This document shows positions 1-64,000 of a stretch of 64,000 nucleotides of DNA, piece by piece. A program made the position numbers and the translations under genes. The notes below the pieces were generated by a model. The model did not search any database. It worked only from the letters and a program-made list of their open reading frames with translations, and was not told where the DNA came from. The number at the start of each line of letters is the position of its first letter. The first letter of the stretch is position 1. The stretch is from an uncultured Gemmatimonadales bacterium (lineage in GTDB: Bacteria > Gemmatimonadota > Gemmatimonadetes > Gemmatimonadales > GWC2-71-9), in the NCBI GenBank assembly GCA_963779755.1, contig CAVZZO010000003.1:1696001-1760000 (forward strand), written 5' to 3'.

Positions 1-816
1 CAACGGCACCGGCCTCGGCGAATCCAGCACCGTCTCACGACAGGCTGGCAGACTTCCCTGCAGGCAGGCGACCGAGGCCAAGCCGGCGTGGTACTGGGGC
101 GGGAGGTTTCCACTGGCCAGCGCCACCAGGCGAAGGACCGGCCAGGTCGAGTCGCCTTTCCAGGGGTCGCGGACCGCGGTACTGGAGCTTTCCGTCCAGT
201 TCCATGACAGCGTAGGGCCGAAGCGCCGCCCTTGGAGCCAGTCCCGGACATGCGGACCCGGCACGCCGAAGGCCGCGTAGTAGGCGCAGAGACCCAGCTC
301 ACGCTCCAGCCGGCCCGCGGAACGCGGGGTCGCCAGCAGGAGGCAGGTGCGCCCGTCCGTTACGCCGGGCAACAGATCCCCACCCCCGGAGTACAGGGTC
401 AGCAACTGCCCGCCGGGCAGCCGGGCGAGGACCGAATCGGGGATGAACACCACGCCGGCCCGCAGGGCCGGTGCCGGCCCCACCAGTCGCCGGTAGCGCG
501 CGGCCAGGTCGACGAAATCCTCACTGTCGGCCGCACTCACCGTTCGGTACCGCAGGAGCAAGAGGCCCCCAGCGGAATCGGCCGGGATGCGATGCCGCAG
601 ACTGTCACGCCACGTCAGGAAGAACAGCGCCGAGCGGGCCGCAGTAATCTCCCAGCCGACCTGCCCGCGCTGGTCGATGGCCGCCTGGATTTCCCGGCTG
701 ACTTCCCGCTCATGGCGGGGAGGAGCGTGACGGCGGTGATTGCCGCTCGTCCCGATCAGGATCAGGGCACAGCCCAGCAGCACGCCGAGAGTCCAGCGTC
801 CGGGTGTCAGCGCCAC
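1..816 (-). CDS. Membrane-anchored hypothetical protein, last visible gene of the Ytr-like operon; partial, runs off the window edge
   Basis: Not in the ORF track; translated by hand. GTG at 816 overlaps the upstream gene's stop and the frame stays open to base 1: MALTPGRWTLGVLLGCALILIG...LGLCAYYAAFGVPG...ACLQGSLPAC. Confidence 0.75.
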   Translation of the reverse strand, partial: MALTPGRWTLGVLLGCALILIGTSGNHRRHAPPRHEREVSREIQAAIDQRGQVGWEITAARSALFFLTWRDSLRHRIPADSAGGLLLLRYRTVSAADSEDFVDLAARYRRLVGPAPALRAGVVFIPDSVLARLPGGQLLTLYSGGGDLLPGVTDGRTCLLLATPRSAGRLERELGLCAYYAAFGVPGPHVRDWLQGRRFGPTLSWNWTESSSTAVRDPWKGDSTWPVLRLVALASGNLPPQYHAGLASVACLQGSLPACRETVLDSPRPVPL

Positions 817-1928
817 CGGGTACTCCTGAGGGCCAGCAGGCCGAACAGGCCGGCCCAGCAAAGTGTCGAGACCGCGGTACGCCCCGGGGCAGTGACCGGA
901 TCGGGCCGCGCTGCGACCGCGCGCGCGCGCCACTCGGCGACCAGCGAATTCACCGGAACGCCGGCAGCGGCCCCGAGCCGCTCACCCAGTGTGCCAGCGG
1001 TCTCCCTCAGACGCCGCAGGGCCCCCGCGCCGCCATCCGCGAGCGCGAACCGGACCAGCAGCCGACGGCTGTCTTGGGACAGGGGCAGCGCCAGGTTGTG
1101 GTCGCGCAGCAATGAGTCGCAGGCGGCGGCCCGACCCTGCACCAGGCAGCCGGAGTTGAGGTTCCGGGTTCCGGGCACCAGCTCCCGCGCCAGCGCCACG
1201 CGCTCCTCCGGGCTGTAGAGCTCGCGCAGCGGGTCCTGCATCGGCCGAACGCCGACCGCATCCAGGCAGCGGAGGAGGTCGCCGGCCTGGCATGCCCGCA
1301 CCGCCTGCGAGGGTGCCGTCACCAGCTCAACGTGCGTGCGTTCGGCATCGGTGGCGAGCGGGCGAAAGAACCCGATGGCAAAACTGGCTGGATCGAGCCA
1401 GCGAGTGAGCGTGGTATCCCCACTTTTCCAGTAGGCGCGCCCCAGCTCCAGCGCGATGGTGGCGGGAAGCAGTCCACGATCCTGCACCGTTGACCAGGAG
1501 GTGCTGTTCCATACGGTGCTTCCGGTGTCGGCGCTCGTCAGGCGGAAGGCCGTACCGGTGCTGTCCGCCACCACGGCCTCCATCCGGAGCGCGCCCAGCT
1601 CATCGGCGTTCCGGCCAAGACTGCTTTCCAGAATGGTCCAGGCGGAATCCAGGCCCCACTGCATCTCCTGCAACTGCAGGGGCGTGGCCCGCTGGTCGCG
1701 CCAGCCGCTCACGACGGCCAGGAGGACGCCGGAGCGGACGGTGTCCATCCGCGATGGCGGCGCCTGAAGCGCCGAGTTGATCCGGTCAGCCAGCTGGGCC
1801 TGCAGCGCCAGGAGAGAGTCCAGCCGCCGGCCCAATGCGGAGGCTGACTCCTGTGCGCCCAATGGCCCGGCCAGGAGCAGGCCGGCGAGGAGAACCGGCA
1901 GCAGCGGGGAGAGGCCTCGCTTAGACAT
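807..1928 (-). CDS. Exported protein with signal peptide, Cys-pair motifs and C-terminal TM anchor
   Basis: Signal peptide (LLPVLLAGLLLAGPLGA-Q); motifs ACQAGDLLRC and CLVQGRAAAC; overlaps both neighbouring genes. Confidence 0.8.
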   Translation of the reverse strand: MSKRGLSPLLPVLLAGLLLAGPLGAQESASALGRRLDSLLALQAQLADRINSALQAPPSRMDTVRSGVLLAVVSGWRDQRATPLQLQEMQWGLDSAWTILESSLGRNADELGALRMEAVVADSTGTAFRLTSADTGSTVWNSTSWSTVQDRGLLPATIALELGRAYWKSGDTTLTRWLDPASFAIGFFRPLATDAERTHVELVTAPSQAVRACQAGDLLRCLDAVGVRPMQDPLRELYSPEERVALARELVPGTRNLNSGCLVQGRAAACDSLLRDHNLALPLSQDSRRLLVRFALADGGAGALRRLRETAGTLGERLGAAAGVPVNSLVAEWRARAVAARPDPVTAPGRTAVSTLCWAGLFGLLALRSTRWR

Positions 1929-2577
1929 CGATCAGCATCCACCGGCCGGTGAAGACGTCCAGCGGGCCGGGCCAGATCATGACGCGGTCGAGGAACCAGA
2001 GAATCGGATTGAAACCGGTGACGGCATGGATCAGGAGCCCGAGGCCGATAACACCGGCGATGGCGCCCAGAATCCAGGCGGCCGTCCGGGATGATCCCGC
2101 AACCACCGCGAAGAAGCAGGCGAACGCCACCAGGGCAGCGAGAGCGAAGCGCAGGGCGAGGAGCGTGGGGTAGCCGTGCAGGCCGGCAGGGAGCGCGGTG
2201 CGTGCCACGGCGAGGAGGCTGCCGGCCCAGAGGAGCAGGACCGGTACCAACAGCAGCAGAACGCCGGCGCCGAACCGGGATAGGACGTAGTGCCAGCGGG
2301 GCAACGGCAGCGAGAGGGCGTAGACATGGCGTCCCCGGCGGTCGCTCTGCCAGGCGGTGAACGCGAGCAGGAGTCCGGAGAGCGCCGCCAGGAGCGGATA
2401 CAGGGTGCCGTAGGACTGGAGCGCGGAAAGCATCCCCAACACTTCCCAGCGCCCCACGCCGCCGCTTCCCGCCGCGGCCCGGACCGTGGCCAGCGGCACC
2501 GCGAAGGCCAGGAGACCGAGGAACGCCAGGGCCGGGCGGGACCACTTCCATTGCGACCAGAGAATGACGCGGAACAC
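1921..2577 (-). CDS. ABC transporter permease (ABC-2/Ytr-like)
   Basis: About 6 hydrophobic segments; YALSLPLPRWHYVLSRF motif; probable GTG start at 2577 after GAGGAGG. Confidence 0.8.
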   Translation of the reverse strand: MFRVILWSQWKWSRPALAFLGLLAFAVPLATVRAAAGSGGVGRWEVLGMLSALQSYGTLYPLLAALSGLLLAFTAWQSDRRGRHVYALSLPLPRWHYVLSRFGAGVLLLLVPVLLLWAGSLLAVARTALPAGLHGYPTLLALRFALAALVAFACFFAVVAGSSRTAAWILGAIAGVIGLGLLIHAVTGFNPILWFLDRVMIWPGPLDVFTGRWMLIDV

Positions 2578-2588
2578 GGGTTCCCTCC

Positions 2589-3485
2589 TCAGGACGCGTG
2601 CGGCCGCGCGGAGCGCAGCAGCTCGACGAATCCTTCTTCCAGGTCGAGATCGATGACCTCGCGCAGCGTGGCGCCAACCGAGTCGAAGTACTGACTCATG
2701 GGCGGCTGCCATCCACGGACGATCCAGGTTTCATGGGCGCCTTCGGCCACGGTACGGTCCAGCAGGATGAACGGGGTATCCTCCACCCGCTCAGGCGGCC
2801 GGGCCACGCGGAGTCGCTTGATGCCTGCCTTGAAGCTGATCATCGGCATTTCCGCCACCAGCCGGCCCGCGTCCAGCACGCCCACCCAGTCGCAGATCCG
2901 TTCCAGCTCGTGCACCAGGTGGCTGGAAATGAGGACCGTCGCGGTTCGGCGGGCGACGTAGTCCAGCAGCGCAGTCAGTACCTCCCGCCGCACCACCGGA
3001 TCGAGCCCGTCGGTGGGTTCGTCCAGCAGCAGGAGATCCGGCTGCTGCGCCAGGGCCAGCAGGATAAGCAGCTTGCCCATCTCTCCCTTGGAGAGGCGCA
3101 GCAGTCCCTGCGCCCGCTCGAGCCGGAACCGGCTCAGCAGCTCCTCGGCCCATTTCCAGTCCCAGGAGGGGTAGAAGGCGGAGTGAAACCGCAGGGCCTC
3201 TTCCACAGTGAAGGAGAGGTGCAGGTGCGGGCGCTCGGGCACGAAACCGGTGGATCGGAGCATGTCCGGCGTCTGAGCAGGGATCTCGCGCCCCAGCACC
3301 CGAATCCTGCCGGAGCGGGCCCGGAGCAGTCCCATGAGCAGGCGGATGCTGGTGGTCTTTCCGCTGCCATTCGGCCCGAGGAAACCATAGACCGCGCCCT
3401 GCGGCACGTGGAGGCCCAGATCGCGAATCTCGAACCGCCAGCCCGCGCGGTAGCACACTCCGGATGTCTCGATGGCGTAGCTCAT
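2589..3485 (-). CDS. ABC transporter ATP-binding protein (YtrB-like)
   Basis: Walker A GPNGSGKTT, signature LSKGE, Walker B LLLLDEP, H-loop SSH. Confidence 0.95.
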   Translation of the reverse strand: MSYAIETSGVCYRAGWRFEIRDLGLHVPQGAVYGFLGPNGSGKTTSIRLLMGLLRARSGRIRVLGREIPAQTPDMLRSTGFVPERPHLHLSFTVEEALRFHSAFYPSWDWKWAEELLSRFRLERAQGLLRLSKGEMGKLLILLALAQQPDLLLLDEPTDGLDPVVRREVLTALLDYVARRTATVLISSHLVHELERICDWVGVLDAGRLVAEMPMISFKAGIKRLRVARPPERVEDTPFILLDRTVAEGAHETWIVRGWQPPMSQYFDSVGATLREVIDLDLEEGFVELLRSARPHAS

Positions 3486-3862
3486 GCGGCGCTGACTCCC
3501 ATTTCACGGTCCAGTGCCGTCCGCAGATCCGTGGCGGTAAGGCCCAGCCTGGCCCCCTCGGCCAGGAGACTGCGCACCAGGCGCGATGCCTCGAAGCCGC
3601 GCTCATCGTCGCGGCGCGCCGCCTGGACCTCGCGCACGAAGGTCCCCGCCCCCTGCCGCATCTCCACGAAGCCCTCGCGCTCCAGGTCTCGATAGGCCTG
3701 GACGACGGTGGCCGGATTTACCCGGAGCCGGATGGCAAGCTGCCGTACCGAAGGCAGGCTCTCGCCCGCACGCAGCTCACCCGAAGCCACCGCCAGACGG
3801 ATCCGGGAGGCGATCTGCGCATACAGCGGGGTGGGACTGCGTGGGTCGATCCGGTCGAACAT
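3482..3862 (-). CDS. GntR-family regulator, YtrA subfamily
   Basis: PLYAQI...LPSVRQLA...VNPATVVQAYRDLEREG wHTH; short C-terminus; heads an ABC operon. Confidence 0.95.
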   Translation of the reverse strand: MFDRIDPRSPTPLYAQIASRIRLAVASGELRAGESLPSVRQLAIRLRVNPATVVQAYRDLEREGFVEMRQGAGTFVREVQAARRDDERGFEASRLVRSLLAEGARLGLTATDLRTALDREMGVSAA

Positions 3863-4027
3863 GGGTTACCTGTGCTTCTACCGTGGAATCAGGGGACCGG
3901 CCGGGCGGACGGATCCGATATACAGCCGGCCCAACGATCCCCATGCCAATGCCCGCGTCAGGCCTGATAAGCCACTGAATAACAACGTGGTAGCAGCGAA
4001 GTCCCAGGAGATTGCAAAGCGTGTCTG

Positions 4028-4049
4028 GTGTATCATTGTTCTAATACAC
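4028..4049. promoter_or_regulatory. Putative YtrA operator palindrome
   Basis: GTGTATCATTGTTCTAATACAC, an AT-rich inverted repeat (GTGTAT-N10-ATACAC) upstream of the GntR gene. Confidence 0.7.
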
Positions 4050-4170
4050 TACTACTGTGTTGGAGAGCCGTCAAGGTCCCTTCCCGACGCAGGGGATTGC
4101 GCCGGGCGGCGAGGCTGGGGGTATGCTTCGAGGAGCTACCCTGGCGATAGCAGAGCCTCAGGAGGAGTTC

Positions 4171-4557
4171 ATGAAGAAACTGACCCCCGTGATCCCCGTC
4201 GATGCGATCGAGCCCTGCCTGCCCTTCTGGGAGCAGCTCGGGTTTTCCAGAGTGGCCGAGGTTCCCATGGGAGATCGGTTGGGATTCGTGATCCTCTCCA
4301 GCGGCAATGTGGAGATCATGTACCAGAGCATGGAGAGCATCGCGGGGGACGTGCCCGCCATGGCCCGGCTGGTCAGCGCCGGGACTCCGCTGTACATCGA
4401 GGTGGAGCAACTCGACGAACTCCTCCCGAAGCTGCACGACGCCAAGGTGATCGTCCCCGAGCGCACCACCTTCTATGGTGCCCGGGAAATCTTCGTCCAG
4501 GCGCCCTGCGGGACGGTGGTCGGGTTCGCGGAGCAGGAAAAGAGGACCGAGGACTGA
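4171..4557 (+). CDS. VOC/glyoxalase family protein
   Basis: AGGAGGAG RBS before ATG 4171; PLYIEVEQLD and TFYGAREIFVQAPCG motifs. Confidence 0.88.
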   Translation: MKKLTPVIPVDAIEPCLPFWEQLGFSRVAEVPMGDRLGFVILSSGNVEIMYQSMESIAGDVPAMARLVSAGTPLYIEVEQLDELLPKLHDAKVIVPERTTFYGAREIFVQAPCGTVVGFAEQEKRTED

Positions 4558-4569
4558 GGACTGAGGACC
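4542..4569 (+). repeat. GAGGAC(T/C) heptamer x4, supplies the VOC stop codon
   Basis: GAGGACC GAGGACT GAGGACT GAGGACC; TGA at 4555-4557. Confidence 0.9.
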
Positions 4570-4573
4570 TTTT

Positions 4574-4600
4574 TTCAACCCCCGCGCCTCCGGCGGCGTC
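4574..4600 (+). promoter_or_regulatory. ECF-type promoter (AAC-N17-CGTC), probably autoregulatory and leaderless
   Basis: TTCAACC...GGCGGCGTC ending 9 nt before GTG 4609; second copy at 6775-6802. Confidence 0.65.
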
Positions 4601-4608
4601 CCAGTCAT

Positions 4609-5184
4609 GTGGCCATCAGTCTCGCACCCATACTCCGGCGTTCAGCGGCGGCGCGCGTGACCGGCGCACCGGCCGAGCTGGACCGGCTGGTTACCCGCGC
4701 CCGCGCGGGCGACCAGGCCGCCTTCCGCGCGCTCTACGAGGGCACGGTAGGGCGCGTGTACGCCGTCTGTCTCCGGCTCACCGCCGACCCGGCCCTCTCG
4801 GAAGAGCTGACCCAGGATGTCTTCGTCCAGGCATGGCGGCGGCTGGAGACCTTCCGGGGCGACAGCGCCTTCACCACCTGGCTGCACCGCATCGCGGTCA
4901 ACCAGGTCTGCTCCGACCGCCGGGCCGAAGCGCGCCGCGGCCGCCGCACGGCTCTCCTCGCCCGGGAAACGGAAGACCGGCACACGCCGGCGCCCGGCCA
5001 GGCCCTCGACCTGGAAGGGGCCATCGCCGCGCTTCCGCCCGGCGCGCGCCAGGCGTTCGTGCTCCACGACGTGGAGGGCTACAGTCATGAGGAAATCGCC
5101 CGGATGAACGGGCGCACGGCGGGAACCATCAAGGCGCAGCTGTTTCGGGCCAGGCGGCTGCTCCGGGAGCTGCTGGAGCGATGA
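4609..5184 (+). CDS. ECF RNA polymerase sigma factor
   Basis: Region 2 (SEELTQDVF, FTTWLHRIAVN) and region 4 (LHDVEGYSHEEIA...KAQLFRAR). Confidence 0.95.
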   Translation: MAISLAPILRRSAAARVTGAPAELDRLVTRARAGDQAAFRALYEGTVGRVYAVCLRLTADPALSEELTQDVFVQAWRRLETFRGDSAFTTWLHRIAVNQVCSDRRAEARRGRRTALLARETEDRHTPAPGQALDLEGAIAALPPGARQAFVLHDVEGYSHEEIARMNGRTAGTIKAQLFRARRLLRELLER

Positions 5185-5807
5185 ACTGCCAGGAATGCCT
5201 TGCCCTGCTCGACCGGCCGCCCACTCGCCCGCCGACCGGCCGTGCGCGGCACGAAATGGAGCGCCATCTGTCCCACTGTCCGGCCTGCCGCGCCGACCAG
5301 CGCTTTCTCCCCCGACTCCGGAGGGAGACGGCCGAACTGCCGCGCGCGCTCAGGCCGTCGCGGGACCTGTGGGAGGGCATTGCCGCCCGGCTGGACCGGC
5401 CCGATCACCCGGCACGGCCGGTGCGACCGCTCTGGTCGCGGCCCCCGGCCCTGGCGGCGGCGGCGCTGCTGCTGCTAACCATTTCGGCGGCGGCCACTGC
5501 GCTGCTGCTGCGGGACCACCGGCCTCCGGCCCTGCAGACGGCGCAGGTCCGGCGGATGGAGCAGGCCTATCAGGCGGCGGCCAGCGATCTCACAGGGGCG
5601 CTGGAGTCCAACCGCGCCGCGCTGGGCCCCCAGGCGGCGGCGTCGGTGGAGCGGAGCCTGCGCGAGCTCGACACCGCGATCGTCGAGGCGCGGCGGGCGC
5701 TCGAGCAGCACCCGGGCAGCCTCGAGCTGGCGGGTTTCCTGCGCGATTCCTATCAGAAGAAGATTGACCTGCTGCAACGAACCGCTCAGGCGCGGGAGGG
5801 CTCCTGA
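5181..5807 (+). CDS. Zinc-binding (zf-HC2) anti-sigma factor
   Basis: MNC...HLSHCPAC (HxxxCxxC); one TM helix; ATGA overlap with the sigma gene. Confidence 0.9.
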   Translation: MNCQECLALLDRPPTRPPTGRARHEMERHLSHCPACRADQRFLPRLRRETAELPRALRPSRDLWEGIAARLDRPDHPARPVRPLWSRPPALAAAALLLLTISAAATALLLRDHRPPALQTAQVRRMEQAYQAAASDLTGALESNRAALGPQAAASVERSLRELDTAIVEARRALEQHPGSLELAGFLRDSYQKKIDLLQRTAQAREGS

Positions 5808-6682
5808 TGATGCGATCCCTGCTTCTCGTGGCCCTGCTGCTGCAGAGGGCCGCCGGGGCTGCGGCTCAGCAACCGATCGCCCGGGCCGTCGCGATCGCCC
5901 CGGATGCGAGCATCCGCATCTGGAACCTTACCGGCTCGGTGCGGGTCGAGGGCTGGGATCGCGACAGCCTGGCCGTCTCCGGCACCGTGGCGGGACCGGC
6001 CGGCGCCTTCTTCTTTGGCGCGTCGGGCCGCAGCGCGAAGCTGGGGGTGCAGAGCCCGGACGACCCGGCCCGGGCCGAAGCGTCGCAACTGGTGGTGCGG
6101 GTGCCCCGCCGCTCGCGCGTCTGGGTCAAGACCGCCACGGCGGACATCGAGGTCAGCGGCCTGGTGGGCGGCGCCGACCTCAATGCTACCAGCGGCAACA
6201 TCCGGGTACGCGGGACGCTGCAGGACCTCAGCGCCGAGACCATGGACGGTTCCGTCACACTGGATGCCTCTTCGGCTTGGCTCCGTGCCCGGACCGCGAC
6301 GGGAGCCGTCGTGTTGCGGGGCGGAAGTGAGGACGCGGGCGTGACCACCGTTGGTGGGAGCATCGAGGTCGTCAGTACCGGCCTGCGGCGCGGCCGGTTC
6401 GAGTCGGTCACCGGCCCCATTCGGGTGAGCGGCCGGCTCGCCCGGGACGCCTCCTTGAGCCTGGAGAGCCACAGTGGAGCGGTAACGCTCACCGTGCCGC
6501 CCGATCTGGGCGCCGAGTACAACCTGTCCAGCTACGAGGGAAACATCGTGACCGGTCTGGTCGACCGCACCCCCGCGGTGGAACCGGGCTCCGGCAGCCA
6601 TACGCTCGATTTCCTGGCGAACGGCGGGGGAGCGATCATCAACATCCGGACCTTCAAGGGGCGGATTCAGGTCAAGGAGTGA
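5807..6682 (+). CDS. DUF4097-like beta-strand repeat exported protein
   Basis: Signal peptide; repeated T-x-x-G-x-I/V units (ATSGNI, TMDGSV, TVGGSI, SHSGAV, TFKGRI). Confidence 0.88.
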   Translation: MMRSLLLVALLLQRAAGAAAQQPIARAVAIAPDASIRIWNLTGSVRVEGWDRDSLAVSGTVAGPAGAFFFGASGRSAKLGVQSPDDPARAEASQLVVRVPRRSRVWVKTATADIEVSGLVGGADLNATSGNIRVRGTLQDLSAETMDGSVTLDASSAWLRARTATGAVVLRGGSEDAGVTTVGGSIEVVSTGLRRGRFESVTGPIRVSGRLARDASLSLESHSGAVTLTVPPDLGAEYNLSSYEGNIVTGLVDRTPAVEPGSGSHTLDFLANGGGAIINIRTFKGRIQVKE

Positions 6683-6763
6683 AGGACTGAGGACTGAGCG
6701 GAGCTACGCCGGCGCGAGGGCCGGGACGCCGCGAGCGAGAAGCCCGACGACTGAGGACTGAGC
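6683..6763 (+). repeat. Two GACTGAGGACTGAGC heptamer doublets
   Basis: ggactgaggactgagc at about 6685-6699 and gactgaggactgagc at about 6749-6763. Confidence 0.8.
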
Positions 6764-6774
6764 ACCGGAAATCA

Positions 6775-6802
6775 TTCAAACCTCCAGCCGCCGGGCGGCG
6801 TC
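6775..6802 (+). promoter_or_regulatory. Second copy of the ECF-type promoter
   Basis: TTCAAACC...GGCGGCGTC with the same AAC-N17-CGTC spacing as 4577-4600. Confidence 0.65.
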
Positions 6803-6831
6803 TCAGGGCATCACCTCACCTGGAGGGACCG

Positions 6832-7434
6832 ATGCCCCGCCGTTTCCCCCGTCAACCGATGTTCCTTGCCGCGCTGCTCTCGCTGGTTGCCGCCCTGCCC
6901 GCACATGCCGGCCCGCCCTGGATTGCGGTCGAGTACCCGGCGAACCCGTTCACCCAGGCCACCCGGGGAGCGCTGCTTCTGGTCCGCACCTATCATCATG
7001 GCGAGGCGACCAGCTATCCGCTGACCGGTACCGCCGAGGGACTGGTCAATGGCCAGCGACACAGCCTCCCGCTGCGGTTCGAACCCACCGGGACGACGGG
7101 GCAATACGCGCTGCGATTCGAAAAGCCGGCAGAGGGTGTCTGGGTGCTGGTCGCGTCGCTGGGAAGCGGCGAGGGCCGGATCGGCGCGCTGATCGGCCTG
7201 GACCGGGAGGGACATGTCGCCTCCGTCCAGGTGCCGACGCACCGGCAGGAGAACTGGGTCATTCCCGAAGCAGTGAAGCCCGAAGCTGTCGATGCCGCAC
7301 TCCGGGCGCAGACCGCTCGGATCGGCGGCCCCGCACCCCGGGACCTCGGGCTGGGACGCGGTGGGAGTATGCTGCTGCTGGCCGGCCTCGGCGTGGCCCT
7401 GGTGCTACCGTTCGGTCTGAGGCGGATACCATAG
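6832..7434 (+). CDS. Exported hypothetical protein with C-terminal membrane anchor
   Basis: GGAGGG RBS; signal peptide ending AHA; PWIAVEYPANP and VRTYHHG motifs; C-terminal hydrophobic helix. Confidence 0.8.
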   Translation: MPRRFPRQPMFLAALLSLVAALPAHAGPPWIAVEYPANPFTQATRGALLLVRTYHHGEATSYPLTGTAEGLVNGQRHSLPLRFEPTGTTGQYALRFEKPAEGVWVLVASLGSGEGRIGALIGLDREGHVASVQVPTHRQENWVIPEAVKPEAVDAALRAQTARIGGPAPRDLGLGRGGSMLLLAGLGVALVLPFGLRRIP

Positions 7435-7435
7435 C

Positions 7436-7513
7436 CCCTCGACCCCTCGACCCTCTCGACCCTCTCGACCCTCTCGACCCTCTCCAATGTCGACCAATCC
7501 GGGAGGGTCGAGC
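7436..7513. repeat. CGACCCTCT nonamer array (about 5 copies) with an inverted arm, between convergent genes
   Basis: ctcgacccctcgaccctctcgaccctctcgaccctctcgaccctctc ... gagggtcgag. Confidence 0.85.
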
Positions 7514-7515
7514 CC

Positions 7516-8745
7516 CTATTTGCGCCTCAACGCGTGCACCTCCACAAATTCCTGCCCGCTCGGGTCGGTCCTGCTGGCCAGGATCCGGTCGGCGCCGACA
7601 TCGAGTACCGTCAAGCCGGCCGGGATGGTAACCCTCCCGAGCAAGCGACCGGCGGAATCAAACACGGCCCACCGGGAGGGACCGGGGCCGGCGTGCTCCC
7701 GGGCCCAGAGATCGCCCTGGCTGTCCAGCAGCAGCGCCGACACCGCCGACTCCCGGGCGGGCCAGGGAATGGAATCGTAGACCGCGGTGAGGGTGCGCTC
7801 GACCGCCGCTCCCTTGCGGGCCGCGTCGGCCAGGCGCTCGGCGCGGACGGCGGCGATCCCGGCCGGGGTGACGCTGTCGCCCTGCCGGGGGACGCGGATG
7901 ATCCGCTGCAGGCGGCCGTGTTCATCGTAGGTCCGGATCTCATAGCGCTCGCCGGTTGCGGCGTGGAGCCGGCCGTCGCCGGGCACCACCGCGGGCTGCC
8001 GTCCGAAGGGCAGCGGGACCACGGCCAGACTGCCCCCGGGACGAGCCACGAAGAACTGGTCGCCCGGAAACCGGCCCAGGGTATCGACCACCCGGCCGCC
8101 CGGGTCGCGCCGGAAGTAGTGCAGCGATTCCTGGTAGATTCCGTTCGGCAGCGAGTCGGGGTCCATCACCCGCCGTTCATAGCTGAGGAGCGACCCGTCG
8201 GCGAACGCGGCCACCGGCAGCGGCACAACGGACGGATCGGGGGAGGCGATGGAGAACTGCCGCCCGTACCGGCCCTCCCGGTCGAACACCAGGAGTTCCG
8301 CGTTCAGGTTATCGTACAGCAGGAGCGAGTCGCCCCGATAGGCGCGAACCCAGCCCACCCGCTCGAATTCTCCCACCCGCCGTCCCGGCCGTAGCAGGTT
8401 GACGGCAATGGTGCCGCCGGCATCGTAGACCCTGAGGGCCGGGGGAGATGCATTGCCTACGGCAAACCCCCCGCCCGGGAAGAGGACCCCGCCCCGGATT
8501 CCCGCGAAGCTGTAGGCGGGCTCGATGGCGTCGCCTCCCAGCACGACCTGCGGGGAATCCGCGACAACCCACCCGGCGCCGGCGGGCCATTCCGGCAGCG
8601 AATCGGCAAGAATCGCGACACCGGCGCTGTCGCGGCCCGGCGGGGGCGCGGCCGCTCGCGGAGCACCGGCACGGCTCTCGCAAGCCAGCAGCGCGAGCGC
8701 GCCGATCGCCACGATTCCGGCCGGCAGGCGGAACGAAGAGGTCAT
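7516..8745 (-). CDS. 6-bladed beta-propeller-type lipoprotein
   Basis: Lipobox LLAC; repeated (V/L)F/YD-x-x-G-R blades; start reassigned to ATG 8745 because the longer ORF is the antisense shadow of the kinase. Confidence 0.85.
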   Translation of the reverse strand: MTSSFRLPAGIVAIGALALLACESRAGAPRAAAPPPGRDSAGVAILADSLPEWPAGAGWVVADSPQVVLGGDAIEPAYSFAGIRGGVLFPGGGFAVGNASPPALRVYDAGGTIAVNLLRPGRRVGEFERVGWVRAYRGDSLLLYDNLNAELLVFDREGRYGRQFSIASPDPSVVPLPVAAFADGSLLSYERRVMDPDSLPNGIYQESLHYFRRDPGGRVVDTLGRFPGDQFFVARPGGSLAVVPLPFGRQPAVVPGDGRLHAATGERYEIRTYDEHGRLQRIIRVPRQGDSVTPAGIAAVRAERLADAARKGAAVERTLTAVYDSIPWPARESAVSALLLDSQGDLWAREHAGPGPSRWAVFDSAGRLLGRVTIPAGLTVLDVGADRILASRTDPSGQEFVEVHALRRK

Positions 8746-8835
8746 CTGCAGCTGTCCCGGATTGAGCCGGACCGCGGCCCGGCGCTTGATTTCGAGTCTG
8801 GTTCGGGCAAGATAACGGTCCATTCGGAGAATCTG

Positions 8836-11112
8836 ATGGGAGACCTGCCGGTCCGCGTGCTGCTGATAGACGACAGGGAGGACGACTACCGCGTCGTCCG
8901 CCAGCGGCTGGATCATGCCAGTAGCGACCGTTTCGAGCTGGACTGGGCCCGGGGGTACGACGAGGGGCTGGCACGGCTCTCGGAAGGGCGGCACGACGCC
9001 TGCCTGCTGGACGACCGGCTCGCGGGAGCCCGCAGCTTCGAACTCATGCGGGAAGCGCTCCGTGCCGGCAACAGCGCCCCCTTCATCCTGCTGACCGGCT
9101 CGGACGCCCCGGGCGCCAGCCTGGATGCGCTCCTCGCCGGCTCCACCGACCTGCTCAGCCGGCAACAGCTGGAGACACCGCTGCTGGAACAGGCCATCCG
9201 CCACGCGGTGGACCGGGCGCGGCACCTGACGGAACTGCGCCGGAGCGAGGAACGTTTCCGCGCCCTGGTGGAGAACCTGAGCGACGCCATCGTCCTGGCG
9301 GCGCGGGACGGCCTGGTCCTCTACGCCAGCCGGTCGGTTACCGGGATGCTGCAGTGGCCCGTGGCGGAACTGGTGGGTCGGCCGCTGTTCGAATGGATAC
9401 ATCCGGAGGATCTGCCCCTCGCGTTGCGCCTGTTCTCCGAAGCGCTGGCGCGTCCGGGGACTGCGGTCGACTTCACTGTCCGGGGCCGCACCCGGGAGGG
9501 CGCCTGGCGACACCTGGAGGGCGTCGGGGTCAACCGCCTGGGAGAACCGGCAGTCCGCGCCATCGTGCTCAACTTCCGGGACGTCAGCCAGCGTAAGGAC
9601 AGCGAACGGCACCTCCGGGAGCGGGAGCGGCAGTTCCGCGCGGTGTTCGACAACGCGCTGGACGCCACCGTGCTGCTGGACGACGCGCGTGCCCTGATCG
9701 ACACCAACCCCGCCGCGGGCGAGCTGTTCCGCCTGCCGGCGGACGCGCTGCTGGGACGCACCCTGGACGAGTTCCTGCCCGATCGCGTCGAGCTCCCCGG
9801 ACTGTGGACCGATTTCATCGAACGGGGCGAGCTCACGGGAGAATTCACGCTGACGGTGGGCGACGGCAGCCGCCGGGATGTGGAGCTGAGTGCCCGGGCC
9901 CACACGCTGCCGGGGCGGCACCTGATGGTGCTGCGGGACGTCACCGAACAGCGGCAGCTGGAGGCGCAGCTGCATCATGCCACCAAGATGGAGGCGGTGG
10001 GCCGCCTGGCGGGCGGCATCGCCCACGACTTCAACAATCTTCTTACCGCCATCCTGGGCTCAGCCGAATTTCTGGCCATGGAGCTGCCGGTCAGCTCGCC
10101 CCACCTGGAGGACGTGGAGGAGATTCGCCGGGCTGCCGCCCGGGCGGCCTCGCTGACGCAGCAGCTGCTCGCCTTCAGCCGCCGGCAGGTACTGCACCCC
10201 AAGGTGCTCGACCTGAACGCGGTGGTGGAGGGCGTCCGGCGGATGCTGGGCCGCCTGATCGGGGAGGACATCGCGCTGGAGACGCGGCTCCAGCCCGGGC
10301 TGGGCCGGGTGCGGGCCGACCCGGGCCAGATGGAGCAGGTGCTGCTGAATCTCGCCGTGAACGCCCGCGACGCCATGCCGGGAGGGGGCCGCCTGATCAT
10401 CGAAACCCTGGAAGAAGATCCGCCGGAGAGCTGGGACGACGCGCCGCTGCATTGCGTGGCCCTGCATGTGAGCGACAGCGGCGTGGGCATGGACGAGCGT
10501 ACCCGGACGCGGCTGTTCGAGCCGTTCTTCACCACCAAGGACCCGGGCAAGGGGACGGGCCTGGGCCTCTCCACCGTCTACGGGGTGGTCCAGCAGAGCG
10601 GCGGGTTCATCGAGCTCGACTCCGCTCCGGGGCAGGGCTCCACCTTCCGGATCTACCTGCCGCGGGTAGAGGACGAAGCCGACGGCGGCATGGGGCCCTC
10701 GCCCGGCGCGGGAGCCGGGGGGAGCGAGACCATTCTGCTGGTGGAGGACGAGGAGTCCGTTCGCCGGCTGGCGCGCCGCATCCTGAATGGACTGGGCTAC
10801 CGGGTGCTGGTGGCTGACAACGCGCAGGAAGCGCTCCGTCTCCTGGGACAGCGGTCGGGACCGCTGGATCTGCTGCTGACCGACGTGGTGATGCCGGGGA
10901 TGAGCGGCCCGGAGCTGGCCGAGCTGGTAGCGGCGGAGCAGCCCGGCCTCAAGGTGATTTTCATGTCCGGCTACACCACCGAATCCATGGAGCAGCACGG
11001 CGTCCTGGAGAGCGGCCGGGCCTTTCTGCAGAAGCCGTTCACCCCTCAGGCGCTGTCCTATCTGCTGCGGCAGGTCCTGACGGCCGGAGGCATCGCGCCG
11101 ATTCAAGAGTAG
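8836..11112 (+). CDS. Hybrid histidine kinase REC-PAS-PAS-HisKA-HATPase-REC
   Basis: [13 protein letters not shown]-box, [21 protein letters not shown]-terminal receiver LLTDVVMP...FLQKPF. Confidence 0.95.
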
Positions 11113-11196
11113 TGAGGCATCCCGCAGGCTGGTATTATCCCACCCTATGCGGTCACTCCCTCTGATCCACCGGGCGTTCCCGGCTCCGGGTTCCTG

Positions 11197-13458
11197 ATGC
11201 ACCACGACGAACGGCTGGGTCCGCTGCTGGACCGGCTGGGTCTGGGAATGTTCCGGACCACGCTCGATGGCCGCCTGCTCGAAGCCAACGCTCCGCTACT
11301 CCGGATTCTCGGGCTGAGCTCCCTCCAGCCGGGCCTGGACATCACCCGCTTCTACCGCCGGCCGGCCGATCGCGCCCGGCTGGTCCGCACCCTCAGCGAC
11401 CAGCGGCAGGTCAACGATTTCGAAACCGCCCTGCAGCGGGCGGACGGCACCGAGGTGATCGTCCTGATCTCGGAAGCCGCGGTGCACACCGCCGACGGCG
11501 AGCAGGTCATCGATGGCCTGATGCAGGACGTGACCGAGCGGCACCGGGCGCTGGAGGCCGCCCGGAGCCAGCAGGCGGAGCTGGAAGCGCTGATCGCGGG
11601 GATGAACGACGTCGTCCTGGTGCTCGACCGCGAGTGCCGGCTTCTCACCGTGCATCCCAGCGCGCGCGAGATCCTGCCGCGCCCCGCCGCGGAGATGGCC
11701 GGTCACCAGGTGCGCGAGGTGTTTCCGGCCGAGATGGCAGCCGAAATCGAGCGCCGGGCCGCAGAGGCCCTGGAAGGCGGGGTGGCCGTGCGGTTCGAGT
11801 ACAGCGTCGGCCGGGAGGAGGGCGAGACCGCCTGGTTCAGCGCGGTCGCCTCGCCCCTGCCGGGCCAGCGGGTCCTCTGGGTGGCCCGGGATATCACGGT
11901 CCGCCGGAGCACGCGCATAGAGCTGGAGCGAACCGTCTCGCTGCTCAACGCCACGCTGGAATCAACCACCGACGGCATCCTGGTGGTCGATTCGGCCGGG
12001 CGGATCGCCAGCTACAATCGCAAGTTCGTGGAACTCTGGCGCATGCCCCGCGAAGTGCTGGCCACGCGAGACGACCAGCAGGCGCTGAAATACGTGTTGA
12101 GCCAGCTGGAAGAACCGGCCCGGTTTCTCGACAAGGTCACCGAGCTCTATGCCACCCCGGACGCGGAAAGTCACGATCTGCTTCGCTTCCGCGACGGGCG
12201 GAGGTTGGAGCGCTTCAGCCGCCCGCAGCGGATAGGGGGACAGGTCGTGGGCCGGGTCTGGAGCTTCCGCGACGTCACCCAACGCATGCTGCTGCAGGAG
12301 CAGCTGCAGCAGGCGGTCAAGATGGAAGCGGTGGGCCGGCTGGCGGGGGGAATCGCGCACGACTTCAATAATCTCCTCACCGCCATCCTGGGCGCCGCCG
12401 AGCTGGCGCTGGAGGAGCTGGACGGGTCTCACCCGGTGCGGGCCGATGTCGAGGAGATCCGTCATTCGGCCGGCCGCGCCGCCCTGCTCACCCGCCAGCT
12501 GCTGGCCTTCAGCCGCCGCCAGGTGCTCCGCCCCGAGATCCTGAACCTGAACGAGGTGGTGACCGGAATGGAGAAGCTCATCACCCGGCTGGTGGGCCCC
12601 GGAATAGCCACCCGCTACGAGCTGGCGGCCGACCTGGGCACCACCCGGGCCGACCGGGGGCAGCTGGAACAGGTCCTGATGAACCTGGCGGTCAATGCGC
12701 GCGATGCCATGCCCGAGGGCGGCGCCCTGACGATCAGCAGCGCCAACACGGCACTGGGCGAGCGCTCGCCCGAGGGACAACGCGTTGTCCCGGGCGCCTA
12801 CGTCCGCCTCACCGTCCGGGATACCGGCATCGGCATGAGCGAGACCGTGCGTCAGCATCTCTTCGAGCCGTTCTTCACCACCAAGGAACGCGGCAAGGGA
12901 ACCGGGCTCGGCCTCGCCACGGTGTACGGGATCATCAAACAGAGCGACGGCTATATCTGGGCGGGCGGGAGCCCGGGGGCAGGCGCGGAGTTCATCATCT
13001 ACCTTCCCCGGGTGGAAGCGGCGGCGGAGCCGCCCCCGCCTCCGCTGGCGCCGGTGGACATCCCGCACCGGGCGGCCACCCTGCTGGTGGTGGAAGACGA
13101 ACCCTCGGTGCGGCGGCTGGCCCGGCGGGTGCTGGAGCAGGAGGGATATACCGTCCTCGCCGCCGCCAACGGCGAAGAGGCCCTGGACCTCGCCGCGCAG
13201 CACTGCGGCCCCATCCACCTGCTGGTGACCGATCTCATCATGCCCGGCCTTTCCGGTACCCAGCTGGCCCGCCGGGTCGGCGACCAGCGTCCGGACTGCC
13301 GGGTGCTGTTCATTTCCGGCTACAGCAACGACGCGATCAGCCGCCAGGGAGCGCTGGCCCCGGGCGCGTCATTCCTGCAGAAGCCGTTCACCCGCATGGA
13401 GCTGCTGCAGCAGGTGAGCCGACTGCTTGCCGGCGGCCCAGGAATTCTGGCCTCATGA
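11197..13458 (+). CDS. Hybrid histidine kinase with three PAS domains and a C-terminal receiver
   Basis: Same H/N/F/G boxes; three PAS-like segments; LVTDLIMP receiver. Confidence 0.95.
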
Positions 13459-13904
13459 GACAGCGCGTGCTTGCCCTTCTGCTGCTGGCACTGCTCACCC
13501 CCGGCATCGTCCGGGCGCAGGCCTCCCGATTCGAGTTTGCCGGCGCCATGGGCCGTGATTTCCACGACGACGCCTGGCTCGCCGCCGCGCATTTCCGGAT
13601 TCCCCTGGGCCGGCGGGTCGAGTTTCGCCCCAGCGGGGCCATCGAACTGGGGGGGCAATCGCCCTGGGATCTCAATGCCGACCTGGCCCTGCGGGGGCCC
13701 ACCGGGGTGGGGTACCTGGGAGGCGGCGTCGGCCTCTACCAGCGCCCGCAGACCGGCGGCCTGGTGCAGAAGGTGGGCATCAACGCCTTCCTGGGCTTCT
13801 CCGGCATGGATCCCGGGCTGCGCCCCTTCCTGGAGTTGCGCTGGACCCGGGTGGCCGGCGCGACCCTGTTCCGCCCCCTGCTGGGCTTCCGTATCGGGCT
13901 CTGA
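13455..13904 (+). CDS. Small outer-membrane beta-barrel protein
   Basis: Signal peptide; alternating beta strands (YLGGGVG, PFLELRW, LLGFRIGL); ATGA overlap with the kinase. Confidence 0.75.
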   Translation: MRQRVLALLLLALLTPGIVRAQASRFEFAGAMGRDFHDDAWLAAAHFRIPLGRRVEFRPSGAIELGGQSPWDLNADLALRGPTGVGYLGGGVGLYQRPQTGGLVQKVGINAFLGFSGMDPGLRPFLELRWTRVAGATLFRPLLGFRIGL

Positions 13905-13905
13905 C

Positions 13906-13947
13906 TTGACTCATACGGTCGTATGAATTATTAATACGTTCGTATGA
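13906..13947 (+). promoter_or_regulatory. TetR promoter with tandem operator palindromes
   Basis: TTGACT at 13906; TCATACGGTCGTATGA at 13911-13926 and TAATACGTTCGTATGA at 13932-13947 (overlaps the ATG). Confidence 0.8.
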
Positions 13948-14552
13948 ATACCACCGCTTCCCGCCTGCAGGAGGTCGCCCGCGGGCTCTTCGCCCGCCAG
14001 GGCTATGCCGGCACGTCGGTCCGGCAGATCACGGCGCGCGCCGGTGCCAACCTGGGCGCGGTGACCTACCACTTCGGCTCCAAGGAACGGCTGTACCATA
14101 CCGTCCTGCGGGGGCTCACGGCTCCCCTGCTCCAGCGCCTGGCGGAGGCCGCGGCCGCGCCCGGCTCGGCGCTGGACCGGATCGGCGCCACGGTGCGCGC
14201 GGTGCTGGAGCATTTCGGCAGCCATCCCGACATTCCCCGCATCATGGCGCACGAGCTGGCCCTCCAGGGGCCCTTCCCGGCCCCGGTACGCGAGGTCCAG
14301 ACCCGGGCGCGCGATCACCTGCTGGGGCTCATCGAAGCGGGCCAGCGGGAGGGCAGCATCCGGCCGGGCGATCCCCTGCTGCTCACGCTGAGCGTGATCG
14401 CCCAGCCCATCTACTTCGCGCTCGCCTCGCGCATGCTGCGCCAGCTGGCGGGCTTCAGCCTCGAGGACCCGGCGGCGCGGCAGAGGATCATTGCCCACGC
14501 CATTCTCTTTGTCCGCCGCGGGCTGGCGCCCGGGGCAGAAAGCGCATCATGA
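13944..14552 (+). CDS. TetR/AcrR regulator (CecR/YbiH-like position)
   Basis: LFARQGYAGTSVRQIT...VTYHFGSKERLY HTH. Confidence 0.93.
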   Translation: MNTTASRLQEVARGLFARQGYAGTSVRQITARAGANLGAVTYHFGSKERLYHTVLRGLTAPLLQRLAEAAAAPGSALDRIGATVRAVLEHFGSHPDIPRIMAHELALQGPFPAPVREVQTRARDHLLGLIEAGQREGSIRPGDPLLLTLSVIAQPIYFALASRMLRQLAGFSLEDPAARQRIIAHAILFVRRGLAPGAESAS

Positions 14553-15547
14553 GGAACCCGCACCTGCGGTCCCCGGCGGCCCTCCTGCTGCCGCTCGCAC
14601 TGGTGATCGCCTGTCACGGCACGAAGAGCGACGAGCTCCGCGCCTCCGGTACGGTCGAAGCAACCGACGCCCAGCTGGGCTTTGCCGCCGGCGGCCGTAT
14701 CGCCTGGATCGGCCCGCGGGAGGGCGACGCCATCCAGGCGGGCGTCGTACTCGCCACGCTGGATACGGCGCAGGCCGCCGCCCGGCTGGCTCAGGCGCAG
14801 GGCCAGCAGTCGGCGGCGCGTGCCCAGCTGCTGGAGCTGCAGCGGGGCTCGCGGCCCGACGAGGTGGCACAGGCCCGGGCGGCGGAACGGGCGGCGGCGC
14901 GCTCGCGCGACCTGGCCGAACAGGAGCTCGCCCGGGCGCGGCGGCTGGCGGACAGCAACGTGGTGAGCCGGCAGACGCTGGATCAGGCCCAGACGGCCTA
15001 TGAGGTCGCGGCCAGCCGATCCGAGCAGGCCCAGGCGCAGCTGCGCCTGCTGGAGCAGGGGCCGCGGCAGGAGCGTATCGCCTCGCAGCGGGCGCAGGTC
15101 CAGGCGGCGGAGGCCCAGGTTCAGGTGGCGCAGGCCGCGCTCTCGGACATGGTGCTGCGTTCGGCGTTCGACGGGCTGGTCACCGTACGCCACCGGGAGC
15201 CGGGAGAAACCGTCGCGCCGGGCGCGCCGGTGCTCACCATTATCAATCCGGACGACCGCTGGGTGCGGATCTACGTGCCGGAAAACCGGATTGGCGCCGT
15301 GCACCTGGGCGAGCGCGCCACCATCACCTCCGACACCTACCCCGACCGCCAGTTTGCGGGCGAGGTGACTCACGTGGCCAGCGAGGCCGAGTTCACGCCC
15401 CGGAACGTTCAGACCAAGGAGGAACGGGTCAAACTGGTGTACGCCGTCAAGGTGCGGATCGTGGGAGACACGGCCCTGGTGCTCAAGCCGGGGACGCCCG
15501 CGGATGTAGAACTGCAGGAATCCTCTTCCTCCGCTCCTCATTCCTGA
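14549..15547 (+). CDS. HlyD-family periplasmic adaptor (YbhG-like)
   Basis: ASGTVEA, coiled coil, EAEFTPRNVQT...LVYAVK. Confidence 0.93.
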   Translation: MRNPHLRSPAALLLPLALVIACHGTKSDELRASGTVEATDAQLGFAAGGRIAWIGPREGDAIQAGVVLATLDTAQAAARLAQAQGQQSAARAQLLELQRGSRPDEVAQARAAERAAARSRDLAEQELARARRLADSNVVSRQTLDQAQTAYEVAASRSEQAQAQLRLLEQGPRQERIASQRAQVQAAEAQVQVAQAALSDMVLRSAFDGLVTVRHREPGETVAPGAPVLTIINPDDRWVRIYVPENRIGAVHLGERATITSDTYPDRQFAGEVTHVASEAEFTPRNVQTKEERVKLVYAVKVRIVGDTALVLKPGTPADVELQESSSSAPHS

Positions 15548-15637
15548 TTCCTCATTCCTGATTCCTTATTCCTGATTCCTTATTCCTGATTCCTTATTCC
15601 TGATTCCTTATTCCTGATTCCTTATTCCTGATTCCTT
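15540..15637 (+). repeat. (ATTCCTG ATTCCTY)x7 tandem array
   Basis: 14 consecutive heptamers; the first supplies the HlyD TGA. Confidence 0.95.
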
Positions 15638-15642
15638 GCTCC

Positions 15643-16566
15643 TTGAACGCCATCTCGCTCCGGGACCTGACCCGCCGCTTCGGCGATCTCACCGCGATAG
15701 ACGGGCTGAGTTTCGACGTGGAGAGCGGAGCGCTGCACGGGCTGGTGGGACCCGACGGCGCCGGCAAGACCACCACGCTGCGGATGCTGGCCGGCGTGCT
15801 CCGCCCCTCCTCGGGCGACGCGCTGGTGGAAGGCATCAGCGTCCGCCGGGACCCCGAGGGAGTGAAGGGTGTGATCGCGTACATGAGCCAGCGGTTCGGG
15901 CTCTACACCGATCTCACGGTGCGGGAGAACATCGATTTCTACGCCGACCTCTACGGCGTAGCGGCGGCGGAACGGCCGGCGCGGCTGGAACGGCTGTACG
16001 GTTTTTCCAATCTGGGCCCCTTCGAACGGCGGCATGCGGGGCAGCTCTCGGGCGGTATGAAGCAGAAGCTCTCGCTCTGCTGCGCCCTGATTCATCAGCC
16101 GCGTGTTCTGCTGCTGGACGAACCCACCTTCGGCGTCGATCCGATCAGCCGGCGTGATCTCTGGCTCATCCTGCATCAGATGGTCGCGGAGGGAGTCACC
16201 ATCCTGGTCTCCACCGCCTACCTGGATGAGGCGGAACGGTGCGACCGGGTGGCGTTGCTGGACCGGGGCCGTCTGCTGGCGCTGGATACGCCGCAGGCGC
16301 TGCAGCGCTCCCTCCCCGGTGTGCTGCTGGAGGCGCGTACCCCCGATCCGCGGCGGGCCGTCCACGCTCTGCGGGGAGTGGCGGGGGTGCGGCGGGTGGC
16401 GCTCTTCGGAACGGTGGTGCACCTCCAGCTGTCCGGGTCCGGCGACCGCCGCGGGGTGGAGGACGCGCTGGCCCGGGCCGGGGTTGCGCCGGTGGAGCTG
16501 CGGCCCATCCTGCCTTCGCTGGAGGACGTGTTCATCGAGCGGGTGGCAGAGGCGGAGGCGGAATGA
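15643..16566 (+). CDS. ABC ATP-binding protein (YbhF N-half-like)
   Basis: GPDGAGKTT, LSGGMKQKL, LLLDEP; TTG start. Confidence 0.93.
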   Translation: MNAISLRDLTRRFGDLTAIDGLSFDVESGALHGLVGPDGAGKTTTLRMLAGVLRPSSGDALVEGISVRRDPEGVKGVIAYMSQRFGLYTDLTVRENIDFYADLYGVAAAERPARLERLYGFSNLGPFERRHAGQLSGGMKQKLSLCCALIHQPRVLLLDEPTFGVDPISRRDLWLILHQMVAEGVTILVSTAYLDEAERCDRVALLDRGRLLALDTPQALQRSLPGVLLEARTPDPRRAVHALRGVAGVRRVALFGTVVHLQLSGSGDRRGVEDALARAGVAPVELRPILPSLEDVFIERVAEAEAE

Positions 16567-17576
16567 ACGCCGCTGCCAATCGCCCGGGCCGTCAGGCGGA
16601 CGGGCGGCCAGCCCCGGCCACCGCCCCGCCGGATCCGGCCATCGAGGTCAGGGATCTCACCCGCCGCTTCGGCGATTTCGTGGCGGTGGACCACCTGAGC
16701 TTTTCCGTGCCGCGGGGCCGCATTTTCGGCATGCTGGGGCCGAACGGTGCCGGCAAGACCACCGCCATCAAGATGCTGGCCGGGCTGCTGCTGCCGTCGG
16801 AGGGAACGGCGGAAGTCGCGGGTTACGACATCATCCGCCAGGCGGACGACGTGAAGCGCAACCTGGGGTACATGTCCCAGCTGTTCTCCCTCTACCCCGA
16901 TCTCACGGTGAGCGAGAACATCGAGCTGTTCGCCGGGCTCTATGATGTCCGGGGCGAGCGGTTGGCGCGCCGCCGTGCCTGGGTGCTGCGGCTGGCGGGC
17001 CTCGAGCACCAGCGCGACCGGCTCACCGCCGACCTGCCGCTCGGCTGGAAACAGCGGCTGGCGCTGGGATGCGCCGTGCTGCACGAGCCGCCCATTCTCT
17101 TCCTGGACGAGCCGACTTCGGGGGTGGACCCGGTCTCCCGGCGTACCTTCTGGGATCTGATCTACAACCTGGCGGACGGCGGCACCACCGTGCTGGTCAG
17201 CACCCATTACATGGAAGAGGCGGAGTACTGCCACCGGGTGGCCCTGCTCAACCGGGGGCGCTTGGCCGCGCTGGGCACACCCGACGAGCTGCGGCACAGC
17301 ATCGGCCACCCCATCCTGGAACTGGAGACCGACGACGTGCTCCGGTCGGTGAGTCTGCTGGAACACGCCCCGGGCGTGCTGGAAGCCGTGATGTTCGGCC
17401 GCCAGGTCCACGTCACGGTGGAGGATGCGGAGCGCGCCCGGAGCGAGCTGCCCGCCCTGCTGGCGCGGGAAGGAATCGGGGTGAGCGCGGTCGGTGCGGT
17501 GGAGCCGTCGCTGGAGGATGCGGTCGTGGCCCTGATCCGGCGCGCCGGCGGCCCGGCGGGCGAGGACGGGGCGTGA
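16563..17576 (+). CDS. ABC ATP-binding protein (YbhF C-half-like)
   Basis: GPNGAGKTT, degenerate signature LPLGWKQRL, FLDEP; ATG 16563 overlaps the previous stop. Confidence 0.93.
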   Translation: MNAAANRPGRQADGRPAPATAPPDPAIEVRDLTRRFGDFVAVDHLSFSVPRGRIFGMLGPNGAGKTTAIKMLAGLLLPSEGTAEVAGYDIIRQADDVKRNLGYMSQLFSLYPDLTVSENIELFAGLYDVRGERLARRRAWVLRLAGLEHQRDRLTADLPLGWKQRLALGCAVLHEPPILFLDEPTSGVDPVSRRTFWDLIYNLADGGTTVLVSTHYMEEAEYCHRVALLNRGRLAALGTPDELRHSIGHPILELETDDVLRSVSLLEHAPGVLEAVMFGRQVHVTVEDAERARSELPALLAREGIGVSAVGAVEPSLEDAVVALIRRAGGPAGEDGA

Positions 17577-18697
17577 GCGGGCTCTCGCCCCGCCGCCTCT
17601 GGGCGGTCGCCCGCAAGGAGGTCATCCAGCTGCGGCGCGATCCCCGCAGCCTGATCCTGGCCCTGCTGCTTCCGCCGCTGCTGGTGCTGGTCTTCGGCTA
17701 CGCCATCAGCTGGGACGTGCGGGACATTCCGCTGGGCGTCTGGGACCAGGACCAGACGGCCCAGAGCCGCGATCTTGTCGCCGCCTTCCAGCGCTCGGGG
17801 TATTTCGACGTGCTGGCCCGCCCGTCGGGCTACCCGGCCGCCGGCCGTCTGCTCGACCGGGGCAAGGTCCGCATGGTGCTGGTGATTCCTCCGGATTTCT
17901 CCCGGCGGCTGGGCGCCGGCCGCCCCGCCGAGGTCCAGGCACTGGTGGACGGGGGCGACGCCAACACGGCCACCATCGCGCTCAACTACGCGCAGGCGAT
18001 CACCGCCAGCATCTCACCGGCCCTCACGCTGCAAGCGGTTCAGCGTCCGCCGCCCGCCGTGGCGGAGGTGCGGGTCTGGTACAACGAGACGCTGGAGAGC
18101 CGCAACATGATCGTCCCGGGGCTGATCGCGGTCATCATGATGATCATTGCCGCCATGCTCACCTCGCTGACGATCGCCCGGGAATGGGAACGGGGCACCA
18201 TGGAGCAGCTGGCCGCGACGCCGGTGCGGCGGGCAGAGGTCGTCCTGGGGAAGCTGGCGCCCTATCTGCTGCTGGGGCTGTTCGACCTGCTGGTCACCAT
18301 GACCCTGGGCGTCGCCGTCTTCCAGGTCCCCTTCCGGGGCAGTTTCCTGGTGCTGTTCGGGGCCTCGGTGTTCTTCCTCATCGGCTCGCTGGGGCTCGGG
18401 ATGTTCGTCAGCGCGGCCACCCGTTCCCAGCTGCTGGCGACACAGATCAGCATAATCGTCAGCTTCCTGCCGTCGTTTCTGCTGAGCGGTTTCGCCTACG
18501 ACATCGGCACCATGCCGCGGCCGCTCCAGCTGATCACCCTGCTGGTACCGGCGCGCTATTACATCGTGATCATCAAGGGGGTCTTCCTCAAAGGCATCGG
18601 CCCGGGGGCGCTCTGGATCCAGGGGCTGGCCCTCATCCTCTTCGCCGCCGGCGGGGCGATGCTCGCCATCCGGTCGTTCCGCAAGGAGCTGGAGTGA
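17573..18697 (+). CDS. ABC permease (YbhS-like)
   Basis: KEVIQLRRD and IAREWERGTMEQL motifs; GTGA overlap. Confidence 0.93.
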   Translation: MSGLSPRRLWAVARKEVIQLRRDPRSLILALLLPPLLVLVFGYAISWDVRDIPLGVWDQDQTAQSRDLVAAFQRSGYFDVLARPSGYPAAGRLLDRGKVRMVLVIPPDFSRRLGAGRPAEVQALVDGGDANTATIALNYAQAITASISPALTLQAVQRPPPAVAEVRVWYNETLESRNMIVPGLIAVIMMIIAAMLTSLTIAREWERGTMEQLAATPVRRAEVVLGKLAPYLLLGLFDLLVTMTLGVAVFQVPFRGSFLVLFGASVFFLIGSLGLGMFVSAATRSQLLATQISIIVSFLPSFLLSGFAYDIGTMPRPLQLITLLVPARYYIVIIKGVFLKGIGPGALWIQGLALILFAAGGAMLAIRSFRKELE

Positions 18698-19800
18698 TCA
18701 CCGCGGCCCGGGTGAAGCAACTGGTGCTGAAGGAACTGCGCCAGATGTTCCGCGATCCCCGGATGGCGCGGGTCATCTTCATCGCCCCCATCATCCAGCT
18801 GGTGGTCTTCGGGTATGCCGTGAATACCGACGTCCGGCATACGCCGGTGATCGTTCTGGACCAGGACCAGACCCGGACCAGCCGGGACCTGCTGTCCACC
18901 CTCACCGCGGCGGGCTACTTCCGGATCGTCGCCCGCGCGTCGCGCCCGGCCGACCTCCGCGTCGCGCTGGACCATGGCCGGGCGGTGCTGGCGCTGAACA
19001 TTCCGCCGGGATTCGCGCGCGACCTCCGGCGGGGCGAGGCCCGGGTACAGATCCTGGTGGACGGCACCTCCTCCAATACCGCCAACGTGGCCCAGGGGTA
19101 TGCCGCCAGCATGGTGCAGGCCTGGGGCCGGGAGCGGACGGGGGCCGGCGAACGGCCCGGCATCGTGCTGCAGCCCCGGGTGTGGTATAACCCGGCGCTG
19201 GAGAGCCGGGTGTACAACGTCCCCGCCGTGGCGGGGGTGATCATCATGCTCATGTGCCTGCTGCTTACCGCGCTGTCGGTGGTGCGGGAGCGGGAGATGG
19301 GGACGCTGGAACAGTTGATGGTAAGCCCCCTGCGCCCGGCCGAGCTGATCCTGGGCAAGACCGTCCCGGTGGCACTGGTCGGCCTGGTCGATCTGGCGCT
19401 CATCACCTCGGTCGCCCTGCTCTGGTTCGGCATTCCCTTCCGGGGAAGCGCGGCGCTGCTGCTGGTGGCGAGCGCCACATTCATCGTGGCGGGCCTGGGG
19501 ATGGGCCTGCTCATCTCCACCATCTCTTCCACTCAGCAGGAAGCCTTTATGACCATGTTTCTGGTCTTCCTGCCGATGATGCTCTTCTCCGGGTTCATGT
19601 TCCCTGTCAGCAGCATGCCCCGGGCCATTCAATGGCTCACCCTGGCCAATCCGCTGCGCTATTTCCTGGAGATCATCCGCTCCATTTTCCTCAAGGGCGC
19701 CGGGCTGCCGGTGCTCTGGCCGCGGCTCCTGGTTCTGGCACTCATGGCCGGCGGACTGCTCACGCTGGCGTCGCTGCGATTCCGCAAGCGTACCGTCTGA
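18694..19800 (+). CDS. ABC permease (YbhR-like)
   Basis: KELRQMFRD and VVREREMGTLEQL motifs; GTGA overlap. Confidence 0.93.
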   Translation: MITAARVKQLVLKELRQMFRDPRMARVIFIAPIIQLVVFGYAVNTDVRHTPVIVLDQDQTRTSRDLLSTLTAAGYFRIVARASRPADLRVALDHGRAVLALNIPPGFARDLRRGEARVQILVDGTSSNTANVAQGYAASMVQAWGRERTGAGERPGIVLQPRVWYNPALESRVYNVPAVAGVIIMLMCLLLTALSVVREREMGTLEQLMVSPLRPAELILGKTVPVALVGLVDLALITSVALLWFGIPFRGSAALLLVASATFIVAGLGMGLLISTISSTQQEAFMTMFLVFLPMMLFSGFMFPVSSMPRAIQWLTLANPLRYFLEIIRSIFLKGAGLPVLWPRLLVLALMAGGLLTLASLRFRKRTV

Positions 19801-19860
19801 GCGCTTGCGCACCCGTCGGGACCGGGATTCTTTCCGAACTCAACTCTTGAGGAGTGTACG

Positions 19861-20292
19861 ATGCCAGCCAGCACTGCATCCGCCACATGGGAAGGCGGAC
19901 TGAAGTCGGGGAAGGGCAAGTTCGAGGCCGGGTCCGGAGCCTTCAGCGGCGCCTATTCCTTTCCCACCAGGTTCGAGGGGGCGAAAGGCACCAACCCGGA
20001 AGAGCTCATCGCCGCCGCCCACGCGAGCTGCCTCAGCATGGCGCTCTCGGCCGGGCTGGAACGGGCCGGAACGGCCCCCACCCGCATCTCGACCACCGCC
20101 ACCTGCACCCTCGAGCCGGCCGAGGGCGGCTTCAGGATCACCCGCATGAAGCTGGCGGTCCGTGGCGTGGTGCCGGGGCTGGACCAGGCCGGCTTCGCCG
20201 AGGCGGCGGAGGGCGCCAAGAACAACTGCCCGGTCTCCAATGCGCTCAAGGGCAACGTGGCCTTCGAGCTGGACGCGAAACTGGAAAGCTGA
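19861..20292 (+). CDS. osmC: OsmC peroxiredoxin
   Basis: TNPEELIAAAHASC and CPVSNAL; GAGGAG RBS. Confidence 0.93.
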   Translation: MPASTASATWEGGLKSGKGKFEAGSGAFSGAYSFPTRFEGAKGTNPEELIAAAHASCLSMALSAGLERAGTAPTRISTTATCTLEPAEGGFRITRMKLAVRGVVPGLDQAGFAEAAEGAKNNCPVSNALKGNVAFELDAKLES

Positions 20293-20347
20293 ACCCCGGG
20301 GCGCGCTACGCGCCCCATTCCGCCGTTCTCCGCCCTCCGGAGGGTTT

Positions 20348-20818
20348 ATGGCGCGCCGCGATCTGTTCACCCGTTTCGCCCGGCGGACTTCGCGTGCCGC
20401 CGGCCACCCGGCCACCTTCGGGGTGGCGGTGGGGATCATCCTGATCTGGGCGGTCACCGGGCCGCTCTTTCGCTATAGTGATTCCTGGCAGCTGGTGATC
20501 AACACCGGCACGACCATCATCACGTTCCTCATGGTGTTCCTGATCCAGAACACCCAGAATCGCGACTCCCAGGCGATGCAGATCAAGCTGGATGAACTGA
20601 TCCGCGCCAGCAAGGGAGCCCATAATGCCATCATCGAGCTGGAGGAGCTGTCGGACAAGCAGCTCGACATGTTCCGGCGGCGCTACCAGGAACTGGCCCG
20701 GCTCGCGCGTGAGGAGCTCCGCCGCGGCAGGAGCGATACCAATCGCCCCCATGTGGCGGCCGAAGACGAACCGGAGTCCGGCCACACCCCCGGGACTCCA
20801 CCCAGAGGAGAATCATGA
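20348..20818 (+). CDS. Low-affinity iron permease family protein
   Basis: WQLVINTGTTIITFLMVFLIQNTQNRD...KLDELIRA; start ATG 20348 after GGAGG. Confidence 0.9.
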   Translation: MARRDLFTRFARRTSRAAGHPATFGVAVGIILIWAVTGPLFRYSDSWQLVINTGTTIITFLMVFLIQNTQNRDSQAMQIKLDELIRASKGAHNAIIELEELSDKQLDMFRRRYQELARLAREELRRGRSDTNRPHVAAEDEPESGHTPGTPPRGES

Positions 20819-21870
20819 CGCAGGAGCTACTGTCGCTGATGCAGCACTGGGACGGCCAGGGCGTGGTCATCAGGTACGACCGGCCGACCGGCACCTGGGT
20901 GTTCATCGCCATGCACAGCTCCCGGCTGGGCATGCCGATCGGCGGTTGCCGCATGAAGGTCTATCCCACGCCGGCCGACGGGCTGCGCGATGCGCTGCGG
21001 CTGGCCCGCGGCATGACCTACAAGCTGGCGGCCGTCGATTTCGAGTTCGGGGGCGGCAAGTCGGTGCTGGCGGTCCCCCGCCTGCTGGAAGGCGCTGAAC
21101 GCGAGGGCCTGCTGCGCCGCTTCGGCCGTCTGCTCGACTCGCTCCACGGCGCCTATGCCACCGGCATCGACCTGGGCACCACCCCGGCGGACATGAAAAT
21201 CCTGGCCCAGGAGACGCGCTGGGTCTTCGTGGGCGACCCGGACACCGGCCACTCCGATCCCGGGCCCTACACCGCCCTCGGCGTATTCCGCTGCATGGAG
21301 GTGGTGGCCGAACGCCTCCGGGACGGCGGCCTGAAGGGGCGCACGGTAGTCCTGCAGGGTGTAGGCGACGTCGGGGCCCGGCTGGCGGAAATGGTGGCAG
21401 ACGCCGGCGCCCGGCTGCGCCTGGCCGACATCGATCGCGACCGCGTGGCCGCGCTGGCCGACCGCCTGGGCGCCGACGTGATCGCGACCGAGACGGTGAA
21501 CCTGACGCCCTGCGATATTCTCGCCCCCTGCGCGGTGGGGGGAACGCTGAACCGGGAAACCATCCCCCGGCTCCAGTGCAGGGCGGTGGTGGGGTCGGCC
21601 AACAATCAACTGGAAGAAGATGCCGATGCCGAACGGCTGCGGGAACGCGGCATCATTTACGCGCCCGACTACATCGTGAACGCGGGCGGGGCCATCGCCT
21701 ACGCCATGATGCACCAGGGCGAACGCAACCAGGAGGCGATCAACGCCCGCATCCGCCGGATCGGCGATTCCCTGGGCGCCATCCTGGACGAGGCGAAGGA
21801 GCGGGGAGAAACGCCGTTGGCCGCCGCCATGCGAAGGGTGGAGGAGAAGCTGGAGAAGGGCGAGGCGTGA
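20815..21870 (+). CDS. Glu/Leu/Phe/Val dehydrogenase (leucine dehydrogenase-like)
   Basis: GMTYK, GGGKSV, QGVGDVG, GSANNQL, YAPDYIVNAGG. Confidence 0.93.
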   Translation: MTQELLSLMQHWDGQGVVIRYDRPTGTWVFIAMHSSRLGMPIGGCRMKVYPTPADGLRDALRLARGMTYKLAAVDFEFGGGKSVLAVPRLLEGAEREGLLRRFGRLLDSLHGAYATGIDLGTTPADMKILAQETRWVFVGDPDTGHSDPGPYTALGVFRCMEVVAERLRDGGLKGRTVVLQGVGDVGARLAEMVADAGARLRLADIDRDRVAALADRLGADVIATETVNLTPCDILAPCAVGGTLNRETIPRLQCRAVVGSANNQLEEDADAERLRERGIIYAPDYIVNAGGAIAYAMMHQGERNQEAINARIRRIGDSLGAILDEAKERGETPLAAAMRRVEEKLEKGEA

Positions 21871-21885
21871 GGCAGGGATCAGGCG

Positions 21886-21962
21886 AAAGGGGAACGGGGA
21901 AAAGGGAACGGGGAACTGGCTCCGGTTCCTATTCCCTCTTCCCCATTCCCTGTTCCCGTTCC
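21886..21962. repeat. Inverted GGGAA(C/A)N heptamer arms between convergent genes
   Basis: ggggaacggggaaaagggaacggggaac ... attccctcttccccattccctgttccc; the right arm encodes the TesA C-terminus EQGMGKRE*. Confidence 0.8.
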
Positions 21963-22665
21963 ACTATCGGTTCCAGCACCTTCCAGACGTTCTCCGCCAC
22001 GACCTCCTGGCCGCGGGGCGTGGGGTGAATGCCGTCCGCCTGGTTCAGCGAATCCACCCCGCCCACGCCGGCCAGAAGAAACGGTATCAGCGGCAGGTCG
22101 AACTCGCGCGCGACCTCCGGATAGACCCGGTGAAAACGCCGCTGGTAGCGCGGCCCCATGTTGGTAAGCGCCTCCATGCCGACCAGCACCACCAGGGGAG
22201 GCGGGTTGGCCGCGCGGGCCCGGCGCACGATGGCCTCGAGGTTGGCCTTGAGCGAGTCGGGGTCCAGACCCCGGAGCCCGTCATTGGCGCCGGTTTCCAC
22301 CACCAGGACGGCCATGCTGTCGTGGGAGAGGAGCCAGTCGAGCTGCCGCAGCGAACCGGCCGATGTCTGGCCGCTGACGCCGGCGTTCACCACCCGATAG
22401 CCAAGCCCGGCCGAGTCGATCTTCTGCTGGATCAGGGCGGGATAGGCCTGGTCCGGATCCAGCCCGCGGCCGGCGGTGAGACTGGTGCCGAGGAAGACGA
22501 TGGCGGGCCGGGTGTCAGCGGCGGCAGTGGCAGGGGCCGTCGAATCCGGCTCTGGGGCGCGGTCCCGGGATGTCGAGCAATCCGAGACAGGGCCAGCAAC
22601 AGAAGGAACCGCAGATTACGCCGATTACACAGATGCAGAATCAGACGGGGACCTCGCGCGGGCAT
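21929..22665 (-). pseudogene. tesA: TesA-like GDSL arylesterase with an apparent frameshift after the signal peptide (or a sequence error)
   Basis: The catalytic frame (IVFLGTSLTAG, NAGVSG, GAND, DGIHP) extends upstream only to a TAA at 22616-22618 with no start codon; a signal peptide from ATG 22665 lies in another frame. Confidence 0.7.
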
Positions 22666-22783
22666 GGGGCTGCAAAGGGAGCGATTTAGCGACCGCGATA
22701 CGTCCACTGCAGTCCGAATTCAGGTCCGATACCATTCCCACCATCAGAATCACATCTGCGCAATCTGCGCAATCTGCGGTTCC
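22605..22783. repeat. About 180-bp element bounded by about 30-bp inverted repeats of 9-nt period
   Basis: Left GGAACCGCAGATTACGCCGATTACACAGAT; right ATCTGCGCAATCTGCGCAATCTGCGGTTCC. Confidence 0.8.
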
Positions 22784-22883
22784 ACCACCTGGAACTCGCC
22801 CCGGGGTCCAGCGGTGTGGGCCAGCTTGGAGGCCCATCCCAGGATATGTTTCCACTCCGCTCAACTCACGAGATTGGAACACC

Positions 22884-23576
22884 GTGGACCATTCTGCCAC
22901 CTTGGCCTGCGAGTCTCTCACCCAGACCTACCGCTCCGGCAATCGCGAGCTGACCGTGCTGCAAGATATCAGCTTCGAGCTCGAGGCCGGCGGCTTTCTG
23001 GCGATTGCCGGCCCGTCGGGCAGCGGCAAGAGCACACTGCTGGGGCTGCTGGCGGGGCTCGACCGGCCTCACGCCGGCCGGGTGGTGCTGGACGGCACCG
23101 ACCTGGGCCGGCTGGACGAGGACGGCCGGGCCCGCCTGCGGCGGGAGAAGGTCGGCTTCGTCTTCCAGTCCTTCCACCTGATCCCCACCCTCACCGCCCG
23201 GGAGAACGTTCAGGTGCCGCTCGAATTGCGGGGCGAGGAGGCACCGCCGCGCGCGCGCGAGCTGCTGGATCGTATGGGCCTGGCCGACCGCGCCGAGCAC
23301 TACCCGCCGCAGCTTTCCGGCGGCGAGCAGCAGCGCGTGGCCATCGCCCGCGCCTTCGCCAACCGCCCGGCCATTCTCTTCGCCGATGAACCGACCGGCA
23401 ACCTCGATACCGCCACCGGCCAGATGGTGATCGATCTGCTGGCAGGGCTCAACCGCGAGCTGGGTACCACGCTGGTGCTGGTGACCCACGATCAGGACCT
23501 GGCGACACGGGCGGGACGCATCATCCGGCTGGCCGACGGCCGGGTCGTGGACGACACGCGGGGCGGGACCGGATGA
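22884..23576 (+). CDS. ABC ATP-binding protein (YbbA-like)
   Basis: [31 protein letters not shown] start; divergent from tesA. Confidence 0.92.
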
Positions 23577-26134
23577 GCCTGGTCGCCGCCATGGCCTGGC
23601 GTGAGGGACGTGCCGGCCGGCGCCAGCTGTCGCTCCTGACCGCGGCAGTCGCGGTTGGTGTCGCCGCGCTGGTCGCCATTAACTCCTTTACAGTCAACCT
23701 GCGCCGCTCGGTGGAGCGGGAGGCGCGGGCGCTGATGGGCGCGGACCTCGCCGTCATCGGGCGGAACGAGCTCCCGCCGCCGGTGCTGGCGACTCTCGAC
23801 TCCCTGGTCCGCGGGCCGGACGGCCGCCTTGCCCGGGTCACCAGCTTCAGCGGCATGGCCTACGTGCCCCGCACCCAGGGCGCCCGGCTGGTCCAGGTGG
23901 CGGCGGTGGGCGCGGGCTACCCCTTCTACGGCGAAATCCAGACCGCACCGGCGGGGGCCTGGCAGCGGCTCAGCGACTCCACCGGCTGGCCCGTACTGGT
24001 CGATCCATCGCTGCTGACCGCGCTCGACGCGCGGCCCGGCGACACACTGGCCCTGGGGAAGGGCCGGTTCGTCATCGCGGGGACGGTGCTCCGTATCCCG
24101 GGCGACGTGGGCATCCGGTCCGCGTTCGGCCCCCGGATCTTCATCCCCTACAACCGCCTCGACGCCACCGGCCTGCTTGGCTTCGGCGCGCGGGCCGAAT
24201 ATGACGCCTATCTCCAGTTGCCCGCGGGGCGCGATGCCGAGCAGGTCGCCGGGCAACTCAAGCCCAGGCTGGCGCCGGAGCGGCTGCGGGTGCGCACCGT
24301 GGCCGAGGACGAGCGCAACCTGACCGAGTCGCTGACCACGCTGTCGCGGTACCTCGGGCTGGTGGCCCTGATCGCCCTGCTGCTGGGGGGTCTGGGAGTG
24401 GCGAGCGCCATCCACGTCTTTGTCCGCCGCAAGCGCGAGACGATTGCCATCCTGCGCTGCCTCGGCGCCTCCGCCCCCCAGGTGTTCGCCATCTATCTGG
24501 TACAGGCGCTGGTCATGAGCGGGATCGGCAGCATGCTCGGCGCCGCGCTGGGTGTGCTGCTGCAGCTGCTGTTGCCCGGGCTGCTGGCCGACTTCCTGCC
24601 GGTCGACGTCGGGTTCGGCGTCGCCTGGGGCGCCGTGGCCACCGGAATCGGGATGGGACTCTGGGTGGCGGCGGTCTTTTCCCTGGCGCCGCTGCTGGCG
24701 GTGCGGCGGATCTCGCCGCTGTTCGTGCTACGGCGTCCCTGGGAAGACACCGGGCGGAGCCCGGGCCGCGACGGCTGGCGCTGGGTCGCCTGGCTGCTCC
24801 TCGCCGCCAGCGTGATGGGGCTCGCCATCCTGCAGGCGGGGGCGCTCGCGCCGGGGGCCGCCTTTGCCGCCGGTATCGGCGTCGCCCTCGGGGTACTGGC
24901 GCTGGCGGGTTATCTGCTTACCCGGGCCCTGCGCCGCTGGTTTCCCTCCCGCTGGCCCTATCTCTGGCGCCAGGGTCTGGCCAATCTCTACCGGCCCGCC
25001 AACCAGACGCTGATGGTTGTCCTGGCGCTCGGCTTCGGCGCTTTCCTGCTGGGCACCCTGGTGCTGGTGCAGGCGAATCTCCTGCGCGAGCTGCGGTTCG
25101 GCGGAGCCGGCAGCCGGCCCAATCTGGTGCTGTTCGACATTCAGCCCGATCAGCGCGCCGGCGTGGATTCGCTGCTGCGAGACGCCGGCTACCGCCCGCA
25201 ACCTGCCGTTCCCATCGTGCCCATGCGAATCGCCGAGCTGCGGGGCCGGCCGGCGAGCGCGCTCCTGGCCGATACGGTCCGGCACCGGGCGGAGGGGGAG
25301 CGGGTCTCGGGGTGGGCCGTCCGCCGGGAGTACCGTTCGACCTATCGCGATACGACGGTGGCTTCGGAGAAGATCGTTCTGGGCCGCTGGTGGAACGCCA
25401 GCGCGGGGGCACGGAGCCCGGTACCCATTTCCGTGGAATCGGGAGTGGCAGGGGACCTGGGCGTCACGGTGGGCGACACCATCCTCTGGGACGTGCAGGG
25501 TCTCCGGCTCACCACCCGGGTGGCCAACCTGCGCGATGTCGACTGGGCGCGGTTCGAGCCCAATTTCTTTGTGGTCTTCCCCGAGGGCCCGCTCGACGGA
25601 GCGCCGCAGACGCTGGTGACGATGGTGCGGGTTCCGGACGCGGCGTCCCGGGGCGCGCTGCAGCGCGAGGTGGTGGAACGCTATCCCAACGTTTCGGGTA
25701 TCGACCTCACGCAGCTGCAGGATGCGCTGGAGCGGCTGATCGACCGGGTGGTGCTGGTGGTCCGCTTCATGGCATTGTTCAGCCTGGTGACCGGGGCGGT
25801 GGTGCTGATCGGCGCGGTGGCCACCAGCCGGTTCCAGCGGGTCCGGGAGAGTGTCATCCTCAAGACCCTGGGCGCCACCCGGCGCCAGGTGCTGGGCATC
25901 GCCGCGGCGGAGTACCTGAGTCTGGGACTGCTGGCGGTGGCCACCGCGCTCGGCCTGGCCGGAATCGCGGGATGGCTCCTCGTCCGCTATCTCTTCCACG
26001 AAACCTTTCACCTCCCTCTCCCTGCCTTTCTGGCCCTGGGGGGGGCGGTCGTGCTGCTTACCGTCGCGGTGGGGTTGTGGAACAGCCGTGAGGTGGTGAG
26101 GAAGACGCCGCTGGAGGTGCTGCGGGAAGAGTAG
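23573..26134 (+). CDS. FtsX-like ABC permease (YbbP-like)
   Basis: MAWREGR, ILRCLGA, NLVLFDIQPDQ, PNFFVVF, LKTLGA. Confidence 0.92.
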   Translation: MSLVAAMAWREGRAGRRQLSLLTAAVAVGVAALVAINSFTVNLRRSVEREARALMGADLAVIGRNELPPPVLATLDSLVRGPDGRLARVTSFSGMAYVPRTQGARLVQVAAVGAGYPFYGEIQTAPAGAWQRLSDSTGWPVLVDPSLLTALDARPGDTLALGKGRFVIAGTVLRIPGDVGIRSAFGPRIFIPYNRLDATGLLGFGARAEYDAYLQLPAGRDAEQVAGQLKPRLAPERLRVRTVAEDERNLTESLTTLSRYLGLVALIALLLGGLGVASAIHVFVRRKRETIAILRCLGASAPQVFAIYLVQALVMSGIGSMLGAALGVLLQLLLPGLLADFLPVDVGFGVAWGAVATGIGMGLWVAAVFSLAPLLAVRRISPLFVLRRPWEDTGRSPGRDGWRWVAWLLLAASVMGLAILQAGALAPGAAFAAGIGVALGVLALAGYLLTRALRRWFPSRWPYLWRQGLANLYRPANQTLMVVLALGFGAFLLGTLVLVQANLLRELRFGGAGSRPNLVLFDIQPDQRAGVDSLLRDAGYRPQPAVPIVPMRIAELRGRPASALLADTVRHRAEGERVSGWAVRREYRSTYRDTTVASEKIVLGRWWNASAGARSPVPISVESGVAGDLGVTVGDTILWDVQGLRLTTRVANLRDVDWARFEPNFFVVFPEGPLDGAPQTLVTMVRVPDAASRGALQREVVERYPNVSGIDLTQLQDALERLIDRVVLVVRFMALFSLVTGAVVLIGAVATSRFQRVRESVILKTLGATRRQVLGIAAAEYLSLGLLAVATALGLAGIAGWLLVRYLFHETFHLPLPAFLALGGAVVLLTVAVGLWNSREVVRKTPLEVLREE

Positions 26135-26296
26135 AGAAAAGGGAAAAGGGAAAAGGGAACAGGGAAAAGGACACTGAGGACTGAGGCGCCCAGCCCCTGG
26201 ACGACCTGCGAGCCTCCGGCGCCATCGGATGAGCGTAACCGGACGTCAGCCTTTTCTCTCAGTCCTTCTCGTCCCGGTCCTTTTCTCTTTTTTCCA
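26133..26296. repeat. Composite GGGAAAA/GAGGACT arms with an inverted right arm
   Basis: gggaaaagggaaaagggaacagggaaaaggacactgaggactgagg ... ccttttctctcagtcc...ccttttctc. Confidence 0.8.
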
Positions 26297-26299
26297 TAG

Positions 26300-26308
26300 T
26301 GGTATAGT
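26300..26308 (+). promoter_or_regulatory. Extended -10 element upstream of fabI
   Basis: TG-G-TATAGT about 35 nt before ATG 26342. Confidence 0.55.
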
Positions 26309-26341
26309 ATTCGGTCCTCACCCGCAAGAAGGGTCGGTTCC

Positions 26342-27253
26342 ATGCTCGCCATTGATCTCACGGGGAAGCGCGCGCTCATTGCCGGTGTGTCGGATGACGG
26401 CGGCTTCGGGTTTGCCATTGCCAAGGCGCTCACCGAGGCGGGGGCGCGGGTCAGCGTGGCGAGCTGGCCGCCGGCGCTGGGCATCTTCCTCAAGCTGCTG
26501 GAGCGCGGCAAGATGGCGGAATCGCTCCGGCTCAGCGACGGCGGCCGAATGGAGTTCGAGCACATCTATCCGCTCGACGCGGAGTACGACACGCTGAACG
26601 ACGCCCCGCCGGAGGTCCGCGAGAACAAGCGCTACAAGGATGTGGGCGACTTCAGCATTCAGGGCCTGGTCAATCGCTGGCGCGAGGACGTGGGCGAGGG
26701 AGAGCTGGACATCGTGGTGCATAGCCTGGCGAATGGACCAGAGGTCAAGAAGCCGCTCATCGATACCAGCCGCCGCGGTTATCTCGCCGCGGTCAGCGTC
26801 AGCGCCTACAGTAACGTGGCGCTGGTGCGGGAGCTGAGCCCCCTCATGCGCCCCGGCGGGTCCTTCCTGTCGCTCACCTACATGGCGAGCGAGCGGGTGA
26901 TCCCCGGCTACGGCGGCGGCATGTCCACCGCCAAGGCCGCGCTGGAGTCCGACACCCGGACGCTGGCCTTCGAGGCAGGACGCCGCCACGGCGTGCGGGT
27001 GAACGCCATTTCGGCCGGCCCCTGGGCTTCCCGCGCGGCCAGCGCCATCGGTTTCATCGACACCATGATCAACTACTGCCGGGCGAACTCTCCGCTGCAA
27101 CGGGATCTCGATTCCATGGATGTCGGCGCCACCGCGGCCTTCCTCTGCAGCCCCCTGGCGCAGGCGATCACCGGCACGGTGGTCTACGTGGATAACGGCT
27201 ATCACAGCATGGGGATGGCGGTACAGGACAACGAGAAGAGGACTGAGGACTGA
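26342..27253 (+). CDS. fabI: Enoyl-ACP reductase, plastid/Chlamydia-type
   Basis: GVSDDGGFG, HSLANGPEV, YMASERVIPGYGGGMSTAKAALESD, SRAASAIGFI. Confidence 0.92.
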   Translation: MLAIDLTGKRALIAGVSDDGGFGFAIAKALTEAGARVSVASWPPALGIFLKLLERGKMAESLRLSDGGRMEFEHIYPLDAEYDTLNDAPPEVRENKRYKDVGDFSIQGLVNRWREDVGEGELDIVVHSLANGPEVKKPLIDTSRRGYLAAVSVSAYSNVALVRELSPLMRPGGSFLSLTYMASERVIPGYGGGMSTAKAALESDTRTLAFEAGRRHGVRVNAISAGPWASRAASAIGFIDTMINYCRANSPLQRDLDSMDVGATAAFLCSPLAQAITGTVVYVDNGYHSMGMAVQDNEKRTED

Positions 27254-27340
27254 AGATTGAGTGCAAAGGTGCAAGCGGCGCGAAGGTGGCGGACCCGAAG
27301 CCTGGATAGACGCAGCGTACCGCCGTACCGCCGTACCGCC
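27238..27340 (+). repeat. GAGGACT doublet (FabI stop) followed by GTACCGCC x3
   Basis: gaggactgaggactgaag; gtaccgccgtaccgccgtaccgcc at about 27317-27340. Confidence 0.85.
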
Positions 27341-27358
27341 CCCACCACGGAGCGTGTG

Positions 27359-28165
27359 ATGGCTGAGCTATCAGTCTTCCGCCAGGATCTCCTCAAGGGC
27401 CACGCCGCCCTCATCACCGGCGGCGGCACGGGCATCGGGTTCGGCATCGCCGACTGTCTGGCGCGCGTGGGCTGCGATATTGCCATCGCGAGCCGGAAGC
27501 CGGAGCACCTGGCGCCCGCGGCCGAGCGTCTGCGCGCCCACGGCGGCCGGGTCGCCACGGTGGCGATCAACGTGCGGGAGAAGGAGTCGGTGGAGCGCGG
27601 GGTCGCCGAGGCGGCGGAAGCCCTGGGCCGGCTGGACCTGCTGGTGAACAACGCCGCGGGAAACTTCTACGCCCCCTCCGCCACACTGAGCTCCAACGCC
27701 TGGAAGTCGGTGGTCGAGACCGATCTGTACGGGACGTTCTTCTGCGCCCAGGCCGTCTACCCCCTCATGAAGGGCCAGGGCGGCGGACGTATCGTGTCCA
27801 TCTCCATGACCCTGCACTACCGGGGCTGGCCCCTCATGGCCCACGCCACGGCGGCCAAGGCGGGCGTGGATGCGCTTACCCGGACCCTGGCCCTGGAATG
27901 GGCGCCCGACGGCATCCGGGTGAACGCCATCGCACCCGGCCCCATCCCGACCGAGGGGGTACGCAAGGCCTTCACGCCGGTGCCGGGATCTCCCGACGTC
28001 TTCTCCGAAGAACGGGCGCAGGCCATGATCCCGGCGGGCCGCTGGGGCCGTCCGGATGACATCGGCGAGATGGTCACCTATCTCGCGAGTCCCGCCGGAG
28101 ACTGGATTACCGGCGCGATCTTCGTGGTAGACGGCGGCAGCTGGCTGGCGGGGAGAGAGCGGTGA
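27359..28165 (+). CDS. SDR oxidoreductase, 2,4-dienoyl-CoA reductase-like
   Basis: TGGGTGIG, NNAAGNF, HATAAKAGV, NAIAPGPI. Confidence 0.9.
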   Translation: MAELSVFRQDLLKGHAALITGGGTGIGFGIADCLARVGCDIAIASRKPEHLAPAAERLRAHGGRVATVAINVREKESVERGVAEAAEALGRLDLLVNNAAGNFYAPSATLSSNAWKSVVETDLYGTFFCAQAVYPLMKGQGGGRIVSISMTLHYRGWPLMAHATAAKAGVDALTRTLALEWAPDGIRVNAIAPGPIPTEGVRKAFTPVPGSPDVFSEERAQAMIPAGRWGRPDDIGEMVTYLASPAGDWITGAIFVVDGGSWLAGRER

Positions 28166-28192
28166 AAGAGAAAAAGACTGAGGACTGAGCCC

Positions 28193-28867
28193 ATGTTCAT
28201 CGGCCATTTTGGTGCCGCCTTCGCCCTCAAGCGTGCCGAGCGCCGGCCCTCCCTCGCCGTGCTGGTGTTCGCGGCCACCTTCGTGGACCTGCTCTGGGGC
28301 ATCTTCCTGCTGCTGGGCTGGGAACGGGCCCGGATCCAACCCGGGTATCTCCCCACCAATGCCCTGGTCTTCACCAGCTACCCCTACTCGCACAGCCTGG
28401 TCGCGGGGATCGGCTGGGGTCTGGTGCTGGCGGCGGTCTATTACTCCTGGCCGACGCGCGACACCAGCGGCCACCGCTGGCGGGCTGCGCTAGTGGTGGG
28501 GTTCGCCGTACTGTCGCACTGGTTTCTGGACCTGATCGTCCATGTACCGGACCTGCCCCTTTCGGGCGATGCGTCGCTCAAGGTGGGCCTGGGCCTGTGG
28601 CGCAGCGTGCCCGCCGGCATCGCCGCCGAGCTGGCGGTGTTCCTGGGCGGCCTGGTGGTGTACTTCGCCTTCTCCCGCCGGGGCCGGACCGGGCCTACCT
28701 GGCGCATCCTGACCTATGCCGGCCTGCTGCTGGGCATCTACGCCGTCTCTCTCATGGGAGGCGCGCCACCCGGCATCAGGGCGGTGGCGTGGGTGGATAT
28801 CGTGGGAACGCTGGTTTTTGTGGCACTGGCGGCGTGGGCGGAGCCCAGAAGGAAGAGGAAAGGATAA
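28193..28867 (+). CDS. Membrane metal-dependent hydrolase-like protein
   Basis: MFIGH, DLLW, YSHSL, SHWFLDLIVH; multiple TM segments. Confidence 0.8.
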   Translation: MFIGHFGAAFALKRAERRPSLAVLVFAATFVDLLWGIFLLLGWERARIQPGYLPTNALVFTSYPYSHSLVAGIGWGLVLAAVYYSWPTRDTSGHRWRAALVVGFAVLSHWFLDLIVHVPDLPLSGDASLKVGLGLWRSVPAGIAAELAVFLGGLVVYFAFSRRGRTGPTWRILTYAGLLLGIYAVSLMGGAPPGIRAVAWVDIVGTLVFVALAAWAEPRRKRKG

Positions 28868-28870
28868 AGA

Positions 28871-28931
28871 CTGAGGACTGAGTTCGGGGCATGGTCATTA
28901 TAATTGACCATTCCTCCAGCTCAGTCCTCAG
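28871..28931. repeat. Nested inverted repeat built from GAGGACT arms
   Basis: CTGAGGACTGAG/CTCAGTCCTCAG enclosing ATGGTCA-TTATAAT-TGACCAT. Confidence 0.9.
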
Positions 28932-28956
28932 CCTTTTTCTCTTTTCTCTCGGATAT

Positions 28957-29325
28957 ATGGACCGCACCTTCACCTTCCTGGGAGCCGTATTCGCCTTCCT
29001 CGCCGTCGCCGCCGGGGCGTTCGGCGCGCACGCCCTGCGAGGCCGGCTCTCGCCCGAGAGCCTGGCCATCTTCGAAACCGGCGCCCGCTACCAGATGTAC
29101 CATGCGCTGGCCCTGCTGGGGGTCGCCTGGGTTACGACCCGCTGGGCCGGCTCTCTGGGGCACTGGGCCGGCTGGCTTTTCGTGGCGGGGATCATGCTCT
29201 TCTCGGGGAGTCTCTATATCCTGGCGCTCACCGGGACGCGCTGGTGGGGAGCGGTGACCCCCCTGGGCGGCGTGGCGTTTCTGGTGGGGTGGGTGTGCCT
29301 GGGGGTTGAGGTGTTGAGACGGTAA
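28957..29325 (+). CDS. DUF423 (YgdD-like) membrane protein
   Basis: GAFGAH, YQMYHALAL, FSGSLY, TPLGG. Confidence 0.92.
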   Translation: MDRTFTFLGAVFAFLAVAAGAFGAHALRGRLSPESLAIFETGARYQMYHALALLGVAWVTTRWAGSLGHWAGWLFVAGIMLFSGSLYILALTGTRWWGAVTPLGGVAFLVGWVCLGVEVLRR

Positions 29326-29420
29326 ACGGTGAGCGGTGAGCGGGTCCACGCGATTCGCTCCGGGCTCGGGCCGCTTAGCTTACCGCTTACCGCTTACCGC
29401 TTACCGCTTACCGCTTACCG
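29320..29420. repeat. Inverted CGGT(A/G)AG / CTTACCG heptamer arms between convergent genes
   Basis: cggtaaacggtgagcggtgagcgg ... (cttaccg) x about 6; both TAA stops lie in the arms. Confidence 0.9.
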
Positions 29421-30287
29421 TACTGAAGCTATCCCCGGCTGCGTCGCTGCCCGCCTCGCCTCCGCCTCCAACCGATCGGTCTCCGCCTCGCGTCGGGCCC
29501 ACTGGAAGAATACCACCGCGATCGCCGCCCCCATGTAGAGGCCCCCGGGCACCCACATCAGCAGCCCGCCCCACTGCTGGTCCTGCAGCGCGGTGAGCCC
29601 CCAGGTGCGCGGCGCTTCGGCGTAGAAGTGATAGAGCACCGTGTCGGCCAGGGTGATGGGCGCGGCCACCGCCTGCATGGGAATCCCCACCAGGAAGAGG
29701 TAGAGCATGCGCAGGCCGTAGGGCAGCGGCGGCACCTCGGGCGAGCGGCTCATCACGGGCCACCACATGAGCACCGCCGTCCCCATGAACATCAGGTGGG
29801 ACACGATGTGCATGTCGTGGTTGGTCATCATCACCCCGTAGAGGGCCGGGACGTGCCAGGCCACCAGCACCAGGGCGAAGAGCAGGCCCGCCGCCACCGG
29901 ATGGGTCAGCACCCGGGCAACCAGCCGGACGCGGGGGCGCCGGAAGAAGGGGGTGAGCAGCCAGCCGGGGAGCCCGGCCAGCAGCAACGGCGGCCAGACC
30001 AGCTGCAGCAGCAGGTGTTGCAGCATGTGGGCACTGAAGAGGTAGCCGTCGCTCAGATCGTGCAGCGGTCCGTTCAACACGCCCAGCAGCACCAGCAGGG
30101 ACAGGCAGAAGGACGCGACCCGCCAGGGAGACGCGGGCGGCCCCAGGCGGTGGCGCCGGCGCCAGGGGCCGAGGCCGTAGAAGTAGAGGGCCGCCAGGAC
30201 GGCGGCTCCGATCAGTACGGAGGGGTGGAGCGACCAGGCGGCGGTGAAGGGGCCGTCGGGGACCGGCTGGTGCAGCAGAAACAACAC
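29415..30287 (-). CDS. ctaG: caa3-type cytochrome c oxidase assembly factor CtaG
   Basis: LFSAHMLQHLLL, WHVP, DQQWGGLLMW. Confidence 0.9.
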   Translation of the reverse strand: MLFLLHQPVPDGPFTAAWSLHPSVLIGAAVLAALYFYGLGPWRRRHRLGPPASPWRVASFCLSLLVLLGVLNGPLHDLSDGYLFSAHMLQHLLLQLVWPPLLLAGLPGWLLTPFFRRPRVRLVARVLTHPVAAGLLFALVLVAWHVPALYGVMMTNHDMHIVSHLMFMGTAVLMWWPVMSRSPEVPPLPYGLRMLYLFLVGIPMQAVAAPITLADTVLYHFYAEAPRTWGLTALQDQQWGGLLMWVPGGLYMGAAIAVVFFQWARREAETDRLEAEARRAATQPGIASVR

Positions 30288-30297
30288 CGGCGGAGCC

Positions 30298-30618
30298 TCA
30301 GGACGGCAACTGCATCAGGTGCGCCACGCTGAAGAGCGCGATCAGCGCCACGATGATGGTCGCCGCGATGATGATGGGAAACACGAACAGCCCGCTGAAC
30401 AGCTTCGAATCCTGCTTCAGGTGCATGTAGTAGCCCGCCACCAGGGCGAATTTGACCGCCATCAGCACCAGCAGGATGGGTACGAGGTAGTGGCGGACGG
30501 ACTCGACGTAGTAGACCGCGACTTCCAGGGCGGTCAGGATGACCAGGGTGACCGCGACCTTGGTGTAGGTACCCGGGGTCGGGTGGGCGTGCTCGTGGGT
30601 AGTTGCGTGCGCTTCCAT
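30298..30618 (-). CDS. Cytochrome c oxidase subunit IV family protein
   Basis: LTALEV, KFALVAGYYMHLK; 3 TM segments; start ATG 30618. Confidence 0.88.
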   Translation of the reverse strand: MEAHATTHEHAHPTPGTYTKVAVTLVILTALEVAVYYVESVRHYLVPILLVLMAVKFALVAGYYMHLKQDSKLFSGLFVFPIIIAATIIVALIALFSVAHLMQLPS

Positions 30619-30629
30619 GGCCCCGGTCC

Positions 30630-31262
30630 TCATTTGATCAGATAGATGACGGTGAAGATCACGATCCAGATCACGTCCACGAAGTGCCAGTAGAGCGCGG
30701 CGATCTCCAGGTTGAGCGCCTTCTCCGGCGGCAGCTTGCCCCGGATGGCCGTCACCAGCACCGTCCCCAGCCAGATGAGCCCCACGGTGACGTGGCCGCC
30801 GTGGAAGCCGGTGAGGGTGAAGAAGGTGGTGCCGAAGACGTTGCGCTGGAGCGTGAGCCCCTCGTGCACGAAGCTGGTAAACTCGTAGACCTGGCCGCCC
30901 AGGAAGATCAGCCCGCCCAGCATGGTGAGCGACAGCCAGCCGATCAGCATCCGCCGATTGCCGCGCTGCGCCCCGTAGAGGGCCAGCACCACCGCAAAGG
31001 AGCTCATCAGCAGCACGAAGGTGCTGATGGAGGTGAAGGGGATGTTGAGAATCGCCTTGTAATGCTCGCCCGTGGTCGGGTCCACCCAGGGGGTATGGGG
31101 GAACGGCCCGACCACGCTCCGCCCCTTGTAGACCATATAGGCGGAGATGAGCGAGGCGAAGAACATGCACTCCGAGCCGATGAAGGTCCAGATGGCCAGC
31201 TTGCGGCTGTCCAGGCCGGTGGTCGTCTCGTGCGTCATCGTGGTCGCGGCAGCGTGAGCCAC
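30630..31262 (-). CDS. ctaE: Cytochrome c oxidase subunit III
   Basis: FIGSECMFF, TGFHGGHV, YWHFVD. Confidence 0.95.
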   Translation of the reverse strand: MAHAAATTMTHETTTGLDSRKLAIWTFIGSECMFFASLISAYMVYKGRSVVGPFPHTPWVDPTTGEHYKAILNIPFTSISTFVLLMSSFAVVLALYGAQRGNRRMLIGWLSLTMLGGLIFLGGQVYEFTSFVHEGLTLQRNVFGTTFFTLTGFHGGHVTVGLIWLGTVLVTAIRGKLPPEKALNLEIAALYWHFVDVIWIVIFTVIYLIK

Positions 31263-31285
31263 TGTGGCGTGTCCTCGGGTTGAGA

Positions 31286-33121
31286 TCAGCCCGCCGGCTC
31301 GAAGGCCCAGCGGAAGATGCCGGTAAACAGGATGATCGCACCGGCGATATTGACCACGAAATTCGTGATGGTGTACGGATGGTGCACCATGAAGCCGGTG
31401 AGCAGCGTCGCCACGCCGACCGCCGCTACCAGCGGCCAGTACGACGGGTTAGGCATGTGGATGCCCGCGCCGCTCACCCGGGCCGGCTCGGGGAGCATCC
31501 CGCCCTTTTGCCGCTTCTCTTCCCAGAGCGGATCACGCGAGGTGACCGACGGGATGGCGGCGAAGTTGAATTCCTGCGGCGGCGAGGGAATGGACCACTC
31601 GAGGGTGGCGCCGTTCCAGGGGTCGGCCGGGGCGGCGGGGCCGCGGCGGCTCTTCCAGATATTATAGATGAACACCAGCTGCGACAGCGCCAGGATGAAG
31701 GCGCCGATGGTCTCCATCTGGTTCCAGAACTCGAAGCCCAGCCCGGCGGGGTAGGTGTAGACCCGCCGGGGCATGCCGTTGAGCCCCAGGAAGTGCATGG
31801 GGAAGAAGGTCAGGTTGAACCCGATCAGCATGAGCCAGAAGTGCAGCTTGCCGAGCCCTTCGTTCAGCATCTTGCCGAACATCTTGGGGAACCAGTAGTA
31901 GGCCCCGCCGGTGAGGGCAAAGATAGCGCCGCCGAACAGCACGTAGTGGAAGTGCGCCACCACGAAATAGGTGTCGGTCTGCTGCAGGTCGGCCGGGGGG
32001 GTGGCGTGCATCACGCCGGAGAGCCCGCCGATGATGAACATGGCGATGAATCCCAGCGCAAAGTACAGCGGCGTCTTCATCTGGAGCGAGCCGCCCCAGA
32101 GGGTCCCGATCCAGTTGAAGATCTTCACTCCCGTGGGCACCGCGATCAGCATGGTGCTGACGGCGAAGACCGAATCGGCGATCGGCCCCATGCCGGTGGC
32201 GAACATGTGGTGGGCCCAGACCCCAAACCCGAGAAAGGCGATGAACGCGCCGGAGAAGACCATGGCCGCGTAGCCGAACAGCGGCTTGCGCGAGAAGACC
32301 GGGAGAATCTCCGAAACGATGCCGAAACTGGGCAGGATCAGGATGTACACCTCGGGATGGCCGAAGATCCAGAAGAGGTGCTGCCACAGAATGGGATCGC
32401 CCCCGTTCGCCACCAGGAAGAAGTTCGTGCCGAACGTCCGGTCGAGCATCAGCATGATCAGCGCGACGGTGATCACCGGGAAAGCCAGCAGCAGCAGAAT
32501 CTGGGTGATGAAGCTCATCCAGGTGAAGATGGGCATGCGCATGAGCTTCATGCCGGGGCCGCGCAGGTTCACGATGGTGGTAAAGAAGTTCACCGCCGCC
32601 GCCAGCGAGGCCACGCCGAGGATCTGCAGGCCAATCACCCAGAAGTCCACATTGGGACCGGGTGAAAACGGCCGCTCGGTCAGGTTGGCGTAGCCGAACC
32701 AGCCGGTGTTGGGCGCCGCGTTGAGCAGGAAGCTGAAGTTGAGAAACAGCCCGCCCAGAATGAAGACCCAGTAGCTGAAGGCGTTGAGCCGGGGGAAGGC
32801 CACGTCCCGCGCCCCGATCTGCAACGGGATCATGTAGTTGAAATACATGGCCGACAACGGCATCACGGCGAGAAAGATCATCGTGGTGCCGTGCATCGTG
32901 AACAACTGGTTGTAGGTATCGGGAGAGAGAAACGTGTTTTCCGGCGCCCCCAGCTGGATGCGCACCAGCAGCGCTTCGATGCCCCCGATCAGGAAGAACA
33001 CGAACGCCGAGACCCCGTACAGGATGCCGATGCGCTTGTGGTCGACCGTGGTAATCCAGCTCCAGAGCCCGGTCGGATGGGCGTGTGCGTGGGCGTGCTG
33101 CTCCAGGACCGTGGTTGCCAT
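31286..33121 (-). CDS. ctaD: Cytochrome c oxidase subunit I, canonical A1 type
   Basis: GHPEVY, WAHH, HFH, PTGVK (K-channel Lys), ARD..FPRLN. Confidence 0.97.
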   Translation of the reverse strand: MATTVLEQHAHAHAHPTGLWSWITTVDHKRIGILYGVSAFVFFLIGGIEALLVRIQLGAPENTFLSPDTYNQLFTMHGTTMIFLAVMPLSAMYFNYMIPLQIGARDVAFPRLNAFSYWVFILGGLFLNFSFLLNAAPNTGWFGYANLTERPFSPGPNVDFWVIGLQILGVASLAAAVNFFTTIVNLRGPGMKLMRMPIFTWMSFITQILLLLAFPVITVALIMLMLDRTFGTNFFLVANGGDPILWQHLFWIFGHPEVYILILPSFGIVSEILPVFSRKPLFGYAAMVFSGAFIAFLGFGVWAHHMFATGMGPIADSVFAVSTMLIAVPTGVKIFNWIGTLWGGSLQMKTPLYFALGFIAMFIIGGLSGVMHATPPADLQQTDTYFVVAHFHYVLFGGAIFALTGGAYYWFPKMFGKMLNEGLGKLHFWLMLIGFNLTFFPMHFLGLNGMPRRVYTYPAGLGFEFWNQMETIGAFILALSQLVFIYNIWKSRRGPAAPADPWNGATLEWSIPSPPQEFNFAAIPSVTSRDPLWEEKRQKGGMLPEPARVSGAGIHMPNPSYWPLVAAVGVATLLTGFMVHHPYTITNFVVNIAGAIILFTGIFRWAFEPAG

Positions 33122-33185
33122 GCGTCTCGTTCCTCGAACGTGAACTGCGAGTGCCGGGGCCCGCCTGCGGCGGCCCCCCGAGGTC

Positions 33186-34259
33186 CTACTTGTGAGCTTC
33201 CAGGTAGGCCACCAGCGCCTTGACCTCGTCGTCGGTCAGGGGGCGCGGCAGCTTCATCAGCGCGCCGGGCTTCAGCGCCTGCGGGTTGTGCAGCCAGCGC
33301 GAAAGATTCTCCGGTGTGTTTTCCAGCATATCGGCCACGATGTGGGTCCGGCTCCCCACGTGCGAGAGATTCGGCCCCATCATGGCCATCACCCCGGCCG
33401 TGGGCGTGCCCATCATGGCGTGGCACCCGATGCAGCCGGCCGAGAGGAACAGCTCGCCCCCCTTCGCCCGGGTGGCGCTGTCGGCGATGGTCGCCATGAC
33501 GCTGTCGGAGACCTTGCCGTTGTTCACCATGGGCGAGCCGATCTGCTCGTTCTGCACCCAGGTGGCGAAGGAGTCGGGCGAATCCACCTTCACCCGGAAC
33601 GCCATGCGCCCGTGCTCCTCGCCGCAGAATTCGGTGCACTGCCCGGTGTAGGTGCCGGTATCGGGCGAGGTGAACCAGAGCGTATTGAACCGCTTGGGGA
33701 AGACGTCGCGTTTGCCGGCCAGGCGCGGCAGCCAGAAGCTGTGCACCACGTCGGCGGAGGTCATATAGAGGCTGACTTCCTTGCCCGCGGGCACATGCAG
33801 CTCGTTGGCGGTCACGACCTTCAGATCGGGATAGCGGAACTCCCACCACCATTGATGCCCCACCACTTCCACCCGGACGGTGTTCCGGGGCCGCTCGTAG
33901 GTCTGGAAGATGGCGTTGATGGTGGGAACCGCGATGATGGCGAGAATGACGGCGGGAATGATGGTCCACACCACCTCGACGGTGGTGTTGCCGTGCGTCT
34001 GCACCGGCTCGGGGTCGTTATCCCGGCCCCGGAACTTGAAGATGGCAAACAGCAGCGCGCCTTCCACCAGCACGAACACCAGGGCCGCCCACTTGACGGT
34101 GGTGAAGAAGACGCCGTCCAGGATGGACGTAAAGTCGGTCTCGGGTCGCAGCGAGCTCTGCGGGTAATGAGAGGCGCAGGCCGCCACCAGCAGGACGGCG
34201 ACGAGCGGCACCCAGCCCCGGCCAAGGGCCGGTGCGATACTCACCTTCCGGAGGGACAT
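33186..34259 (-). CDS. ctaC: Cytochrome c oxidase subunit II with fused cytochrome c (caa3)
   Basis: Lipobox VAAC; VEVVWT; HSFW; CTEFCGEEHGRM (CuA); CIGCH. Confidence 0.96.
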   Translation of the reverse strand: MSLRKVSIAPALGRGWVPLVAVLLVAACASHYPQSSLRPETDFTSILDGVFFTTVKWAALVFVLVEGALLFAIFKFRGRDNDPEPVQTHGNTTVEVVWTIIPAVILAIIAVPTINAIFQTYERPRNTVRVEVVGHQWWWEFRYPDLKVVTANELHVPAGKEVSLYMTSADVVHSFWLPRLAGKRDVFPKRFNTLWFTSPDTGTYTGQCTEFCGEEHGRMAFRVKVDSPDSFATWVQNEQIGSPMVNNGKVSDSVMATIADSATRAKGGELFLSAGCIGCHAMMGTPTAGVMAMMGPNLSHVGSRTHIVADMLENTPENLSRWLHNPQALKPGALMKLPRPLTDDEVKALVAYLEAHK

Positions 34260-34539
34260 GAGGCGTTCACCCTGACGAGAAGAGCTACGCTGACGGAAAA
34301 ATCGTGCGGCACATTACCTACGAAGCCCCGCCTCGTCAAGCACTTAGGCCGGAATGGCGGGGCCGGAAAGACGGCCCCGAAGGCTCGCCTTCCCGGCCCC
34401 GGGCCGCGGCGGCGGAACAGGAGGACATTAGATACGCGGACAGGAAAGGACAACGCCCCCCCGGCCCCGCGGCGGGGAGCCCCGGGCCCGGTTTCTCAAT
34501 TCCGGCTGAACGGCTATCTTGGAGCAGTCACTCCGGCAC

Positions 34540-34575
34540 CCCGGGCGGCCCCGCCGTCCGGGTTACCCTTTTTTT
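34540..34575 (+). terminator. Terminator-like hairpin in the greA leader
   Basis: CCCGGGCGGC-CCC-GCCGTCCGGG, then TTACCC and T7 ending 11 nt before the ATG. Confidence 0.5.
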
Positions 34576-34586
34576 GTGCGGTCAGC

Positions 34587-35063
34587 ATGATCCAGGAACT
34601 CCGGGACAAACTGGGCAAGGAAATCGAGGCGTTGACCTACGAGCTCAACGTGATGCTGCCGCAGGCGATTGCCCAGGCCGTGGAGCTGGGCGACCTGCGG
34701 GAAAACTCGGAGTACAAGGCCGCGCTCGAGCGGCAGCAGTTCGTGCAGGCCCGCCTGGGGCAGCTGCATCAGCGCATGAGCCAGCTGCACCAGATGAGCA
34801 CCTCCGCCCCGACCGACCGGGCCGGGCTGGGCTCGCGCGTGACGGTCGAAGACCTGAAGACCGGCGAGAACGAAACCTACGTCCTGGTCCTGGGCGAGAT
34901 GGCCGATTTCGACCTGGGCCATGTGTCGCTCGCCTCTCCGATCGGCCGGGCCCTCAAGGACCGGCAGCCCGGCGACGAGGTCGAGCTGCAGCTCCCCACC
35001 ATGAGGCGGCAGCTCCGGGTGGTCGAGGTGATCACCGTGCACGATACCGCCCCGAAGCAATGA
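34587..35063 (+). CDS. greA: Transcription elongation factor GreA
   Basis: GDLRENSEY, GLGSRV, SLASPIGRAL. Confidence 0.92.
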   Translation: MIQELRDKLGKEIEALTYELNVMLPQAIAQAVELGDLRENSEYKAALERQQFVQARLGQLHQRMSQLHQMSTSAPTDRAGLGSRVTVEDLKTGENETYVLVLGEMADFDLGHVSLASPIGRALKDRQPGDEVELQLPTMRRQLRVVEVITVHDTAPKQ

Positions 35064-35440
35064 CCGACCCGGGCGAATTCCCCGGCCAGAAGCTGGTGGT
35101 GGTGGGCGACCGGGTGCTCATCACCCCCGAAGAGGGGGACGACCGTACCCGCGTCGGCCTCTACCTGCCCCCGACCGCGCTCGAATCCCAGCAGGTCCAG
35201 AGCGGGCTCATCATCGCCACCGGCCCCGGCGACCCGGTGCCCGACCTGGGCAGCTTCGACGAGGAACCCTGGCGCGCCGGCGAGCGGGAACTGCGCTACC
35301 GCCCCATGCAGGCCCGGGTGGGCGACCACGCCATCTTCTTCCGCAAGGCCGCGGTGGAGATCACGTTCGAAGAGCGGAAATACCTCGTGGTTCCCCAGGC
35401 GGCCATCCTGGTCCTGATCCGCGACGAGCTGCCCCTCTGA
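35060..35440 (+). CDS. Co-chaperonin GroES-family protein (no groEL nearby)
   Basis: VGDRVLI, GLYLP, IATGPG, VGD, YLVVPQAAIL. Confidence 0.85.
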   Translation: MTDPGEFPGQKLVVVGDRVLITPEEGDDRTRVGLYLPPTALESQQVQSGLIIATGPGDPVPDLGSFDEEPWRAGERELRYRPMQARVGDHAIFFRKAAVEITFEERKYLVVPQAAILVLIRDELPL

Positions 35441-35492
35441 GGGGCCAGGAGTCAGGAATCGGGAATCAGGGCCGCCTTCCCCCTCCGGCACC

Positions 35493-35885
35493 ATGACGAG
35501 CAGCGCCGCGCGATCCTACCGCCTGGGAATGTGGCTCTTCCTCGGCCTCGGCCTGGTCCTGCTGGGGCTGGCCATCCTGGGCGCCCGCATCGCCGCCGCG
35601 CGAAGCATGGGGCTCCTGGCCCTCGCCGGCTTCGTGGTCTGCCTCGGCATTGCAGCCATGCTCGCCCTCCACAGCCGGCGCGCACTGGTCGAACAGCGTG
35701 AGCACACCGCCCGTATGTCCACCCTGGTGATCATGGCCGGCATCCTCCAGCGCGAGAGCGACGAGACGCTGGAACGGATCGCGGCATCGAGCGGCCCCGC
35801 CGCCGAGGCCGCAACCCTGTTGTTGAGCAGGCGGAGTGGGGAGGGTAGGCAGAGTCGGCCGAGTGGGCAGGACCAGATGTTGTAA
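35493..35885 (+). CDS. Hypothetical 2-TM membrane protein
   Basis: Two hydrophobic helices; GC-rich codon usage. Confidence 0.65.
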   Translation: MTSSAARSYRLGMWLFLGLGLVLLGLAILGARIAAARSMGLLALAGFVVCLGIAAMLALHSRRALVEQREHTARMSTLVIMAGILQRESDETLERIAASSGPAAEAATLLLSRRSGEGRQSRPSGQDQML

Positions 35886-35945
35886 GCCGACGATCAGCGG
35901 CCAGACTCGTACCGCCTTACCGCCCTACCGCCTAGCTTCCCCTCC

Positions 35946-36485
35946 ATGTGCTACTTCGTCTATCTCGCGACGCCGCTCACCCTGAGCGAGGTGCGGGCCA
36001 TGCTGCCCACCGGGTTGGCCGCCGACGCCCTCCCGATGGAGGAGCAACGCCGGTTCCGCCGCGCGCATCCCGATGCGGCCACCGTCGCGCGGGTACTGCA
36101 CGGCGCCTGCTCCTGCGACCTGGTGCGCGACCGGCAACCGGTGCCCCGGGAAGACGAAACCCATCTCCGCCGCCGGTTCCGGACCATGGGCGTGCCGCGC
36201 GACGAGGTACTCCAGGCGCTGGACGTCCACCGGCGGCTGGAGAGCGACCGCCCGCGGCCGCCGGGATACTGGCAGCAGGCCTTCGCCCGGTTCGTGGCCG
36301 AGCATGCCCGGAACGCCGGCCCGACGCTGTACGCGCTGCATTTCACCCCGGGCGGCCGCGACCGGCCCAGCCTGGAAGGTGACCCGGTCGTCCGCACCGC
36401 CACCGAGGTGCGGGCGGACCCCGCCGGCTGGCTGCAGGAAGCCCGGCCCACGCTGGTGCTCCCGGATCCGGCGCCGGTACGCTGA
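35946..36485 (+). CDS. Hypothetical protein with Cys/His motifs
   Basis: MCYF...HGACSCDL; ends 3 nt before the next gene. Confidence 0.7.
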   Translation: MCYFVYLATPLTLSEVRAMLPTGLAADALPMEEQRRFRRAHPDAATVARVLHGACSCDLVRDRQPVPREDETHLRRRFRTMGVPRDEVLQALDVHRRLESDRPRPPGYWQQAFARFVAEHARNAGPTLYALHFTPGGRDRPSLEGDPVVRTATEVRADPAGWLQEARPTLVLPDPAPVR

Positions 36486-36488
36486 GTC

Positions 36489-37421
36489 GTGACCAGCCTC
36501 CCGCCCTCCCGCCTTCCCGCCCTTGATGCCGTCATCGTGGGCGCCGGCCCCGCGGGCCTGAGCGCGGCCTTGATTCTGGGGCGCTGCCGCCGGCGGGTCC
36601 TGGTCTGCGGCAGCGGGCCGCAGCGCAACCTGCTCGCCTCCCACCTGCACGGCTATCTGACGCGCGACGGCATCACGCCGGCCGAATTTCTGCACCGGGC
36701 CCGCATGGACCTCGAACCATACCAGTCGGTGGAACTGCGCGACGCTGAGGTGGTCGAAGCCCGCCGGATCGGCGCCGGCTTCGCCGTCCGTCTCAAGGGC
36801 GGCGAGCGCTTCGAGGCGCGGCGGCTGCTGCTGGCGACCGGGGTGGTTGACGATATTCCGCCGCTGGAAGGGATCGAGTCGCTCTATGGCCGCAGCGTGT
36901 TTCACTGCCCCTACTGCGACGGCTGGGAACTGCGCGACCGGCCGCTGGCGGTTTACGGCCAGCCCGGGCATGCGGCGCTGCTGGCCATGACGCTGCGAGT
37001 CTGGAGCGGCGACCTGGTGGTCTGCACCGGCGGCGCGTCGCCCGAGGCCGAGCACTCGGCCCTGCTGGCACGTCACGGCATCGCCGTGCGCGAAGAGCCG
37101 ATTGCGCGGCTGGAAGGCAGCAACGGGCAGCTCGAGCGGATCGTGTTCGCGAACGGCGAGGGGCTGGCGCGCGAGGCGCTCTTCTTCAGCACCGGCCAGC
37201 GCCAGCACTCGCCGCTCGCCGCCCAGCTGGGCTGCAGCTTCAACCGGAAGGGGGTCGTGAAGACCGGCCGTTGCGAGGCGACCAACGTCCCGGGGCTGTA
37301 TGTCGCCGGCGATGCCAGCGAAGCCACGCAGTTCGTCATTGTCGCGGCGGCGGAGGGCGCCATGGCGGCGTCCGATATCAACGAATCGCTGGAAGAAGAG
37401 GACCGGATCGATCCCGCCTGA
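36489..37421 (+). CDS. Thioredoxin reductase-like FAD oxidoreductase
   Basis: VGAGPAG, LLATG, FHCPYCDG, YVAGD. Confidence 0.92.
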   Translation: MTSLPPSRLPALDAVIVGAGPAGLSAALILGRCRRRVLVCGSGPQRNLLASHLHGYLTRDGITPAEFLHRARMDLEPYQSVELRDAEVVEARRIGAGFAVRLKGGERFEARRLLLATGVVDDIPPLEGIESLYGRSVFHCPYCDGWELRDRPLAVYGQPGHAALLAMTLRVWSGDLVVCTGGASPEAEHSALLARHGIAVREEPIARLEGSNGQLERIVFANGEGLAREALFFSTGQRQHSPLAAQLGCSFNRKGVVKTGRCEATNVPGLYVAGDASEATQFVIVAAAEGAMAASDINESLEEEDRIDPA

Positions 37422-37508
37422 CCGGCATTCCCACCTGCGCGTTGCTCTCGATTTCCTGAACCAGAGTCTGTCTTACTCGTGTAAGGCAGCACCCGACACG
37501 ACAACCCC

Positions 37509-37524
37509 TGTGACTACAGTCACG
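37509..37524. promoter_or_regulatory. CRP/FNR-family-like binding site
   Basis: TGTGA-CTACAG-TCACG, 9/10 match to TGTGA-N6-TCACA. Confidence 0.55.
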
Positions 37525-37594
37525 GCATCGTGTGCACAATCTCCCGCATTTACGCGGGGTGACGGTACAGAGAAGGTTTCCGCATTCCCGGGGC

Positions 37595-38608
37595 GTGCGC
37601 ATCGCTCCTGCGTGCCGGGTCCCGTTCCTTCCGCTACTGGCCACACTCCTGGTCGCCGGCTGCAACAGCCCAAGCTTCATGCGGCCCGAAGGATCGATGG
37701 CGCGGTCGGAGGCGCACCTCGGCTGGTTGCTGCTGATCATCGCCGCGGCAGTCGAGCTCGTCATCTGTGTGCTGGTTCTGCTCGCCCTGTTCCGCCGCCG
37801 CGACTACGGGCTGGGCCTGTACCGCGGCACCGGCACGGGCGTTCGCTGGATCACCATCGGCGGGGTGCTGGTGCCGGTGATCATCCTGGCAGCGGTCTTC
37901 ATCGTGAATCTGTTCACCCTCAGGGCGGTGGCCACCCCGCCGCCGTCGCCCGATCTGCTCACCATCACGGTGACGGGTCATCAATGGTGGTGGGAGGTGC
38001 AGTATCCGGCGGACGGCCCGGGCGAAGCGTTCGCCACCGCTAACGAGATCCACATCCCGGTGGGCAGGAAGGTGCGGTTCCAGCTGCAGACCGCCGACGT
38101 GATCCACAGTTTCTGGGTCCCGCGGCTGGGCGGCAAGACCGATCTCATACCGGGCCAGCGCAACGTGACGTGGCTGGAGGCCGACAGGGCCGGCGTGTAC
38201 CGGGGGCAGTGCGCCGAATACTGCGGCGCGCAACACGGGCACATGGCCTTCGTGGTGGTGGCGCAGAGCCCGGACGAGTTTGCCGAATGGGAGGCCGGCC
38301 AGCGCCGGCCCGCCGCGGCACCCACCGATCCGGTGGCGCTGCTGGGCCGCCGGGTCTTCGAGAACGGCCCCTGTGTCGTCTGCCACACGATCCGGGGCAC
38401 GGGAGCCCAGGGGACGGTGGGGCCGGACCTGACCCACCTGGCCAGCCGCCGCACCATCGCGGCGGGCACCATTCCGAACACCCGCGGCTACCTGGCCGGC
38501 TGGGTGGCCAATTCCCAGGGCATCAAGCCGGGGAACAAGATGCCGCCGATGGCCCTGGCGCCGCAGGAGCTTCAGGCGGTGATCACGTATCTGCAGAGCC
38601 TGCAATAG
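37595..38608 (+). CDS. coxB: Heme-copper oxidase subunit II with fused cytochrome c (second operon)
   Basis: Lipobox VAGC; HSFW; CAEYCGAQHGHM; CVVCH; start uncertain (ORF is open from 37532). Confidence 0.93.
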   Translation: MRIAPACRVPFLPLLATLLVAGCNSPSFMRPEGSMARSEAHLGWLLLIIAAAVELVICVLVLLALFRRRDYGLGLYRGTGTGVRWITIGGVLVPVIILAAVFIVNLFTLRAVATPPPSPDLLTITVTGHQWWWEVQYPADGPGEAFATANEIHIPVGRKVRFQLQTADVIHSFWVPRLGGKTDLIPGQRNVTWLEADRAGVYRGQCAEYCGAQHGHMAFVVVAQSPDEFAEWEAGQRRPAAAPTDPVALLGRRVFENGPCVVCHTIRGTGAQGTVGPDLTHLASRRTIAAGTIPNTRGYLAGWVANSQGIKPGNKMPPMALAPQELQAVITYLQSLQ

Positions 38609-38618
38609 GGGGAGGGAC

Positions 38619-40514
38619 GTGGCCACATCCATTGCGGCCCCCACCGTAGCCGAGCGACTGGAAGAACTCTGGCGCACCGAACCGGGCCTGGTCGGGGCGC
38701 TCACGACGGTGGACCACAAGAAGATCGGCAAGCGGTACCTGGTGACGGCGCTGCTGTTCCTGGTGCTGGGCGGCTGCGAGGCGCTCATCATGCGGCTGCA
38801 GCTGGCCGGCCCCAACGAGTCGCTGCTCACGCCGGACCAGTACAACCAGCTGTTCAGCATGCACGGCGTGACGATGATCTTCCTCTACGCCTCGCCCATC
38901 CTGAGCGGCTTCGGCAATTACCTCTGGCCCATCGTGGTCGGCGCCCGCGACATGGCGTTCCCCCGGCTCAATGCCTTCAGCTACTGGAACTTCCTCTTCT
39001 CGGGGATCTTCATCTACACCGCGCTGGTGATCGGGCAGGCTCCCAACGACGGGTGGTTCAACTACGTCCCCTTTGCCTCGCTGACGTACAACCCCGGGCT
39101 GAACATGGATTTCTACGCCCTGGGCCTGATCTTTCTCACCATCTCGACCACCGTCGGCGCGATCAACTTCATCGTCACCCTGTTCAAGCTGCGGGCGCCG
39201 GGCATGTCCATCAACCGGCTGCCCATCCTGGTCTGGGGCACCCTCAGTACTTCCTTCGCGATCCTGGCCAGCCTGCCCGCGCTCACCGCCGCCTGCCTGA
39301 TGCTCTATCTCGACCGGCGGTTCGGCATGCATTTCTTCGACGCCAACCAGGGAGGCAGCCCGCTCCTGTGGCAGCATCTGTTCTGGATCTTCGGCCATCC
39401 CTGGGTCTATATCATCGTGCTGCCGGCCATGAGCATCGCCTCGGAGATCACCCAGACGTTCTCCCGGCGGCCGCTGGTGGGCTATGTCTTTCTGGCGCTG
39501 GCCACGGTGGCCACGACCATCCTGGGCTTCGGGGTCTGGGTCCACCACATGTTCGCCACCGGGCTTCCGGCCATCTCGACCACGTTCTTCAGCGCGGCGA
39601 GCTTCATCATCGCGATCCCCAGCGCGGTGACCATTTTTGCGCTGATCGCCACCATCTGGCACGGCAAGCCGGTCTTCCGGACGCCGCTGCTCTTCGTGGC
39701 CGGCTTCATCGTGCTGTTCGTGCTGGGCGGGGTGAGCGGCGTGGCCACGGCGGCGGTGCCGTACGACTGGCAGCTCACCGACACCTATTTCGTGGTGGCG
39801 CACATCCACTATGTGCTGATCGGGATCAATCTCTTTCCCGTGATCGGCGGGCTGTACTACTGGGTGCCCAAGTTCACCGGCCGCATGATGAACGAACGGA
39901 TGGGCCGCTGGAACTTCTGGACCATGTTCATCGGCTTCAATCTCGGCTTCTTCCCCATGCATATCGCCGGGCTGCTGGGGATGCCGCGGCGGATCTACAC
40001 CTACCAGGCCGGCCTGGGCTGGCATGCCGTGAACCTGCTCACGACCCTGGGCGCGTTTCTCTTTGCGTTCGGCGTGCTGATGTTCTTCGTGAACTTCTTC
40101 TACAGCCGGAAGCGCGGCGAACTGGCGGGCGAGAACCCCTGGGACGGCCCGACGCTGGAATGGGCCGTGCCCTCGCCGGTGCCGCCGTACAACTTCGCCG
40201 AGATCCCCACGGTTCACAGCCGGCTGCCGCTGTGGGAGGGCCGGCTGGACGGCACCAGCGGGATCGTGCACGAGCTCCCGCCGCTGGCGGAGGGCCATGA
40301 GACGATCGGCACCACACCGCTGGATGCCGAAAAGCAGCAGATCCTCCACATGCCGGGCGATTCCTGGTGGCCGCTGCTCACCACGCTCGCGATTACGGCC
40401 GTCTTCTACGGGCTGGTCGGCCGGATCTGGTGGCTGGCGATCGCCGCCGGGGCCATCATGCTGCTGTGTACCGCCATGTGGCTCTGGCCCACGCACGTGC
40501 TGGAGGAGGGCTGA
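38619..40514 (+). CDS. ctaD: Heme-copper oxidase subunit I, atypical A-family (GHPWVY)
   Basis: MHG, GHPWVY, WVHH, HIH, MPRR; GGAGG RBS. Confidence 0.95.
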   Translation: MATSIAAPTVAERLEELWRTEPGLVGALTTVDHKKIGKRYLVTALLFLVLGGCEALIMRLQLAGPNESLLTPDQYNQLFSMHGVTMIFLYASPILSGFGNYLWPIVVGARDMAFPRLNAFSYWNFLFSGIFIYTALVIGQAPNDGWFNYVPFASLTYNPGLNMDFYALGLIFLTISTTVGAINFIVTLFKLRAPGMSINRLPILVWGTLSTSFAILASLPALTAACLMLYLDRRFGMHFFDANQGGSPLLWQHLFWIFGHPWVYIIVLPAMSIASEITQTFSRRPLVGYVFLALATVATTILGFGVWVHHMFATGLPAISTTFFSAASFIIAIPSAVTIFALIATIWHGKPVFRTPLLFVAGFIVLFVLGGVSGVATAAVPYDWQLTDTYFVVAHIHYVLIGINLFPVIGGLYYWVPKFTGRMMNERMGRWNFWTMFIGFNLGFFPMHIAGLLGMPRRIYTYQAGLGWHAVNLLTTLGAFLFAFGVLMFFVNFFYSRKRGELAGENPWDGPTLEWAVPSPVPPYNFAEIPTVHSRLPLWEGRLDGTSGIVHELPPLAEGHETIGTTPLDAEKQQILHMPGDSWWPLLTTLAITAVFYGLVGRIWWLAIAAGAIMLLCTAMWLWPTHVLEEG

Positions 40515-40516
40515 CC

Positions 40517-41110
40517 ATGGCGACCGCGCAGGTGTATGATCTTCCCGTCAATGCCGAAGGCCGCCGCAACGTGGGCTTCTGGGGCATGATGCTGTTCATC
40601 AGCACCGAGGCGGCGTTGTTCGCCTTCCTGCTGTTCAGCTACTTCTATCTCGGCTCCAAGGCCCGGGGGCCGTGGCCGCCCGACGGCCCGCCCGACCTGC
40701 GGCTGGTGCTGCCCAACACGTTCATCCTGCTGCTGAGCAGCGCCACCTACTGGTGGGGCGAGCGGGGAATCAAGCTGGGACAGCAGTGGCGCCTCAAGGC
40801 GGGGCTGTTCATCACCTTCCTGCTGGGCGCGGCGTTCCTGGTCATCCAGGGCATCGAGTACAGCAATAAATCGTTCACGCCCGCAAGCCACGCCTACGGG
40901 TCGCTCTTCTTCACCATCACCGGCCTGCACGGCACCCACGTGTTCGTGGGCCTGCTGATGAACGTCTTCGTGCAGCTCCGCGCCTGGGCCGGCCACTTCA
41001 CGAAGGAGCGGCATCTCGCCGTCACCAACGCGGGCTGGTACTGGCACTTCGTGGACCTGGTGTGGATCGCGGTGCTGACCAGCCTCTATCTCTCGCCGAG
41101 GTTCGGATGA
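40517..41110 (+). CDS. Heme-copper oxidase subunit III
   Basis: FISTEAALF, TGLHGTHV, YWHFVD; start ATG 40517. Confidence 0.93.
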   Translation: MATAQVYDLPVNAEGRRNVGFWGMMLFISTEAALFAFLLFSYFYLGSKARGPWPPDGPPDLRLVLPNTFILLLSSATYWWGERGIKLGQQWRLKAGLFITFLLGAAFLVIQGIEYSNKSFTPASHAYGSLFFTITGLHGTHVFVGLLMNVFVQLRAWAGHFTKERHLAVTNAGWYWHFVDLVWIAVLTSLYLSPRFG

Positions 41111-41526
41111 CGGGCGCCGGGGCCATGAGCGCCCCCTACCGTGGCCGTGCCGGCAACGCGGCGCTCTGGTTCGGCGTGTTCGGCGCGCCGGCCGCCTGGA
41201 GTCTCCACACGCTGGTCGACTATCCCCTGGTGACGTACGGCTGCTTCCCCCGGAACGTACTGCTCCAGCATCCCGCCTTCGGCGGACTCCTGCCCCTGGC
41301 ACTGATCATCAGCGGCGTGCTGATCCTTGCCGGCCTGGCCGCCTGGTGGACGGCCTGGGTCTGCTGGCGCCGTACCGACGGCGACTTCGCCGATGCCGAA
41401 GGCGCCAGGGAAGCCATTCAGGGCCGGGTGCGCTTCATGGCGTATGCGGGGCTGCTGCTGAGCGCTGTGTTCACCCTGGGCATGCTGTTTACCACCCTGG
41501 GACTCATCCTGGTCCCGCCCTGCTGA
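41107..41526 (+). CDS. Small 3-TM membrane protein of the oxidase operon
   Basis: APAAWSLH..VDYPL..YGC...RFMA...PPC*; translationally coupled on both sides. Confidence 0.8.
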   Translation: MTGAGAMSAPYRGRAGNAALWFGVFGAPAAWSLHTLVDYPLVTYGCFPRNVLLQHPAFGGLLPLALIISGVLILAGLAAWWTAWVCWRRTDGDFADAEGAREAIQGRVRFMAYAGLLLSAVFTLGMLFTTLGLILVPPC

Positions 41527-42857
41527 TGCCCCGAATCCGTGTCGCCGCGCTCGCCGCCGCACTGCTGGCGCTCCCGGCCCCTCTCTGGGCGCACGGCGGC
41601 CACGCCGAGGCGCTGGCCTGGCAGGCCGATCCGCCGATCGTGATTCTGCTGGCAGCCGGCGCCGCGCTCTACGCCGCCGGGATCGCCCGGTTGTGGCGGG
41701 AGGCCGGCATCGGCACCGGCGTGCCCCGGTGGCGGGCGGCCTGCTTCACCGGCGGCCTGCTTGCGGTGGTGCTGGCGCTCCTGTCGCCGCTCGACGCCCT
41801 GGGCGACCAGCTCTTCGCGGCGCACATGATCCAGCACCTGGTGCTCATCCTGATCGCGGCGCCGCTCCTGGTCCTGGGCGCGCCGGCGCTGGTCCTGCTC
41901 TGGGCGCTGCCCGGCGGGGCCCGGCGGCGCACCGGTGAGTGGTGGCGCACCGGGCCGCTTCTGCCCCGGCTCATCCGGGTGCTCACCCGCCCGGCGGCGG
42001 CCTGGGGCCTGGCCGTCGGTGCCCTGCTCTTCTGGCACATGCCGGGACCGTTCCAGGCCGCGCTCGGCAGCGACACGGTGCACGCGGCGGAACATCTCAG
42101 CTTTCTGGGGACCGCCGCGCTGTTCTGGTGGGTGGTGCTGCAGCCGGTGGGCCGCCGGCAGCTGGGCCACGGCGGCGCCATCCTCTACGTCTTCACCGCG
42201 GGCCTGGTAAGCAGCGGCCTCGGCGCCCTGCTCACCTTCGCCGTCCGGCCCTGGTACCCGCTGCAGACCGGCGGCTTCGCCCGCTTCGGACTCACACCGC
42301 TGGAGGACCAGCAGGTGGCGGGGCTCGTCATGTGGATTCCCGCGGGCCTGATCTACCTGGGAGCGGCGGCCTGGCTGTTCGTCGCATGGCTCCGCGCCGA
42401 CGAGCGGGCCGACGAGCGGCGCGAACGGAGTTTCCATCCTGCATTGGGGGAACGGATGACCCAGCAGCAACGACCCCGCAGCCGCGCGGTGGTCCTGGCC
42501 TGGGCCGCGCTGGCGCTCGCCGGCCTCGGCACCAGCAGCTGCGGCCATGAGATTCATGCCGCGCGATCGGTTGAGGGCGGCGATCCCGCGATGGGCAAGG
42601 CGCTCATCGTCTCCTACGGCTGCGGGGCCTGCCACGTCATCCCGGGCGTGGACAATGCCCACGGCATGGTGGGCCCGCCGCTCACCCATTTCGGCCAGCG
42701 GGTGTATATCGCCGGCGAGGTGGCCAACACGCCGCAGTATCTGATCCGCTGGATCACCGTGCCACAGGCCATCGAGCCGGGCACCGCCATGCCCAACCTG
42801 GGCGTGACCGATGCCCAGGCGCGGGATATCGCGGCCTACCTCTATACCCTGCAATGA
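41526..42857 (+). CDS. CtaG assembly factor fused to a c-type cytochrome
   Basis: LFAAHMIQHL and DQQVAGLVMW, then in frame CGACH...GPPL...PGTAMP. Confidence 0.88.
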   Translation: MPRIRVAALAAALLALPAPLWAHGGHAEALAWQADPPIVILLAAGAALYAAGIARLWREAGIGTGVPRWRAACFTGGLLAVVLALLSPLDALGDQLFAAHMIQHLVLILIAAPLLVLGAPALVLLWALPGGARRRTGEWWRTGPLLPRLIRVLTRPAAAWGLAVGALLFWHMPGPFQAALGSDTVHAAEHLSFLGTAALFWWVVLQPVGRRQLGHGGAILYVFTAGLVSSGLGALLTFAVRPWYPLQTGGFARFGLTPLEDQQVAGLVMWIPAGLIYLGAAAWLFVAWLRADERADERRERSFHPALGERMTQQQRPRSRAVVLAWAALALAGLGTSSCGHEIHAARSVEGGDPAMGKALIVSYGCGACHVIPGVDNAHGMVGPPLTHFGQRVYIAGEVANTPQYLIRWITVPQAIEPGTAMPNLGVTDAQARDIAAYLYTLQ

Positions 42858-43564
42858 GGAAGCGCTTCGCCGCCGCCTTCCTGGCCCTGGCCCTGGCCCT
42901 GGCTCCCGCCGGGCTATGGGCGCAGTTCGATTCGCTGTCGCTGCAGAGCGCCGTCGATTCCGCCCCCCTCAAGGTCAATGAGGAGGGCCAAGCGGCCCGG
43001 CTGCCGCCCCTGCCCGCGGGAATGACGCTGGATATGATCCGGCGGGGTGACTCCCTGTTCCACGGGCCGGGAGGATGTTTCGTCTGTCACGGGGTGGAAG
43101 CCGAGAGCCGCCCGGGCGCGGGCGATGCCCTGACCACGGCGCTCACCTACGTGCCCTACCGCTGGGATTCCATCGACAGCCTCATCAATCACGGCATTCC
43201 GGACGATATCACCCGCAGCGGGCTTTCGATGCCGGCGCGGGGCGCCCGGTCCAATCTCGATTCCCTGCAGGTGCGCGAGGTTTCGGCCTACGTCTGGGCC
43301 ATCAGCCAGACCCGGGGCGAGCCCTGGCCCGGCGGGCATGCGAGCCATTTCGCCATGGTGCCGGTTGGGGCCAGCAGCGGCACCGACGCGGCCTATGCCG
43401 GGGGCGGCGCGGCCAACCCCGGGCAGCCCGGCACCGGCACGTCCAGCACCGGGGCCGGCCGCCAGGCGATGGCAATCACCTGGTCGCTGGTGGGGGTGTC
43501 GCTGCTGGTACTGCTGGTGATCAATTTCGAGGTGATCAAACCGAGACGGAGTCGTAAGACGTGA
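42854..43564 (+). CDS. Membrane-anchored monoheme c-type cytochrome
   Basis: Signal peptide; CFVCH; SMPARG axial Met; C-terminal TM helix. Confidence 0.85.
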   Translation: MRKRFAAAFLALALALAPAGLWAQFDSLSLQSAVDSAPLKVNEEGQAARLPPLPAGMTLDMIRRGDSLFHGPGGCFVCHGVEAESRPGAGDALTTALTYVPYRWDSIDSLINHGIPDDITRSGLSMPARGARSNLDSLQVREVSAYVWAISQTRGEPWPGGHASHFAMVPVGASSGTDAAYAGGGAANPGQPGTGTSSTGAGRQAMAITWSLVGVSLLVLLVINFEVIKPRRSRKT

Positions 43565-43579
43565 GATGTGAGATGTGAG
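43555..43579 (+). repeat. GTGAGAT heptamer x3, supplying a stop codon and the next start
   Basis: taagacgtgagatgtgagatgtgag. Confidence 0.75.
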
Positions 43580-44033
43580 TCGCGATCTGCTGCCGGCCCG
43601 CCGTAACCCCGTCGCCCGTCTGTTTCTCCGGGCCCTGCGCCGCCGCTGCCCCGCCTGCGGCGGGAGACCGCTGTTCGTCACCTGGTTCCGCATGGTGCCG
43701 AACTGTCCGGTGTGCGGCCTGGAGCTGGAGCGGGGTGAGCAGGGGTACTGGCTGGGGGCCTACTTTTTCAACCTGATGGCCATGGAGGTGGCGTTCGTCG
43801 TCTTCCTGGGGCCCGCGCTGATCCTCACCTGGCCCCATCCTCCCTGGCAGCTGTTGAAGTATCTCTCGCTGGCGCTGATGGTGGTGGTGCCGGTGGCGTT
43901 CTTTCCCTGGTCCAAGACCCTGTTCCTGGCATTCGACCTGATGGTCCGTCCGCCGGAGCCGGGAGAATTCGAGGCGCCGCGGGAGGCTCCCCTCAACCGG
44001 CCCTGGCGCCGGGGTCCGCCCGAACCCGGCTGA
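43575..44033 (+). CDS. DUF983 family protein
   Basis: RCPACG..LF...CPVCG...E.GY; two TM segments. Confidence 0.85.
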   Translation: MSRDLLPARRNPVARLFLRALRRRCPACGGRPLFVTWFRMVPNCPVCGLELERGEQGYWLGAYFFNLMAMEVAFVVFLGPALILTWPHPPWQLLKYLSLALMVVVPVAFFPWSKTLFLAFDLMVRPPEPGEFEAPREAPLNRPWRRGPPEPG

Positions 44034-44080
44034 TCCTCACGGGCCACCCTGATCGTAGCCCGGCCGGCGGCCCCAGCGCC

Positions 44081-45640
44081 TCAGGTGCCCACCGACCGCA
44101 GCTGTACCGGCTCCTGCTCCTCGCTGCTCTTCAGGTAGGCGGTGGGATCGTGCATCAGCGCGCCCTCGGGGAGATGCTGATAGAGAGGTCCCAGCTCCTT
44201 TTCGATCCGCTGGCGGTAGAACTCCGGCAGATCCGTCGTCTCGCCCTCAAAGAAGTCCCGGACCGAGCGGTCGGTATCCAGCAGGCGCCGCATCATGGTG
44301 TGATAGCGGATCCGGCCAAAGCCCTCCGACGACACCGCGCGCACGAAATTCATCCACTTGGGGATGGCCGTGGCGGTGGCGGGAATGCGCCGGGCGATGG
44401 CTCGCCAGGAGAAGGAATGGCGGCTCACCTGCACCACGGCGTCGTAGAATTCCGTCCAACTGTAGTTCAGCGGCCGGACGTTCATCGCGTGGTTGTTGTT
44501 CAGGAAATGGAAGGGGAATGGCAGCACCCGCCCGGCCCGCTGGTAGTCGAGATTGAGCGGGGCGGCCCGCCCGAAGGCCGACAGCAGCGAATAGGCCGGG
44601 AAGGCGCCGGGCGAGAGCTCGATGAACTTCTGCGTCAGCTCGAACGGCTCCGGCCCATCGTCGGTGTCCATCCCCAGCACGAAATTGGTCTGGATGTAGG
44701 GGATGTACCGCAGGATCATGTTGACGTGGTCGGACACCTGGCGGACCTTGTCCATGCCCGTGCGCCGGGTCTTGGATTTGTTCCCCAGGTCGTACCACGA
44801 TTCGATCCCCGGCAGGATGGCGCGGAAGCCGTTGTCGCGCAGCCGCTGCAAGTGCGGCTCCGACAGGAGCGACAGGCTGCTCTCGGCAATGTGGCGCATA
44901 CGCCCGCGCGGCACGGCCGCCTCGATGGCGTCCATGTAGTCGTTGAAGCGGACTCCGAAATTCGGATCGTGCCAGCCGACAATCGGGTTGCGAAACTTCG
45001 TCAGCAGGAACTTGAGGTCGGCGCTCATCTGCGCGAAGCTGAGCGGCTGGTATTCCACCGTGGAATCGATGCAGAAACAGCAGGTGTAGGGGCACCCCAG
45101 GCTGCCGATCATCGGGACGATCTTGATGGTAGGCGCCTTGGCCAGGGTGGCCTCGACGAACTTCCAGCGCCGCTGCAGCGTGGGGAGCTCCACCGGCTGC
45201 CGCGGCGCCGAGATCTGGACGCCCATGGGGCGGTGCGGCTCGCAGTCGCGCAGCAACTCGTCAATCGCGTTCCGGTCGGTGAAGCCCAGGACATAGTCGA
45301 AATATTTCTGAGCGTCTTCGGGGTAGCACCGCGCGTGCGGCCCGCCGATGGCGGTCACCGCCCCCCGGCTGCGATACAGATTGCTGAGCGAATAGGCCAA
45401 CTGGGCCGACTGGGTAAAAGCGCCAATGAACAACAGATCGAGATCGGCGGGCAGCTCCCGCCCCAGATCTTCGATCCCGGTATAGCACACCAGCGTGACG
45501 TCGTGCCCCAGCTCCTCGCACCAGACGGCGACGACCTGCGGCATGATGCTGGCAAGATTGGCGTTCATGATACGCCCGTACAGCGATGGGCGGGGACTCT
45601 TGGTCACCAGGTCTAGAATGCCGATGCGGAGCCTGCGCAC
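44081..45640 (-). CDS. Radical SAM protein with a B12-binding-like N-terminal domain
   Basis: IGGPH, GCPYTCCFC (CxxxCxxC), DPNFG, GIES, FVLGMD; start GTG about 45640. Confidence 0.9.
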   Translation of the reverse strand: MRRLRIGILDLVTKSPRPSLYGRIMNANLASIMPQVVAVWCEELGHDVTLVCYTGIEDLGRELPADLDLLFIGAFTQSAQLAYSLSNLYRSRGAVTAIGGPHARCYPEDAQKYFDYVLGFTDRNAIDELLRDCEPHRPMGVQISAPRQPVELPTLQRRWKFVEATLAKAPTIKIVPMIGSLGCPYTCCFCIDSTVEYQPLSFAQMSADLKFLLTKFRNPIVGWHDPNFGVRFNDYMDAIEAAVPRGRMRHIAESSLSLLSEPHLQRLRDNGFRAILPGIESWYDLGNKSKTRRTGMDKVRQVSDHVNMILRYIPYIQTNFVLGMDTDDGPEPFELTQKFIELSPGAFPAYSLLSAFGRAAPLNLDYQRAGRVLPFPFHFLNNNHAMNVRPLNYSWTEFYDAVVQVSRHSFSWRAIARRIPATATAIPKWMNFVRAVSSEGFGRIRYHTMMRRLLDTDRSVRDFFEGETTDLPEFYRQRIEKELGPLYQHLPEGALMHDPTAYLKSSEEQEPVQLRSVGT

Positions 45641-46018
45641 AGAGAAGCACCTCGCGATGGGGAAAACCCCGCGCAACCTGCCGGGGTTTCAGTACGATGG
45701 ACACGGTCAGGCAATTGGCCCACGAATGCGCGGACGCCGTTCCGTTGGCGTTTCCTGTCCGTTGGGGCGAAACAAGGGGGTCCCACCGCCGGGCGGCGGC
45801 TCATTCTGACCCGATAAGGCGCGGATCGTCCTCCAGCGAAGCCCGCGAAATACCTGCAGGACCGTTTCGCGGTGTAGGGATATTCACCCCCACGTCCCCG
45901 GTCTGTCAACAACCCACGTCACATCCGGCCCCGGGGGGCCGGTCTAGCCTGTCCTTCTCGCAGGTCAGATTTTCATGGAAGCAGGCCGCCGGAGCCTCAG
46001 CGAGAGGGCGGGCGCGAG

Positions 46019-46064
46019 CGCTGAGGACTGAGGAACTGAAGAGTGAGGAGTGAAGACTGAAGAC
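46019..46064 (+). repeat. Degenerate GAGGACT/GAAGACT heptamer run
   Basis: ctgaggactgaggaactgaagagtgaggagtgaagactgaagac; inverted partner at 46324-46339. Confidence 0.75.
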
Positions 46065-46073
46065 CCGGCGGAG

Positions 46074-46313
46074 TTAGCAGCCGACCGGCCACCGCTCCAC
46101 CCGGAAGTCGTAGCCCATACCGTCGAAAGCATCCAGGCTGAGCAGGAGCCGGCGATCCAGGCCCACCCTGAAGGCTCGCAGACATACCCGACGGGCCCCG
46201 TGGCCGCTCGCCACCTCGGCGTGGATCGGATGCCCCCCGATGGGCGAGCGCCGGGTCGCACGAACTGCCCGGCCTTCCCGGGTTGACATGCTGATCACGC
46301 GATACGCATGCAT
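46074..46313 (-). CDS. Possible small hypothetical protein downstream of ada
   Basis: 79-aa ORF with GAGGAG upstream; no recognisable motif. Confidence 0.3.
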   Translation of the reverse strand: MHAYRVISMSTREGRAVRATRRSPIGGHPIHAEVASGHGARRVCLRAFRVGLDRRLLLSLDAFDGMGYDFRVERWPVGC

Positions 46314-46325
46314 TCTTCCCGCTCC

Positions 46326-47390
46326 TCAGTCCTCAGTCCCAGGTCCCTTCTGCTCCAGCTCCAGCAGCCACCTCTTCCGCCACAGCCCCCCGCCGTAGCC
46401 GGACAGGCTGCCGTCGGCGCGGACGACACGGTGGCAGGGAATGACGATGGCAATGCGGTTGTCGCCGTTGGCGCGCCCCACCGCCCGCCGCGCCAGCGGC
46501 CGCCCGATGGCGCGCGCCTCGTCGTCGTAGCTGCGGGTCTCGCCATAGGGGATGTTGCGCAGGAACGTCCACGCCTGGCGCTGGAACGGCGTTCCGCCGA
46601 GCACCAGGGGCACGGTGAATTCCCGCAGCGCGCCCTGGAAATAGCGGGCCAGCTCCCCCTGGAGACGCGCCAGGTGCGGATGATCGCCGGGTGCGATGGC
46701 GGCGTCGAGCGCCTTGCGGATGCGGCGCACCTGGGTCTCCAGCATGGGGCGATCGGCGAACTCGAGCAGGCAGATCCCCTCATCGCTCGCCCCGGCCACC
46801 ATGGGGCCAAGCGGCGTGGCCACCCGGGTAAGAACCACGGGGGTGGTGCCCCGGCTGCGGCCCGGGGTCTCGCCGAACAGCTGCTCGAACGCGTCGCGGA
46901 ACCCGCTGGGCGACTCGTACCCGTGCTCGTAGGCCAGGCGGGTGAGATCCTCGCCCTGCTGGATCCGGCCCATGGCCAGCCCCAGACGGCGGGCGCGCTG
47001 GTAGGCCTGGAAGGTCATGCCGTGGGTGGAGCGGAACCAGCGGCGCACCCGGGCAGGTTCCAGGCCCAGCGTGCGGATACCCTGATCGGTGATCCGGCGC
47101 GCGGGGTCGTGTTCCACTTCAGCCAGCAGCGGGCGGAGCCACTCCGGTGCCGTGCCGTTCGGCTCCATGGGCCGGCAGCGCTTGCAGGGCCGGTAGCCGG
47201 CCAGCAGGGCCTCGCGGGCGCTGGGGTAGAATTCAATGTTTTCGGGCTTGGGCCGACGGGCCGGGCAGGTCGGCCGGCAGAAAATACCGGTGGTTCGGAC
47301 GGCGGTGAGAAAGAGGCCGTCCCAGGCCGGGTCGCGCTCTTCGAAGGCGCGGAGCATCCGGTCCGATCGGGGCAGAGTGGCGCTGGTCAT
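46326..47390 (-). CDS. ada: Bifunctional Ada regulator / O6-methylguanine-DNA methyltransferase
   Basis: FCRPTC, RPCKRC, AraC HTH, IPCHRV; start ATG 47390. Confidence 0.95.
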   Translation of the reverse strand: MTSATLPRSDRMLRAFEERDPAWDGLFLTAVRTTGIFCRPTCPARRPKPENIEFYPSAREALLAGYRPCKRCRPMEPNGTAPEWLRPLLAEVEHDPARRITDQGIRTLGLEPARVRRWFRSTHGMTFQAYQRARRLGLAMGRIQQGEDLTRLAYEHGYESPSGFRDAFEQLFGETPGRSRGTTPVVLTRVATPLGPMVAGASDEGICLLEFADRPMLETQVRRIRKALDAAIAPGDHPHLARLQGELARYFQGALREFTVPLVLGGTPFQRQAWTFLRNIPYGETRSYDDEARAIGRPLARRAVGRANGDNRIAIVIPCHRVVRADGSLSGYGGGLWRKRWLLELEQKGPGTED

Positions 47391-47493
47391 GGCTCGGAAT
47401 CTAGGGCCAGGGCGTATCCGCGCTACCGAAAAATGAACAGGGAATCCACAGGATACGAATGTACACCGATGTCGCCGATTGATCCGGCGCGTC

Positions 47494-47964
47494 TCACCGT
47501 CCGGTTCCATCGCTGGCCCCGCGGATCGGGACTGCCACGGTGCCCTCCCCGGCCCTGGCGAAGTCGAGTTCCACCCGGACACTGTCCCCGGCCGCGAGCC
47601 GGGCGCCGGGGAGGGTAAACATGATATGGCTGCCGCCCATGAGAAGCTGGATGATCCCCCCCGGGTTGATGGGACGGGGCAGGTCCGGCACCATAGTCAT
47701 CATTCCGCCGGCCTCACGCATGTCGTGCAGCATGGCCGGGGCGCCGTTCACCCGCACGGCCTCCAGGGTGTCGGCGGTGACCCCGTGGTTTGCCATGGTG
47801 AAAAAGACGGTCCCCTCGTCCGGAAAGCTGAGCCGGGCAAAGGCGTCCCGGATCTCGATAGGTCCGATGGTTCCCTGCCCCGTAGCGGGGGCTCGATGAC
47901 AGGCCGCCAGAAGCAGCAGCGTCATCCATCCGGAGAAGGACCGGAAGCGCGGATGAGAAGCCAT
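47494..47964 (-). CDS. Copper chaperone PCu(A)C lipoprotein
   Basis: Lipobox LAAC; exact H-x10-M-x21-H-x-M motif. Confidence 0.88.
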   Translation of the reverse strand: MASHPRFRSFSGWMTLLLLAACHRAPATGQGTIGPIEIRDAFARLSFPDEGTVFFTMANHGVTADTLEAVRVNGAPAMLHDMREAGGMMTMVPDLPRPINPGGIIQLLMGGSHIMFTLPGARLAAGDSVRVELDFARAGEGTVAVPIRGASDGTGR

Positions 47965-48077
47965 AGGTATGCCCCGTTCTTGAAGTTATGCGGACAACGG
48001 CCCCGGCGCCCCGATGCGCCTCCGGGAAATCCGGGCTATTATGGATCGGGCTGTCTCCATCCGGTCTCCGGCGAACG

Positions 48078-48683
48078 ATGCCTCACTCCACCTCCCCATC
48101 CGTCAGTCACCTGCTCCGGGAGCTGCGGGCGGGGAACCGCGCTGCATTCGACGAGCTCCTTCCGCTGGTCTATGACGAGCTGCACCGGCTGGCCAGCCGC
48201 CAGCGGCGCCGGTGGGAGGGCGACGAGACGCTCGACACCACCGCCCTGGTCCATGAAGCCTATCTCAAGCTGGCCGGCCAATCGGCCCCCGAATGGCAGA
48301 ACCGTGCCCATTTCCTGAGCGTGGCCGCGACCGCCATGCGGCAGATCCTCATCGACTACGCCAAGCGGAAGTGCGCCGCCAAACGCGGCGGCCAGCGGCC
48401 GCATGTGCCCCTGCACGAGCTCGAGTCCGTCCTGCTCCAGATGGAGCCCTCGTCCGAAGTCTGTGACGAGATCCTGGTCGCGCTCGACGAGTCGCTTCGC
48501 CGTCTGGAGCGGAGCAACCCGCGGCAGATGCGGATTGTCGAGTGCCGGTTCTTCGGCGGCATGTCCGTCGAAGACACCGCCGAGGCGCTCGGCGTATCGC
48601 CCGCGACCGTGAAGCGCGGCTGGGGAATGGCCCAGGCGTGGCTATATCGCGACCTCAAACAGACGGTTGAGGGCGCCCGGTGA
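48078..48683 (+). CDS. ECF sigma factor of the kinase-associated (TIGR02999-like) type
   Basis: LPLVYDELHRLA, TLDTTALVHEAYLKL, MRQILIDYA, VECRFFGG. Confidence 0.92.
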   Translation: MPHSTSPSVSHLLRELRAGNRAAFDELLPLVYDELHRLASRQRRRWEGDETLDTTALVHEAYLKLAGQSAPEWQNRAHFLSVAATAMRQILIDYAKRKCAAKRGGQRPHVPLHELESVLLQMEPSSEVCDEILVALDESLRRLERSNPRQMRIVECRFFGGMSVEDTAEALGVSPATVKRGWGMAQAWLYRDLKQTVEGAR

Positions 48684-51600
48684 CCGAACGGGAAGTGGGA
48701 CCCGGGGAGCGGGCCAACCCCGAGCGGCTGGAGGAGCTCTATGAGAGGGCCCGCGAACTGGGTCCCGAAGCCCGAGCCGCGTTCCTGAGCGAAGCCTGCG
48801 GCGGCGACTCCCGGCTGGAGCGGGAGTTGAGTTCGCTGCTGGCGCACGGAGAAACGGGCGAAGCGTTCTTCGCGGGTCTGGCGGAGGTCATCGTTTCGCC
48901 TGCCGTAGGGCACCAGGTTGGCCGCTACCGCCTGATCGGGATCCTGGGAACGGGAGGTATGGGAACGGTCTACCGGGCCCATGACACCCGGCTCGACCGG
49001 GTGGTGGCTCTGAAGTTCCTCCCCTCGTATCTGAGTGCGCAACCGGAAGCCCGGGAGCGGTTCCTGGTAGAGGCGCGTGCCGCGGCGGCCCTGGACCACC
49101 CCAACGTCTGCAGCATTCATGAGATCGGCGAGACCGCAGACGGCCGGCCCTTCATCGCCATGGCCTGTTACGAAGGCGAAACACTCAAGGAGCGGCTGAG
49201 CCGGGGACCCCTGCCGCCGGCGGAAGCGGTACGAATTGCGCTCCAGCTGGCTCGCGGCCTGGGGGCGGCGCATGACCGAGGGATAATTCACCGGGATGTG
49301 AAGCCCGGAAACGTGGTGCTCCCGGCCGACGGCATGGTCCGCTTGCTCGATTTCGGATTGGCCAAGGTGTCGGACGTCAGCATCACCGGCCCCGGCGTCA
49401 CTCCAGGAACAATCGCGTATATGTCGCCCGAGCAGGCGCGGGGCGATCCGGTGGATCCCCGGACCGATCTCTGGAGTCTGGGCGTCGTCCTCTACGAGAT
49501 GCTCACCGGGACCCGTCCGTTCCGGGGCGGGAATGACCGGGTCGTAATCCAGGCGATCTTTCATGAATCTCCGGATCCGCTGCACAAACGAATGCGCGGC
49601 GGCCCCTCCTCCTTGGCGCGGACGGTGGAGCGCCTGCTGCAAAAGGCGCCGGAGGACCGCTATCAAAGCGCGGACGAACTGGCGCGCGATCTGGCCGGGG
49701 GTACTTCCGCCGGCCGCATGGCGGCGGTGCGCGATTGGACGCGGAAGCACACCCGAACGGTTGCGGTAGCCGGGGCGGGGCTCATCGGCGTCATCGCACT
49801 GCTCTCTCTGGGATGGCTCGCCCACCGGCCCGGAAATCTGACCGCTGCTCCCGATTTGAACTCCTCAACTCCCACCATCGCCGTCTTGCCCTTTACCGTG
49901 CGCGGGCCGGGGCTCGAGGTCTGGCACGAGGGCATGGTGGATCTCCTCTCGATGGGACTCGACGGGGCGGCCGGGATCCGGACAGTCAACAGCCGTACCC
50001 TCCTGGCGAGGTGGCATCAGGAGGTCGGGGACCGGGCTCATTCCGATCTCCCGCTGGCCCTGGGCGTCGCCCGCCGCACCGGGGCGCGGTACGCGCTGGT
50101 CGGCTCGGCGGTCGCCGCAGGGGGGCAGATCCGGCTGGGCGCGCAACTCTACGAGGTCGGGAGCGGCCGGGTGTTGGGGCCGGTCCAGGTCGAGGGACCT
50201 GCCGACTCGGTGCTGTCCCTGGTAGACCGCCTGGGAGTGCAGACCCTGGGCCTCATTCCGGAAAAGGATCCTGGCGAGGTTCCTGCGCTCAACCTGGCCA
50301 GTATGACTACCAGTTCACTCGTTGCGCTCAAGGCGTATCTCCAGGGCGAGGATCATTATCGCCGTTCCGAGAACCGCGAGGCCGCCGAGGCCTGGGAGCA
50401 GGCGGTGCGCGCCGATACCCTGTTCGCGCTGGCCTACCTGGGTCTCGCCGATGCCTACGCCTGGCTGGCCAATTATACCAACGCGCTCCGCATGCGGTTT
50501 GTGGAATCGCTGGAGCATGCCAAGGCGATGGAGCAACGCCTCCCCGGCCGTGAGCGGACCACGATGGAGATCCGCTGGGAGCGGCTGACCGGGGTGCGGG
50601 CGGTGGTTCCCACGATCCGGGAGGCTCTCCGGAAATATCCGGATGCCGCCGATATCTGGTATGAGCTGGGCGAGGCCTATCTGCATGATGCGGTGGCAAT
50701 GAGTGGCCCGGAGCAGGCCGAGGAGGCCTTCCGGAAAGCGGCCGGGCTCCAGCCCACCATGGCGCCATACCGTATGCACCTACTCGACTTGGCGTTCAAC
50801 TGGCACGCCGATAGCGCGCAGGTTGCGCGGGAGCTCGAAGCCGATGCCCGGCTTGCCCCCGACGCCCCCAGGACCCGGGGTGGCCGGATCGCATTTGCGC
50901 TGGCCTTCGGTGACAGCGGCGCCCGCGCCCGCGCCCGCGCCGAGGTCCTCACGCTGGATAGCGAATCCGCGGCACAGGTGTATTTCTTCCTCGCCCACCC
51001 GAGGTTTGCCCAACTGCGCGACGCGGTCTACCGGACCATCCTCCCGCGTCTGGACGAAAGCGACCGAATGGCAGTTCAGGAGACGCGCTTCAGGGTCCTC
51101 GGCCTCATGGACGGACGCGTTCACGACGCCCTCGCGACACTGGATGAGCCCGGGACTCCTGGCTTTCTGCGCTACGTCGGCCCCCTCTACCTCTCCATGC
51201 GGGGTATGCCCGTACCGGAAGAACTTCTGAAGCGGACGCTCGCCGCCGCGCGGAAAGACAGTTCCCTCTTCTCGACCCGGACCGCGGCGATGTTTGCTGC
51301 CGGGACGGCCGCCCGCCTGGGCGATTGGAGCGGATACAACGACCTGGTTTCCCGCATGCGTGAACTCGCCGCGCGGGGCCGGGCTGCCGGCGACACGGCG
51401 AGCGCCGGGTATTGGGACTGGGCCGTCCAGGGAACGGAGGCGCATGGGCTGTGGCGACAGGGCCGGAAGGAGGAGGCCCTGCAGGCATTCGAGAGCACCC
51501 TTCCATTCGGTCAGGGTTGGTTCACGCTCTGGAACGTCGGACAGCTTTCGCTCGAGCTCGGCCGCCTGGATCAGGCGGAGCGCGCCTTCCGGGCGCTCTG

Positions 51601-51784
51601 GGGCCAGGACGCGACGCCGGCCTATCTGCAACTGGCTCGAATCCTGGAACGAACCGGACGGCTGCCCGAGGCACGCGAGGCCTACCAGTTCGTCGCCTAC
51701 GCCTGGCGCCATGCGGACCCGGAGCTTCAACCGCTGGTCGAGGAGACGCGCCAGGTGCTGCTGCGGCTGCCGAAGCCGGACTAG
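48680..51784 (+). CDS. Hanks Ser/Thr kinase with TM, TolB-like and TPR regions
   Basis: GTGGMG, VALK, HRDVKPGN, DFG, YMSPE; IAVLPF; TPR-like helices. Confidence 0.93.
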   Translation: MTEREVGPGERANPERLEELYERARELGPEARAAFLSEACGGDSRLERELSSLLAHGETGEAFFAGLAEVIVSPAVGHQVGRYRLIGILGTGGMGTVYRAHDTRLDRVVALKFLPSYLSAQPEARERFLVEARAAAALDHPNVCSIHEIGETADGRPFIAMACYEGETLKERLSRGPLPPAEAVRIALQLARGLGAAHDRGIIHRDVKPGNVVLPADGMVRLLDFGLAKVSDVSITGPGVTPGTIAYMSPEQARGDPVDPRTDLWSLGVVLYEMLTGTRPFRGGNDRVVIQAIFHESPDPLHKRMRGGPSSLARTVERLLQKAPEDRYQSADELARDLAGGTSAGRMAAVRDWTRKHTRTVAVAGAGLIGVIALLSLGWLAHRPGNLTAAPDLNSSTPTIAVLPFTVRGPGLEVWHEGMVDLLSMGLDGAAGIRTVNSRTLLARWHQEVGDRAHSDLPLALGVARRTGARYALVGSAVAAGGQIRLGAQLYEVGSGRVLGPVQVEGPADSVLSLVDRLGVQTLGLIPEKDPGEVPALNLASMTTSSLVALKAYLQGEDHYRRSENREAAEAWEQAVRADTLFALAYLGLADAYAWLANYTNALRMRFVESLEHAKAMEQRLPGRERTTMEIRWERLTGVRAVVPTIREALRKYPDAADIWYELGEAYLHDAVAMSGPEQAEEAFRKAAGLQPTMAPYRMHLLDLAFNWHADSAQVARELEADARLAPDAPRTRGGRIAFALAFGDSGARARARAEVLTLDSESAAQVYFFLAHPRFAQLRDAVYRTILPRLDESDRMAVQETRFRVLGLMDGRVHDALATLDEPGTPGFLRYVGPLYLSMRGMPVPEELLKRTLAAARKDSSLFSTRTAAMFAAGTAARLGDWSGYNDLVSRMRELAARGRAAGDTASAGYWDWAVQGTEAHGLWRQGRKEEALQAFESTLPFGQGWFTLWNVGQLSLELGRLDQAERAFRALWGQDATPAYLQLARILERTGRLPEAREAYQFVAYAWRHADPELQPLVEETRQVLLRLPKPD

Positions 51785-51868
51785 ACCCCATCCGAAGGGT
51801 ATAAGACCGATCGGCAGCCCGGTCAGCGCGATATGCCGGTGCGGCAGACCCCTGGGCCGTCCTGGGCT

Positions 51869-52411
51869 TCAGGGCACCGGACAGTCGGGAACACTCCCGT
51901 GGGTCTGCTCCACGTAGACCAGAGCGAAGGGGCCCAGGCCGTGGACCTGGACCTCGGTGCGGCCGCGGGCTTCCACGTAGTGAGGCGCGTACGCGGGCGC
52001 AGTCACGAAGCCGTCCTTGCCATACGCGGTCATGCTGCTCTCGTCGAAGTGGTCTCCCAGGCCGAACAGGAGCGTCCCGCTCAGGACGGTCACGTTCTCG
52101 TCGGTGGGATGCCAGTGCGGGTCGACCACATAGCCGTCCGGGAACAGCAGTCGGACGGTCCAGACGCCTCCGGCTTCCGCGGGATTGCCCCCGATCAGGG
52201 CCAGATCCGCTCCTGGCAGGAAGCAGGGAAGCGCGGGTCCCCACTGAATCTGCTTGCCGTTGATGAGCGAGTGGTCGCCCCCGCTGCTGGCCGCCGCGTC
52301 GGCGCGCGGAGACTCCCCGGCGGGCGCCTCCGGCGTCGTGGTGTCCTCGCAGGCCACCAGGGCCAGCAGGAGGGCCAGCGTTGTGGTCGCGGCGCGTGCA
52401 TGCATGGACAT
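51869..52411 (-). CDS. Cupin lipoprotein
   Basis: Lipobox LVAC; PHWHPTDENVTVLSG, PHY. Confidence 0.85.
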   Translation of the reverse strand: MSMHARAATTTLALLLALVACEDTTTPEAPAGESPRADAAASSGGDHSLINGKQIQWGPALPCFLPGADLALIGGNPAEAGGVWTVRLLFPDGYVVDPHWHPTDENVTVLSGTLLFGLGDHFDESSMTAYGKDGFVTAPAYAPHYVEARGRTEVQVHGLGPFALVYVEQTHGSVPDCPVP

Positions 52412-52869
52412 TCGGACCTCCCTCTGCTCTCGGGAGCATGCTCCCTCGGTTCGCGTGACGGACCGATACGGAGCGAGGCCGCCTGGCCCTCGCCCGCGGT
52501 CCGTGTCTTCACCTGCCCCATCCCGAGGGTGGCCATCGCCCGGAGAGCCACAGTCAGGAGCAGCGCATCCAATGGAAGGCCCCTCGAGCGGCGTGCCCGA
52601 ACACCCAGAGTCCTCGGGCCTGGGCGCTCCGGGAGGGACGCCAGCGACTCGGGTGGAGCACCACCGGCCCAGTGGTAAAACCCGGTGGTGAGGTTCCCGG
52701 CCTGAATGTGCTGTATCTCTTATACGAGAAAGCGGGTCGGACAGGGCTCATGGCGCCGGTGGTGGACCCGGGAGGGAAGGGGTCCGACCACACCGCCACG
52801 GTGGCCTGACGAATCGGGAGGGGAGGAGCGAGTCAACCGCGGCGAGGCTCTACCGGGGCTTCAGCCGAC

Positions 52870-53391
52870 TCACACGGCATACTTCTCCCGCAGCATCCGC
52901 AGATGGTGCCGCTCATGCCCCGCCATGATGTACACCAGCGCGCGAGCGCTCACCGGATACCCGCTGGCCGTGCCCTGCCGCGCCAGTGCCTCGGCCGACA
53001 GGCTCCCGGCCAGAGTCAGGGTGGCCGCACGCACCGCGTGATATTCCGCCAGGATGTCGGCCAGGGAGCGGCGGTCGGCCTCGGAGGCGGGCGCGTAGCT
53101 ATCCTGCTCGAAGCCGGCCAGCGGGGTGGTATCGCCCCGGGCGATCCGCAACAGCCGATAGGCAAAGATGCGCTCGGTATCGATGACGTGGACGACCAAC
53201 TCCTTGATGCTCCACTTCCCGGGCGCATAGCGGTGGCGCGCCCGCTCGTCGCCCAGCGGGCTCAGCAGATCGTGAATCTCCCGCTCCCCGCGCTCCAGCA
53301 GGTCGACCGGATCGGCGCCGCCGGGGAGCTGATCGAGGTAGCGGCCATAGTACGGGTTGTACTCGGAAGGGTCGGGGCGGGCGATGGCCAT
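52870..53391 (-). CDS. DinB family protein
   Basis: YAPGKWSIKELVVH..D.E, GHERHH. Confidence 0.9.
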   Translation of the reverse strand: MAIARPDPSEYNPYYGRYLDQLPGGADPVDLLERGEREIHDLLSPLGDERARHRYAPGKWSIKELVVHVIDTERIFAYRLLRIARGDTTPLAGFEQDSYAPASEADRRSLADILAEYHAVRAATLTLAGSLSAEALARQGTASGYPVSARALVYIMAGHERHHLRMLREKYAV

Positions 53392-53412
53392 GGGAGGCTC
53401 CGGAAAAAGGCA

Positions 53413-54363
53413 CTACGGCAGCGGAATCTCTCCCTTGTGCTTCCCCAGCCACGCGTCGAAACTCTGCAGCTCGGGATTGAGCTTCCGGGCGAAGGCCACA
53501 TCCCGCGTGCGCTGGAAGTGGTCCTCGAAATCACGATAGAACTGGAACATGTTGCCCAGGTCATCGGCACCGGGGAAGCCAAGCCCGCGGTAGAACTCGG
53601 GGGTCACGGCGTTGTATCCGATCTTCTGGCCCAGGGCCTTGCTGAGATCGGCGGCCATTTCGGCGCCGGAGAGGTGCTCGCCGGCGATGCCCACGGTCTT
53701 GCCGATATACTCCTTGCCGGCCTTGAAGATGCCGTAAGCGCACTTGCCGATGTCGACCACGGCGATCCCGGCCATCCGCTTGTCGCCCAGAGGGAACACC
53801 AGCGCCAGCGAGCCGTCGGGCAGGCGCTGCGGGCCGGAGCCGAAATGGATGAAATTGTCCCAGTAGAACGTGGTGAGCAGGAAGGTGGTGGGGACGCCGG
53901 CATCGGTGAAGAAATGATCGGCCTCGCCCTTGGCGTCGAAGTGCGGCACCTTCCACTTGCCGTGCAGCGTAGGCATCTGGTCCGAGTCGAGCGGGACGAA
54001 CTTGCGGGTATCGTCCAGGGTGGACCAGATCACGTGCTGGAGCTTCGCCGCCGCGGCCGCGCGGGCAAGGTTGGCCGCCTGGGCCAGCTCCTTCTCCGGC
54101 GAGAAATGCTCCCAGAAGTTGGTGACGCAATAGGCGCCGTACGCCCCCGCAAAGGCCCGCTCCAGGCTCTGCTCGTCGTTCAGATCGGCCTGCACCACTT
54201 CGGCGCCCGCCGCCGCCAGCGCCCGGGCCTGATCCGATCCGGGGTTCCGGGTGATCGCCCGGGCGGCGAAGCCCCCCCGCTGGTCCGCCAGAATAGCGCC
54301 TACCAGCCCTCCACCCTGGGCGCCGGTAGCGCCGGTGACGGCGATGATCCTGGTCGCGGGCAT
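53413..54363 (-). CDS. NmrA/HSCARG family protein
   Basis: VTGATGAQGG, VPHFDAK; GGAGG RBS before ATG 54363. Confidence 0.92.
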   Translation of the reverse strand: MPATRIIAVTGATGAQGGGLVGAILADQRGGFAARAITRNPGSDQARALAAAGAEVVQADLNDEQSLERAFAGAYGAYCVTNFWEHFSPEKELAQAANLARAAAAAKLQHVIWSTLDDTRKFVPLDSDQMPTLHGKWKVPHFDAKGEADHFFTDAGVPTTFLLTTFYWDNFIHFGSGPQRLPDGSLALVFPLGDKRMAGIAVVDIGKCAYGIFKAGKEYIGKTVGIAGEHLSGAEMAADLSKALGQKIGYNAVTPEFYRGLGFPGADDLGNMFQFYRDFEDHFQRTRDVAFARKLNPELQSFDAWLGKHKGEIPLP

Positions 54364-54541
54364 ATCCACCTCCGGGGCTGAAGGGAACAGGGGAGGTAAC
54401 ATAGGCGGGAAGTCGGGAAGGCGGAAAGTACTCCGAGCCTGGGGCCGGGCCGCTTCGGCTGGGCGACACCCGGGAAGCGGCCGTCTATGGCGCCCGGCGG
54501 TCCCGATTCCTAGCTTCAGGGGATACCCTGGAGGACGACGC

Positions 54542-56716
54542 ATGGCCGAAGCCCCCCCGCCCATGCCCGACCTGGTCGACCCGTTGCTGGAATCGCTGCG
54601 GGAGGCGACCATCGGCGATTATGAAGTCCTGGCCGAGCTCGGCCGGGGCGGCATGGCTGTGGTGTACCTGGCGCACGACCTGGCGCTCGACCGCAAGGTG
54701 GCCATAAAGGTCATGCTGCCGGCCCTGGTGCAGAGCGAAGGTTCCGCCGAGCGCTTCAAGCGCGAAGCCCGCACCGCAGCCTCGCTGACCCATCCGAACA
54801 TCATTCCCATCTACGCGGTCCGGCACCAGGACGTGCTGCTCTACTTCGTCATGCAGTTCGTGGCCGGGCGCACGCTCGATTCAATCATCGAGGAGCGGGG
54901 GCAGCTGCCGGTGGCCATGGTGCAGGACATCCTCACCCAGGTGGGCGACGCGCTGGCCTACGCGCACCGGCGCGGGGTCATTCACCGGGATGTGAAGCCG
55001 GGCAACATCCTGCTGGATGAAGACGGCCGAGCCATCGTGACCGATTTCGGCATTGCCAAGGTCAGTTCGGCCGAGAGCCTCACCCAGACCGGCGGCGTGG
55101 TCGGCACCCCTTCCTATATGAGTCCGGAACAGTGTACCGCCTCGACGGTCACCGGGGCGTCCGATCAGTACTGCCTCGGGCTCATCGGCTACGAGATGCT
55201 CACCGGGAAGCAGCCCTTTACCGGCGCCACCGCGGTCCAGCTCATGTTCAGCCGCTGCACCGAAGACCCACCGCCTCTCGAGAAGGCGCGGCCTGATTGC
55301 CCCCACCATATCACCGAGGCGATCACCCGGATGCTGGCCCGGGAAGCGGCGGATCGCTGGCCTCACATGGCCGACGCGGTGGCGGCGGTCGGCAGCCCGT
55401 CCACCGGGGAACGCGAGCCCATTCGCCAGGAGATGGCGACGCTGGCCCGTACCGGAACCTCCGCGCGGATCTTCAAGGCCATGCGGACGCCCACCAGCCC
55501 GATCCCGGCCGCGCGCGCGACCAGCAGCAGCCCGGCCGTTCCCGCAACCAGCACCGCGGCCGTGGCTGTCCCCCGGGCCCTGCTGTATGCGTTTCCGGCC
55601 GTACTGCTCCTGGCCGTTGCCGGGTGGGTCCTGCTGCGGGGGCGCGCGCCGGCCCCGGTGCAGGCGCCCGCCCCGGCGGTGGCCGCCGATACTTCCGACC
55701 CTGCCCCTGCCCCTGCCCCGGCAGCGGCGGTGGCGCGTGTCCGCCTCTCGCCCGCCGGGGCAGTGGCACTCGAGGCCGGAGGCACCGTCCAATTGTCCGC
55801 TACCGCCCTGGATGCTTCAGGGAAGCCGGTTCCGGACGCGGGCATCGAGTGGGGATCGAGCGATTCGTCGGTCGCGGTCGTGTCGCCGGCGGGTGTGGTG
55901 CGGGGAACAGGTCCCGGCATAGCTACGCTGACGGCGCAAAGCCGCGGGAGCATCAGCGCAACGGCGGTCACGGTCCGCGGGCCGCCGGCTCCGCCGCCGG
56001 CGGCCCGCCAGGCGCCGGCGCGCCCGGCAGCTTCCACCGTGGCGGCGCTGAGCCTGGTCGCGCCGGCGGAAACGCTGGGAATCGGGGGCGTAATCCGACT
56101 GCGGGCCACCCCCGAGGACGAGGCGGGCCGCGCCCTCGAGGGGCAGGAGTTCTTCTGGTCCTCCAGCGCGCCACGGGTCGCCAGCGTGGGCGAGGACGGC
56201 ACCGTGACTGCGCAGGGCGCGGGCAGCGCCACCATCACGGCCACCACGGGCGGCGTCTCCCGCAGTGTGAAGCTGACCGTGCTTCCGGGCGCGGCCCCGG
56301 CGAAGCCGGCGCCGGATACCGCCACTTCAGCACCCGTGGCGGCCGCGACGCCGCCGCCAGCCGCTCCCCCTGTGGCCACCGCGGAGGAAAACCGCCGGGC
56401 CATCGCCACCGTTCTCGCCGCCTTCAGGACGGCCGTGGTCTCCCGTGACATTACCCGGCTGCGGCGAGCCTATCCCGGCATGACCCAGCCGGAAGAACAA
56501 GCCTATCGCGAGCTGTTCCAGAGCGGCGGCCAGTTCGATCTCGAGCTGGCGTCGGAGACGCCCGACATTCAGGGCACGACCGCGGTGGTGACCGGCACCG
56601 CCCAGTACCACTATACCGAGCCGCGGAAGCTGGAACAGGCGTTCAGCTACCGGGCGGTACTCGACGGCTCTTCCGGAAACTGGCGACTGACCTCGATCGT
56701 TTTCGCCCAGCAGTAG
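54542..56716 (+). CDS. Hanks Ser/Thr kinase with TM and two Ig-like (Big_2) domains
   Basis: GRGGMA, HRDVKPGN, DFG; WGSSDSSVAVVSPAG and WSSSAPRVASVGEDG repeats. Confidence 0.93.
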   Translation: MAEAPPPMPDLVDPLLESLREATIGDYEVLAELGRGGMAVVYLAHDLALDRKVAIKVMLPALVQSEGSAERFKREARTAASLTHPNIIPIYAVRHQDVLLYFVMQFVAGRTLDSIIEERGQLPVAMVQDILTQVGDALAYAHRRGVIHRDVKPGNILLDEDGRAIVTDFGIAKVSSAESLTQTGGVVGTPSYMSPEQCTASTVTGASDQYCLGLIGYEMLTGKQPFTGATAVQLMFSRCTEDPPPLEKARPDCPHHITEAITRMLAREAADRWPHMADAVAAVGSPSTGEREPIRQEMATLARTGTSARIFKAMRTPTSPIPAARATSSSPAVPATSTAAVAVPRALLYAFPAVLLLAVAGWVLLRGRAPAPVQAPAPAVAADTSDPAPAPAPAAAVARVRLSPAGAVALEAGGTVQLSATALDASGKPVPDAGIEWGSSDSSVAVVSPAGVVRGTGPGIATLTAQSRGSISATAVTVRGPPAPPPAARQAPARPAASTVAALSLVAPAETLGIGGVIRLRATPEDEAGRALEGQEFFWSSSAPRVASVGEDGTVTAQGAGSATITATTGGVSRSVKLTVLPGAAPAKPAPDTATSAPVAAATPPPAAPPVATAEENRRAIATVLAAFRTAVVSRDITRLRRAYPGMTQPEEQAYRELFQSGGQFDLELASETPDIQGTTAVVTGTAQYHYTEPRKLEQAFSYRAVLDGSSGNWRLTSIVFAQQ

Positions 56717-56737
56717 CCACTCTCAAGCGGGGGGTAC

Positions 56738-58075
56738 ATGCGCCGTCCAGCGCTCGTCCTGTTCATCCTGCTCTCTGCGGCAGCAGGCCTCCACGCCCAG
56801 GATCAGACTCTGCGGGATCGTATCACCGGGTTGTTCATCTTCGGGCCCGGTGAAGACCCGCTCTTTCTGGCCGGCACCGCCGATCCGGACAATCCCGCCT
56901 CCATTCAGGCGCACGGGAGCCATTTCGTTCCCTCGGCGGTCAGCGCCAACGGCAGCCTGATCCTCTTCCTGGGCAGCGCCATCGGCGCCAATATCGGGAA
57001 CCTGCCCATCAGCGCCACCAGCAGCGGCACCACCTTCCGCCTTCAGGCCGGGGTTCCCGTGCCCACCAGCACCTCGGCGGGCCCGATCTTCGCCGAGCGG
57101 GCGCAGACCATGGGCCGGGGGCGGGTGTTCGTGGGCGCCGGCGTCAGCGTGTTTCATTTCAAGAGCCTGCGGGGCGTGCCGCTGGACAACGTGCACCTCA
57201 ACTTCACGCACGTGAATGCCGACTTTCCAGGTTGCGACAGCGTCTTCGGCGGGGACTGCTCCAGGATGGGTATCCCCCAGTTGGAGAACGATGTCATCGG
57301 GCTCGACCTCAACCTCGGCGTCAATGTCCGGGCCACCACTCTGGCGCTGACCTACGGCCTCACCGACCGGATCGATATCGGCGTGGCGCTGCCGCTGGTG
57401 ACCGTTTCGGTTCAGGGGGTCAGCAACGCCCAGGTTATTCCCTTCGGCCCCAACATCGCCCACTTCTTTGCCGGTACCGTGGACAATCCGGTATTGACGG
57501 CGAGCCGGTTCGAAGAGGGATCGGCCACCGGCCTGGGAGACGTGGCGGTGCGGGCGAAGCTCGGGGTGAGCGAGTCGGCCCGGGCGCGCTTCGCCATCCT
57601 GGCCGACGCCCGGCTTCCCACCGGCAACAAGGACAATTTTCTCGGATCGGGGAACTACGCCCTGCGGGGGGTGGGCATCGTGTCGGCCCAGTTCGGCAAC
57701 TTCTCCCCGCACGCCAATGTGGGCTACCTCTACCGCTCGGGGGCCCTCAACAACGACTACTTCCTGGCGACCGCCGGTTTCGACCATCTGCTCGCCCCCT
57801 GGGCGACGCTGGCGGTGGATCTCGTCTCCGAGCTCCAGGTCGGCGTGAACCGCCTGCGGTTACCGGGGCCGGTGGTCTACGATGCGCCATTTCACCGGAC
57901 GGTGCAGCCCAGCTCCATTCCCAACAGCCCGGACGACCTGATCAACGGTGCCGTGGGGTTCAAGTTTCTCACCGGGCCGGGCCTCACCATCGTGACCAAC
58001 GCCCTCATCCCGCTCAACCGGGGCGGGCTCCGGCCCGACGTGGCCTGGACCGCCAGCCTGGAATACAACTTCTGA
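56738..58075 (+). CDS. Outer-membrane beta-barrel protein (MetA-pathway/transporter-like)
   Basis: Signal peptide; YGLTDRIDIG, GLGDV..RAK, LPTG; C-terminal EYNF. Confidence 0.8.
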   Translation: MRRPALVLFILLSAAAGLHAQDQTLRDRITGLFIFGPGEDPLFLAGTADPDNPASIQAHGSHFVPSAVSANGSLILFLGSAIGANIGNLPISATSSGTTFRLQAGVPVPTSTSAGPIFAERAQTMGRGRVFVGAGVSVFHFKSLRGVPLDNVHLNFTHVNADFPGCDSVFGGDCSRMGIPQLENDVIGLDLNLGVNVRATTLALTYGLTDRIDIGVALPLVTVSVQGVSNAQVIPFGPNIAHFFAGTVDNPVLTASRFEEGSATGLGDVAVRAKLGVSESARARFAILADARLPTGNKDNFLGSGNYALRGVGIVSAQFGNFSPHANVGYLYRSGALNNDYFLATAGFDHLLAPWATLAVDLVSELQVGVNRLRLPGPVVYDAPFHRTVQPSSIPNSPDDLINGAVGFKFLTGPGLTIVTNALIPLNRGGLRPDVAWTASLEYNF

Positions 58076-58521
58076 TGACCGACACCTCCAGGAAACCGCG
58101 AGTCAGCGCCGAGGTACCGCGCGACCAGTCCGAGGCAGCCCGGGCCAGCTTCGAGCGGTGCTGCGCGTCGCCCGATTTCATCCCGACCTTCTATCACCTC
58201 TTCTTCACCGCGTGCCCCGAGGCAAAGGCACGGTTCGAAGCGACGGATTTCTTCCGCCAGCATCAGCTGCTGCGCCACGCCCTGCGGCTGCTGCTGCTCT
58301 ACCCCAACCGCCCCGAAGCGGAAGGCCACGACCTGCTCCGGCGGGTCGCCGAGCGGCACAGCCGCCGCGACCTGGATATCCCACCGGAGCTCTACCCGCC
58401 CTTCGTGGACAGCCTGATCCGGGCCGTGGCGCGGTACGATCCGGAGTGCAACGAGGGTATCGAGGCAGCCTGGCGGGCAACCATCCGCGGTGGGGTGGAG
58501 TACATGAAATCGCGGTACTAG
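58075..58521 (+). CDS. Single-domain globin
   Basis: FY (B10), F (CD1), Q (E7), ERH (F8), PELYPPF; TGATG coupling. Confidence 0.85.
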   Translation: MTDTSRKPRVSAEVPRDQSEAARASFERCCASPDFIPTFYHLFFTACPEAKARFEATDFFRQHQLLRHALRLLLLYPNRPEAEGHDLLRRVAERHSRRDLDIPPELYPPFVDSLIRAVARYDPECNEGIEAAWRATIRGGVEYMKSRY

Positions 58522-59801
58522 TCCGCGCTCCTCAGTTCCTGCAATCGCTCCTCCAGGAACCGGCGCTCCGGTTCCTGTGCCGCAAGATCCAGGGCCCGCT
58601 GGAACGCGGCGGCCGCTTCGTTCCTGCGACCCAGCCGGCGGAGCAGCTCTCCCCGGGCGGAGTGGGCCAGATGATAGGCGCCGAGCTCCCCCCGGTCCAG
58701 GATGCCGTCAATGAGCCCGAGCCCCGCTCCTGGCCCGTCGCGCATGGCGATGGCCACCGCCCGGTTGAGCTCGACCACCGGCGTGGGCTCCACCCGGAGC
58801 AGCACATCGTACAGACCGGCGATCTGCGGCCAGTCGGTAGCATCCGGTGTCGCGGCCTCCGCGTGCAGCGCCGCGATCGCCGCCTGCAAGGCATAGGGCC
58901 CCGCCCGTCCCGACCGCAGCGCCCGCTCGACCAGCGACGTACCTTCGGCAATCTGCTCCCGGCTCCAGAGGGTGCGGTCCTGGTCTTCCAGAAGCACGAT
59001 GGTGCCGTCGCCGCTCGTGCGCGCCGGTCTCCGGGAATCGTGCAGCAGCATGAGCGCCAGGAGACCCAGGGTCTCCGTGTCGGGCAGCAATTCGACCATC
59101 TCCCGCCCCAGCCGGATCGCCTCCACCGCAAGGTCGGTTCGCGTCACCGCATCTCCTGCGGTGGCGGCGTAGCCCTCGTTGAAGACGAGATAGATCACCT
59201 GGAGGACCGCGTCGAGTCGCTCCGGCAGTTCGGCCCGCGAGGGGACCTCATAAGGAATGCCCGCATCACGAATCTTGGCCTTGGCCCGGACGATCCGCTG
59301 GGCGATGGCCGGCGTCCGGCTGAGATAGGCCCGGGCGATTTCCTCGGTCCGGAGCCCGCAGACCTCCCGGAGCGTGAGCGCGACTCGCGCCTCGGGCGAC
59401 AGGGCCGGATGGCAGCAGGTGAAGATGAGGCGGAGCTGGTCGTCCCGCACCGCCTCATCGTCCACCTCCGGCGGCGGCCCGGCTTCGCTACCCAGGCGAT
59501 CGGCGATCGCCCCCCGGGCGGCATCGAACCGCGCCGCCCGTCGCAACCGGTCGATCGCACGGAACCGCCCGGCGGACACCAGCCAGGCGCGGGGGTGGGC
59601 CGGCACGCCCTCGGCCGGCCACCGCTCCACCGCGGCGGCAAAGGCTTCCGCGAGCGCCTCTTCGGCCAGATCAAAATCGCCGAGCAGGCGGATGAGGGTC
59701 GCCAGGATCCGCCGGGACTCGGACCGGTAGAGCGCACCGATCCGCTCGGTCAGGTCACTCCCGGGACACCGGCCCGGGCCGCGAAGGGAGACAGACGGCA
59801 C
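58518..59801 (-). CDS. ECF42-type sigma factor with TPR extension
   Basis: DFDLAEEA, LRLIFTCCHPAL, IYLVFNEGY, DQDRTLW, GPYALQAAIAA. Confidence 0.93.
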   Translation of the reverse strand: MPSVSLRGPGRCPGSDLTERIGALYRSESRRILATLIRLLGDFDLAEEALAEAFAAAVERWPAEGVPAHPRAWLVSAGRFRAIDRLRRAARFDAARGAIADRLGSEAGPPPEVDDEAVRDDQLRLIFTCCHPALSPEARVALTLREVCGLRTEEIARAYLSRTPAIAQRIVRAKAKIRDAGIPYEVPSRAELPERLDAVLQVIYLVFNEGYAATAGDAVTRTDLAVEAIRLGREMVELLPDTETLGLLALMLLHDSRRPARTSGDGTIVLLEDQDRTLWSREQIAEGTSLVERALRSGRAGPYALQAAIAALHAEAATPDATDWPQIAGLYDVLLRVEPTPVVELNRAVAIAMRDGPGAGLGLIDGILDRGELGAYHLAHSARGELLRRLGRRNEAAAAFQRALDLAAQEPERRFLEERLQELRSAD

Positions 59802-59803
59802 GG

Positions 59804-60160
59804 CTACTCCACGCTGAACTCCCGGATCGGCCGCACCTCGACACTCCCGAAGCGGGCGGACGGGATGCGCGACGCGACCTGGATGGCATCGTTCAGGTCC
59901 CGCGCCTCGATCAAGTAGAAACCGCCGAGCTGCTCCCGGGTCTCCGCGTAGGGACCGTCAGTGGTGGTCGCCTTCCCGTTTCGCACCCGGATGGTGGTCG
60001 CCGTCTGGACCGGCTGGAGGGCCTCACCACCCAGATGGTGGCCGCTCTTCATGATGTCCTTCGTGTAGGCCACGTACTCCTGGTGTATCGCCTCCCGGTC
60101 GGGCCCGGACATTCCGTTGATCGTCGCTTCGTTGTCATAGATCAGGCACAGGTATTTCAT
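59804..60160 (-). CDS. YciI/DGPF protein
   Basis: MKYLCLIY, TDGPYAETREQLGGFY, VEVRP. Confidence 0.93.
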   Translation of the reverse strand: MKYLCLIYDNEATINGMSGPDREAIHQEYVAYTKDIMKSGHHLGGEALQPVQTATTIRVRNGKATTTDGPYAETREQLGGFYLIEARDLNDAIQVASRIPSARFGSVEVRPIREFSVE

Positions 60161-60204
60161 GGTGTCCTCCAGAGGAGAGATCAGGAACCGTCGGACACCA
60201 GCTA

Positions 60205-60231
60205 GTCGACTGGCGAGCCACCATTTCGACA
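60205..60231 (-). promoter_or_regulatory. ECF42 promoter TGTCGA-N16-TCGAC
   Basis: Minus strand TGTCGA AATGGTGGCTCGCCAG TCGAC upstream of the DGPF gene. Confidence 0.8.
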
Positions 60232-60325
60232 CACCGGCTCCAGGAATTCCCGCCAGCCTGGAACGGCTCCGATACTGCAATGGGCTAGAGCGTTCCCCTG
60301 ATTCCCGGTTCCCGATTCCTGATCC

Positions 60326-60820
60326 CTATCCACCCCACCCCTCATCCGCGGTCGGACCGTACATCGACGGCACCGGTATATCCAGCAGCCGCAGATACAT
60401 GCCGAGCTGGGCCCGGTGGTGCACCAGGTGGCTGATGTGGTTGCGCACGATGACGGCTCGCGGCGCCGAGAAGAGCACCTTGTCACCATGCCTGAGCGAC
60501 CAGGTCACGCCGTAATCGCCGTCCGCCGTCGAGGCGATCGCCTCCCTGGCTTCCCGTACGTTCTGGTCGAACCCGGCCAGCAGCGTCTCCGTCTCCTCCA
60601 TGCTGTACCCGGCCGCCTTCGCCAGATCGAGCGAGGTCTCCTTCAGCGCGTTGGCGATCCAGCCCGGCATCCAGCTGACCAGCTGCGCCAGGTGGGCCAG
60701 GCAGAACGACTTGGAGTGCGGCTTCCACTCTCCCTTGTCGCTGGGCACCCGTTCCAGCACCCGGCGGGTGGTGGCCATTTCCTGGTCGAATTCGGGGAGG
60801 AGGGTCTGGGAGAAGGGCAT
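60326..60820 (-). CDS. DinB family protein
   Basis: EMATTRRVLERVP, WKPH.KS, HLVHHRAQL, PSMYGPTAD. Confidence 0.92.
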   Translation of the reverse strand: MPFSQTLLPEFDQEMATTRRVLERVPSDKGEWKPHSKSFCLAHLAQLVSWMPGWIANALKETSLDLAKAAGYSMEETETLLAGFDQNVREAREAIASTADGDYGVTWSLRHGDKVLFSAPRAVIVRNHISHLVHHRAQLGMYLRLLDIPVPSMYGPTADEGWGG

Positions 60821-60836
60821 GGAGCCTCCATTCAAA

Positions 60837-60981
60837 GGCGGTATGGCGGTATGAGGCGGTACGGCGGTACGGCGGTACGGCGGTACGGCGGTACGGCGGT
60901 ACGGCGGTACGGCGGTACGGCGGTACGGCGGTACGGCGGTACGGCGGTACGGCGGTACGGCGGTACGGCGGTACGGCGGTA
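60837..60981. repeat. GGCGGTAC octamer array (15 perfect copies plus variants)
   Basis: GGCGGTAT x2, GA, (GGCGGTAC)x15, GGCGGTA. Confidence 0.97.
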
Positions 60982-61029
60982 AATGAGTACAGATCGGGGC
61001 ATACCGGGGCAAGGTACCCCGGTTCTGGT

Positions 61030-61055
61030 CCCTGATTCCTGACTCCTGATCCCTG
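61030..61055. repeat. TCCTGA(T/C) heptamer run (also at 35448-35471 and 60295-60327)
   Basis: ccctgattcctgactcctgatccctg. Confidence 0.75.
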
Positions 61056-61060
61056 CGGCA

Positions 61061-61087
61061 TGTCGATTTCCGCCCTCCCGGTTCGAC
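61061..61087 (+). promoter_or_regulatory. ECF42 promoter TGTCGA-N16-TCGAC
   Basis: TGTCGA TTTCCGCCCTCCCGGT TCGAC, 36 nt upstream of ATG 61124. Confidence 0.8.
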
Positions 61088-61123
61088 GATATATTGAGAC
61101 CCCCCAACCCCGAGGAGCGTACC

Positions 61124-62239
61124 ATGGCCGGAGTCCGGGTACTGGTCGGCACGCGCAAAGGCGCGTTCATCCTGACCTCCGACGCGAAACGTGCAAAGTG
61201 GAACATCAGCGGGCCGGAATTCGCCGGCTGGGAGCTGTACCACCTCAAGGGCTCGCCGGCCGACCCCGACCGGATCTACGCCTCCCAATCGAGCGGCTGG
61301 TTCGGCCAGACGATGCAGCGATCCTGCGACGGGGGGAAAACCTGGGAAACGGTGGGCAACAAGTTCGTCTACGACGGGGTGCCCGGCACCCACCAGTGGT
61401 ACGACGGCACCGCGCATCCCTGGGAGTTCAAGCGGGTCTGGCACCTGGAGCCTTCGCTCACCGATCCGGACACCGTCTACGCCGGGATCGAGGACGCGGC
61501 CCTGTTCAAGTCCACCGATGGCGGCCAGAACTGGGAGGAGGTCTCCGGCCTCCGGAAGCACAGCACCGGCTCGGCCTGGTCGCCGGGTGCGGGGGGCATG
61601 TGCCTGCATACCATCATCCTCGATCCGGTGAACCCCGGGCGGATCTTTACCGCCATCAGCGCGGCGGGTGCCTTTCGCTCGGACGACGGAGGCGACACCT
61701 GGAAACCCATTACCAGAGGACTGGTTTCCAGTTTTCTGCCGAACCCCACCGCCGAGGTAGGCCATTGCGTGCACCGGATCGCGCAGCATCCCTCGCGGCC
61801 CGACACGCTGTTCATGCAGAAGCACTGGGACGTCATGCGCAGCGATGACGCGGGCGACAACTGGCACGAGGTGAGCGGCAACCTGCCGACGGACTTCGGC
61901 TTTGCCATCGATGTGCACGCCCACGAGCCGGAGACCATCTACGTGGTCCCCATCAAGAGCGACGCCGAGCACTTCCCGCTGGAGGGCAAGCTCCAGGTGT
62001 TCCGGAGCCGGAGCGGCGGCAACGAATGGGAGCCGCTCACCCGGGGCCTGCCCCAGCGTAACTGCTACGTCAACGTGCTGCGCGATGCCATGGCGGTAGA
62101 CCGGCTGGACGACTGCGGCATCTATTTCGGCACCACCGGCGGGCAGGTGTACGCCTCGGCCGATTCGGGCGACAGCTGGACGCCGATCGCCGAGCACCTG
62201 CCGCCGGTCTTGTCGGTCGAGGTTCAGACACTGCAATGA
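61124..62239 (+). CDS. BNR/Asp-box beta-propeller (sialidase-like) protein
   Basis: S-x-D-G-G-x-x-W repeats; GTRKG; no signal peptide; GAGGAG RBS. Confidence 0.9.
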
Positions 62240-62532
62240 TCCACGTGGTTCTGCCGGAGCCGCTCCGCAACCTGGCGCGGATCGAGAGCGAAGTCACCGT
62301 CGAGGCCGACGGTCCGGTTACCCAGCACACGGTGCTCTCCGCGCTGGAAGCGCGCTACCCCGCCCTGCGCGGCACCATGCGCGACCAGGTCACCAGGAAG
62401 CGCCGGGCCTTTCTCCGCTTCTTCGCCTGCGGCCAGGACCTCTCGCACGAGGATCCGGACGCGCCGCTGCCGGAGGCGGTGGCCAGGGGCGAGGAGCCCT
62501 ATCTGGTCGTGGGGGCCACGGCCGGAGGCTAG
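62236..62532 (+). CDS. MoaD/ThiS ubiquitin-like protein
   Basis: Beta-grasp size; ends ATAGG; ATGA overlap. Confidence 0.9.
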
Positions 62533-62555
62533 CCCGGAAGAACGGAAACATGAAG

Positions 62556-62593
62556 AAAGGACTGAGAGAGGGCGCTTCTCTCTCAGTCCTTTT
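62556..62593 (+). terminator. Intrinsic terminator built from GGACTGAG arms
   Basis: AAAGGACTGAGAGAG-GGCGCTT-CTCTCTCAGTCCTTT, a perfect 15-bp stem. Confidence 0.75.
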
Positions 62594-62671
62594 GCCTTCT
62601 CTCTCCCTTGCTATACCGGTGCCGCCCCCCGAGATTTCGGTTTCTCCCCACATCCCCTAGAGGTCGGCAGG

Positions 62672-64000
62672 ATGGAAGCCGCAATGCGCACCTGTCCCTC
62701 CTGTAGCTCCTCGTTGCCCGACGAGGCGCAATTCTGTATGAAGTGCGGCTTCGCCACACCCACCGATCCCGGCGTCCCGCCGCGGACCCAGGCAACGGGC
62801 GCCTTCGAGGTCGGGCGGGTGAAACGCGCGCTGGGCGACCCATACCGGGTGGACCGGATTCTGGGCGAAGGGGGAATGGCCACGGTCTACCTGGCCGAAG
62901 ACCTCAAGCACCGGCGCAAGGTGGCGGTGAAGGTCATGCGTCCCGAACTGGCCGCCACCCTGGGCGCCGACCGGTTCCTTCGTGAAGTCGAAATCGCCGC
63001 CCAGCTGAGCCATCCCCACATCCTGGCGGTGTACGATTCGGGCGAGGCCGAGGGCGTGCTCTACTACGTGATGCCCTACGTGGAGGAGGGCAGTCTGCGC
63101 GAGCGGCTGGAGCGCGAGGGCCAGCTGCCGGTAAAGGAAGCGCTCCGGCTGGCCCGGGAGGTCGCCGAGGCGCTGGCCTATGCCCAGGCGCGCGGCATCA
63201 TCCATCGCGACATCAAGCCGGGCAACATCCTGCTGGGCGCCGGCCACGCCCAGATCGCGGACTTCGGCATCGCGCGGGCCCTCGACAGCGCCGGGGAAGC
63301 GATCACCCGGACGGGGCTCGCGGTGGGAACGCCGCAATACATGGCGCCGGAGCAGGCCATGGGCGACCGGGACGTGGATGGCCGCGCGGACGTCTATGCC
63401 CTGGGTGCGGTGCTCTACGAGATGCTGGCCGGCGAAGCGCCCTATACCGGTCCTACCGCCCGCGCCATCATGACCCGCAGCATGACCGAAAGGCCCCGCC
63501 CCCTCTCCAGCGCCCGGATGGGCCTGCCGCCCACGGTGGACTCCACCGTTACCCGGGCACTCGCCCGCAACCCGGTGGACCGCTATCCCACGGCGGCCGC
63601 CCTGGCCGAAGCGCTGGAGAACGCGCAGGATACCAGCCAGAGCGGCGCGATGCAGGCCGCGGCCGGGGCGGGGCCGTCGCCGCTGGCGGTGTGGGGCCTT
63701 TTCGGCGCCGGCTCGGTGGCCATGCTGGCGATAGTCTACAGTCTCACCCGGCGGTGGAACCTGCCGGTCTGGACACTCGGGCTCGCGGTGCTCCTCCTGG
63801 CCGTCGGCGCCGGCGTGCTGGTGCTCACGGGGAAGATCGAGCGCCGCCGGCGGGCGGGCGCCGGCACCGGCGGAATCACCGGCCTCTTCACCTGGCGCAA
63901 CGCCACGCTGGGCGGCGTGGGCGCGCTGGTCCTGTGGGCCGTCATGGCCAGCGTGATGGCCGTCCGCGCACCGGCCGGCGCCGCGGGAGCCGGGGGGACG
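62672..64000 (+). CDS. Hanks Ser/Thr kinase with N-terminal zinc ribbon and TM helices; partial
   Basis: Not in the ORF track (open to the edge). CPSC...CMKCG, GEGGMA, VAVK, HRDIKPGN, DFG, GTPQYMAPE. Confidence 0.92.
   Translation, partial: MEAAMRTCPSCSSSLPDEAQFCMKCGFATPTDPGVPPRTQATGAFEVGRVKRALGDPYRVDRILGEGGMATVYLAEDLKHRRKVAVKVMRPELAATLGADRFLREVEIAAQLSHPHILAVYDSGEAEGVLYYVMPYVEEGSLRERLEREGQLPVKEALRLAREVAEALAYAQARGIIHRDIKPGNILLGAGHAQIADFGIARALDSAGEAITRTGLAVGTPQYMAPEQAMGDRDVDGRADVYALGAVLYEMLAGEAPYTGPTARAIMTRSMTERPRPLSSARMGLPPTVDSTVTRALARNPVDRYPTAAALAEALENAQDTSQSGAMQAAAGAGPSPLAVWGLFGAGSVAMLAIVYSLTRRWNLPVWTLGLAVLLLAVGAGVLVLTGKIERRRRAGAGTGGITGLFTWRNATLGGVGALVLWAVMASVMAVRAPAGAAGAGGT

Follow-up and report, generated by a model that had tools for sequence, protein, structure and literature searches.

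The window (the whole stretch of DNA that was analysed, 64,000 nucleotides long) encodes a complete, closely packed cytochrome c oxidase operon whose subunit I (P0001) keeps its redox centres but carries Trp in place of the helix VI Glu and Thr in place of the helix VIII Lys. No residues of the respiratory proton pump have been studied more than these two, and mutating either cripples model enzymes. P0001 belongs to a clade of subunits with the same Trp, here called W-type. We consider that the operon most likely encodes a caa3-type oxidase that reduces O2 and whose proton coupling is altered and probably lower. As judged from its sequences, the W-type set would be a functional O2-reducing caa3 oxidase and a distinct A sub-clade whose proton supply has been rewired and whose pumping is reduced or lost relative to A1 enzymes, a reading to which we give a probability of roughly 0.55.

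The subunit II product (185 bits against TIGR02866 CoxB, cut-off 147.7) has an intact CuA site with visible motifs HSFWVP...CAEYCGAQHGHM and CVVCH, and a cytochrome c domain is fused to its C-terminus. Cytochrome c on subunit II and a caa3-type CtaG, the two hallmarks of caa3 oxidases, are thus both encoded (Table 1). The N-terminus of subunit II looks like a lipoprotein signal (LVAGC), and the true start of coxII may lie downstream of 37532. P0001 scores 693.2 bits against TIGR02891 (cut-off 670.75) and comprises a core of 12 helices followed by two more at the C-terminus. Its AF2 model (mean pLDDT 94.9) is closest in Foldseek to 2yev_A (TM 0.88), the top matches all being A-family chains (TM 0.75-0.89), and the P0001 sequence aligns to solved chains with E-values of 1e-105 to 1e-142; the COX1 profile and the fold both place it in the A family. 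The small protein encoded between coxIII and ctaG has no Pfam or NCBIfam match. A canonical A1 caa3 operon lies 4 kb from the W-type operon, and the genome carries five heme-copper oxidase subunit I genes. The first-pass annotation had taken this neighbour as a built-in control, and it indeed has the canonical Glu and Lys motifs of subunit I and retains the subunit II Glu (...TTVEVVWT...).

Table 1. Features of the W-type operon and of its canonical A1 paralog, in window positions
Feature	Position	Strand	Evidence or remark
coxII (subunit II)	37532..38608	+	Pfam COX2 83 bits; Cytochrom_C 47.4 bits
coxI (subunit I, W-type clade, P0001, 631 aa)	38619..40514	+	open frame; PF00115 503.7 bits (cut-off 34.8)
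W262 codon TGG, helix VI FGHPWVY (ttc ggc cat ccc tgg gtc tat)	39402..39404	+	position of the A1 Glu
T338 codon ACC, helix VIII IPSAVT	39630..39632	+	position of the K-channel Lys
coxIII (short subunit III, 197 aa, five-helix type)	40517..41110	+	PF00510 117 bits
Small membrane protein, 139 aa, between coxIII and ctaG	41107..41526	+	start overlaps coxIII stop
ctaG (assembly factor of the caa3 type with a cytochrome c domain fused at its C-terminus)	41526..42857	+	PF09678 205 bits; Cytochrom_C 31.7 bits
Membrane-anchored cytochrome c, 236 aa	42854..43564	+	weak Cytochrom_C and Cytochrome_CBB3 matches; start overlaps ctaG stop
Paralogous canonical A1 caa3 operon	29415..34259	-	family profiles; FGHPEVY and VPTGVK
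A1 paralog coxII-cyt c	33186-34259	-	
A1 paralog coxI	31286-33121	-	
A1 paralog coxIII/IV region	30298-31341	-	
A1 paralog ctaG	29415-30287	-	

All heme and copper ligands are present in P0001 (H82, H260, H309, H310, H395 and H397), together with the cross-link Tyr (Y264) and the Arg pair (R457/R458), as had been read from the sequence at first pass; each is kept in 197-199 of 199 clade sequences. The residue pattern of P0001 is that of a heme-copper O2 reductase, with six His and the residue of the His-Tyr cross-link, the covalent bond itself being predicted. CuA is invariant in the clade, and a CxxCH motif occurs in 71 of 72 subunit II ORFs from related loci.

In BLASTP against the window A1 subunit I (47% identity), FGHPWVY stands opposite FGHPEVY and IPSAVT opposite VPTGVK; translation, codons and alignment bear out both substitutions as originally reported. 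We take the W262 position to be E286 and the K-channel Lys to be K362 of R. sphaeroides, the numbers being mapped via motifs. The aa3 oxidase of M. tuberculosis (8hcr_F) and the aa3-600 oxidase of B. subtilis (6koc_A) have E and K in these two columns. The His is not preceded by Tyr-Ser (IFGHPW), which rules out the A2 motif; positions 258-259 are Phe-Gly in P0001, and in the clade F (191/199) is followed by G (187) or A (12). Aligned to the P. denitrificans and window A1 proteins, the TM2 Glu of subunit II is replaced by Thr (...VRWITIGG...). The lower D-channel residues D111 and N118 (ARDMAFPRLN), N100 (GFGNY) and N183 (AINF) are all there, again as first described.

The same substitutions run through the clade. 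A [GA]HPWVY motif is encoded at 80 of 80 related genome loci (56-71% identity) and in 120 of 121 stored proteins; the loci come from Gemmatimonadota, Alpha-, Beta- and Gammaproteobacteria and one Bryobacterales MAG, and cultured organisms carrying the W-type oxidase include Aurantimonas manganoxydans SI85-9A1, A. coralicida DSM 14790, Caenimonas terrae KACC 13365 and Microvirga sp. 2TAF3. Column 262 is W in 198 of 199 clade rows, the lone E row being a different ORF from locus L080, whose matched gene reads FGHPWVYA. Column 338 is A in 143 rows, S in 27, G in 17 and T in 7; K occurs in none, and three loci of the subunit I/II pair set have Q. Close homologs that retain Glu and Lys, which the first-pass annotation had named as grounds for abandoning its reading, are therefore not what the 80 loci contain. 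The D-channel entrance is conserved at 97-99% (D111 198, N100 195, N118 198, N183 198 and S176 194 of 199).

Gene neighbourhoods are conserved as well. A coxII neighbour is found in 79/80 loci, coxIII lies immediately 3' of coxI in 80/80, and relatives of the small ORF occupy the equivalent site in 53/80 (tblastn). A ctaG relative occurs in 79/80 loci, part of them matched via the cytochrome c portion alone. The terminal cytochrome c gene has a relative in just 2/80 loci and is not a conserved member. Each of the 13 genomes of the phylum whose match reaches 57% identity carries a further A-family subunit I.

With the genome's own B-like subunit I (TGHAIVY) as outgroup, the W clade (support 0.98-1.00) is placed within the A family and nested inside a clade in which Lys has become Gln (support 1.00), itself the sister of the A1 group containing the window paralog (support 0.80). 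Among 129 subunit I/II pairs, 67 combine Trp with loss of both Lys and the subunit II Glu (motif absent in 67/67), 41 have Glu or Asp with Gln and no subunit II Glu, and 21 have Glu, Lys and the subunit II Glu, without exception. Whenever Lys is missing from a pair, the subunit II Glu is missing too, and vice versa; the co-occurrence of all three changes, raised as a check at first pass, holds for every W-type pair. We suggest that an A1-like ancestor would first have exchanged the K-channel Lys for Gln and lost the channel-entrance Glu of subunit II; the D-channel Glu would then have become Trp while the Gln shrank to Ala, Ser, Gly or Thr.

The W clade has neither the Glu in XGHPEV of A1 nor the Tyr-Ser in YSHPXV of A2, as these types are defined in passages of PMC8780969, which agrees with the earlier view that the enzyme is neither, and it also lacks the helix VIII Lys and subunit II TM2 Glu that mark both. 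With A1 aa3/caa3 enzymes (the window paralog; 8hcr_F; P. denitrificans 1ar1; R. sphaeroides 1m56), P0001 shares the fold, the 12-helix core, the six His, the His-Tyr pair and the Arg pair, and the W-type set shares CuA, subunit III, a caa3-type CtaG and the Asp/Asn of the D-channel entrance. Where A1 has its helix VI Glu, helix VIII Lys and subunit II Glu, however, the W clade has Trp, Ala/Ser/Gly/Thr (Thr here) and no Glu. The A2 caa3 enzymes of Thermus thermophilus (2yev) and Rhodothermus marinus are likewise Glu-less A-family oxidases whose subunit II carries a fused cytochrome c. The W-type subunit II has its best match in 2yev_B (2.7e-45). In A2, Tyr-Ser replaces the Glu and the Lys is kept, whereas the W clade has FGHPWVY and no Lys. 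The aligned rows with A in the Glu column and K in the Lys column all read YSHPAVY, and the A2 YSHP groups are far from the W clade in the tree.

B-family ba3 oxidases also have no carboxylate at the A1 Glu position, and passages of PMC8780969 describe their K-path as made up of polar residues, a Lys-free route of Ser/Thr/Tyr and water like the K route proposed here for the W clade. In the genome's own B-like subunit I, columns 335 and 338 are Ser/Thr, matching P0001. The B-family enzymes have an entry Glu on subunit II, whereas the W clade lacks it, possesses the D-channel entrance and subunit III, and branches within the A family. Loss of the K-channel Lys and Glu has precedents among A-family enzymes, including the rus-operon oxidases (Degli Esposti et al. 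2021, PMC8239418, Supplementary Table for Fig. S7). In such modified-K enzymes, for example those of Acidithiobacillus, as in the W clade, a residue that does not ionise has taken the place of the Lys, and subunit II has another residue instead of its Glu. The modified-K oxidases in that table belong to other lineages, mostly A2, and none of them is Gln- or Trp-type; the relevant passages report a D channel without significant change in their set. The Gln-type clade (often with fused I+III, about 840 aa) lacks Lys and the subunit II Glu (41/41 pairs), as the W clade does. Unlike the W clade, it keeps the helix VI Glu/Asp, has a D channel remodelled with extra Glu (columns 96, 174 and 183) and has no XoxF-like neighbour.

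Clade-specific residues accompany the losses on both routes. T296 (199/199), N404 (198/199) and D/E276 (189/199) are conserved, and T299 (198/199) replaces an Ile that is invariant in 50/50 A1 representatives, while N404 and I403 stand where A1 enzymes have small residues. Extra hydroxyls (S96, S99 and T178) appear in the D-channel helices. Y90 occurs solely alongside W262 among 152 representatives; it is present in the basal member P0151 and absent from the Glu-bearing sister group. By AF2 helix limits, the N-side helix ends lie 10 residues from T299 and from residue 338, and the P-side ends 14 residues from W262 and from N404; residues touching W262 or lining a water path are putatively assigned from helix depth, periodicity and known structures. 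The first-pass annotation stated that both channels are missing their key residues. This stands for the Glu and Lys but is overstated for the channels as such: the conserved D-channel entrance and the new conserved Thr, Tyr, Asn and Asp on both routes suggest that proton delivery has been rewired and that the channels are not dead.

Electrons would pass from a periplasmic c-type cytochrome through the subunit II cytochrome c domain, CuA and the low-spin heme to the heme-CuB centre with its His-Tyr pair. We propose that protons would still come from the cytoplasm. The D route would keep D111, N100, N118, N183 and S176, be enriched in hydroxyls by S96, S99, T177, T178 and Y90, and end in a Trp-plugged cavity where the residue opposite is reduced in size. 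The former K route would be a Lys-free water/hydroxyl path of the B-family kind, lined by S275, D/E276, T296, T299, S328 and S335 with the small residue 338. Pumping is expected to be diminished or absent compared with A1.

Linkage to XoxF-type PQQ dehydrogenases, which the first-pass annotation does not mention, is the main genomic context of the clade. A XoxF-like PQQ dehydrogenase gene, counted by tblastn with the PQQ domain alone, is found in 68/80 loci, 66 of these being at least 52% identical to the query, and it shares the oxidase strand in 67 of them, the exception being L040. The same query gave five weak matches (25-28% identity) in 79 Gln-type/A1 loci. Twelve of the 80 W-type loci have no PQQ dehydrogenase gene, some because the loci are short. 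Nor did the search find one anywhere in the 64-kb window; the nearest XoxF-like gene of this genome, with a cytochrome c beside it, is about 340 kb off (G000:C3:1394-1397 kb), and any electron donor named for the W-type oxidase here would be a guess. In the majority of genomes, the operon would encode an oxidase dedicated to a XoxF-type (lanthanide) PQQ alcohol/methanol dehydrogenase.

Part of this context is already in print. Voutsinos et al. 2024 (PMC10875860), citing Keltjens et al. 2014, describe in the passages concerned xoxF3 clusters with cox and ctaG genes, the adjacent set in Acidobacteria and Gemmatimonadetes being CoxII, CoxI, CoxIII, a hypothetical protein of ~110-130 aa, CtaG and CytC. 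This is the gene set of the conserved W-clade operon, the window operon included; xoxF3 is adjacent in the published clusters, whereas the window operon has no xoxF within 64 kb. Those passages make no mention of proton-channel residues, and open PMC and bioRxiv, where helix VI motifs led to A1 and A2 descriptions only, yielded no description of the W-type channel substitutions. The xoxF3-cox gene linkage is thus published, and the Trp/Lys-less channel variant may be new.

A bolder reading would make this a third natural D-channel end, or A3 type, in which Glu gives way to Trp with a carboxylate-free Tyr/Ser/Thr/Asn-water network and a Lys-free K route, a convergent B-like, low-stoichiometry or non-pumping enzyme and the private oxidase of lanthanide methanol dehydrogenases. 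We advance this reading tentatively, judging the odds to be somewhat against it. The strong conservation of the D-channel entrance could equally be compatible with full pumping. The enzyme would then be a third A-subtype and fully coupled, the D channel carrying all pumped and some chemical protons and a new group, foremost Y90 with nearby Ser, Thr and water, replacing the Glu. The Gln-type relatives show drift in the entrance columns (N100 to I/V, N118 to S/G, N183 to E), Y90 arises with W262 on the tree, the channel helices gain hydroxyls, and A2 enzymes provide a precedent, with Tyr-Ser in the Glu role according to passages of PMC8780969. We nevertheless find a full pump doubtful: Trp is unable to carry a proton, and since Lys and the subunit II Glu are gone too, reductive-phase protons would also need a new route. 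Y90 is Phe in 17/199 members and so cannot be an indispensable proton carrier, which weakens its candidacy as an essential Glu replacement. In A1 enzymes, replacing the helix VI Glu abolishes activity, and Trp at this position might block proton delivery altogether, a point against our own reading as well. Another reading is a non-electrogenic electron sink that takes substrate protons from the periplasm as in cNOR and burns PQQ dehydrogenase electrons for detoxification or redox balance, with no energy conserved. The triple loss of channel residues, the constant presence of another A-family oxidase (13/13 genomes, five subunit I genes in this one), the changes around the presumed Mg site described below and the very low XoxF3 expression in Methylocella silvestris (PMC9291206) would fit such a sink. 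It is an unlikely reading all the same, as D111, N100, N118 and N183 in 195-198 of 199 sequences are hard to explain without cytoplasmic proton entry, and helix VI has acquired an acidic residue, D/E276, at its cytoplasmic end.

Chemistry other than respiratory O2 reduction, such as the NO reduction mooted at first pass, is very improbable. NOR families have repeatedly arisen from O2 reductases, and passages of PMC11214002 report some NO reduction by A-, B- and C-family oxidases; in the same passages O2 reductases require the cross-linked Tyr, whereas the described NOR families lack it and have changed active-site ligands. The W clade shows no variation in Y264, the three CuB His, CuA or the cytochrome c domain, and its neighbouring genes are those of alcohol dehydrogenases and not of denitrification. 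A canonical paralog 4 kb away could render the W-type copy dispensable, but private decay or sequencing error is rejected as next to impossible: the frame is open, ligands and operon are conserved, and identical substitutions recur at all 80 loci in several phyla and in all but one of the stored proteins. The O2-reducing, rewired caa3-type oxidase is the reading that we retain.

Separately, the region of column 387, which we take to hold the Mg-site His of A-family oxidases, is altered in the W clade, with Thr at 377 and 387. A claim that this His has been lost is weakened by the A1 enzymes themselves: only 72% of the A1 representatives have His in column 387, and the group of the window A1 paralog has Thr, Gln or Asn there and His instead in column 377.

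A large natural clade has thus dropped the Glu, the Lys and the subunit II Glu while retaining every redox centre and the D-channel entrance. Having lost key residues yet kept its redox centres, it offers a natural evolutionary experiment on which machinery is indispensable and on how efficient coupling is given up. P0001 passes the TIGR02891 threshold, so automatic annotation names it plain 'cytochrome c oxidase subunit I' and the difference is invisible in genome surveys. The cultured carriers Aurantimonas, Caenimonas and Microvirga make H+/e- measurements and a structure feasible. The energy gained from lanthanide-dependent methanol oxidation in soils is also at issue: should the dedicated oxidase have reduced pumping or none, XoxF3-based methylotrophy would yield less ATP than has been assumed.

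The window encodes two cytochrome c oxidase operons on opposite strands: a canonical A1 caa3 operon, and a W-type operon whose subunit I (P0001) carries tryptophan at the helix VI glutamate position and whose genes overlap or nearly abut. The G+C content is about 69%, and the closest database proteins bear names pointing to Gemmatimonadota. In total, the source genome carries five genes for heme-copper oxidase subunit I.

Oxidase genes and other features of the window and the source genome (G000)
Feature	Position	Strand	Remarks
coxII with cytochrome c domain, canonical operon	33186-34259	-	
coxI, canonical operon	31286-33121	-	
coxIII/IV region, canonical operon	30298-31341	-	
ctaG, canonical operon	29415-30287	-	without cytochrome c domain
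coxII-cytochrome c, W-type operon	37532-38608	+	N-terminus at 37532-37690
coxI, W-type operon	38619-40514	+	P0001, 631 aa
coxIII, W-type operon	40517-41110	+	
Membrane protein, W-type operon	41107-41526	+	139 aa, no known family
ctaG fused to C-terminal cytochrome c domain	41526-42857	+	Caa3_CtaG 205 bits, Cytochrom_C 31.7 bits
Further cytochrome c, W-type operon	42854-43564	+	
ORF downstream of W-type operon	44081-45676	-	531 aa
ECF sigma/kinase genes	47988-51784, 54251-56716, 62672-64000	+	
Third A-type and B-like subunit I, in that order	G000:C1:750241-751677 (L003), G000:C3:1469881-1471230 (L004)		
XoxF-like gene, then cytochrome c	G000:C3:1394302-1397330 (L172:6303-9331)		

The P0001 reading frame is open, and W262 is encoded by TGG at 39402-39404 within ttc ggc cat ccc tgg gtc tat (39390-39410). 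BLASTP against the neighbouring subunit I (47% identity) sets FGHPWVY opposite FGHPEVY and IPSAVT opposite VPTGVK, and alignments with 8hcr_F (Mycobacterium tuberculosis aa3) and 6koc_A (Bacillus subtilis aa3-600) show the same correspondence. P0001 retains the six histidines, Y264, R457/R458 and the D-channel entrance residues D111, N118, N100 and N183. Its subunit II has intact CuA ligands and an intact CxxCH heme site, and a threonine aligns with the TM2 glutamate, Glu(II), of Paracoccus denitrificans and of the window A1 subunit II. Translation, DNA and alignments thus confirm the first-pass annotation of intact metal centres with tryptophan at FGHPxVY and threonine at the VPTGVK lysine site. 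Its Rhodobacter sphaeroides numbering was related to P0001 via motifs. The N-terminus of the W-type subunit II contains LLATLLVAGC, which resembles a lipoprotein signal with a lipobox cysteine, and the annotated start may lie too far upstream.

The substitutions are shared by a large clade. Among 121 proteins, namely the query, its P0002 database copy and another 119 hits sharing 64-72% identity, 120 contain GHPWVY and none has lysine at the helix VIII site. A locus scan with one genome per species gave at least 592 matching stretches, and the best 80 were compared. These 80 all encode [GA]HPWVY and derive from Gemmatimonadota, Alpha-, Beta- and Gammaproteobacteria and one Bryobacterales MAG, with cultured Aurantimonas, Caenimonas and Microvirga strains among them. 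A private accident of one gene is therefore ruled out. W262 is present in 198 of 199 alignment rows, so the prospect that close homologs retain both glutamate and lysine did not hold; the sole glutamate row is a second, A1-type ORF of locus L080, and the matched gene of that locus has FGHPWVYA. At the helix VIII site, 143 rows have alanine, 27 serine, 17 glycine and seven threonine, and the subunit I/II pairing places glutamine there in three loci. All metal ligands, Y264 and the arginine pair are conserved in 197-199 of the 199 rows.

We placed the clade with a FastTree LG tree (502 columns) rooted on the source genome's B-like enzyme. The 150 best hits from a search of 1.84 billion representatives were reduced to the 112 rows covering at least 90% of the core (40 of 152 rows dropped), to which we added 22 locus proteins drawn at random, five more proteins of the clade and another two oxidases from the source genome. 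Monophyly of the Trp clade has a support of 0.98, which becomes 1.00 when a basal FGHSWFY member is included. A small WGHPEVY group with serine or glutamine in helix VIII is sister to it (0.89), and both are nested in a large clade that keeps the helix VI glutamate and has glutamine for lysine (1.00). In many members of this Gln-type clade, subunits I and III are fused into one protein of about 840 aa. The Gln-type clade is in turn sister to the A1 group holding the window paralog (0.80), and the YSHP (A2) groups lie far away. Because the Trp clade is nested in the Gln-type clade, the lysine was replaced by glutamine before the glutamate gave way to tryptophan; a change from glutamine to a small residue followed.

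After 79 metagenome loci were fetched with a Gln-type query, each subunit I was paired with its adjacent subunit II, giving 129 pairs: 67 with tryptophan and neither lysine nor Glu(II), 41 with Glu/Asp in helix VI, glutamine and no Glu(II), and 21 with glutamate, lysine and Glu(II). The suspected co-occurrence of all three losses is thus seen in 67 pairs, and loss of lysine and Glu(II) has no exception in the 129.

The D-channel entrance is 97-99% conserved in the Trp clade (D111, N118 and N183 in 198, N100 in 195 and S176 in 194 of 199 rows). Gln-type relatives differ at these columns, with Ile/Val for N100, Ser/Gly for N118 and, in 76%, Glu for N183, so structural constraint alone does not fix them. 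Since the Trp clade retains these residues, protons probably still enter here. The Gln-type D channel itself (L093-L135, P0124-P0145) has extra glutamates at columns 96 (82%), 174 (88%) and 183, where the conserved asparagine is replaced, and has lost asparagine at columns 100 and 118; it is apparently an uncharacterised solution of its own.

A further set of residues is conserved in the Trp clade yet differs from A1 and, for the most part, from Gln-type enzymes. It comprises, from helices II and IV, Y90 (178 Tyr, 17 Phe), S96, S99 and T178; D/E276 (189/199) beside S275 where helix VI ends on the cytoplasmic side; T296 (199/199) and T299 (198/199) in helix VII; T377; and I403 (196/199) and N404 (198/199) in helix X. 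Column 299 is isoleucine in all 50 A1 representatives. Column 92, which we take to face the lost glutamate, changes from methionine (70% of A1) to Ser/Ala/Leu/Gly. Among 152 representatives, tyrosine at column 90 occurs only together with Trp 262. The basal member already has Y90, T296 and T299; D276 and N404 arise later. In the confident AF2 model of P0001 (mean pLDDT 94.9), T299 and residue 338 each lie ten residues from cytoplasmic helix ends, and W262 and N404 each 14 residues from periplasmic ends; contacts around W262 are predicted from helix depth and periodicity.

Column 387 is histidine, presumably an Mg/Mn-site ligand, in 72% of A1 representatives. The window A1 paralog group has Thr/Gln/Asn there and histidine at column 377 instead, and the Trp clade has threonine at both. 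The third A-type subunit I of the source genome reads FGHPEVY with alanine at the lysine site (IPATIATL). The B-like subunit I reads TGHAIVY and has serine and threonine, respectively, at the two helix VIII columns, just like P0001. The fifth oxidase (L005) is more distant.

The operon is conserved beyond subunit I. Among the best 80 loci from the at least 592 matching stretches, coxII, coxI, coxIII, the small ORF and ctaG occur in 79, 80, 80, 53 and 79, respectively. The small ORF, whose start overlaps the coxIII stop and which has no Pfam or NCBIfam hits, may encode an unrecognised fourth subunit. A PQQ dehydrogenase (PF01011) is found in 68 of these 80 loci, on the operon strand in all but L040, after the small ORF in 48 and 1.8-3.1 kb upstream of coxI in 20. 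Identity to the query is 52% or more for sixty-six of them and 34-37% for the other two. All four examined carry the DYD motif, which we take to mark lanthanide-type XoxF enzymes. The 79 Gln-type/A1 loci, with shorter flanks (mean 7.2 kb), gave five weak hits at 25-28% identity. The window encodes no PQQ dehydrogenase; the closest XoxF-like gene of the source genome, 52-53% identical to the linked ones and with a cytochrome c after it, sits on the same contig at a distance of about 340 kb. Linkage of xoxF3 to a cox/ctaG gene set in Acidobacteria and Gemmatimonadetes is in print (Voutsinos et al. 2024, PMC10875860), with a 2014 mini-review cited for cox/ctaG in xoxF3 operons. The conserved operon and the dehydrogenase adjoining it in related loci match that paper's passages on the gene set, which make no mention of proton-channel residues.

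The 531-aa ORF downstream of the W-type operon has a sub-threshold radical SAM match (23.6 bits, cut-off 29.5) and no relatives in the best 80 related loci. Further on, an ECF sigma factor (PF07638) directly precedes a 1034-aa Ser/Thr kinase with TPR repeats, with two more Ser/Thr kinase genes nearby.

The W-type enzyme is an A-family oxidase that is intact, is kept by selection and has every redox centre of an O2 reductase; its function past this point we infer from sequence. A periplasmic c-type cytochrome, which in most carriers is the XoxF partner, would supply the electrons, and these would travel via the fused cytochrome c and CuA. Protons would be drawn from the cytoplasm by two ways, the retained D-channel entrance and a Lys-free K route lined by hydroxyls and water, with the new acidic D/E276 at its mouth. 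This route is built much like that of B-family enzymes, whose only channel consists of polar residues (PMC8780969). Pumping is expected to fall below the A-family value or to be missing because the branch point has no evident protonatable group and is filled by tryptophan; B- and C-family enzymes, with one channel, reportedly pump about half as much (PMC11214002). We give this whole package, an O2-reducing A-family oxidase with XoxF-partner electrons, rewired cytoplasmic proton entry and lower or no pumping, a probability of about 0.55.

A fully coupled third subtype that uses Y90, found only alongside the tryptophan, or a similar group is a reading we consider rather unlikely. Among 200 other genomes sampled from the phylum (four flagged unpublished, counted in the denominator only), 13 contain a match, defined by an identity of at least 57%, and all 13 encode at least one more A-family subunit I; in these and in the source genome the W-type enzyme or its match is always an extra oxidase. 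This status is compatible with a specialised role and relaxed coupling. With the D-channel entrance so conserved, we hold a non-electrogenic sink improbable. The complete set of O2-reductase centres makes other chemistry very improbable, and decay is next to negligible given the recurrence of the same substitutions across phyla.

Profiles, fold and tree all place the W-type enzyme in the A family. It lacks the defining motifs of both A1 (XGHPEV) and A2 (YSHPXV; definitions in PMC8780969), which bears out its earlier description as neither, and it lacks the K-channel pair of lysine and Glu(II). Loss of this pair alone is documented in other A-family lineages, including rus-operon oxidases, in a set that showed no significant D-channel change (Degli Esposti et al. 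2021, PMC8239418); in the W-type enzyme the D-channel glutamate is replaced as well. We found no description of tryptophan at this position in open PMC and bioRxiv text. The NCBI equivalog model for subunit I accepts P0001, and annotation therefore hides the difference. We conclude that a very well-known enzyme has in the W-type oxidase a real variant, both conserved and widespread, which bears on the mechanism of proton coupling and on the energetics of lanthanide-dependent methylotrophy.
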